From Octopus bimaculoides (Eukaryota): a stretch of DNA of 36,634 nt. Made by a program: the position numbers and the translations under genes. This document shows, one piece after another, positions 1 through 36,634 of this stretch (position 1 is the stretch's first letter; each line of letters opens with the position of its first letter). The stretch lies in contig NC_068987.1 of the NCBI RefSeq assembly GCF_001194135.2, positions 14,722,780-14,759,413 on the forward strand. The letters run 5' to 3'. The notes below the pieces were generated by a model, which did no database searches, was not told the DNA's origin, and saw nothing but the letters and a program-made list of their open reading frames with translations.

Positions 1-41
<41 letters not shown>

Positions 42-70
42 GCATGTATGTGTGTGGTGTGTGTGTGTGT
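1..70. repeat. (TA)n/(TG)n compound microsatellite
   Basis: Direct reading; it abuts the SINE 3' half at 71-290. Confidence 0.95.
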
Positions 71-290
71 CTTTGTGCATGCGTTTGTCCCCCACCACTT
101 TACAACTGGTGTTGTTCTGTTTATGCCCCAGTAACTTAATGGTTCGACAAAAGTGAACCGATAAAATACGTACTAGACTTTAAAAAAAATGAGTTCCAGC
201 GTCGACTTGTTAGACTAAGATATTGAAGGCCGTGCCCCAGTATGGCCGCTGTCCAATGCCTGAAACAAATAACAGCTAAAAGATAAAAAG
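71..290 (+). mobile_element. 3' half of SINE family B
   Basis: tttgtcccccaccac...gtaacttaatggttcgacaaaag...gtgccccagtatggccgc...tgaaacaaat...aaaagataaaaag; homologous reverse-complement copies at 6915-7130, 16891-17065, 32210-32438 and 32567-32675. Confidence 0.75.
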
Positions 291-892
291 CGACATACAA
301 AAAAATAACAAAAAAGACACTCACGCAACAACCCACATACGCTCAGGCATACACACACACACACACACTTGCTTGTAGAGGCTTATGTATATGTGAACCT
401 GCACGTATGTATGCAGGAGTGACTACAATAAATTTTATTGCTAAGACATGAAATCTGTTCGCTGATATTTCCTTTACTATATAACACTTATTTCATCTGA
501 CAACCCAATTGTTATATGCGACTTCGAATACGTGAAAGTTATATTATCTTTCATGTTATTATTTTTAACACCTATATTATTTATACTTGTCATTCTTAGA
601 GCCTCCATAAAAATAGTTCTTTTCTTTTTTTGTATTCCTTAATTCTCTATTTCACTCAATGCATTTTATTCTTCTTACTAATATATATTTTACATATTCT
701 ACCGCAAAGAAAGAATCTTCTCTAGAGCTATTGATTTGAATGTTCAATACAGTATTCATTCTTTTCTCACATCCTTCTTTACTTTGCGAGACGTCTTTTA
801 TTAGTAAAGGTGTTATGACAAAAAATAGCTAAGATTTATTATGCTGCATTCAATTTGCACATAGCTTTCTCGCTTATGTCTTAATTATACGT

Positions 893-1060
893 ATGCGTAG
901 GCATGGCTGTATTAAGAAGTTCGCTTTGTAACCACGTGATATTGGTATCTCTCCAACTGCGCGGTACCTTAGATAAGTGTCTTTTTCTACAGCTCTGGGC
1001 CGACCGATGACTCGTGAGTGAATTTGGTAGATGAAAACTATGTGGAAACCCGCCGTGTAC
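893..1060 (+). mobile_element. 5' half of SINE family B (degenerate tRNA-like head plus CORE-like segment)
   Basis: ggcatggctgtattaagaag...ggtaccttagataagtgtc...gtgagtgaatttggtagatgaaaac; homologous to 3928-4020, 5568-5686, 9185-9340 and 17245-17407. The caccttgggcaagtgtc-type segment resembles the CORE domain of MIR-like SINEs. Confidence 0.65.
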
Positions 1061-1109
1061 ATATATATGCATGTGTGTGCGTATGTATGTGTATCCGTCT
1101 ACCGATCTA

Positions 1110-1160
<51 letters not shown>

Positions 1161-1368
1161 ATGGAAATTATTGTCGCATTGACTCTGTTAATAATGAGCT
1201 AGTCTTGCAAGCTATATAATATACATTACTCAGCTGTCCATGCAATTGTTTCTTCAGAACCTTTTTGGTGAAAGCAATACAAAGAAATAACCGGTCATCT
1301 TGCTTAAATACGAAGCGTTTAACAATGATCAGAATGGATGGCGTTTAAATTTAAAAGTTTATCAATAA

Positions 1369-1399
<31 letters not shown>

Positions 1400-1624
1400 G
1401 AACGAAGAAAAGAGAAAAAGAAAATGTGAATAAAATCTGATGTAGAGAACGAACAAAAATTCAGGCTTTGAACTTAAGAAAATCTTGCATAGTTTTGCTG
1501 TTCCGTTTATTCATTATATTTGTAATGTGCGTATTAGTTGGTTAACTTCGTTTTTTTTAAGACCTTAAATTTTTCAGATGCACGTATGCATGCGTGCATC
1601 ACTCTCTCTCTCTCTCTGTTATAT

Positions 1625-1672
<48 letters not shown>

Positions 1673-2204
1673 ATGGTGGCATACAATTTGCCTGAGTTTC
1701 TTAAAATAGATTCAATCACATGAATCCACTACATCTTTGGTGAGTGATAATCGCTTTAAAAAAAATACCGATAGATTTCTGTTCGTTTACAAATGCTGAT
1801 TGCGTGAAAATCGTTGCATGCAAGTATTTCGAAAGATTGATGTTGCTGAGCTTCTTAAAAATAAGCCCACAAACATATATAAATAAATATTGAACAAAGT
1901 CACATCGTAAAGCAGCCTCTGATCTTTTCTTTTAAAAAGACGTGTCATGATGCGAATAAAGCTGCAGTACGTAAGTGCAAAACAGTGGCCTACAACTTGG
2001 GGCATACACAATCTTGGTGATATACATGCATCGATACATACATACCTACATATATATACATACATACGCACGCAAACACACACACATACACACATATATA
2101 TGCATGTATATATATATGTGTGTGTGTGTGTGTAAATGTCAAACGATGAAATGAGTGCGCAATACCGCATTGGTGGATAAATAATTTCTTTATTTGTGAA
2201 TTAA

Positions 2205-2394
2205 GGCTATCGCTGGTTTCATGTTGAGAAAAGTAGGGAAATATCCTAGTGTCTTAACAATTTTTCAAGCCGATCACATGGAAAAATCGGTCTCCAAAAT
2301 GGGAACAAACAACTTTCGCCATGCGATCAGTTTGAAAATTGTTAAGACATTAGGATATTTTCCTACTTTTCTTAACATGAAACCAATGGTAGCT
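2205..2394. mobile_element. MITE with ~77-bp terminal inverted repeats, flanked by TTAA
   Basis: Arms 2205-2281 and 2319-2394 align with 10 substitutions and 1 indel; TTAA at 2201-2204 and 2395-2398. Confidence 0.8.
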
Positions 2395-2508
2395 TTAATT
2401 CACAAATAAAGAATACACGCACACACACATATATATATATACATATATAAATATATATAAATACATACATACATATATAAATATACATATATAAATATAT
2501 ATAAATAC

Positions 2509-2581
<73 letters not shown>

Positions 2582-2644
2582 CATATATCTATACAGTATA
2601 TATAGTATATATCCACATAAGCACTCACACACACAAATATTTTA

Positions 2645-2725
2645 ATTATAGAATAAGGCCAGTAATTTGAGGACTGCGGCAAGTCGATTACATTGACCCA
2701 AGAAATTAAGTGGCATTTTATTTTA
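2645..2725 (-). mobile_element. Degenerate 3' fragment of SINE family A
   Basis: Reverse complement contains gggtcaatgtaatcgacttgcc...aaattactggcctt, matching the 3' part of the copy at 16637-16855. Confidence 0.5.
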
Positions 2726-2815
2726 TACCAAGACAAAATAATGTACATGATAACTCTTCCAATCAGTTAAGATCAGAAGCCATGAGAGTCACTATCTGGT
2801 ACTGCATCAGGGCAT
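2726..2815 (-). repeat. Unclassified segment starting directly after (TAA)n (aatgccctgatgcagtacc...)
   Basis: Abuts the (TTA)n at 2816-2832. I recall this as a common octopus interspersed repeat, but there is no second copy in the window to confirm it. Confidence 0.35.
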
Positions 2816-2929
2816 TTATTATTATTATTATTCAGTAGTTTTATTTTTATAACGTGCTTTCACTTCACTACCGAGCGCAGCTCTGTGCGCCTTGGGTATG
2901 TGCTGTGGTTTGCTGTGGTGCTCTTATGT

Positions 2930-3139
2930 TTACTGTATTGAAAGTGTTTTGCGTAGAATGTGTGCAGTACCCAGTAGTGCAATTTTCTGTATGTTATATA
3001 TATTTGTAAGTCCTGGTGTTTTTGTTATGTATTTGTCTGAATATTTTTTTATTATACCTAAGGCACCTACTATGATAGGAATTGTTTCTGTTTTTAGATT
3101 CCACATTCGAGTTATCTCTATTTCCAGGTCTTTGTATTT
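2930..3139 (-). pseudogene. C-terminal restriction-like endonuclease remnant of the R4/Dong ORF
   Basis: Open frame KYKDLEIEI...LLGTAHILRKTLSIQ ending at the stop at 2930. Confidence 0.8.
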
Positions 3140-3666
3140 NNNNNNNNNNNNNNNNNNNNNNNNNNNNNNNNNNNNNNNNNNNNNNNNNNNNNNNNNNNNN
3201 NNNNNNNNNNNNNNNNNNNNNNNNNNNNNNNNNNNNNNNNNNNNNNNNNNNNNNNNNNNNNNNNNNNNNNNNNNNNNNNNNNNNNNNNNNNNNNNNNNNN
3301 NNNNNNNNNNNNNNNNNNNNNNNNNNNNNNNNNNNNNNNNNNNNNNNNNNNNNNNNNNNNNNNNNNNNNNNNNNNNNNNNNNNNNNNNNNNNNNNNNNNN
3401 NNNNNNNNNNNNNNNNNNNNNNNNNNNNNNNNNNNNNNNNNNNNNNNNNNNNNNNNNNNNNNNNNNNNNNNNNNNNNNNNNNNNNNNNNNNNNNNNNNNN
3501 NNNNNNNNNNNNNNNNNNNNNNNNNNNNNNNNNNNNNNNNNNNNNNNNNNNNNNNNNNNNNNNNNNNNNNNNNNNNNNNNNNNNNNNNNNNNNNNNNNNN
3601 NNNNNNNNNNNNNNNNNNNNNNNNNNNNNNNNNNNNNNNNNNNNNNNNNNNNNNNNNNNNNNNNNN

Positions 3667-3854
3667 TTAGCCCAGTATTTACCATGTAGGGGCTTTTCTT
3701 GCCATCGTTTTATCATGGTCCGTTGCTGTTCTAGTTTTAGTTTGGATTTCATTTGTTTTATAGCTTTTGTTGTTTCTTCTTCTTCTTCTTCGTATTTGTT
3801 AGGTAGATTGATTTCTTGTTTGTATTTGTCAGCTTCCTTAAATACTGAAAACAG

Positions 3855-3857
<3 letters not shown>
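3667..3857 (-). pseudogene. Upstream remnant of the R4/Dong ORF
   Basis: Open frame KLFSVFKEADKYKQEINLPNKYEEEEETTKAIKQMKSKLKLEQQRTMIKRWQEKPLHGKYWA; no start codon context, truncated at (TAA)n. Confidence 0.7.

Positions 3858-3920
<63 letters not shown>
3858..3920. repeat. (TTA)21 microsatellite
   Basis: Direct reading. Confidence 0.95.
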
Positions 3921-3927
3921 GTTTGTG

Positions 3928-4020
3928 ATAGGCACAGGAATGACTACATGGTCAAGAAGCTCATTTTGAGACCAAGTGGTTTCGTGTTCTGTCCTATGTT
4001 GCGGTACTTTGGGTAATACT
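3928..4020 (+). mobile_element. Degenerate head of SINE family B
   Basis: ataggcacaggaatgactacatggtcaagaagc...ggtactttgggtaatactc aligns to the other family B heads. Confidence 0.5.
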
Positions 4021-5515
4021 CGAACCAATACAGCCTAGTACTTGCGTGGCGCTACTAGGGCAAACAGGAGGTTTTACAAAATTATTTATGAGTCCTGATA
4101 TATTCTTGTTCGTTTTTGTTGTCGATGATGATATTCTTGCTGCTGTCGCTGTCGTTAGAGACGTGTCCCTCAAAGCATATGTTGATGATGATGATGATAA
4201 TGATGATGATGATGATAACGGCGATGGTGGTGACGAAGACGATGTTTTTAATGAAATGACTATTTCCATAGAAGATAACAACAACAACAAAAGTGGCAAA
4301 AAAAAAATAATAAAATAAATAAATGAAATGAAAATGGAATATCTAAAATTTTTGAAACAATTTTCTAAGAACATGCATTACAAGATACAACTAAAAAGAA
4401 TAAAAAAAGGAAAGAAAAGAAGATAGTATAAAAGAACGATGGAATATAATGAAATTCAATCGTGCCAAATAGAATGGAATGAAAGAGAATAGAAAAGAAA
4501 AGAATGGAATTATTAAAATATTTAGTTCTGCACATGTTTTCTTGCAAATGGCTTCCGTTAGTATTTTTATATTTTTTTGATGTGTCAATTTGAAAACGAG
4601 TTTATTAGATAAATGGATTTGAGATCTTACATAAACATCAATACGACGTTACGAAGACGCGCCAAGACATACTACATTTATTGATATATACACATATCTT
4701 ATGTGTGTGTTTATTTCCCACTCTCCCTCTCTCTCGCTCTGTTTCTGGCTGTCTCTCTTTCTCTATATATACATGCATGTNNNNNNNNNNNNNNNNNNNN
4801 NNNNNNNNNNNNNNNNNNNNNNNNNNNNNNNNNNNNNNNNNNNNNNNNNNNNNNNNNNNNNNNNNNNNNNNNNNNNNNNNNNNNNNNNNNNNNNNNNNNN
4901 NNNNNNNNNNNNNNNNNNNNNNNNNNNNNNNNNNNNNNNNNNNNNNNNNNNNNNNNNNNNNNNNNNNNNNNNNNNNNNNNNNNNNNNNNNNNNNNNNNNN
5001 NNNNNNNNNNNNNNNNNNNNNNNNNNNNNNNNNNNNNNNNNNNNNNNNNNNNNNNNNNNNNNNNNNNNNNNNNNNNNNNNNNNNNNNNNNNNNNNNNNNN
5101 NNNNNNNNNNNNNNNNNNNNNNNNNNNNNNNNNNNNNNNNNNNNNNNNNNNNNNNNNNNNNNNNNNNNNNNNNNNNNNNNNNNNNNNNNNNNNNNNNNNN
5201 NNNNNNNNNNNNNNNNNNNNNNNNNNNNNNNNNNNNNNNNNNNNNNNNNNNNNNNNNNNNNNNNNNNNNNNNNNNNNNNNNNNNNNNNNNNNNNNNNNNN
5301 NNNNNNNNNNNNNNNNNNNNNNNNNNNNNNNNNNNNNNNNNNNNNNNNNNNNNNNNNNNNNNNNNNNNNNNNNNNNNNNNNNNNNNNNNNNNNNNNNNNN
5401 NNNNNNNNNNNNNNNNNNNNNNNNNNNNNNNNNNNNNNNNNNNNNNNNNNNNNNNNNNNNNNNNNNNNNNNNNNNNNNNNNNNNNNNNNNNNNNNNNNNN
5501 NNNNNNNNNNNNATA

Positions 5516-5547
<32 letters not shown>

Positions 5548-5567
5548 CGCCTATATATATGAATATT

Positions 5568-5686
5568 GACTCACAAGGCGTTTGTCGGTTCAGAGCTATA
5601 CTAGAAGACAGTTGTACAAGATACCGTGCAGTAACAGTGAACCCAAAACTGCAAAGTGAACTTCTTAACCACCCATGTCCGTTCCT
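5568..5686 (-). mobile_element. Head of SINE family B
   Basis: ctcacaaggcgtttgtcggttcagagctatactagaagacag...cttcttaaccac aligns to 17279-17400. Confidence 0.6.
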
Positions 5687-6818
5687 ATATGTAACAAAAA
5701 ACCCCTCCAAAACAAGCAAAACAATGTATGTATTATTATTATACATGCATACATTCATATGCGTGTGTGTGCATATATATATATATATANNNNNNNNNNN
5801 NNNNNNNNNNNNNNNNNNNNNNNNNNNNNNNNNNNNNNNNNNNNNNNNNNNNNNNNNNNNNNNNNNNNNNNNNNNNNNNNNNNNNNNNNNNNNNNNNNNN
5901 NNNNNNNNNNNNNNNNNNNNNNNNNNNNNNNNNNNNNNNNNNNNNNNNNNNNNNNNNNNNNNNNNNNNNNNNNNNNNNNNNNNNNNNNNNNNNNNNNNNN
6001 NNNNNNNNNNNNNNNNNNNNNNNNNNNNNNNNNNNNNNNNNNNNNNNNNNNNNNNNNNNNNNNNNNNNNNNNNNNNNNNNNNNNNNNNNNNNNNNNNNNN
6101 NNNNNNNNNNNNNNNNNNNNNNNNNNNNNNNNNNNNNNNNNNNNNNNNNNNNNNNNNNNNNNNNNNNNNNTATATATATATATTTATATACATACAAATG
6201 CATCTGTGTGCGTATGTATATATACATAGATATATATATATATGTATGTGTGTGTGTGTGTGTGTGATTATACGAACATGAGCGTGTCTATATGTGTGAG
6301 AGTATATTTGAACTCATATCGCGTATTTATGTTACATACATGTGTTGGCGTTTGTGTTTAGGTGCAATAGTCTTGATTAAAGTGTTAGTATGCAGCATGT
6401 GTTCACGTCCGTATCACTAAATGCATCTCAAATTTCTAGACAAAATACACTTGCGCATATTAAACTATAGATTGTGCTAATAGCAGCCATAAATCTCTCA
6501 GGAATGAAATGAAACCAAGTAGTCATTCTAATCTATTAAAAAGAAACGACAAAATGTATTTTACGAGTCCATGAATTTAATGCTGAAATATGAGTCACGG
6601 CTCTCTCTTATGTAGTCACACTCTTCTGGCCTCTGTATCACTTCGCATCCCTATCCTTCTCCCCTTCTTTTTCTAACAATTTCTCTTTCTCACGTTTTCC
6701 CTCCCCCTCTTTTTCTCTTTTTTTCTATTTCCGTCACTCTCGCCGTAGTTCTGTATGCCGTCGTTACGATTTCAGTCCAAGCCGGCCAGCTCAACTAGAC
6801 CTAAGATAGATCTAAGAA

Positions 6819-6850
6819 GATAAAAAGCGTTCCACCCACGACCATCCTAT
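6819..6850 (-). repeat. Short fragment of an unclassified interspersed repeat, paralogous to 29566-29612
   Basis: Reverse complement ataggatggtcgtgggtggaacg versus ataggatggtcgcggatggaacg at 29566. Confidence 0.45.
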
Positions 6851-6914
6851 ATTGTGGCTCAGGAATTTTGTACCCAAAACTACATTATTTAACGTATCTT
6901 TTCCTTTTGAGATA

Positions 6915-7130
6915 TCTTTTATTTCTTTACGTTTTACCTGTTTCTCTTGTTGAACAGCGACTGTGCCGGGGCACCGCCTTGAAGGCTTTTAATCGATTAT
7001 GTAGACCCAGTAATTTATTTTAAAATCTAGGACTGATTCTATCAGCGTCTTTTGTCGAACAGCTAATGTTACAGGGACGTAAACAAACTGACACCGGTTG
7101 TCAAGCGGTGGGGGGTAAGGTGATAAGCAC
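6915..7130 (-). mobile_element. 3' half of SINE family B
   Basis: ttttacctgtttc...ccggggcaccgccttgaagg...gggacgtaaacaaactgacaccggttgtcaagcggtggggg, followed by a CA/CATA tract. Confidence 0.75.
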
Positions 7131-7253
7131 AAGCAGAAACTCACCCACAGACACGCACACGTACAAACGCACACGCTCATACACATACATACATCATACA
7201 TTCATACATACATACGTACATACATACATATATACATATACAAAATTACAATT

Positions 7254-7641
7254 AACAAGAGCACTCAGACAGAGCAAACCTCCGCCAAGGCAGCACCAAT
7301 GTCCTTTCAACGATTAGCCAGAGATGATTTTTAAAATGAGAATATCTGAAATAAACTCGACTGCTATCACAGACGACAATACTAAAAATGAACCCAAACG
7401 CTCTCAAACATTAAGTAAAAAAAAAAACAAAAAAAAAACAGGAAAAATAATCCAGAATCCTTGACCGGTACTGGATCGATTCCAAAATCTAATCAGTTCG
7501 TGCCAGTAACGAGGCGGAACATCCCTGAAAGTTTCAACCGAATTCATTCAGAGGTTCTTGAGATATCTTGTCCACGGGCAAACAAACAAGCAAACACGAC
7601 TGAAAACAATACCTCCGCCTTCGCTAAGGAGGAGGTAATAA
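7254..7641 (-). mobile_element. Non-autonomous Helentron-type element (HINE/DINE-1-like)
   Basis: Minus-strand 5' end ttattacctcc with a stem-loop (plus 7611-7636 acctccgcctt-cgct-aaggaggaggt), a (GTTT)n tract, a subterminal inverted repeat ggcggaggt near the 3' end (7278-7286), and 3' terminus gagtgctcttgtt. Confidence 0.7.
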
Positions 7642-7724
7642 ATAAATTATAAGTATTTTAAAATTGAGAGTTACTTTTCAATCACCCTGTATGTCTGAGA
7701 CCACGTGGTTCATACATTTTGTAG

Positions 7725-7913
7725 CTCATTTTCGAAACATTAGCATCTTTAGTTACATTTTTGAAAGCTAGAATGATGACAGGAGAGTGCTCGAAAAACT
7801 CAATGGAGAATCAATACCCACAGGATATTCATATTCGAGAGCTCCGTATTTCGATATTTTTGACGATATCAAAAATATACAAGGGCAAATTCTACGGCTC
7901 ACGCCCTGCAGAC
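7725..7913 (+). CDS. Candidate internal exon, product unknown
   Basis: ttttgtag acceptor at 7724 and GTAATG donor at 7914; 189 bp open in phase 0 (LIFETLASLV...GSRPAD). A second frame is open from 7772 (NDDRRVLEKLNGESIPTGYSYSRAPYFDIFDDIK...). No homology recognised. Confidence 0.25.
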
Positions 7914-8409
7914 GTAATGTATATATGCTTGTACATACATACATACATACATACATACATACACATATTTATTATATACATACATACATACATACATACA
8001 TACATGCACACATACATACATGCATACACACATACACATATTTAATATCTACATACACACATACATATACATACATCAATACATACATAAACACATGCAT
8101 ACACAATGCATACATACACACATACATAATACATACAAAATTATACGTACATATACATGTATATCTATGTAGTACTATATTGATTATTTAATCTTTGTTT
8201 ACAGTGAATGGACTATAATGGAAATTAGACAGACCAGTTTAACTCTTTCCTGCTGTGTATACGCTATAAATTGCTATATGCCAACATAATCCGTCTGTGG
8301 ACATAAAGAAAAAAATACTTTTCCGTGATGATGGCCTAACAAGATTAGAAGCTACTTAGGGTGATACCATACTCTATCTATAATTGGATAAAAACAGTTA
8401 CCTTTTTAT

Positions 8410-8505
8410 TTCTTATTTGTTTCAGACATTAAATTGCGGTCGTGCTGGAGCACCATCTTGAAGGGTTACGTCGAACAAATCGAACCCAATATTTATTTTT
8501 CTAAG
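8410..8505 (-). mobile_element. 3' terminal fragment of SINE family B
   Basis: tcttatttgtttcagacattaaattgcggtcgtgctggagcaccatcttgaagg. Confidence 0.6.
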
Positions 8506-8512
8506 TCTATTA

Positions 8513-8556
<44 letters not shown>

Positions 8557-9101
8557 ATATATGTGTGTATATATATATATATGGATGCTACTGTAGCTTG
8601 TAGCCCCAGGAGGACACCTCCTCCAGCTGGCTATTGATATATATATATATATATATATATAAGATGGATGCGGAAATAGCACAGAAATAAGTCTAAGACT
8701 TTTCACTTTAAGAGGGCATTTAATAAAACAATTATATAAAGAAAATATTACCGGTTTCGATGTATCTCATCTTATCAAATATCAGTAAAAAAAAAATTAT
8801 ATTTGAAGTAAAAACAGTTTATCTTCTTTCTGGGGGTTAAGAATATTTTTGGAGAATTTTCGTTGAAGTCTTCTTTAAATATAGATTGGTATAGAGTTCA
8901 AAGTGCAAGAGTATGAGAGAAGGGGTGTCTGCGGTCTAAAAAAATCTTTGTATGTCCCTGCCAAGGAGTGGCTAAAAAGCATTGATCGAATGGGATTCAT
9001 CTCCACCTGTGTGTGTGTCTATTGTGGAGAAAGTCCTTTCAATATGCCTTGAAAAATGACCAACTGTGAGTTAATGGGTGTATATGTTGTGAAGAATGTC
9101 T

Positions 9102-9139
<38 letters not shown>

Positions 9140-9184
9140 TATATATATAAACATACAGATACACACTCGTACACACTTATATAG

Positions 9185-9340
9185 AACAGGCTTTCACATA
9201 GTTTCTGTCAAACAAATTCCCTTACAAGGCATTGATCGGTCCAGGGTTAAAGTAAAAGACATGTGTCACTCATTAGGACTGAACCCGAAATCACGTGGTT
9301 GCAAAGCCAAATTTTTATCCACAAATCTATGCCTGCCCAT
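9185..9340 (-). mobile_element. Head of SINE family B
   Basis: aggctttcacatagtttctgtcaaacaaattcccttacaaggc...ggactgaacccgaaatcacgtggttgcaaagc. Confidence 0.6.
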
Positions 9341-9975
9341 GTGGTATAATTATTTTTACTTTTCACAGCAAGATTAAATTGATAAACTGCGTGTTTACTG
9401 AGCAGAAACCTCTTACACTTCATATTATTTTTCTACCACTAAATGTTGAAGTTAGCAATAGACTTCAACCAAATTATTATTGGTATTGTTATTTTGTTTC
9501 ACTAAAACTCTCTTAAAGCGTCGCTTGAAAGCGAATTGTTAATTTATATTGCTGCTACTACGAAGTCCACAACAGCTATTAAAGTGGAAACCAGCCTGTA
9601 GAGATTATAGTGAGTACTGCCTGGGTACAACAGAAATATTTACACAAACCAATAATGATAAAAATCGAGATTCTAAATTCACATTCGGCTCTTTATACAA
9701 AAGCAAATGTAATAATGCAATAATTGAAAAAAGAAACTCCTATGATGGTATCTTTCTAAATATTTTCCCAAACACTTAGACACACCCTATAACGCACATA
9801 TACTGTCATATACATACACATATACATACACATATACATACACCTACATACATACTTACGTATTTATGTACATACATACTGCATACGGTGATACAGGCAT
9901 AGATGCGTGCGTTAGTACAGGTATTCATAGGTAGGTACATACACACACATTTATGTTTGTGAGTATGAATGTATG

Positions 9976-10008
<33 letters not shown>

Positions 10009-10266
10009 TTGTATGTATACAAAGGAGATGTTCTCTATGTGGCTCGTGTGTTCTCGTCTACGTTTGTTTGCAATGTCCTGTACCCAGATATGCACCTATA
10101 CATACAGGTGGATGTCGGTATGCACATACCTGTACGTATATATGCATATACTCATTTACTATTTGTTTTTACATGATTGAACGCAGCATCTTCCAAATGT
10201 AAGTAGTTTTCGTAACTCATATCCTCCGACGCTACTCTATCTCTTTCTCTTTCCTTCCCCCCCCCC

Positions 10267-10360
10267 CTCGTTCTTCCTCTGTACTACTACGTATCTCGCT
10301 TTACCACTCTCGTTCTTCCTCTGTTACTACTACGTATCTCTTTTCCCCCCTCGTTTTTCC
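10267..10360. repeat. ~41-42-bp minisatellite running into an assembly gap
   Basis: ctcgttcttcctctg(t)tactactacgtatctc at 10267 and 10309; a third unit starts at 10350. Confidence 0.8.
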
Positions 10361-11862
10361 NNNNNNNNNNNNNNNNNNNNNNNNNNNNNNNNNNNNNNNN
10401 NNNNNNNNNNNNNNNNNNNNNNNNNNNNNNNNNNNNNNNNNNNNNNNNNNNNNNNNNNNNNNNNNNNNNNNNNNNNNNNNNNNNNNNNNNNNNNNNNNNN
10501 NNNNNNNNNNNNNNNNNNNNNNNNNNNNNNNNNNNNNNNNNNNNNNNNNNNNNNNNNNNNNNNNNNNNNNNNNNNNNNNNNNNNNNNNNNNNNNNNNNNN
10601 NNNNNNNNNNNNNNNNNNNNNNNNNNNNNNNNNNNNNNNNNNNNNNNNNNNNNNNNNNNNNNNNNNNNNNNNNNNNNNNNNNNNNNNNNNNNNNNNNNNN
10701 NNNNNNNNNNNNNNNNNNNNNNNNNNNNNNNNNNNNNNNNNNNNNNNNNNNNNNNNNNNNNNNNNNNNNNNNNNNNNNNNNNNNNNNNNNNNNNNNNNNN
10801 NNNNNNNNNNNNNNNNNNNNNNNNNNNNNNNNNNNNNNNNNNNNNNNNNNNNNNNNNNNNNNNNNNNNNNNNNNNNNNNNNNNNNNNNNNNNNNNNNNNN
10901 NNNNNNNNNNNNNNNNNNNNNNNNNNNNNNNNNNNNNNNNNNNNNNNNNNNNNNNNNNNNNNNNNNNNNNNNNNNNNNNNNNNNNNNNNNNNNNNNNNNN
11001 NNNNNNNNNNNNNNNNNNNNNNNNNNNNNNNNNNNNNNNNNNNNNNNNNNNNNNNNNNNNNNNNNNNNNNNNNNNNNNNNNNNNNNNNNNNNNNNNNNNN
11101 NNNNNNNNNNNNNNNNNNNNNNNNNNNNNNNNNNNNNNNNNNNNNNNNNNNNNNNNNNNNNNNNNNNNNNNNNNNNNNNNNNNNNNNNNNNNNNNNNNNN
11201 NNNNNNNNNNNNNNNNNNNNNNNNNNNNNNNNNNAATGCGGTGCCCTGGTATGGACAGCACATATACTGAAACGAGTAGAGAGTATATATAAGTAGCTAT
11301 CCATGTATCATACTTAATGCAGATACATCATGAAACGCGAATTAACTACGATATTTCTGTGGCTATTGAATCTCTTATGGGCGTACAGTGTTTAAAAACA
11401 CGAAACTACATAAGTAACAGACGAAAATCGTCCGAGAGCGGCGGTGAAAATACTACATGCACCTTCTTTTCTCGTTGGGTTTGGTCAGTAGCATATACCC
11501 ACTACCAGCTACTTGCAAAAAAAAAAAAAAAAATACCGCTATTGGTATAGGAAAACAGTGACTGAAAAACAACTGATGCTCCGTTTAGCCGCCCAGCTGA
11601 ATGAAAATTTATAATATGCAACAGAAACGGTATTAGATTTAGCATACTCATCGCCGTTGCTGAATGATTTTCGTTAGCTACTGATATAGTTTTGTGTTTC
11701 TAAACACAGCAAGTTCATAAGGAATATTATCCCTGGGCAAATATCGCAATTAATTTGCTTTTCGTGATGTATCTGCATTACGTATAATACACACATGGCT
11801 ATATTAATCTAATATTGCTTCTATTGCATGCAACGTATATATACATAAACACACATGCATGC

Positions 11863-11920
<58 letters not shown>

Positions 11921-13488
11921 ACACACACAAAAAGATATGTATAAATGTGTGTGCCTGTGTGTGTCTGTATGTGTCTGTATGTCTTTGCGTGTATATGTAT
12001 TCATGTGTGTTTATACATAGATGTACACATATGCTTGTGTGTATGTATTATGTATGTGTATATATATGCATATAATACATGTATGCATACATTATATACA
12101 TGCATATATATATATATATATATATATATANNNNNNNNNNNNNNNNNNNNNNNNACACGCACATGCACACACACATATTACTTCCATACGGATAAGTGTA
12201 TGTTTGCACCAAACAATAAACACATAAACATGTTTATCAGATACCTATAAACTTGTGTGCGCATTAATACATCAAAACACAATTGCAAAACCCGAACACT
12301 CACATACTTCCTCCTCTTTATAGATTCTCGCCCATTTAGCCACAATAACTCACATACTCACACATATCTGTATACGCGCCCCCACACATTAACATTCGCA
12401 TATCCTTCCACGAATAGCAATTCACAGAAGATTAAATCAAATTCACAGAACATAAAAGTAATTAATTATACTGACAATCAGTATTTGAAACTATACACAT
12501 ATTCGTCCCACTATTCTTGTCTCTTCTCTCTATCCGACTGACCAACTGCGTTTATTCCGATGACCGAACAATTGTGAGCCTTTCACCTACCTACACATAC
12601 CCTCTCCTTCTCTTGCACCTAGGCAATTACTTACAAATATTTGCCCTGACATTGTTGCTCACCCCCTAGAATAACTTAATCAGTTGTATATATATNNNNN
12701 NNNNNNNNNNNNNNNNNNNNNNNNNNNNNNNNNNNNNNNNNNNNNNNNNNNNNNNNNNNNNNNNNNNNNNNNNNNNNNNNNNNNNNNNNNNNNNNNNNNN
12801 NNNNNNNNNNNNNNNNNNNNNNNNNNNNNNNNNNNNNNNNNNNNNNNNNNNNNNNNNNNNNNNNNNNNNNNNNNNNNNNNNNNNNNNNNNNNNNNNNNNN
12901 NNNNNNNNNNNNNNNNNNNNNNNNNNNNNNNNNNNNNNNNNNNNNNNNNNNNNNNNNNNNNNNNNNNNNNNNNNNNNNNNNNNNNNNNNNNNNNNNNNNN
13001 NNNNNNNNNNNNNNNNNNNNNNNNNNNNNNNNNNNNNNNNNNNNNNNNNNNNNNNNNNNNNNNNNNNNNNNNNNNNNNNNNNNNNNNNNNNNNNNNNNNN
13101 NNNNNNNNNNNNNNNNNNNNNNNNNNNNNNNNNNNNNNNNNNNNNNNNNNNNNNNNNNNNNNNNNNNNNNNNNNNNNNNNNNNNNNNNNNNNNNNNNNNN
13201 NNNNNNNNNNNNNNNNNNNNNNNNNNNNNNNNNNNNNNNNNNNNNNNNNNNNNNNNNNNNNNNNNNNNNNNNNNNNNNNNNNNNNNNNNNNNNNNNNNNN
13301 NNNNNNNNNNNNNNNNNNNNNNNNNNNNNNNNNNNNNNNNNNNNNNNNNNNNNNNNNNNNNNNNNNNNNNNNNNNNNNNNNNNNNNNNNNNNNNNNNNNN
13401 NNNNNNNNNNNNNNNNNNNNNNNNNNNNNNNNNNNNNNNNNNNNNNNNNNATATATATATATATATATATATACCAGCATGCATACGT

Positions 13489-13567
13489 GGCAGTTTAGCT
13501 TAATGGTTTAGAGCAGCGCGATGCGTAATCACCGAGGTGTGAGTTCGAGTCTCTTTGCCGACCGCCA
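13489..13567 (+). pseudogene. Degenerate tRNA-like sequence (tRNA pseudogene or solo SINE head)
   Basis: A box TAGCTTAATGG, D-stem GCTT/GAGC, T-loop GAG-TTCGAGT-CTC, imperfect acceptor GGCAGTT/GACCGCC. The anticodon arm is distorted and there are extra bases before the acceptor 3' strand. Confidence 0.5.
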
Positions 13568-13828
13568 ACACTATTTTCTGCAAAATAGGAGTAGCTTATA
13601 TTAGGCTATATTATTAGCATTATCCTGCGTTTGAGAATTTAAAAATCACTTCTTTAACTTTCTAAGACATCTCAACGCTTCTAAAGCAAACTTCATTTGT
13701 TTGTTTACGCTCATCGTAATTTGAATTTAACGTATATATATGTATATCGTCAGTTTGTTGCCTCATTTATTTTCGATGCGACAACTTTCTGTTAATACAT
13801 TTGATTTTATGACAACCTCTGTCTAAAC

Positions 13829-14150
13829 CTTAGGTTCTCAAAGTGGATGCTACTGCTCCCTGGTGGGCGTTGAGACGGTGCAGGGGGGCGCTGGTGCCTA
13901 AGCGGGCGATGTGGGGGGGCATTAGAGAAAAAGGTGTCATTGGGAGGAAGGCAGTGAATTGGGGGACTCTACGAATTTATAATATAATAGTATTGTATAC
14001 AAATTATATAATATATAAAGTATCAAATTATTCATAGTATATATAAATTAGTAAAATATAAAATATTTATACATGAAAATAGGGATGGGGCGCTGAGGGT
14101 ATTATGTGGCCAAGAGGGGGGCGTTGGCCCAAAAAGTTTGAGAACCTCTG
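13829..14150. mobile_element. hAT-like (Charlie-type) MITE
   Basis: TIRs cttaggttctcaaa and tttgagaacctctg; gtctaaac repeated at both ends (8-bp NTCTARAN-like target). Confidence 0.65.
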
Positions 14151-14631
14151 TCTAAACGTTTACACATTACCCACAACACATCATTAGCGCTTAATAAAGA
14201 GACTCTCAAATTCAAACATAATACAGTACAGCAAAGCAATTCTTATCATTAATTTCATGGTTGGTAATTTTCTTTGAAGAAATTCAATTGTCTAGACATT
14301 GGTCGGGTCAAGCCAAGGATGGGAGCATGCGCTGCTGCAGCGTGTCGTCGCATCCACCGTTTGTCGATGATTCTCTACTCCTTGTGGATCACGCCTCTGT
14401 AGCACTCATGCGACAACCCTCCCAACTATGGGTCTGTTTCGGTAATCAGTGCTGAGGAAGGTTGGGTCCATTCTTTCTTATGCCGGTCCTCACACTGACA
14501 TAGACGAATATCTTTAAAGAATATCATAGCTTGAAAAATAGCCAGTGGGACATTTTGAACTTTATAGCTTTATATATTGAACTATCTAGCGTTATATATT
14601 GAAACACCACAGACAGAAAAACAGACAGACA

Positions 14632-14632
<1 letters not shown>

Positions 14633-14711
<79 letters not shown>
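14633..14711. repeat. (CA)n microsatellite
   Basis: Direct reading. Confidence 0.95.
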
Positions 14712-14715
<4 letters not shown>

Positions 14716-15607
14716 CGCACATATACACGCACGCACACATGTATATACTCGTGTAAAGTCATATTCAGCATACCTGTATGCATTCAGACATGAGAAAACC
14801 CTTCGCTGCTGAAATAGTGCTGGGTAGATTATCTCCTCTTAGACATAAATTTAGGACTTATTATAAATTCTTTTAAATCTTGCCAAGGAGGTGTACAAAA
14901 GTACCGTTTATGCACAGGTAAGGCCCACGAAATCCTTATGACGGATAATCATATAATCATTAGTTATTAAATAAGCGAATTATTTATCTTAAATGAATTA
15001 GTTATCTTTTTTGTTTCTTTACTAATCATAAATCTTGCAGAATTAGTTATCAACTACATACACAGAATGATGTGGCTATTTTGTAGTTAGATTATAAATG
15101 ATTAATTATTACTAATTAATCAATAACGGATTAAAATATATGCTGGATACGGCAACATTCAATTAGGCGAATCATGGACGCATGGGGGAAGTATATGGAT
15201 TTTATAATTTCTTGTCTTTCCGTTTATTCTCTTCTCATTCTAATTGCCAGGTTTATGAGAAGAATGATTTGCACTGAAGGATGGAACATCTAAATAGAAC
15301 TATAACTTATATGCTTTTACATGTATTAACTCAGGCAATTACTAAACTATTATTACGGTAATAATGGTATCTGTCGCTTCTCTAAGTGTTATTATATATT
15401 ATTATTCTTTCTGGGTTTTACTTGTCATTATTATTATGTCTCTCTTATTGACGAATAAATTACCATCTACCAAATAATGTATTTCATTTTGTACTTAATG
15501 TTATTATTATCGTTGCGTCCATATGAAATATAACTATGAATCTCGTTATAACAGCTTGAATAGCTGCTTTTCTGTATCAATTAACTTGTTATTCTCTTTT
15601 TGTGTTA

Positions 15608-15820
15608 AGTATGGCAGAACGGATAATGTGGAGAAACACTCTGCTTTGTGCTATTTCCCATGGCTCTTCACATTCTGAGTTCAAGTCTCACCGAGGTCAA
15701 TTTTGTGTTTCATCCCCCTTTCGATCGGGGATCATTACAATAAGCTCAAGTACTGGGTCGATGGTGTTAACTAATACTCATCTTCTAAATATTCCTCACT
15801 TTGTATCTAAATAAGAAATA
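15608..15820 (+). mobile_element. Degenerate SINE family A copy
   Basis: tggcagaacggataat...ttctgagttcaagtctcaccgaggtcaattttgtgtttcatcc...gtactgggtcgatg. Confidence 0.55.
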
Positions 15821-15879
15821 ATAATGAATTCAAATTTTGGCTCAAAGCCAGCGAATTCCGGAAGGCGCTAAGTCGAATA

Positions 15880-16156
15880 CGATGTCTGATCAATAATTAT
15901 CCGGACTGTTGCAATAGTAACGAAGCTAAAGTACGCTGAGTAAAGTCGCTTGGCACAGATTAACCTTGAACGCTGCTGTGCAGACGCACTAAATTTTAAC
16001 GTTCTAGCTCACTTCCACTGCATACAACAGTGCTTGGAAGGAAGGTGTGTAGCGTGTGATCGTCACATTGACCATGAAAGAGAAAGTTGAGCAGAGAACC
16101 TGCATCAAATTTTGCCAAAAGCTTGGTGATACCTACTCAGAGGCCTATGCAAAGTT
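15880..16156 (+). mobile_element. Mariner left end with transposase N-terminus
   Basis: TA + cgatgtctgatcaataattatccggact (mariner-type TIR); ATG at 16074 gives MKEKVEQRTCIKFCQKLGDTYSEAYAK (HTH start). Confidence 0.8.
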
Positions 16157-16587
16157 TTCAAAAAGTGTTCATAGTTCTCGACACAATCAAAGGAGGTCTT
16201 GTGTATTTGAAACCCGTGTGTCATTTTGGTCAGCTGAAAGCAGTTTTAGCACCAACTAAGCAGACGTGCGTCTCATACCGAAATCTTCAGTGACAATGGA
16301 CTGAACTGAACCATAACTAATCTTCACATCCTCTGATAACTTACGGATGGCGATTCGACGATTTCCCCTCACAGCTGCACGCACACCTGTGATGGTTTTC
16401 GCAGTTCTGCTGTTTGCAGGTATCCCAGAACGTTCGTCAATATCGACACGTCTGGCTCACTCGTACAATTGTGTGCGGCTCATACACACCTCTCCATACA
16501 CTTTCTTCAACTTGGCATAGGTCTCTGAGCAGGTATCGTCATGATAACTTTCTCTGTCATGGTCAATATGACGATCACACGTTACAC
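16150..16587 (-). mobile_element. Mariner transposase N-terminal fragment in the opposite orientation
   Basis: ATG at 16560; MTEKV..DTCSETYAKLKKVYGEVCMSRTQLYE..RS(G)..VRAAVRGNRRIAIRKLSEDVKISYGSVQSIVTEDFGMRR..KLLSADQ..DCVENYEHFLKTL, with stops and indels. Confidence 0.8.
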
Positions 16588-16626
16588 AAAATTTCGGGCC
16601 TTGTGCCTAGAGTAGAAAAGAATATT
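16587..16626 (+). mobile_element. Solo 3' tail of SINE family A
   Basis: caaaatttcgggccttgtgcctagagtagaaaagaatatt matches 16816-16855. Confidence 0.7.
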
Positions 16627-16636
16627 CTATCATTTA

Positions 16637-16855
16637 AAGGCGGCGAGCTGGCAGAATCGTTAGCACACCGAGCGAAATGCTTAGCGATATTTCATGTCGT
16701 TACATTCTGAGTTCAAATTCCGCCCAGGTCAACTTTGCCTTTCATCCTTTCGGGGGTCAATAAATTAAGTACCAGTTGTGTACTGAGATCAATGAAATCG
16801 ACTGGCCCCCTTCCCCAATATATCGGGCTTTGCGCCTAGAGTAGAAAAAATTATT
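16637..16855 (+). mobile_element. Near full-length tRNA-derived SINE, family A
   Basis: A-box-like tggcagaatcgttag, B-box-like gagttcaaattcc, central gtcaactttgcctttcatcctttcggggg...aagtaccag module; homologues at 15608, 23742, 23877 and 29973. Confidence 0.8.
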
Positions 16856-16890
16856 TCTTTTATGTAATGGTGTGTATAAATACTCCTTCA

Positions 16891-17407
16891 TCTTTAAATT
16901 GTTTCAGGCGTTGAACTGCGAAGTTAAAGAGTTTAATGCAACAAATCAACTCCAGTACTGATTTTTTGAGATTTTGAGCCTTGTATTTATTCTATAACTT
17001 AGCGTTATAAAACTATTAAGTTAGGAGGACGTAAACAAACCAACATCGGTTGTTTAGTGGTGGTAGATGGTGAAGTGCAGGCACACACACACACACACAC
17101 ACACACGCGCGCATTCTCTCACATACACACAAACACAATATTGAATATATTTACAGATGTGCTTTGCCAGTTCGCGGGCAGGCTGCATTTTTAGGTGTAA
17201 GGGAACATATTTATATCAATTCGCCTGGTGTTATACATATACACAACGGCTTCTTTCAGTTTCCGTCTACCATATTCACTCACAAGGCTTCGGTTTGCCC
17301 GTGGTTATAGTAGAAGACACTCGACAAAGGTGCTAAGCAGTCCTGTCTAAACCAGGAGCCATGTAGTGGGGAAACAATCTTCTTACCACACAGCCACGCC
17401 TTCGCCT
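16891..17407 (-). mobile_element. Composite full-length SINE family B (head 17245-17407, internal microsatellite, 3' half 16891-17065)
   Basis: Both halves lie in the same orientation around a (CA)n tract; ~100 bp of unassigned sequence at 17140-17235. Confidence 0.65.
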
Positions 17408-18864
17408 ATAATGTTCATATACTGTGTGGATCTATTCGCATGCGCAATGCTTTGTCGATGACACTCTTAGTACGTGGTGGATTGTATTCTCTCACTATGT
17501 ATGTAAGCTAAGAGAAAAGCTGGTAAGCCTCATTGTACGTGGCTCTGTGCACAAATATAGATGGACGATAATGAGGGTTTGTATTTTTGTCAATGCATAA
17601 ATGGTGCTATGGTGTCTTTTCACTTGGTCACCTGTTTACATTTATATCTGGTATTATATAATGATTCGGATGCCTTGGTGCATGGGAGAGGGGTTTTATT
17701 TAAGGTCTATGTTGTGGTGGATGTGTAAAAGAGAATCTGTATAGAAGTTTAGCCAGTGATTGTGACTGTATACATTCTCGTGCATATGTCCGTGCTTTGA
17801 TATTAATCTCTGATTATAGTATGTGTATATGTTTGTGTATGTCTATGTATGTTTGGTGGGGACAGAGACATTTTAAACTTATATGAAAATATCACAGGGC
17901 ATTTCAAACGTTATAGTGAGATCTATGGGGGCTCTAATTACTTCAATAACTCCGCGGTACGAGCGATTCACTATTTTCTTTATCACTAATTCTAATCGAA
18001 TTTACACGTTAAGTTATTCTGAAGATTCCTGAAAAGGATGAAATAGCACTATCCACAATTATTGCCTACGAGAAATTGTAATAAATTTGCCATAGATAAG
18101 GAAATTATACATGTGAACACTCTGTATCCTCTTCGCATGCCTTGATTTCAAATTCAAAATTCTAATCCTGCTTCATGCTGCGTGGAGATAGTTATTTCCC
18201 TTTGTATTAACGTATATAATAATGTTCCCAGCATTGTTCTATCTATAATATGATACTTCTACACAATGGTATCTTGTCCTGTCAGAAAGTTTCTTTATTT
18301 AACTACATTTTGATTCGAATTCTTCATTTATTATTTTCTTATTGTGATTCCTTTATAATTATTTTTATTTATTCTTTATCGTTGGTTTGGAATGACAATG
18401 CGAGTAAAAGATAACGCGAACAATATTCCCTTTCTTTGGAAATTTTGTTTTCCTTATCTTCTAATTTTTTCTTTTATCTTTGTTTATACTTTATCTATGT
18501 ATTTGTATTTACGTATTTCTTTAATCTTCTGATTTTATCGCTATTGTCTTCCGTGACTTTTGATTGAGCATGATTCTCTAGTGTCCAAGGTCGATATGAA
18601 AAGAGCAAAAAATTAATCACTAAACAAATTTATATTCGTTGATGACAATCTCGAAGAAGAATAAGAACGATGAGGCAAAACTTCTCTATTTATTGCTATA
18701 ATATTTTCCTGATTCATTGGACAATACGTAGTTTTGCATTATTGTGTAAAAGCAACATCCATTTACAATTAATCTACGATGGGCGCTTTTTCTCCGAATT
18801 TTTTTCTTGTGCAATGTTTCCAGTTAACGACAGTTTTTGTTTCCATTAACTGTTTCGTTTTCAG

Positions 18865-18923
18865 TTACCTCCTCATGATTAAGCAACGCCCTTCATTTCC
18901 CATCAAGCATAACTTTTTCGAAG
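18865..18923 (+). CDS. Candidate 59-bp exon (YLLMIKQRPSFPIKHNFFE), product unknown
   Basis: tgtttcgttttcag acceptor and GAAG|GTAAAC donor; one open frame. Overlaps the perfect hairpin. Confidence 0.25.
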
Positions 18924-18975
18924 GTAAACACCTTCGAAAAAGTTATGCTTGATGGGAAATGAAGGGCGTTGCTTA
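18880..18975. repeat. Perfect 46-bp inverted repeat with a 4-nt loop (AAAC)
   Basis: 18880-18925 is the exact reverse complement of 18930-18975. Confidence 0.97.
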
Positions 18976-19346
18976 CCTTGACTGCAAACCATTGGTAGCT
19001 TTCGTAGGATGTGATTGTAGAGAACCTATCTTCCCTTACTTAATGAAATAGCTGTTGAGACCAAACGAGGTATAAACTACATGTGGAACAAAGACTTTTC
19101 TGATTCTATGCTAAATGTGTTACTTCATTAGATCGTTTTAGCTGATTATGTAAATACATGCAAGCGATCCCACGTGCATTTATGTAATGCAATAATGTGT
19201 CGCAGCTTAACAACATTTTATTATTGTGGATTCATTTTTTCATGTTTATACATCAATTCTCTCTCTTTTTGACATCTTTCCTTCTTTCATTCCTTTCTTT
19301 CTTAATATATGTATGTGTATGATGTAACGAATAGATNNNNNNNNNN

Positions 19347-19387
<41 letters not shown>

Positions 19388-19684
19388 TTGTGAATACATA
19401 TATATGTCTGAATTTGTGTGTGTGTGTGCATGTGTGCATGTGTGCATATATATAGTAATAATCATAATAACCATCCATGGATGGAATTTGTATATATGAT
19501 ATTTTAATATATTGCTACGCACGTTTCCACAAATCATATGTTTTTGTGACCATAATCCGCATTCCTGAGATAATTACAAAACAATTTGTAATATCTTTGG
19601 ACATCAGTTGGGTCCTTGTTCATGCTTTCATTTCTTCAGGCGATATAGCGATACATTAAAATGCTTATATATTCCATCCATGGA

Positions 19685-19837
19685 TTCTTCTTCTTCTTCT
19701 TCTTCTTCTTCTTCTTCTTCTTCTTCTTCTTCTTCTTCTTCTTCTTCTTCTTCTTCTTCTTCTTCTTCTTCTTCTTCTTCTTCTTCTTCTTCTTCTTCTT
19801 CTTCTTCTTCTTCTTCTTCTTCTTCTTCTTCTTCTTC
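19685..19837. repeat. (TTC)51 pure microsatellite
   Basis: Direct reading; followed by a short (TTA)n. Confidence 0.95.
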
Positions 19838-20004
19838 TCATTATTATTATTATTACTATATTTATCCTACGTTCTATCGGCACAACTCGGTAAGATCCCA
19901 TAAAACTGCTCTCGCAAGTTGGAATCACTAAGCCATAGCCGACATAACATAGATTTTATATGCTCACTCAAGACGTTTCCCGTAAACGAACTTAAAGGAT
20001 ACAC

Positions 20005-20050
<46 letters not shown>

Positions 20051-20494
20051 ATACAATGTGAGTCTGTTTTTATGTATTGCATAAGAAATTTGGCAAGCAA
20101 AGTAAATAAAGAGGTCAGAGATGCATCTGAATCGTTTCTATCTTCCCCATTATACACCAACGTTTGCTTTACCGATTTTCAGTCGCATAAAGTCATAAAT
20201 TTTGAATGAACATCAATCAAAGCTCCTCATTGTTGTCCTATTCCCAACACTGTGTTGTACTTTCATTAATACATCTAAATAAATTGATTAGATTTATTTT
20301 AAAATATATATGCATTATAGCCTCTTTTTATAATGCTATAGCTGATGCAGTCGTAATGAAGGCTATATAAATTTTGCTTTGTCAATCAAAAGAAATCAAT
20401 AACGCGAGTAGTTAACTGTAAAGGGTAGACATTGAACTCCATTCTGATTACTATTTCTGACTTGAGCATTATCTTTTTGTTGTTTTGCTTGCAG

Positions 20495-20541
20495 TTTCCA
20501 GTATAGTTCGCTGTCAATTATGAAAACTTCCTCTTATAAAG
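20495..20541 (+). CDS. Candidate 47-bp exon (FQYSSLSIMKTSSYK)
   Basis: tttttgttgttttgcttgcag acceptor and AAAG|GTAGGT donor; one open frame. Confidence 0.25.
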
Positions 20542-21080
20542 GTAGGTGTTTGATTTCGTTTCCTCCATTTAAATTCAAGCATTTCTAATTTTATTCTCGT
20601 TGTTGTTATTCAACCAAGACTTAACTATTTTCTTTATTCTTCAAGTCTTTCTCCGTTTCGCATAGAATAAGATGGAAGGAATATACCCTTTGTAGTTCAG
20701 GCCACAACTGGAAGCTGTAATGTAAACGAGCTACGTCTTCCATATTGCATCACTGCACATATAATATTTTTCATAATTAAATATGCACACCGTATCTCAC
20801 TTGCCTTTGTTCTTACGTAGCATAAAAAAACAACTTAATATACTACAGTAAATCCCATTTAAAACTGAAAATAGATATCTTTTAAGACCGCTTCTCTTGT
20901 TATTTTTTCCCTAAAACAATGCTATCTTTGGTGTTCTAAATATTCTGTCTTTCAAACGTTCGTATTCTAAATTTTAGATAATTTAAAGTTCGACTTTCTG
21001 ACATTCTGCCTTATCTTATGATCTAAACTAATAATATATATATATTATAGTGGGGTAGGCCGGTTTATGAGGTCACCATG

Positions 21081-21190
21081 GGTTTCTTGCTCATAAGGGG
21101 TTTAGCCTTACGGCGTATCTTCGGACACCAAACATTGGTTTCTCGCTCATAGGGGGTTTAGCCTTACGGCGTATCTTCGGACACCAAACA
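21081..21190. repeat. Tandem duplication, 56-bp period, 2 copies
   Basis: ggtttc..gctcata..ggggtttagccttacggcgtatcttcggacaccaaaca at 21081 and 21137, with 2 mismatches. Confidence 0.92.
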
Positions 21191-21422
21191 CTGCTGGCCT
21201 GAGACCTCTTTAAAACATGGAGGAGGAAAAGCCTCGTTTTTAAGGGTAAAACACTAGGTGATTATCTCCCTTTGCCATTGTCCATCGATCTTCGGCCGCG
21301 TTGCTATCTTTCGGTCACCAAAGCATCACTAAGATTAATGATTGTCTCCCTTCGGCCTTGGCTATTGGTTTCTGGTTGTGGAACCGCCATGCGGATTTCA
21401 GAAATCCAGTAGGAATTTTCTA

Positions 21423-21561
21423 AGAGATAGACCATAGTATCAAAGCCCCTAGACAAGAAAGTTCTACGGAACCATGAGCCGATGTTAATGTTACTTCAGT
21501 GTGTGCCCATGGTTCCGTAGAACTTTTTCGTATAAGGACTTTGATACTATAATCTCTCTCT
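21423..21561. mobile_element. Unclassified hairpin MITE-like element, 57-bp arms
   Basis: 21423-21479 versus the reverse complement of 21505-21561: 9 mismatches; 25-bp spacer. Confidence 0.7.
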
Positions 21562-21695
21562 TTGCATTACATATGAATTTCTGATTTTGTTTGAAGTTTG
21601 GAGAAGCTCTTTCGGGAGAAAAGAAAATGACTTTTTATGTATGATGATATAATAAAAGTTTTATTCTACCCTTGCATAATATATACAATGCTCAG

Positions 21696-21734
21696 GTGCA
21701 CTAGACTCGTCGGAGAATCTTAAAAGAGGTGACG
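21696..21734 (+). CDS. Candidate 39-bp exon ((G)ALDSSENLKRGD)
   Basis: ctcag acceptor and GACG|GTAAGC donor; phase compatible with the upstream candidates. Confidence 0.2.
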
Positions 21735-22291
21735 GTAAGCACCCGCTTTTCTTGAGTGGATGGTTTCAAATGTACGCATATATATTTGCATTTTTAAACA
21801 GAAGATTTGTAAGAGATATTTTCTCCCGACAGTAACTTGCCTTTTTCGATATATCTGCATTAAGTATGATATGCAGATGAATAATTTAATTTAATACTTC
21901 TGCTACTGCATGTATCAATTTTTATTCATCCGCGCGGCTGACTACAGCACCAATGATTTTTCAACCATTATTTTCTTATGTCAGTAGTTACAGATTTTAT
22001 CGTAGCATGCAGGTGTCAATGCTACGTATCAAAGCTACGTATCTGCAGAATGTCAATGAAGACATGCTGCTGATACGATCCAAAAGACAGAAATGCATAT
22101 CTAGCATTCTCACTGCCCCTGAAGCACGCTTTCCCTCTGTTATTGAGCTATTTTGGGGTTTTTAAACAATAAATCAATAAGAGTTAATTTGCCATTCATG
22201 ATATATTTACATTAAGTATGATGTACAGGTGGTTATTCTAATCTAACACTGCTTCTGTTGCATATAATACATATAATATCTGTATACATAT

Positions 22292-22350
<59 letters not shown>

Positions 22351-23485
22351 NNNNNNNNNNNNNNNNNNNNNNNNNNNNNNNNNNNNNNNNNNNNNNNNNN
22401 NNNNNNNNNNNNNNNNNNNNNNNNNNNNNNNNNNNNNNNNNNNNNNNNNNNNNNNNNNNNNNNNNNNNNNNNNNNNNNNNNNNNNNNNNNNNNNNNNNNN
22501 NNNNNNNNNNNNNNNNNNNNNNNNNNNNNNNNNNNNNNNNNNNNNNNNNNNNNNNNNNNNNNNNNNNNNNNNNNNNNNNNNNNNNNNNNNNNNNNNNNNN
22601 NNNNNNNNNNNNNNNNNNNNNNNNNNNNNNNNNNNNNNNNNNNNNNNNNNNNNNNNNNNNNNNNNNNNNNNNNNNNNNNNNNNNNNNNNNNNNNNNNNNN
22701 NNNNNNNNNNNNNNNNNNNNNNNNNNNNNNNNNNNNNNNNNNNNNNNNNNNNNNNNNNNNNNNNNNNNNNNNNNNNNNNNNNNNNNNNNNNNNNNNNNNN
22801 NNNNNNNNNNNNNNNNNNNNNNNNNNNNNNNNNNNNNNNNNNNNNNNNNNNNNNNNNNNNNNNNNNNNNNNNNNNNNNNNNNNNNNNNNNNNNNNNNNNN
22901 NNNNNNNNNNNNNNNNNNNNNNNNNNNNNNNNNNNNNNNNNNNNNNNNNNNNNNNNNNNNNNNNNNNNNNNNNNNNNNNNNNNNNNNNNNNNNNNNNNNN
23001 NNNNNNNNNNNNNNNNNNNNNNNNNNNNNNNNNNNNNNNNNNNNNNNNNNNNNNNNNNNNNNNNNNNNNNNNNNNNNNNNNNNNNNNNNNNNNNNNNNNN
23101 NNNNNNNNNNNNNNNNNNNNNNNNNNNNNNNNNNNNNNNNNNNNNNNNNNNNNNNNNNNNNNNNNNNNNNNNNNNNNNNNNNNNNNNNNNNNNNNNNNNN
23201 NNNNNNNNNNNNNNNNNNNNNNNNNNNNNNNNNNNNNNNNNNNNNNNNNNNNNNNNNNNNNNNNNNNNNNNNNNNNNNNNNNNNNNNNNNNNNNNNNNNN
23301 NNNNNNNNNNNNNNNNNNNNNNNNNNNNNNNNNNNNNNNNNNTGTATATATATATATACATACATATATGTATATATATGTACATATATGTATATATATG
23401 CATATATATATATACATATATATATGTATATGTATATACATACAAACACACACACGTACACACACACCACACACACACATGCACA

Positions 23486-23555
<70 letters not shown>

Positions 23556-23556
<1 letters not shown>

Positions 23557-23606
23557 CTGGAAGGCCGTATGTCTGGCAACAGGACTCTGCACCATGCTAC
23601 ACAAGG
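23556..23606 (+). mobile_element. Tiny Tc1/mariner-superfamily transposase fragment
   Basis: TGRPYVWQQDSAPCYTR resembles the QQDSAPxH second-catalytic-Asp motif of maT/DD37D-type transposases. Confidence 0.5.
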
Positions 23607-23741
23607 AACTGCACTGGTATTATTGTAGGGTTGAAATTGCAACGGTTATTAATTGGTCTATGTAAAGTTGTATATATATTAAAAGAATTGAAGATAATGC
23701 TATACAACTTCGTAATAATCCTTATTATTTATTTTGCTGAT

Positions 23742-23861
23742 AAGGCGGCGAGCTGGCGGAATCGTTAGCACCCCGTCCGCAATGCTTAGCGGTACTTCGT
23801 CTGCTATTATGTTTTGAGTTCAAATCCCGCTGAGGTCAACTTTGCCGTTCATCCTTTCGGG
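23742..23861 (+). mobile_element. SINE family A head and core, 3'-truncated
   Basis: aaggcggcgagctggcggaatcgttagc...gagttcaaatcccgctgaggtcaactttgccgttcatcctttcggg. Confidence 0.8.
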
Positions 23862-23876
23862 ACCACAGTTTTCAAA

Positions 23877-24004
23877 TAGTACTTAATTTATCGACCCCAA
23901 AAGAGTAAACAGCAAAGTCGACCTCGGCGGAATTTCAACTCAGAACGTAAAGACAGACGAAATACCGCTAGGTTAACGTTTCTGCCTGCTTACCGCGCCG
24001 CCTT
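23877..24004 (-). mobile_element. SINE family A head and core, inverted relative to 23742-23861
   Basis: tagtacttaatttatcgacccc...gcaaagtcgacctcggcggaatttcaactcagaacgtaaagacagacgaaataccgcta...cgccgcctt. Confidence 0.8.
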
Positions 24005-24677
24005 CTATATATATATATATATATATATATCTAGCTATATATATATATAAATAGTATAACGAGAAAGAGAAATGATTATTTTATACTAGATTTCATATAT
24101 CTTATACAAATCGTTCTTAATATATATTTACTTGTTCAGTTTTGCCAGTTATTACTTCGCTGGAGGTCAGAACTAATCAACTAGTAGGGTTACTGTCTTA
24201 TTCGGAGATTTTTCTTATTTCAGACATAGTGTATTTAGAATATATTTATCCAATACGTCCTTAAAAGACGATAGAATGTAATTTGAGTTTATCGGTGCAA
24301 TTCCTAATAGGTTGATCAAAATGCGAGTTGAGAATGACTGCTTAGAAGTTGCTACGTTAGTACGCCTTGGTCTTTAAGATGTTACTTAAGGCAACAACTG
24401 TTTATAAAGAGCCGACAGCACCTCATCACTTATAAGCGAATTTGACAACTTAATTAAAAACTTGTATCAAGTGCGAATAAGGTGAAAGATAACGGACAAC
24501 GTGATACTTACACTTCTTCCTTTCTTTCTTTCTTTCTTTCTTTCTTTCTAAGTGTCCATCTTACCTATCAATCGAAAGACGGACAGAAATAAAGTGAAAA
24601 GATTGAACTAACGTGTAAAGGACGATAGTATCTCTATATACAAAATACCAAGTCGCGTGTGCCCCTATTTTTCTTTT

Positions 24678-24714
<37 letters not shown>

Positions 24715-25268
24715 GCTGGTTTGCCTTTCTGACACATTTCAGGAATGTGAATGAAGAAGGCAACGATTATGATATGAGAAGCGGAAGCGAGAGGATTAAA
24801 GTATTATACAGCGAGGTTTATTAGATAGATGAATAGCTAGGAAGAAGATTAACAGTGTGAAAAAGAAATGGAGAAAAAGAAAGAAAGCGAAAGAAGGAGA
24901 GAAATAGCAAAGAGTCAGACGGCTGAAAGTGTAATCAGAAGAGTGGAGAGTAAAATATAGAGATGGAGGGAAGAACGGTAACGATAGAAAGAGAGGCAGA
25001 AGGAAAAAAAATAGCCGTAGTCAACAGAAGAGAAGGAAAAAAGTCATTCTACAAGCACAAATACACGAATACATATATTTTCTTCTCAAGATTTGTCGAT
25101 CTAAGATGTTTATGCAAACGTCTTTGTAACAATTACCGCCTGGCATACTAGTATACACTATGGAAACGCGCGTCAATGTTATATAAGTTTATGATGTTAA
25201 ATAAAAAAAGTTCAACCGAATCTCCTGTTTTATTCTGATATATGTGCTGTGCGCGTGTATGTGTGTGT

Positions 25269-25310
<42 letters not shown>

Positions 25311-26198
25311 NNNNNNNNNNNNNNNNNNNNNNNNNNNNNNNNNNNNNNNNNNNNNNNNNNNNNNNNNNNNNNNNNNNNNNNNNNNNNNNNNNNNNNNNNN
25401 NNNNNNNNNNNNNNNNNNNNNNNNNNNNNNNNNNNNNNNNNNNNNNNNNNNNNNNNNNNNNNNNNNNNNNNNNNNNNNNNNNNNNNNNNNNNNNNNNNNN
25501 NNNNNNNNNNNNNNNNNNNNNNNNNNNNNNNNNNNNNNNNNNNNNNNNNNNNNNNNNNNNNNNNNNNNNNNNNNNNNNNNNNNNNNNNNNNNNNNNNNNN
25601 NNNNNNNNNNNNNNNNNNNNNNNNNNNNNNNNNNNNNNNNNNNNNNNNNNNNNNNNNNNNNNNNNNNNNNNNNNNNNNNNNNNNNNNNNNNNNNNNNNNN
25701 NNNNNNNNNNNNNNNNNNNNNNNNNNNNNNNNNNNNNNNNNNNNNNNNNNNNNNNNNNNNNNNNNNNNNNNNNNNNNNNNNNNNNNNNNNNNNNNNNNNN
25801 NNNNNNNNNNNNNNNNNNNNNNNNNNNNNNNNNNNNNNNNNNNNNNNNNNNNNNNNNNNNNNNNNNNNNNNNNNNNNNNNNNNNNNNNNNNNNNNNNNNN
25901 NNNNNNNNNNNNNNNNNNNNNNNNNNNNNNNNNNNNNNNNNNNNNNNNNNNNNNNNNNNNNNNNNNNNNNNNNNNNNNNNNNNNNNNNNNNNNNNNNNNN
26001 NNNNNNNNNNNNNNNNNNNNNNNNNNNNNNNNNNNNNNNNNNNNNNATATATATATATATATACATATATATTTACATTATATATAATGCATGCATATAT
26101 GTAAACACATTCACATATGTATATATCAGTATACATAGATATAAATACATACATTAACTTCTTTTGTGGCGGCTGTTCCTACCTCAGTATTGCCGTCG

Positions 26199-26258
<60 letters not shown>

Positions 26259-26273
26259 TTACTACTACTACTA
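26199..26273. repeat. (CTA)n microsatellite
   Basis: Direct reading. Confidence 0.95.
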
Positions 26274-27362
26274 GCAGTAGTAGATCATCCTACACTCTGT
26301 TCTTTGCTCTGTGTCCTACTTTATTCTTGCTTAGCTCTTCTATATTATATCAGATGATGTTTTGTAAGCCGGCTGAAAGTTTATCTTTTAATCAATAAAA
26401 GAAACAGGCCCTGAAGATTTCTACACCAAATAGAACTTCACCAGTGAAATCAATTGGCAGGAAAACAAAAAGAAAAGCAATACAATACAAAATTAAAACT
26501 ATAACAAAGAAATGTAAAACATGACAAAACAAACGACGTACAAATATGAAATGTATAAAAGAATTAAAACACCAACAGAAAAGACGAAATATACGTGATG
26601 TAGAAGCTGTGGAGGAAGTGGAAAAATTAGCTAACTTCTTCTAGGACGGCTTATCAATAAACTGTGAACGAATCAATCTAACAGCGATCGAAGTAAATGG
26701 ATAGATTTAGTTGTCTATAAAGGCCGTATACAGCTAGCTATGTAAAAAAAATCTATTTATAAAAGAAGGAAAAACGAGTCCGGAAAAGTAAAAAAATATA
26801 AAATACAAAAATACGAATTGGATAGAAATCCATCTTTTGTACCTCGTGATTTCCCTTCTTTTAGTGCACTGACTCCGTGATGTGTCTCTGTATGTGTGTA
26901 TACGTATATGTATGTGTTTATATGTATGTAAGTGTGTTTGTATGTATATATGTATGAGTCTGTATCTCTGTATGTATATTTGAATGTGTATATGTATGTC
27001 TGTCTACTTATGTTTGTGTGTGTGTGTTTATATAAGTGTGGGTATGCATCTATAAGGGGACAGTCTGGCGAAATGTTTAACAAATTCGTTTTATAGTCCA
27101 CGCGGTGCTTCTTTAATTCTCACAGTGTGACAACGTGGGCTAATGCGATTTCACATACTTTGGGAGAAAAACCGAGTGGTCGTTAACTACAAAGAAGCCC
27201 GTTGGTTGGATAGTACGTATAAATCGATAGGTGGTGTCTTGTGGAATTCTGTTTCACATTGATTCTGTTTGTAGAATGCTTAGCCACATATACGTTAATA
27301 CAAGAGTTGGCTATGCATTTGATCATCAAATAACTGAATCTTTACCGTCGAATGATGGAGAG

Positions 27363-27441
<79 letters not shown>

Positions 27442-27448
27442 ATATGTA

Positions 27449-28334
27449 TGAGGTGTAGTCAAAAAGTATCCGAACTTTGGTAAAAAAAAAACAAGTAATA
27501 TGAAATAAACTCATCATTTTGATTTAGTCACCTTCAAAGTATCTGCCTTGGGAGTCTACATACTTTTGCCAGCATTCCTGCCGCTGTTGGAAATCACTTT
27601 TTGGGATGCTGTAGAGCTGTGCCGTCGAATTTTGCTTAATGTCCTCTGTTGACTCAAATCTTCTCTCTTTGAGTGGTTTTCTTTTTTTTTTTGAGCTTTG
27701 GGAATAGCCAAAAGTCATACGGAGCCAAGTCTGGGGAATAGGAAGCCTGACGAACAAGTGGTGTGTTTTGCTGGTCGAGGAATGCTTGGACGACGTGAAC
27801 GGAATGAGCTGGTGTTTTGTCATGGTGGAGTTGCGAGTTTTACGCAGTCCACAGGTCCTCAATAGTCACACAACAGTCTTCATAGACTATTCCGCGAACC
27901 TTTGCAATCATTTCGTCGTTTCTGCTAGTCGATGGTCTGCCACAATGTGGCCCACTGTCCACTGAAGTGCAGCTATCTTTGAACCGGTTGTACCACTCCT
28001 TTATTTGAGATTTTCCCATAGCATTATCTCCAAAGGCCTTCTGAATCTTCTCGATAGTCTGGGCTTTCATATCACCAAGTTTTGGGCAGAATCTGATGCA
28101 GTATCTTTACTCAATGTGCTCGGTCATCTTGACTATAAAAAAAAATCACTCAATGCACTCTTCACTTCTGTACTCAACGTGTCACTGCAGGCGACTGGTG
28201 CAACCTACAGACACGAAAATTTTTGCGCATGCTCAGGAAGGATGCAGCAACCTAATGCCCATGCGGATTTTGCTTACGCATTTATTATTTTGTGCAAAAA
28301 ATATCAAGGTCTGATACTTTTTGACTACATCTCG
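27449..28334 (-). mobile_element. Internally deleted mariner (D,D34D) element, 886 bp, with both TIRs and a TA target duplication
   Basis: TA-tgaggtgtagtcaaaaagtatccgaac ... gtctgatactttttgactacatctcg-TA. Transposase relic 28127->27524: MTEHIE*RYCIRFCPKLG..EWYNRFKD..GRPSTSRN..VTIE/DLWTA*NSQLHHDKTPAH..YSPDLAPYDFWLFPKLK..YFEGD*. There are 34 residues between the last two catalytic Asp. Confidence 0.92.
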
Positions 28335-28756
28335 TATTTAAAATGAAACTGCGAGGAGGTCGGTCACGTATTTTAGTTTGACTTCATTTTGGTTGGACTC
28401 TACTGTAGATTACACATAGATTTTACATAGAATAGATTTCACATAGAAAGCAAAACAAAACAATACCAATATTACGCTTGATTTTTACGCAATCTCTGGA
28501 GAGTTGACAATGCAATCACATAATTAGATTTCCCTTATAAACTGATATTTATTTCTTGTTAATGAAATACGCTTGAGATGATGTAACTAAATACATATAT
28601 AGAAATTGTCCTGTTTTGTTCTACTTCTACATATATACGTACACACACACACACACACACACGCGCACACACACGCCTTTTCTCTCTCTCACACACACAC
28701 ATATATATGTATATATATGAATTATATATGTGCATGCATATATACATAATTATATG

Positions 28757-28788
<32 letters not shown>

Positions 28789-29972
28789 TAAATAAATACA
28801 TACACACACACACACACGCATATATATATCCTTACACATAATCTCGCAGATATATAGATATAAATACGTATACATTTTTATGTATTTTAAGGTGTGAGCA
28901 TGAAACAAATGGTAATTGTTTAAGAAGAAAGCCTTTTATAACTTCGACATATGATCTCGTGTAAGGTAAATTAGATTTATAATCTGATATAAGTTGTTAA
29001 CTGAAAGAAGAATGAAGATCATGACGTTGATAAACATCACTTACGTAAGCGAAATGAAATTCCTGTAACCGTAAATCAAAGCTGTCTCGGGGACATCGCT
29101 GGCTGCGAATATAACACTTCTACTCTTTTATATATGGTAAAGTTGCTTTTATGCGAAAAGACGTATGCATTTGTAAACTAAGGCAGATATACACAGACAC
29201 ACTGCACGCAACTTCGCACGCACATAAACTTTGTCTCATCTAATAACATCGAGATATATTTTCAAAAGCTAACTAGGGAGCATTCATGTGGTCATGCGAT
29301 CTGGTAGAAATAGCAACCGAATTACCCTCGAGTCACAATATGCTTTCTTATGTAATGAAGGTACCTGTCGTTAAATAGTCTCGTTGGTCATGACTTGAGT
29401 ACTTTTGGTCATGGTCATTTTTGTGTTACGCGCCATTAAATAAGTATCGACATGGGCGTTAGTTTTGTTTGAAATAGCAACCAAATTTCCTTTAAATCTA
29501 ACCCTGAAATGTCATGTATACGGACAGGTGACATTACATGATATAGCACTACATTTCCTTAAAAGATAGGATGGTCGCGGATGGAACGTCTTTGGTCACA
29601 GATCTGCTCGATCTAAACAACAACAGGAACAAGACCAAGTTCGACATTAACTTTCTTACACATATTAACGAAACATTCCTGCACTTTATTCTACGTATCA
29701 CTATAGGGTCACCATCGTAAAAAAAGGTCATGTTTTTGTATGCTTGAGCGAGATTTTTTAAAGGAGACTCGCAGTTAAGTTATCCACAAATGCATGTCTC
29801 TTCTCGCATTCCACTACTGATGTTTATCCAGCTAAAAGCCACTGGCTTAGGTCGATACAACTTGGCATCACTTTGTCGCAGGTGTAGCTGTCAGAGTGCA
29901 AAGGGCTGCAACAGACAAGACAAGACACCTTACTCGACAGTCTAACATTTCTGCCAATCAACCGCCATGGTT

Positions 29973-30045
29973 TGGTATTTTTTCAATCGATTCTGGCCAG
30001 ATTGAAGGCAAAATCGACCTCGGTGGGACTTGAACTCTGAACATC
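29973..30045 (-). mobile_element. SINE family A core fragment
   Basis: gaaggcaaaatcgacctcggtgggacttgaactctgaac. Confidence 0.55.
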
Positions 30046-31517
30046 GAGAGTCAGAACAATAACACGCAACTAAAACTCCCAAACGTCAACAATGCTACGA
30101 ATGTTGGAACACAAGGTTTCAAGGTGACTTTGCATGGATTACATTGGAACCAACTGCTATCCAAGCATTAAGAAACTTTTAACAACCAAGAAATAGTTCA
30201 GCTTAAATTAGATTATCAGATGTTACTCTTTTACCGGTATGAAACGGATGGGCACGTCTGTTTGGTCGCTAGGGATTTGAGACAGCTGAGTGGACATAAA
30301 ACGTGTTTGGGCAAAATGATTTTTGGCACTGGAGGCAAACACACAATTCAGGAATGCAGGCAAAGTTGTGTGCACAGGTTTTATCCCACCATGTGACACA
30401 TTGGTTAAGTGGCTGTTTCCCTAGGCTCGAGTCTGTCGGAGCCCTGGGTAGATTAGCATTGCGCATCAAAGCTCGCTGGATAGCTTATACGATTTTTTTC
30501 TTTCATTTGTTTTCTTTCTTTTGAGGGTAATGATAATCTTAAACTTGTAACCGCATAATGTTAGAGAAGAATATATCAAGAGCTTCCATCCATTCTCCAT
30601 TCAGTGTCGAAGAAATCGAAAATGCTTGGAAAAAATCCCCCAAAACTAGCTCTTCTTCACATTGTTACTTAAAGCCATATACACACAAAAAAAAGAAGAG
30701 GAAAATCAAATAATGCATGTAACATTAAAAAGACAACTACATATTATGAATTCGTGCTTCCTTATTTATCTTTAGATTCTGGTTCTGCATGATTCTAGAT
30801 AATCCAAGTGTTATATTCTAGTCAAAGTAGTTATTAGTTTTTTAATTTTTTTTTTATATATAACCGTTTTATATTAAGCAAAAAACCACGGGAAATAAGT
30901 TGTGCTAATGACAAAATCATCGCTGGATTTGAATAACTCCGTATCCTTTTAAGGGAAAATTACTGATGGCAGTTTGTTGCTCGGATGCATTATCTCTCTC
31001 TTCATTTTTACATGCATTCTATTAATAACGAAGAATCATCCTTGTTGTAAATGCATTGTCAGTCGACAAGAGAATGTCATGCTAGTATTGCCGAAATAAG
31101 TTCCGAAGTATATAGCTTCCATGCTTACACCAGCTATCTCAGCTTTCTTATGCAAGTTTATGAGTTGCTGTTCACGAGGAAAATTTTAATTTCGATGTTT
31201 TTGTAATACATTATTATTAATGGTAGTTTAATCAATTCTCAATGCTATTTCAATATATTATTCATGCACATGTAATATATATTGTAATCTGTTTTATGAT
31301 CGTTTCCTTTTCATTACGTTTCATCTCTCCTATAGTTTATGGTACATTCTGTTCATATAATATACGTTATGTCTGGTTCGTTTGATTTCTTTTTACAGTG
31401 TGTAGAGTCGCTTGTATATATTGTATTGAGTCTATTTATATATGTATTGTTCCATTGATTGGTCTACTAACTTGTTTGTATATCCGTTATTGACTTCTGT
31501 TTATTTTGATCTAGAAT

Positions 31518-31554
31518 TTATTATTATTATTATTATCATTATTATTATTATTAC

Positions 31555-31645
<91 letters not shown>
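31518..31645. repeat. (TTA)n microsatellite, two interruptions
   Basis: Direct reading. Confidence 0.95.
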
Positions 31646-31751
31646 TCATTTACGCACAACAGATTAGGCTGTTGGAAAAAAGAATTCCTAATGTCGGGCT
31701 TCAAGTAACCCTAGATGCTATGAACCTTCCTAAGTATCTTTGCTGTCCTTA

Positions 31752-31774
31752 TAATAATAATAATAATAATAATA

Positions 31775-31808
<34 letters not shown>
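31752..31808. repeat. (TAA)8 directly abutting (TTA)11, forming a spacerless palindrome
   Basis: Direct reading; centre at 31775/31776. Confidence 0.9.
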
Positions 31809-31809
<1 letters not shown>

Positions 31810-32209
31810 TACTACTAGTTTTTTTTTCTGGTGTTGATTTGTTGAAGAGAATCCAAATAATGTTCTGCGTGGAGATATTTTTTTTTTTTTGATAACGAAT
31901 TTATATATTTGTTTGGTCATTCATAATCGTCATGTATATCCAGTCATTTATTAATGTTTTTTTTGTTTTTCTTTTATTTCGTGCAAATAAATACTGATGT
32001 TATATACGTGTTGTTCACATAGAGTTATATTTCCGTTTAAAAGTAAAGTTGTTTGTTTGCGTATTATTTTCTTTCAGTTGTGTCATGTCTACATACTAGT
32101 TGCCAATAGTCTTTGTTGTTTGCACAGAAGGCTACCCGTCGGTCTCATGAAGACTAAAACACAGCTTTATCATTTCCGTTTACCTTGCCAACTTTCCGTT
32201 CAGCCATTT

Positions 32210-32438
32210 TCTTTTTTTTTTACTTGTTTTTTTTACAGTCATTAGACTACGGCCATGCTTTGGCAATGCTTTTAAGAATTCCAGTCGAACGAATCAATCT
32301 CAGTACTTATTTTATATATTTCAGCCTGGTATTTACTCTATCAGTTTCTTTTGTCGAATCGTTCAGTTACAGGGGACATAAACGCACCAACACCGTTTGT
32401 CAAGCAATGGTGGGGGACAAATACTGGCACACAGACAC
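32210..32438 (-). mobile_element. 3' half of SINE family B
   Basis: tacttgttt..cagtcattagactacggccatgct...ggggacataaacgcaccaacaccgtttgtcaagcaatggtgggggacaaa, then a CATA/CCTA tract. Confidence 0.75.
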
Positions 32439-32566
32439 TAGCCCGCATACATACATACATACATACATACATACATACACTAGCTCTCATACCAACCAAC
32501 CTACCTACCTACCTACCTACCTACCTACCTACCTACCTACCTGCCTACTTACATACATACACATAC

Positions 32567-32675
32567 TCTTACTCTTTTACCTGTTTCAGTCATTTGACTG
32601 CGGCCATGCTGGAGCACCGCCTTTAGTCGAGCAACTCGACCCCAGGACTTATTCTTTGTAAGCCTAGTACTTATT
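32567..32675 (-). mobile_element. 3' terminal fragment of a SINE family B variant
   Basis: tcttttacctgtttcagtcatttgactgcggccatgctggagcaccgcctttagtcgagcaactcgaccccaggacttattctttgtaagcctagtacttatt. Confidence 0.75.
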
Positions 32676-33332
32676 TATTTCGTACTTATTATCATTTTGA
32701 TTTTCTGTTTCTATAATTTGAAGTTTCTATTCGATATTGTATCTATAAGATACTCACCCGATCATACGATCTCTCAACTCACCGATGTAGAATAACAGAC
32801 TCTTCAATGATACAGTGGACGGCCATCGCTACTGTATTATCTCTTTATATTTCTTTATATTTCTTTTATGCTTTAAGTGGATTCAATCATTGGACTTCGG
32901 ACACGTTGTGGGGAAACAATTGCAAAGGTTTAAGACAAACAGTCATATTTTATTTTATTGGTCTCCATTCATCGAACGGCTTTATGTTCCTGGATATAAA
33001 GGGACACATCGTAAAACACTAAACTGGTTTTAAGTAGTGTAAACACGCTTCCACATACATTTATATATATATATATACGTACATACATACACACATATAG
33101 CAATACGTAATTACATACATACTTATATACATATATATATATAATGCATATAAATAATATATATAATAAAATTAAATATAAATTTATCCATACATTTGTA
33201 AAATAAGAACAAAACAGATTTTCTTCCCATTTATAATAAAACGGATGAACTAAATCGATCAAGCTGTATACATATTGAAATATATGTATGTATTTGCATA
33301 TATGTGTACAAATAGATATCTATATAGATGTG

Positions 33333-33437
<105 letters not shown>

Positions 33438-35166
33438 GTATGTATGTGTGTGCGTGTGGGTGTATCTAAACACACACACATACATACATACATACATACA
33501 TAGATACATACATACATACATACATACATACACATATATATTATACATAAGTAATGTACTAGAAAGAACAGTTAGCATTATTTAAACTAAGGTTGAATAA
33601 TTTATTTGCATGAAACCGTTGGTATCGTAGTAACATCCCTCCATTACTAAAACTATTAAAAGACACACTAGTGCGTGTGCACATATGAATATATATGTGT
33701 GTGTGAATGTGTCTGAGTGAAAATGTGGGTATGTGTGCTCCCACAAAGAGTCTCTGCACAATTTCTGTCTATGAAATTTCAGTTGCAACGCATGGGTTGT
33801 CTCTTGGCTCCAACAGACGACACCAGAACAAGAGGAAGTGTAGTAGGATGGAAAATGAAAATCATATGATTTCGATATTCATGTTTTAAAAACACAGCTA
33901 CGTGAATGAGTGAGATGAGGGGGAGTGAGGGGGGAGCTTATGATATATTTTCAGTATTGAAAATATTACTATTTTGGGTTATAAAAACATCATTAATATA
34001 CTGATTAATACACTGGTATCGATTGAATCGATTAGTCCTTCAACATCCCTTCGAGAAATGTTGGTCTACTGCCCAGTCAAAACAAATCGCTTATTGCTAA
34101 AATGGTTGAAGTCTAAACTTTTCTGCAGAACAAGTTCACGAAGACTGTGTCACGTGATTAACGAGAAATTTAGGTCAGCTGTAAACATTGCATTAGAAAA
34201 ATCTTATGGATTTTACACTCTGTCTTGCTCAAACAAGCATTTAATGCTGTTGTTTGGTGCTGTATTTGTGCGGGATGTGGGTTTGCGACGGGGGATGGTG
34301 AATCGAGGTTGTTGGATTTATGATTTGCTAGCAGAGAGACTCAATGTTTCTTGGAAATTGACCAGCATTTGGTCTGTGTTAAATAGAGAAACACACACAC
34401 ACACGTTCATACATATACATGTGTATATATGTATCTATGNNNNNNNNNNNNNNNNNNNNNNNNNNNNNNNNNNNNNNNNNNNNNNNNNNNNNNNNNNNNN
34501 NNNNNNNNNNNNNNNNNNNNNNNNNNNNNNNNNNNNNNNNNNNNNNNNNNNNNNNNNNNNNNNNNNNNNNNNNNNNNNNNNNNNNNNNNNNNNNNNNNNN
34601 NNNNNNNNNNNNNNNNNNNNNNNNNNNNNNNNNNNNNNNNNNNNNNNNNNNNNNNNNNNNNNNNNNNNNNNNNNNNNNNNNNNNNNNNNNNNNNNNNNNN
34701 NNNNNNNNNNNNNNNNNNNNNNNNNNNNNNNNNNNNNNNNNNNNNNNNNNNNNNNNNNNNNNNNNNNNNNNNNNNNNNNNNNNNNNNNNNNNNNNNNNNN
34801 NNNNNNNNNNNNNNNNNNNNNNNNNNNNNNNNNNNNNNNNNNNNNNNNNNNNNNNNNNNNNNNNNNNNNNNNNNNNNNNNNNNNNNNNNNNNNNNNNNNN
34901 NNNNNNNNNNNNNNNNNNNNNNNNNNNNNNNNNNNNNNNNNNNNNNNNNNNNNNNNNNNNNNNNNNNNNNNNNNNNNNNNNNNNNNNNNNNNNNNNNNNN
35001 NNNNNNNNNNNNNNNNNNNNNNNNNNNNNNNNNNNNNNNNNNNNNNNNNNNNNNNNNNNNNNNNNNNNNNNNNNNCGACATTAGCATTCATATAACAATG
35101 AGATATAGTATTGCATAGCTAGCTGGAACACAAACCACCGGCTTGTTTACTGTAGCTTTAAGCAAT

Positions 35167-35436
35167 GCACTCCATCCTTTACAACGACGAGGTTTCCAGT
35201 TGATCCGATCAACGGAACATTCTGCTCGTGAAATTAACGTGCAAGTGGCTGAGCACTCCACAGACACGTGTACCCTTAACGTAGTTCTCGGGGGGATTCA
35301 GCGTGACACAGAGTGTGACAAGGCTAGTCCTTTGAAATACAGGCACAACAGAAACAGGAAGAAAGAGTGAGAGAAAGTTGTGGTGAAGGAGTACAGCAGG
35401 ATTCGCCACCATCCCCTGCCGGAGCCTCGTGGAGCT
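35167..35436 (-). mobile_element. 5'-truncated SINE family C copy
   Basis: Reverse complement of the body of 36329-36634. Confidence 0.85.
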
Positions 35437-35659
35437 ACATAAATATATGCATATATACATACATACATATATGTACATACCTACATATATATATGTATAT
35501 TAGGTGTCTATGCATATATGGGTACAGGACATAGAAAAAAACCCGTTAAACACAATGAGAAACGAAAACATAGAAAAGGAACGTTTTTCGAACAACGAAA
35601 AAAACAGAGAAACGAGACGTAACATAAAGACTTCTTCAGTTGTCCCTGTTTCCTATGTC

Positions 35660-35727
<68 letters not shown>

Positions 35728-35792
35728 ACTGTTATAGTTTCTTCAANNNNNNNNNNATCTGTGCATGCATACATACATACATATCTATATAT

Positions 35793-35833
<41 letters not shown>

Positions 35834-36328
35834 GAGAGAGAGAAAGACAGAGAAAGACAGAGACAGATACAGAGACAGGAAAAGAGAGAGCGAGAGCGAG
35901 CGTGCGAGAGATGTAAAATAAATATATAAACAGGCAGATTGACAGGTAGGGTAGATAGATAAATAGATAGGCGTACGTTAGGCAGTTGTTTTTGATAGAC
36001 ACACGAATAATTATGCATTTAAAAGAACATCTAGAGAGCTTGATAGCTAGAGGTCTAGAAAGTCGGACATTTTAGCTAAACAAATAAAATAAGATATATT
36101 TGCATGAGTTATTAAATAACCATACATCTGCTCTGATTCTGGCAGTGACGTTAAATGTAAATGGATTTTATTGAATATGATACATGTTGCGTCCAGTTAT
36201 TCCTCATTATAATGACCAACAAATCTGCCTATCAGTGACCATGTCATACTGTTGTTGTTGTCATTGTTGTCGTTTTCTTTTTGTTGTTGTCGTTGTTGAT
36301 TGAACTCAGATCATTACTAATCCTACGT

Positions 36329-36634
36329 GGAGGCGCAATGGCCCAGTGGTTAGGGCGGCGCACTCGCGGTCATAGGATCGCGGTTTCCATTCCCAGACCG
36401 GGCGTTGTGAGTGTATATTGAGCGAAAACACCTAAAGCTCCACGAGGCTCCGGCAGGGGATGGTGGCGAACCCTGCTGTACTCTTCCACCACAACTTTCT
36501 CTCACTCTTACTTCCTGTTTCTGCTGTGCCTGTAATTCAAAGGGTCAGCCTTGTCACACTGTGTCACGCTGAATATCCCCGAGAACTACGTTAAGGGTAC
36601 ACGTGTCTGTGGAGTGCTCAGCCACTTGCACGTT
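36329..36634 (+). mobile_element. tRNA-derived SINE family C, runs off the window end
   Basis: A box TGGCCCAGTGG (36339-36349), B-box-like GGTTTCCATTCC (36382-36393); body shared with 35167-35436. Confidence 0.85.

What the first reader, a model, noticed from the sequence alone, without database searches (positions are those of the whole stretch)
18865..18980. Perfect 46-bp hairpin overlapping a candidate exon and its splice donor
Seen: 46/46 identity with a 4-nt loop, whereas the other complex inverted repeats here are visibly diverged (about 5-16% where counted). There are no TIR/TSD hallmarks and no other copy in the window. The left arm covers most of a 59-bp AG..GT-bounded open segment, with the donor GT at the stem tip; the outer edge of the right arm is also a strong minus-strand donor (AAG|GTAAGC). 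Known: ADAR editing, extensive in coleoid cephalopods, needs exon-intron dsRNA, and stems over 5' splice sites can cause exon skipping. Inference: an editing-complementary or splice-masking structure or hairpin-RNA precursor. A very recent template-switch inversion or a library/assembly fold-back artefact is equally possible.
Basis: partly seen in the sequence, partly recalled or inferred. Interest (0 to 1): 0.7.

Follow-up and report, generated by a model that had tools for sequence, protein, structure and literature searches.

The report
Young snap-back hairpin in octopus DNA
The perfect 46-bp hairpin is real in the sequence. It is most likely the fresh scar of one DNA-copying slip, in which the new strand folded back on a 5-bp repeat and copied itself, in non-coding octopus DNA, where such structures are common; it is probably not an exon, an editing site or a microRNA gene.

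Summary
Arms 18880-18925 and 18930-18975 are 46/46 complementary around the loop AAAC. This is the only complex perfect hairpin in the window, and there is no second copy.

Removing 45 nt (18935-18979) leaves ...TCGAAGGT-AAAC-ACCTT-GA..., a small quasi-palindrome.

This is the signature of a snap-back or template-switch insertion. A 3' end ...ACCTT paired with AAGGT, copied about 40 nt of its own strand, then returned to the template. A repeat of this kind arises by chance about 0.3% of the time.

Both "splice donors" are copies of this AAGGT microhomology.

The 59-bp "exon" is not special. Ten AG..GT open segments on the + strand are equally good, and no protein homologue was found for it or for 84 ORFs across the window.

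The window is a gap-rich draft octopod scaffold. Published data show that octopus genomes are unusually rich in near-perfect local inverted repeats, and this window sits at that background level.

Function is not shown, and an assembly artefact is not excluded. Interest is low to moderate.

The parts
18880..18925 (+). Left arm of the hairpin (46 nt). Inferred to be the pre-existing sequence that served as template.
   Evidence: 46/46 complementarity. Its role as template is inferred from the direct repeat that flanks only the other arm. A composition test of which arm is native was uninformative.
18926..18929 (+). Loop AAAC, not self-complementary.
   Evidence: A non-palindromic loop rules out an origin by opening of a covalently closed hairpin end. 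It also means that reads spanning the junction must exist.
18930..18975 (+). Right arm (46 nt). Inferred copy, apart from its first 5 nt, ACCTT, which are inferred to be ancestral.
18921..18925 (+). AAGGT, the inner 5 bp of the left arm. Inferred distal primer repeat on which the 3' end folded back. It is also the core of the plus-strand 'donor' AAG|GTAAAC.
   Evidence: reverse complement of 18930-34. (donor score 6.7 bits; 39 equal or better donors on the + strand).
18930..18934 (+). ACCTT, first copy of the direct repeat. Inferred 3' end of the nascent strand at the moment of snap-back.
18975..18979 (+). ACCTT, second copy of the direct repeat, made of the last base of the right arm plus CCTT of the flank. 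Inferred point of return to the original template. Its complement is the core of the minus-strand 'donor' AAG|GTAAGC.
   Evidence: chance of a repeat of this kind, in either orientation, is 0.33% by Monte Carlo. (11.1 bits; among the top 3 on the minus strand).
18935..18979 (+). Inferred 45-nt templated insertion (equivalently 18930-18974). Deleting it gives the predicted ancestral allele ...TTTTTCGAAGGTAAACACCTT|GACTGCAAACC...
   Evidence: The ancestral sequence keeps a weak 5-bp hairpin, -3.7 kcal/mol as DNA. With TC/GA and one bulged G it forms a 7-bp quasi-palindrome.
18865..18923 (+). Not supported as an exon.
   Evidence: 10 equally good segments on the + strand. (no homologue, no family).

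Best explanation
The hairpin is a real and very young mutation. It is a single-event inverted templated insertion, of the kind called a snap-back or template-switch mutation.

Inferred sequence of events:
1. The ancestral sequence read ...TCGAAGGT-AAAC-ACCTT-GACTGC..., a small quasi-palindrome.
2. During replication or break repair, a 3' end finishing in ...ACCTT folded back onto AAGGT, four bases upstream.
3. That end was extended by 40-41 nt, using its own strand (the left arm) as template.
4. It then returned to the original template at A/CCTT.

The net result is a 45-nt insertion flanked by the direct repeat ACCTT. This turned a 5-bp stem into a perfect 46-bp stem.

What is shown and what is inferred:
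- Shown: the exact inverted copy, the 5-nt primer repeat next to the loop, and the 5-nt direct repeat around one arm only.
- Inferred: the ancestral allele, the direction of copying, and whether a replicative polymerase or a repair polymerase (Pol theta type) did the copying.

The locus lies in non-coding, repeat-rich octopod DNA, and there is no evidence of function. If it is transcribed, it would be one more promiscuous dsRNA substrate for ADAR or Dicer, like many others in octopus genomes.
For: - The arms are 46/46 complementary, with a 4-nt loop that does not pair with itself.
- ACCTT occurs at 18930-34 and again at 18975-79. AAGGT at 18921-25 is its complement. Deleting 45 nt restores a plausible quasi-palindromic precursor. 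A repeat of this kind occurred in 0.33% of simulated contexts, counting either orientation, and the mirror model shows none.
- This anatomy matches the published template-switch model, in which one event creates perfect pairing for a whole hairpin (PMC10710096; PMC5453318).
- It also matches the snap-back SD-MMEJ model: inverted primer repeats P1/P2, with the nascent insertion becoming part of a longer inverted repeat (PMC5728401).
- The arm sequence is unique in the window and in 40 kb of two other octopus assemblies.
- Four unique local palindromes at 100%, about 95%, 87% and 84% arm identity occur in the 72 kb of octopus DNA sampled. This is what continuous birth followed by neutral decay would give.
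- One of those four lies in an independent assembly (GCA_006345805.1), which from my own knowledge is long-read-based.
- Octopus bimaculoides has an exceptionally high fraction of loci (4.4e-3) with a near-perfect reverse partner within 2 kb (PMC5625713). This window gives 3.1e-3.
Against: - No outgroup, second individual or raw reads could be obtained, so the ancestral allele is a reconstruction, not an observation.
- I found the ACCTT repeat after inspecting the junctions, so the 0.33% figure is partly post hoc.
- 40-41 nt is long for the 'limited synthesis' usually described for snap-back repair.
- The precursor hairpin is weak: -3.7 kcal/mol, and 22 of 200 shuffles fold as well.
- A composition test could not show which arm is native.
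- The window is a draft scaffold with 11 N gaps, so assembly quality is limited.
Confidence: 0.6

Rival explanations
1. Assembly or library artefact. The hairpin does not exist in the animal's genome. It was produced by fold-back chimeric molecules or by gap-closing or local assembly in a short-read draft.
For: - The window is a scaffold with 11 N gaps, and a 10-N gap lies 360 nt away at 19337-46.
- 100% arm identity is what an artefact would give.
- No independent sequence of the locus could be found.
Against: - The hairpin lies inside a 5.9-kb gap-free contig.
- The loop is not palindromic, so a graph cannot flip strands there without reads that contain the junction (inference).
- A fold-back molecule predicts the right arm followed by the reverse complement of the left flank (ATCATGAGG...). 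The sequence instead continues as CCTTGACTG..., so two novel junctions are needed.
- The return with a 5-nt duplication is a switch-and-return signature that requires a template to be present.
- A comparable unique palindrome occurs in a different octopus assembly.
Confidence: 0.15
2. A miniature foldback transposon (a MITE of the Tc1/mariner Stowaway type). It would have inserted at a TA, with 44-bp terminal inverted repeats making up nearly the whole element.
For: - The stem starts and ends with TA (TAAGC...GCTTA), which is compatible with a TA target-site duplication.
- A Mos1-type transposase remnant lies in the window at 27843-28106(-), HTH_48 at 36.6 bits, with best hits in Octopus.
- Palindromic DNA repeats explain the abundance of dsRNA in frog (PMC5625713).
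Against: - There is no second copy in the window or in 40 kb of other octopus DNA. This sample is small.
- TA is self-complementary, so it cannot be told apart from two further stem pairs.
- There is no similarity to the mariner copies in the window.
- The element model does not predict the ACCTT direct repeat around one arm only.
Confidence: 0.1
3. A functional RNA hairpin: a newborn miRNA or hairpin-siRNA precursor, an ADAR editing-complementary structure, or a stem that masks a 5' splice site. This could hold whatever its mutational origin.
For: - The RNA structure is very stable on both strands.
- Covariance models of miRNA families that are themselves near-perfect hairpins score it at E of 1e-10 to 1e-13.
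- Template switching is a documented source of new miRNAs (PMC10710096).
- Octopuses gained 90 novel miRNA families and edit intronic hairpins heavily (PMC9699675).
Against: - All Rfam hits fall far below gathering score and, for several families, score equally or nearly equally on both strands, so they reflect structure only (MIR837 63 against 117 bits; mir-3146 58.6 against 96).
- The 46-bp perfect stem with a 4-nt loop does not fit the preferred pri-miRNA shape of about 35 bp with a loop of 10 nt or more.
- The arm is absent from the supplementary files of the octopus miRNA study that are held as text.
- There is no support for an exon.
- In octopus, editing very rarely alters splice sites.
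- There is no evidence of transcription or conservation.
Confidence: 0.07

Closest known systems
Template-switch mutations (TSMs): the four-point model of Loytynoja & Goldman 2017, and TSM-born hairpins and miRNAs of Monttinen et al. 2022/2023
   Same: - One event creates a perfect reverse-complement copy of adjacent sequence and so a complete hairpin.
- It is nucleated at a short pre-existing quasi-palindrome, as in Ripley's classic model.
- The return point lies upstream of the departure point, which gives a short duplication.
- The length of 40-46 nt falls within the 28-83 nt examples quoted.
   Different: In the published work, TSMs are called by comparison with reconstructed ancestral or sister sequences. 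Here the ancestral state is only inferred from internal repeats. The published cases are from primates, rodents and yeast, and I found none described for cephalopods.
Snap-back synthesis-dependent MMEJ / polymerase theta templated insertions (Yu & McVey 2010; Khodaverdian et al. 2017; Kent et al. 2016)
   Same: - Inverted primer repeats (AAGGT/ACCTT) sit next to the insertion.
- The insertion is copied in cis from the same strand.
- The insertion becomes part of a longer inverted repeat.
- There is microhomology at the rejoining point.
   Different: The synthesis described for this pathway is limited and non-processive, whereas this case needs 40-41 nt. A simple break after ACCTT does not by itself explain why ACCTT is present on both sides. 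No break or polymerase dependence can be shown from sequence.
Near-perfect local inverted repeats that make octopus an outlier in dsRNA-forming potential and ADAR hyper-editing (Porath et al. 2017)
   Same: More than 95% identity over 40 nt or more to a reverse-oriented partner within 2 kb. This locus is exactly what that statistic counts, and the window's value (3.1e-3) is near the published genome value (4.4e-3).
   Different: Porath et al. attribute most such structures to pairs of inverted repetitive elements or to palindromic repeats. This one is single-copy in the sample and self-templated.
Palindromic MITEs (e.g. the about 200-bp palindromic Harbinger repeat of Xenopus)
   Same: A short element that folds on itself into a tight hairpin. 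A TA is present at both ends.
   Different: No other copies were found, there is no internal sequence, and the direct repeat brackets one arm rather than the whole unit.

Membership tests
Template-switch mutation (four-point model) | The new segment is an exact reverse complement of nearby sequence. | tested here: met
   46/46 complementarity, with the copy 4 nt from its template.
Template-switch mutation (four-point model) | One switch-and-return event explains the difference from the ancestral or sister sequence. | tested here: inconclusive
   No sister sequence was available. Internal reconstruction (delete 18935-18979) gives a coherent single-event solution, with a 5-nt duplication at the return point.
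Template-switch mutation (four-point model) | The ancestral allele without the inverted copy exists in an outgroup or in other individuals. | not testable with these tools
   Orthologous octopus DNA could not be fetched. The predicted junction is absent from metagenome contigs, which is uninformative.
Snap-back SD-MMEJ / Pol theta templated insertion | Inverted primer repeats (P1/P2) that let the 3' end fold back next to the insertion. | tested here: met
   AAGGT at 18921-25 and ACCTT at 18930-34, separated by 4 nt. Model described in PMC5728401.
Snap-back SD-MMEJ / Pol theta templated insertion | Short, non-processive synthesis followed by microhomology annealing across a break. | tested here: inconclusive
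   40-41 nt were copied, which is longer than the limited, non-processive synthesis the model describes. The microhomology on return is 1 nt (A), or 5 nt if ACCTT is counted.
Canonical animal miRNA precursor | A stem of about 35 bp with an unstructured apical loop of 10 nt or more. | tested here: not met
   46-bp perfect stem and 4-nt loop. Criterion as quoted in PMC10710096.
Canonical animal miRNA precursor | Match to a curated family at or above its threshold. | tested here: not met
   No hits at gathering score. The best sub-threshold hit is 63.1 against 117 bits, and several families score equally or nearly equally on both strands.
Canonical animal miRNA precursor | Small-RNA reads with 5p/3p arms, and presence in a second species. 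| not testable with these tools
   No read data were available. The arm is not in the supplementary files of PMC9699675 that are held as text.
MITE (Tc1/mariner-type, TA target duplication) | Terminal inverted repeats flanked by a TA duplication. | tested here: inconclusive
   TA is present at both stem ends. Because TA is self-complementary, it may simply be two more stem pairs.
MITE (Tc1/mariner-type, TA target duplication) | Multiple dispersed copies. | tested here: not met
   No copy in the 31 kb of non-gap window sequence or in 40 kb of L001/L002. The sample is too small to exclude a low-copy family.
Protein-coding exon | Splice signals and an open frame that stand out from background. 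| tested here: not met
   - Donor 6.7 bits, with 39 as good on the + strand.
- Acceptor pyrimidine fraction 0.72, with 102 as good.
- 10 open AG..GT segments are equally good.
- The scoring matrix is an approximate generic consensus taken from my own knowledge, not trained on octopus.
Protein-coding exon | Encoded peptide has homologues or a family match. | tested here: not met
   No candidate shares words with the peptide. No Pfam hit on either strand. No hit for 84 ORFs totalling 4,915 aa from the window.
ADAR editing-complementary structure | A transcribed exon-containing duplex with A-to-G mismatches in RNA. | not testable with these tools
   The duplex potential is present. Transcription and editing cannot be assessed, and the exon component is unsupported.

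The most novel reading that the evidence does not exclude
Snap-back templated insertions like this one may be a major, so far uncredited, source of the exceptional load of near-perfect local dsRNA-forming sequences in octopus genomes. They would then supply the raw material for octopus ADAR hyper-editing and for its burst of lineage-specific miRNAs. On this reading, this locus is a newborn hairpin caught before any decay.
Probability: 0.1. Interest if true: 0.6.

Novelty: new member of a known kind. Interest (0 to 1): 0.25.

Why it matters
For this locus alone, not much. It is a neutral-looking, single-copy hairpin in non-coding DNA, occurring at about the density already reported for octopus.

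Its value is as an unusually clean specimen. With no later substitutions, the primer repeat, the copied tract and the return-point duplication can all be read directly, and they yield an exact, testable prediction of the ancestral allele.

Suppose a genome-wide census showed that many of the unique perfect hairpins in octopus carry the same signature. That would tie a specific mutational mechanism to two notable cephalopod traits: massive A-to-I hyper-editing of hairpins and rapid gain of miRNAs.

Tried and rejected
**Attempts to find an independent copy of the locus. All failed.**
- Exact look-up of the 57-aa ORF across the hairpin.
- A word-based protein search with that ORF.
- Exact look-up of 10 neighbouring ORFs.
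- The arm 25-mer and the predicted ancestral junction in metagenome contigs.

**Fetching orthologous octopus DNA through annotated genes.**
- The mariner remnant led to O. bimaculoides and O. sinensis loci. These proved to be paralogous transposon copies, not syntenic.

**Searching for any exon in the window.**
- It then ran at 4,915 aa with no hits.

**Other tests.**
- Deciding which arm is native by strand composition with Markov models of order 0-3 gave a log2 likelihood ratio between -1 and +1.3, which is uninformative.
- The same direct-repeat signature was not seen at the older palindromes at window 2186-2413, window 21422-21562 and L002 14476-14652.

**Readings rejected.**
- Origin by off-centre opening of a covalently closed hairpin end (hAT/RAG-type P nucleotides). 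That gives a palindrome through the centre, whereas the loop AAAC is not self-complementary.
- A 6-mer TTACCT at 18865-70 and 18973-78 as a target-site duplication. The unit it would bound has no terminal inverted repeats.
- The mariner-like look of ORFs near 16.0-16.6 kb, which Pfam did not confirm.

Full report
**1. The observation**

The sequence at 18865-18980 is as described. Arms 18880-18925 and 18930-18975 are 46 nt long and 100% complementary, separated by the four bases AAAC.

The fold is far beyond chance:
- As RNA, -94 kcal/mol against -33 +/- 3.8 for dinucleotide shuffles, z = -15.9.
- As DNA, -58 kcal/mol with z about -20 on either strand.

A census of perfect short-loop hairpins shows that every other one of 12 bp or more in the window is a microsatellite. 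The arm has no other copy in the window, at up to 3 mismatches in 25 nt or by blastn with word 7.

The other complex inverted repeats are all diverged, at 93.5%, 93%, about 87%, 84% and 74% identity.

The AG (18863-64), the 59-nt open segment (18865-18923), the GT at the stem tip (18924-25) and the minus-strand AAG|GTAAGC are all present.

**2. Context**

The window is a eukaryotic draft scaffold:
- It has 11 runs of N, from 10 to 992 nt.
- It is 35% G+C and dense in microsatellites.
- The hairpin lies inside a gap-free stretch, 13451-19336, 360 nt from a 10-N gap.

A Mos1-type transposase remnant at 27843-28106(-) matches Pfam HTH_48. Its best relatives are in Octopus bimaculoides (76%) and O. 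sinensis (68%).

The two octopus loci fetched through those proteins (L001, L002) share only transposon and SINE-like repeats with the window and are not syntenic. Rfam finds nothing at curated thresholds.

**3. The exon and the splice sites**

Scoring used a generic donor matrix and the pyrimidine content of the acceptor. The matrix holds approximate consensus values from my own knowledge and is not trained on octopus.

- The plus-strand donor AAG|GTAAAC scores 6.7 bits, and 39 sites on that strand score as well or better.
- 102 acceptors are as pyrimidine-rich.
- 10 AG..GT open segments of 30-300 nt are at least as good on the + strand alone.

The peptide across the hairpin shares no words with any of 5.8 billion proteins and has no Pfam match on either strand. 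A concatenate of 84 non-repetitive ORFs (4,915 aa) from 4.3-33.8 kb also found nothing at E of 0.01 or better.

So there is no protein-level support for an exon here, or for the ORFs of 40 aa or more tested in the 4.3-33.8 kb stretch around it. The minus-strand donor is strong, at 11.1 bits and among the top three on that strand. Section 4 shows that it is a by-product.

**4. What the junctions show**

The right arm begins with ACCTT (18930-34). The last base of the right arm plus the next four bases of flank read ACCTT again (18975-79). AAGGT, the inner five bases of the left arm (18921-25), is the complement of both.

Deleting the 45 nt between the repeats (18935-18979) gives ...TTTTTCGAAGGT-AAAC-ACCTT|GACTGCAAACC.... 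This contains a small quasi-palindrome: TCGAAGGT facing ACCTT-GA, with one bulged G.

That is the substrate and product expected from a snap-back or template switch:
1. A 3' end ...ACCTT pairs with AAGGT four bases upstream.
2. It is extended on its own strand through CGAAAAAG...GCTT(A), 40-41 nt.
3. It then returns to the original template at A/CCTT, so that ACCTT is copied twice.

In 200,000 simulated contexts drawn from the window, a direct repeat of this kind of 5 nt or more arose in 0.33% of cases, counting either orientation. The mirror model, with the left arm as the copy, shows no repeat. I found the repeat after inspecting the junctions, so this figure is somewhat optimistic.

Two consequences follow:
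- The strong minus-strand donor spans the inferred insertion junction, so the event created it.

**5. Why not a simple artefact, a transposon or a hairpin-end footprint**

*Artefact.* A fold-back chimeric molecule would continue, after the right arm, as the reverse complement of the left flank (ATCATGAGG...). The sequence instead continues as CCTTGACTG.... Two novel junctions are therefore needed, together with a return to the template. The loop is not self-complementary, so an assembly graph cannot change strand there without reads that contain the junction (inference). An artefact is not excluded in a gap-rich draft, but it is the less economical reading.

*Miniature transposon.* A TA target duplication is compatible with the TA at both stem ends. 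However, no second copy exists in the 72 kb of octopus DNA available, and that model does not predict a repeat around one arm only.

*Hairpin-end footprint.* Off-centre opening of a covalently closed hairpin end would give a palindrome through the centre, and AAAC is not one.

**6. How ordinary is it in this genome?**

Porath et al. (PMC5625713) measured the fraction of random 50-bp loci with a reverse partner at more than 95% identity over 40 bp or more within 2 kb. They found O. bimaculoides exceptional, at 4.4e-3.

My approximation of the same statistic gives 3.1e-3 for this window, of which 2.2e-3 is this hairpin. One such structure in about 30 kb is therefore roughly what the genome average predicts.

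The 20 kb fetched by chance from O. sinensis holds another unique palindrome:
- A 56-bp perfect stem with a 6-nt loop, at L002 14507-14624.
- It extends to 87-nt arms with a few indels.

The window itself has two older unique palindromes, at 2186-2413 (about 87%) and 21422-21562 (84%). None of the four has another copy in the sample.

A series running from perfect to decayed fits continuous birth followed by neutral decay. With four cases this is only suggestive.

**7. Function**

Nothing supports function. The stem is longer and the loop shorter than the preferred pri-miRNA shape of about 35 bp with a loop of 10 nt or more.

The Rfam hits in E-value mode are to families that are themselves near-perfect hairpins. 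They fall far below gathering score (63 against 117 bits; 58.6 against 96), and several families score equally or nearly equally on both strands.

The arm is not in the supplementary files of the octopus miRNA study that are held as text. That study also reports two relevant points:
- Most octopus editing lies in intronic and 3'UTR hairpins.
- Editing very rarely alters splice sites.

If this locus is transcribed, it would probably be hyper-edited like other long perfect duplexes. That would be a consequence of the structure rather than a purpose.

**8. Verdict**

Probabilities:

| Reading | Probability |
|---|---|
| Real, very young snap-back or template-switch insertion | about 0.6 |
| Assembly or library artefact | about 0.15 |
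| Foldback transposon | about 0.1 |
| Functional RNA hairpin | about 0.07 |

The hairpin is a new example of a known kind of mutation. It is the cleanest one in this window, and it comes with a precise prediction: an allele or orthologue shorter by exactly 18935-18979. Interest is low to moderate.

Noticed in passing
L002:14476-14652 (Octopus sinensis CM016868.1): Another unique near-perfect palindrome, in an unrelated octopus locus that was fetched by chance. It has a 56-bp perfect inner stem (14507-14562 / 14569-14624) and a 6-nt spacer. The arms extend to 87 nt with 3 indels and 2 mismatches in the outer part, and the whole unit is embedded in (TA)n microsatellite. The inner part is perfect and the outer part imperfect.
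   Followed up: partly
window 2186-2413: A self-complementary unit with 96-nt arms (2186-2281 / 2319-2413) at about 87% identity and a 37-nt spacer. It has no other copy in the window, L001 or L002. It could be an older hairpin of the same kind or a low-copy foldback element.
   Followed up: partly
window 21422-21562: A self-complementary unit with 58-nt arms at 84% identity and a 25-nt spacer. It is single-copy in the sample and lies just downstream of a 56-bp tandem duplication at 21077-21190.
   Followed up: partly
window 27527-28106 (-): An internally deleted, frame-shifted Mos1/mariner transposase remnant. The HTH_48 domain is confirmed by Pfam. The best relatives are 'GVQW3-like' proteins of Octopus bimaculoides (76%) and O. 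sinensis (68%).
   Followed up: yes
window 35236-35436 and 36436-36634: A 201-nt inverted repeat pair at 93.5% identity, 999 nt apart and running to the window end. The unit matches a repeat in the O. sinensis locus (L002 5813-6129) at 91%, so it is a dispersed SINE-like element. If transcribed, the pair could form dsRNA.
   Followed up: partly
window 11304-11458 and 11637-11791: An inverted repeat pair at 74% identity, belonging to a dispersed element. There are further fragments at 21.8-22.3 kb in the window and at L002 8272-8701.
   Followed up: partly
window 3140-3666, 4781-5512, 5790-6170, 10361-11234, 12131-12154, 12696-13450, 19337-19346, 22351-23342, 25311-26046, 34440-35075, 35747-35756: Eleven runs of N totalling 5,677 nt, 15% of the window. 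Most are bordered by microsatellites. The very long 'inverted repeats' reported by the repeat finder at these places are N against N and are not real.
   Followed up: yes
window 19685-19838 and 31518-31645: Long microsatellites: a perfect (TTC)51 and a near-perfect (96% matches) (TTA)43. The first lies 700 nt downstream of the hairpin. Perfection over 150 nt suggests that they are young or actively expanding.
   Followed up: no
window 2930-3139 (-): An ORF ending ...ALLGTAHILRKTLSIQ next to a gap. By eye it resembles the C-terminal tail found in some invertebrate retroelement ORFs. Pfam gave no match.
   Followed up: partly
window 18865-18870 and 18973-18978: The 6-mer TTACCT occurs 15 nt upstream of the left arm and again across the end of the right arm. 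It overlaps the ACCTT repeat and is probably chance.
   Followed up: partly
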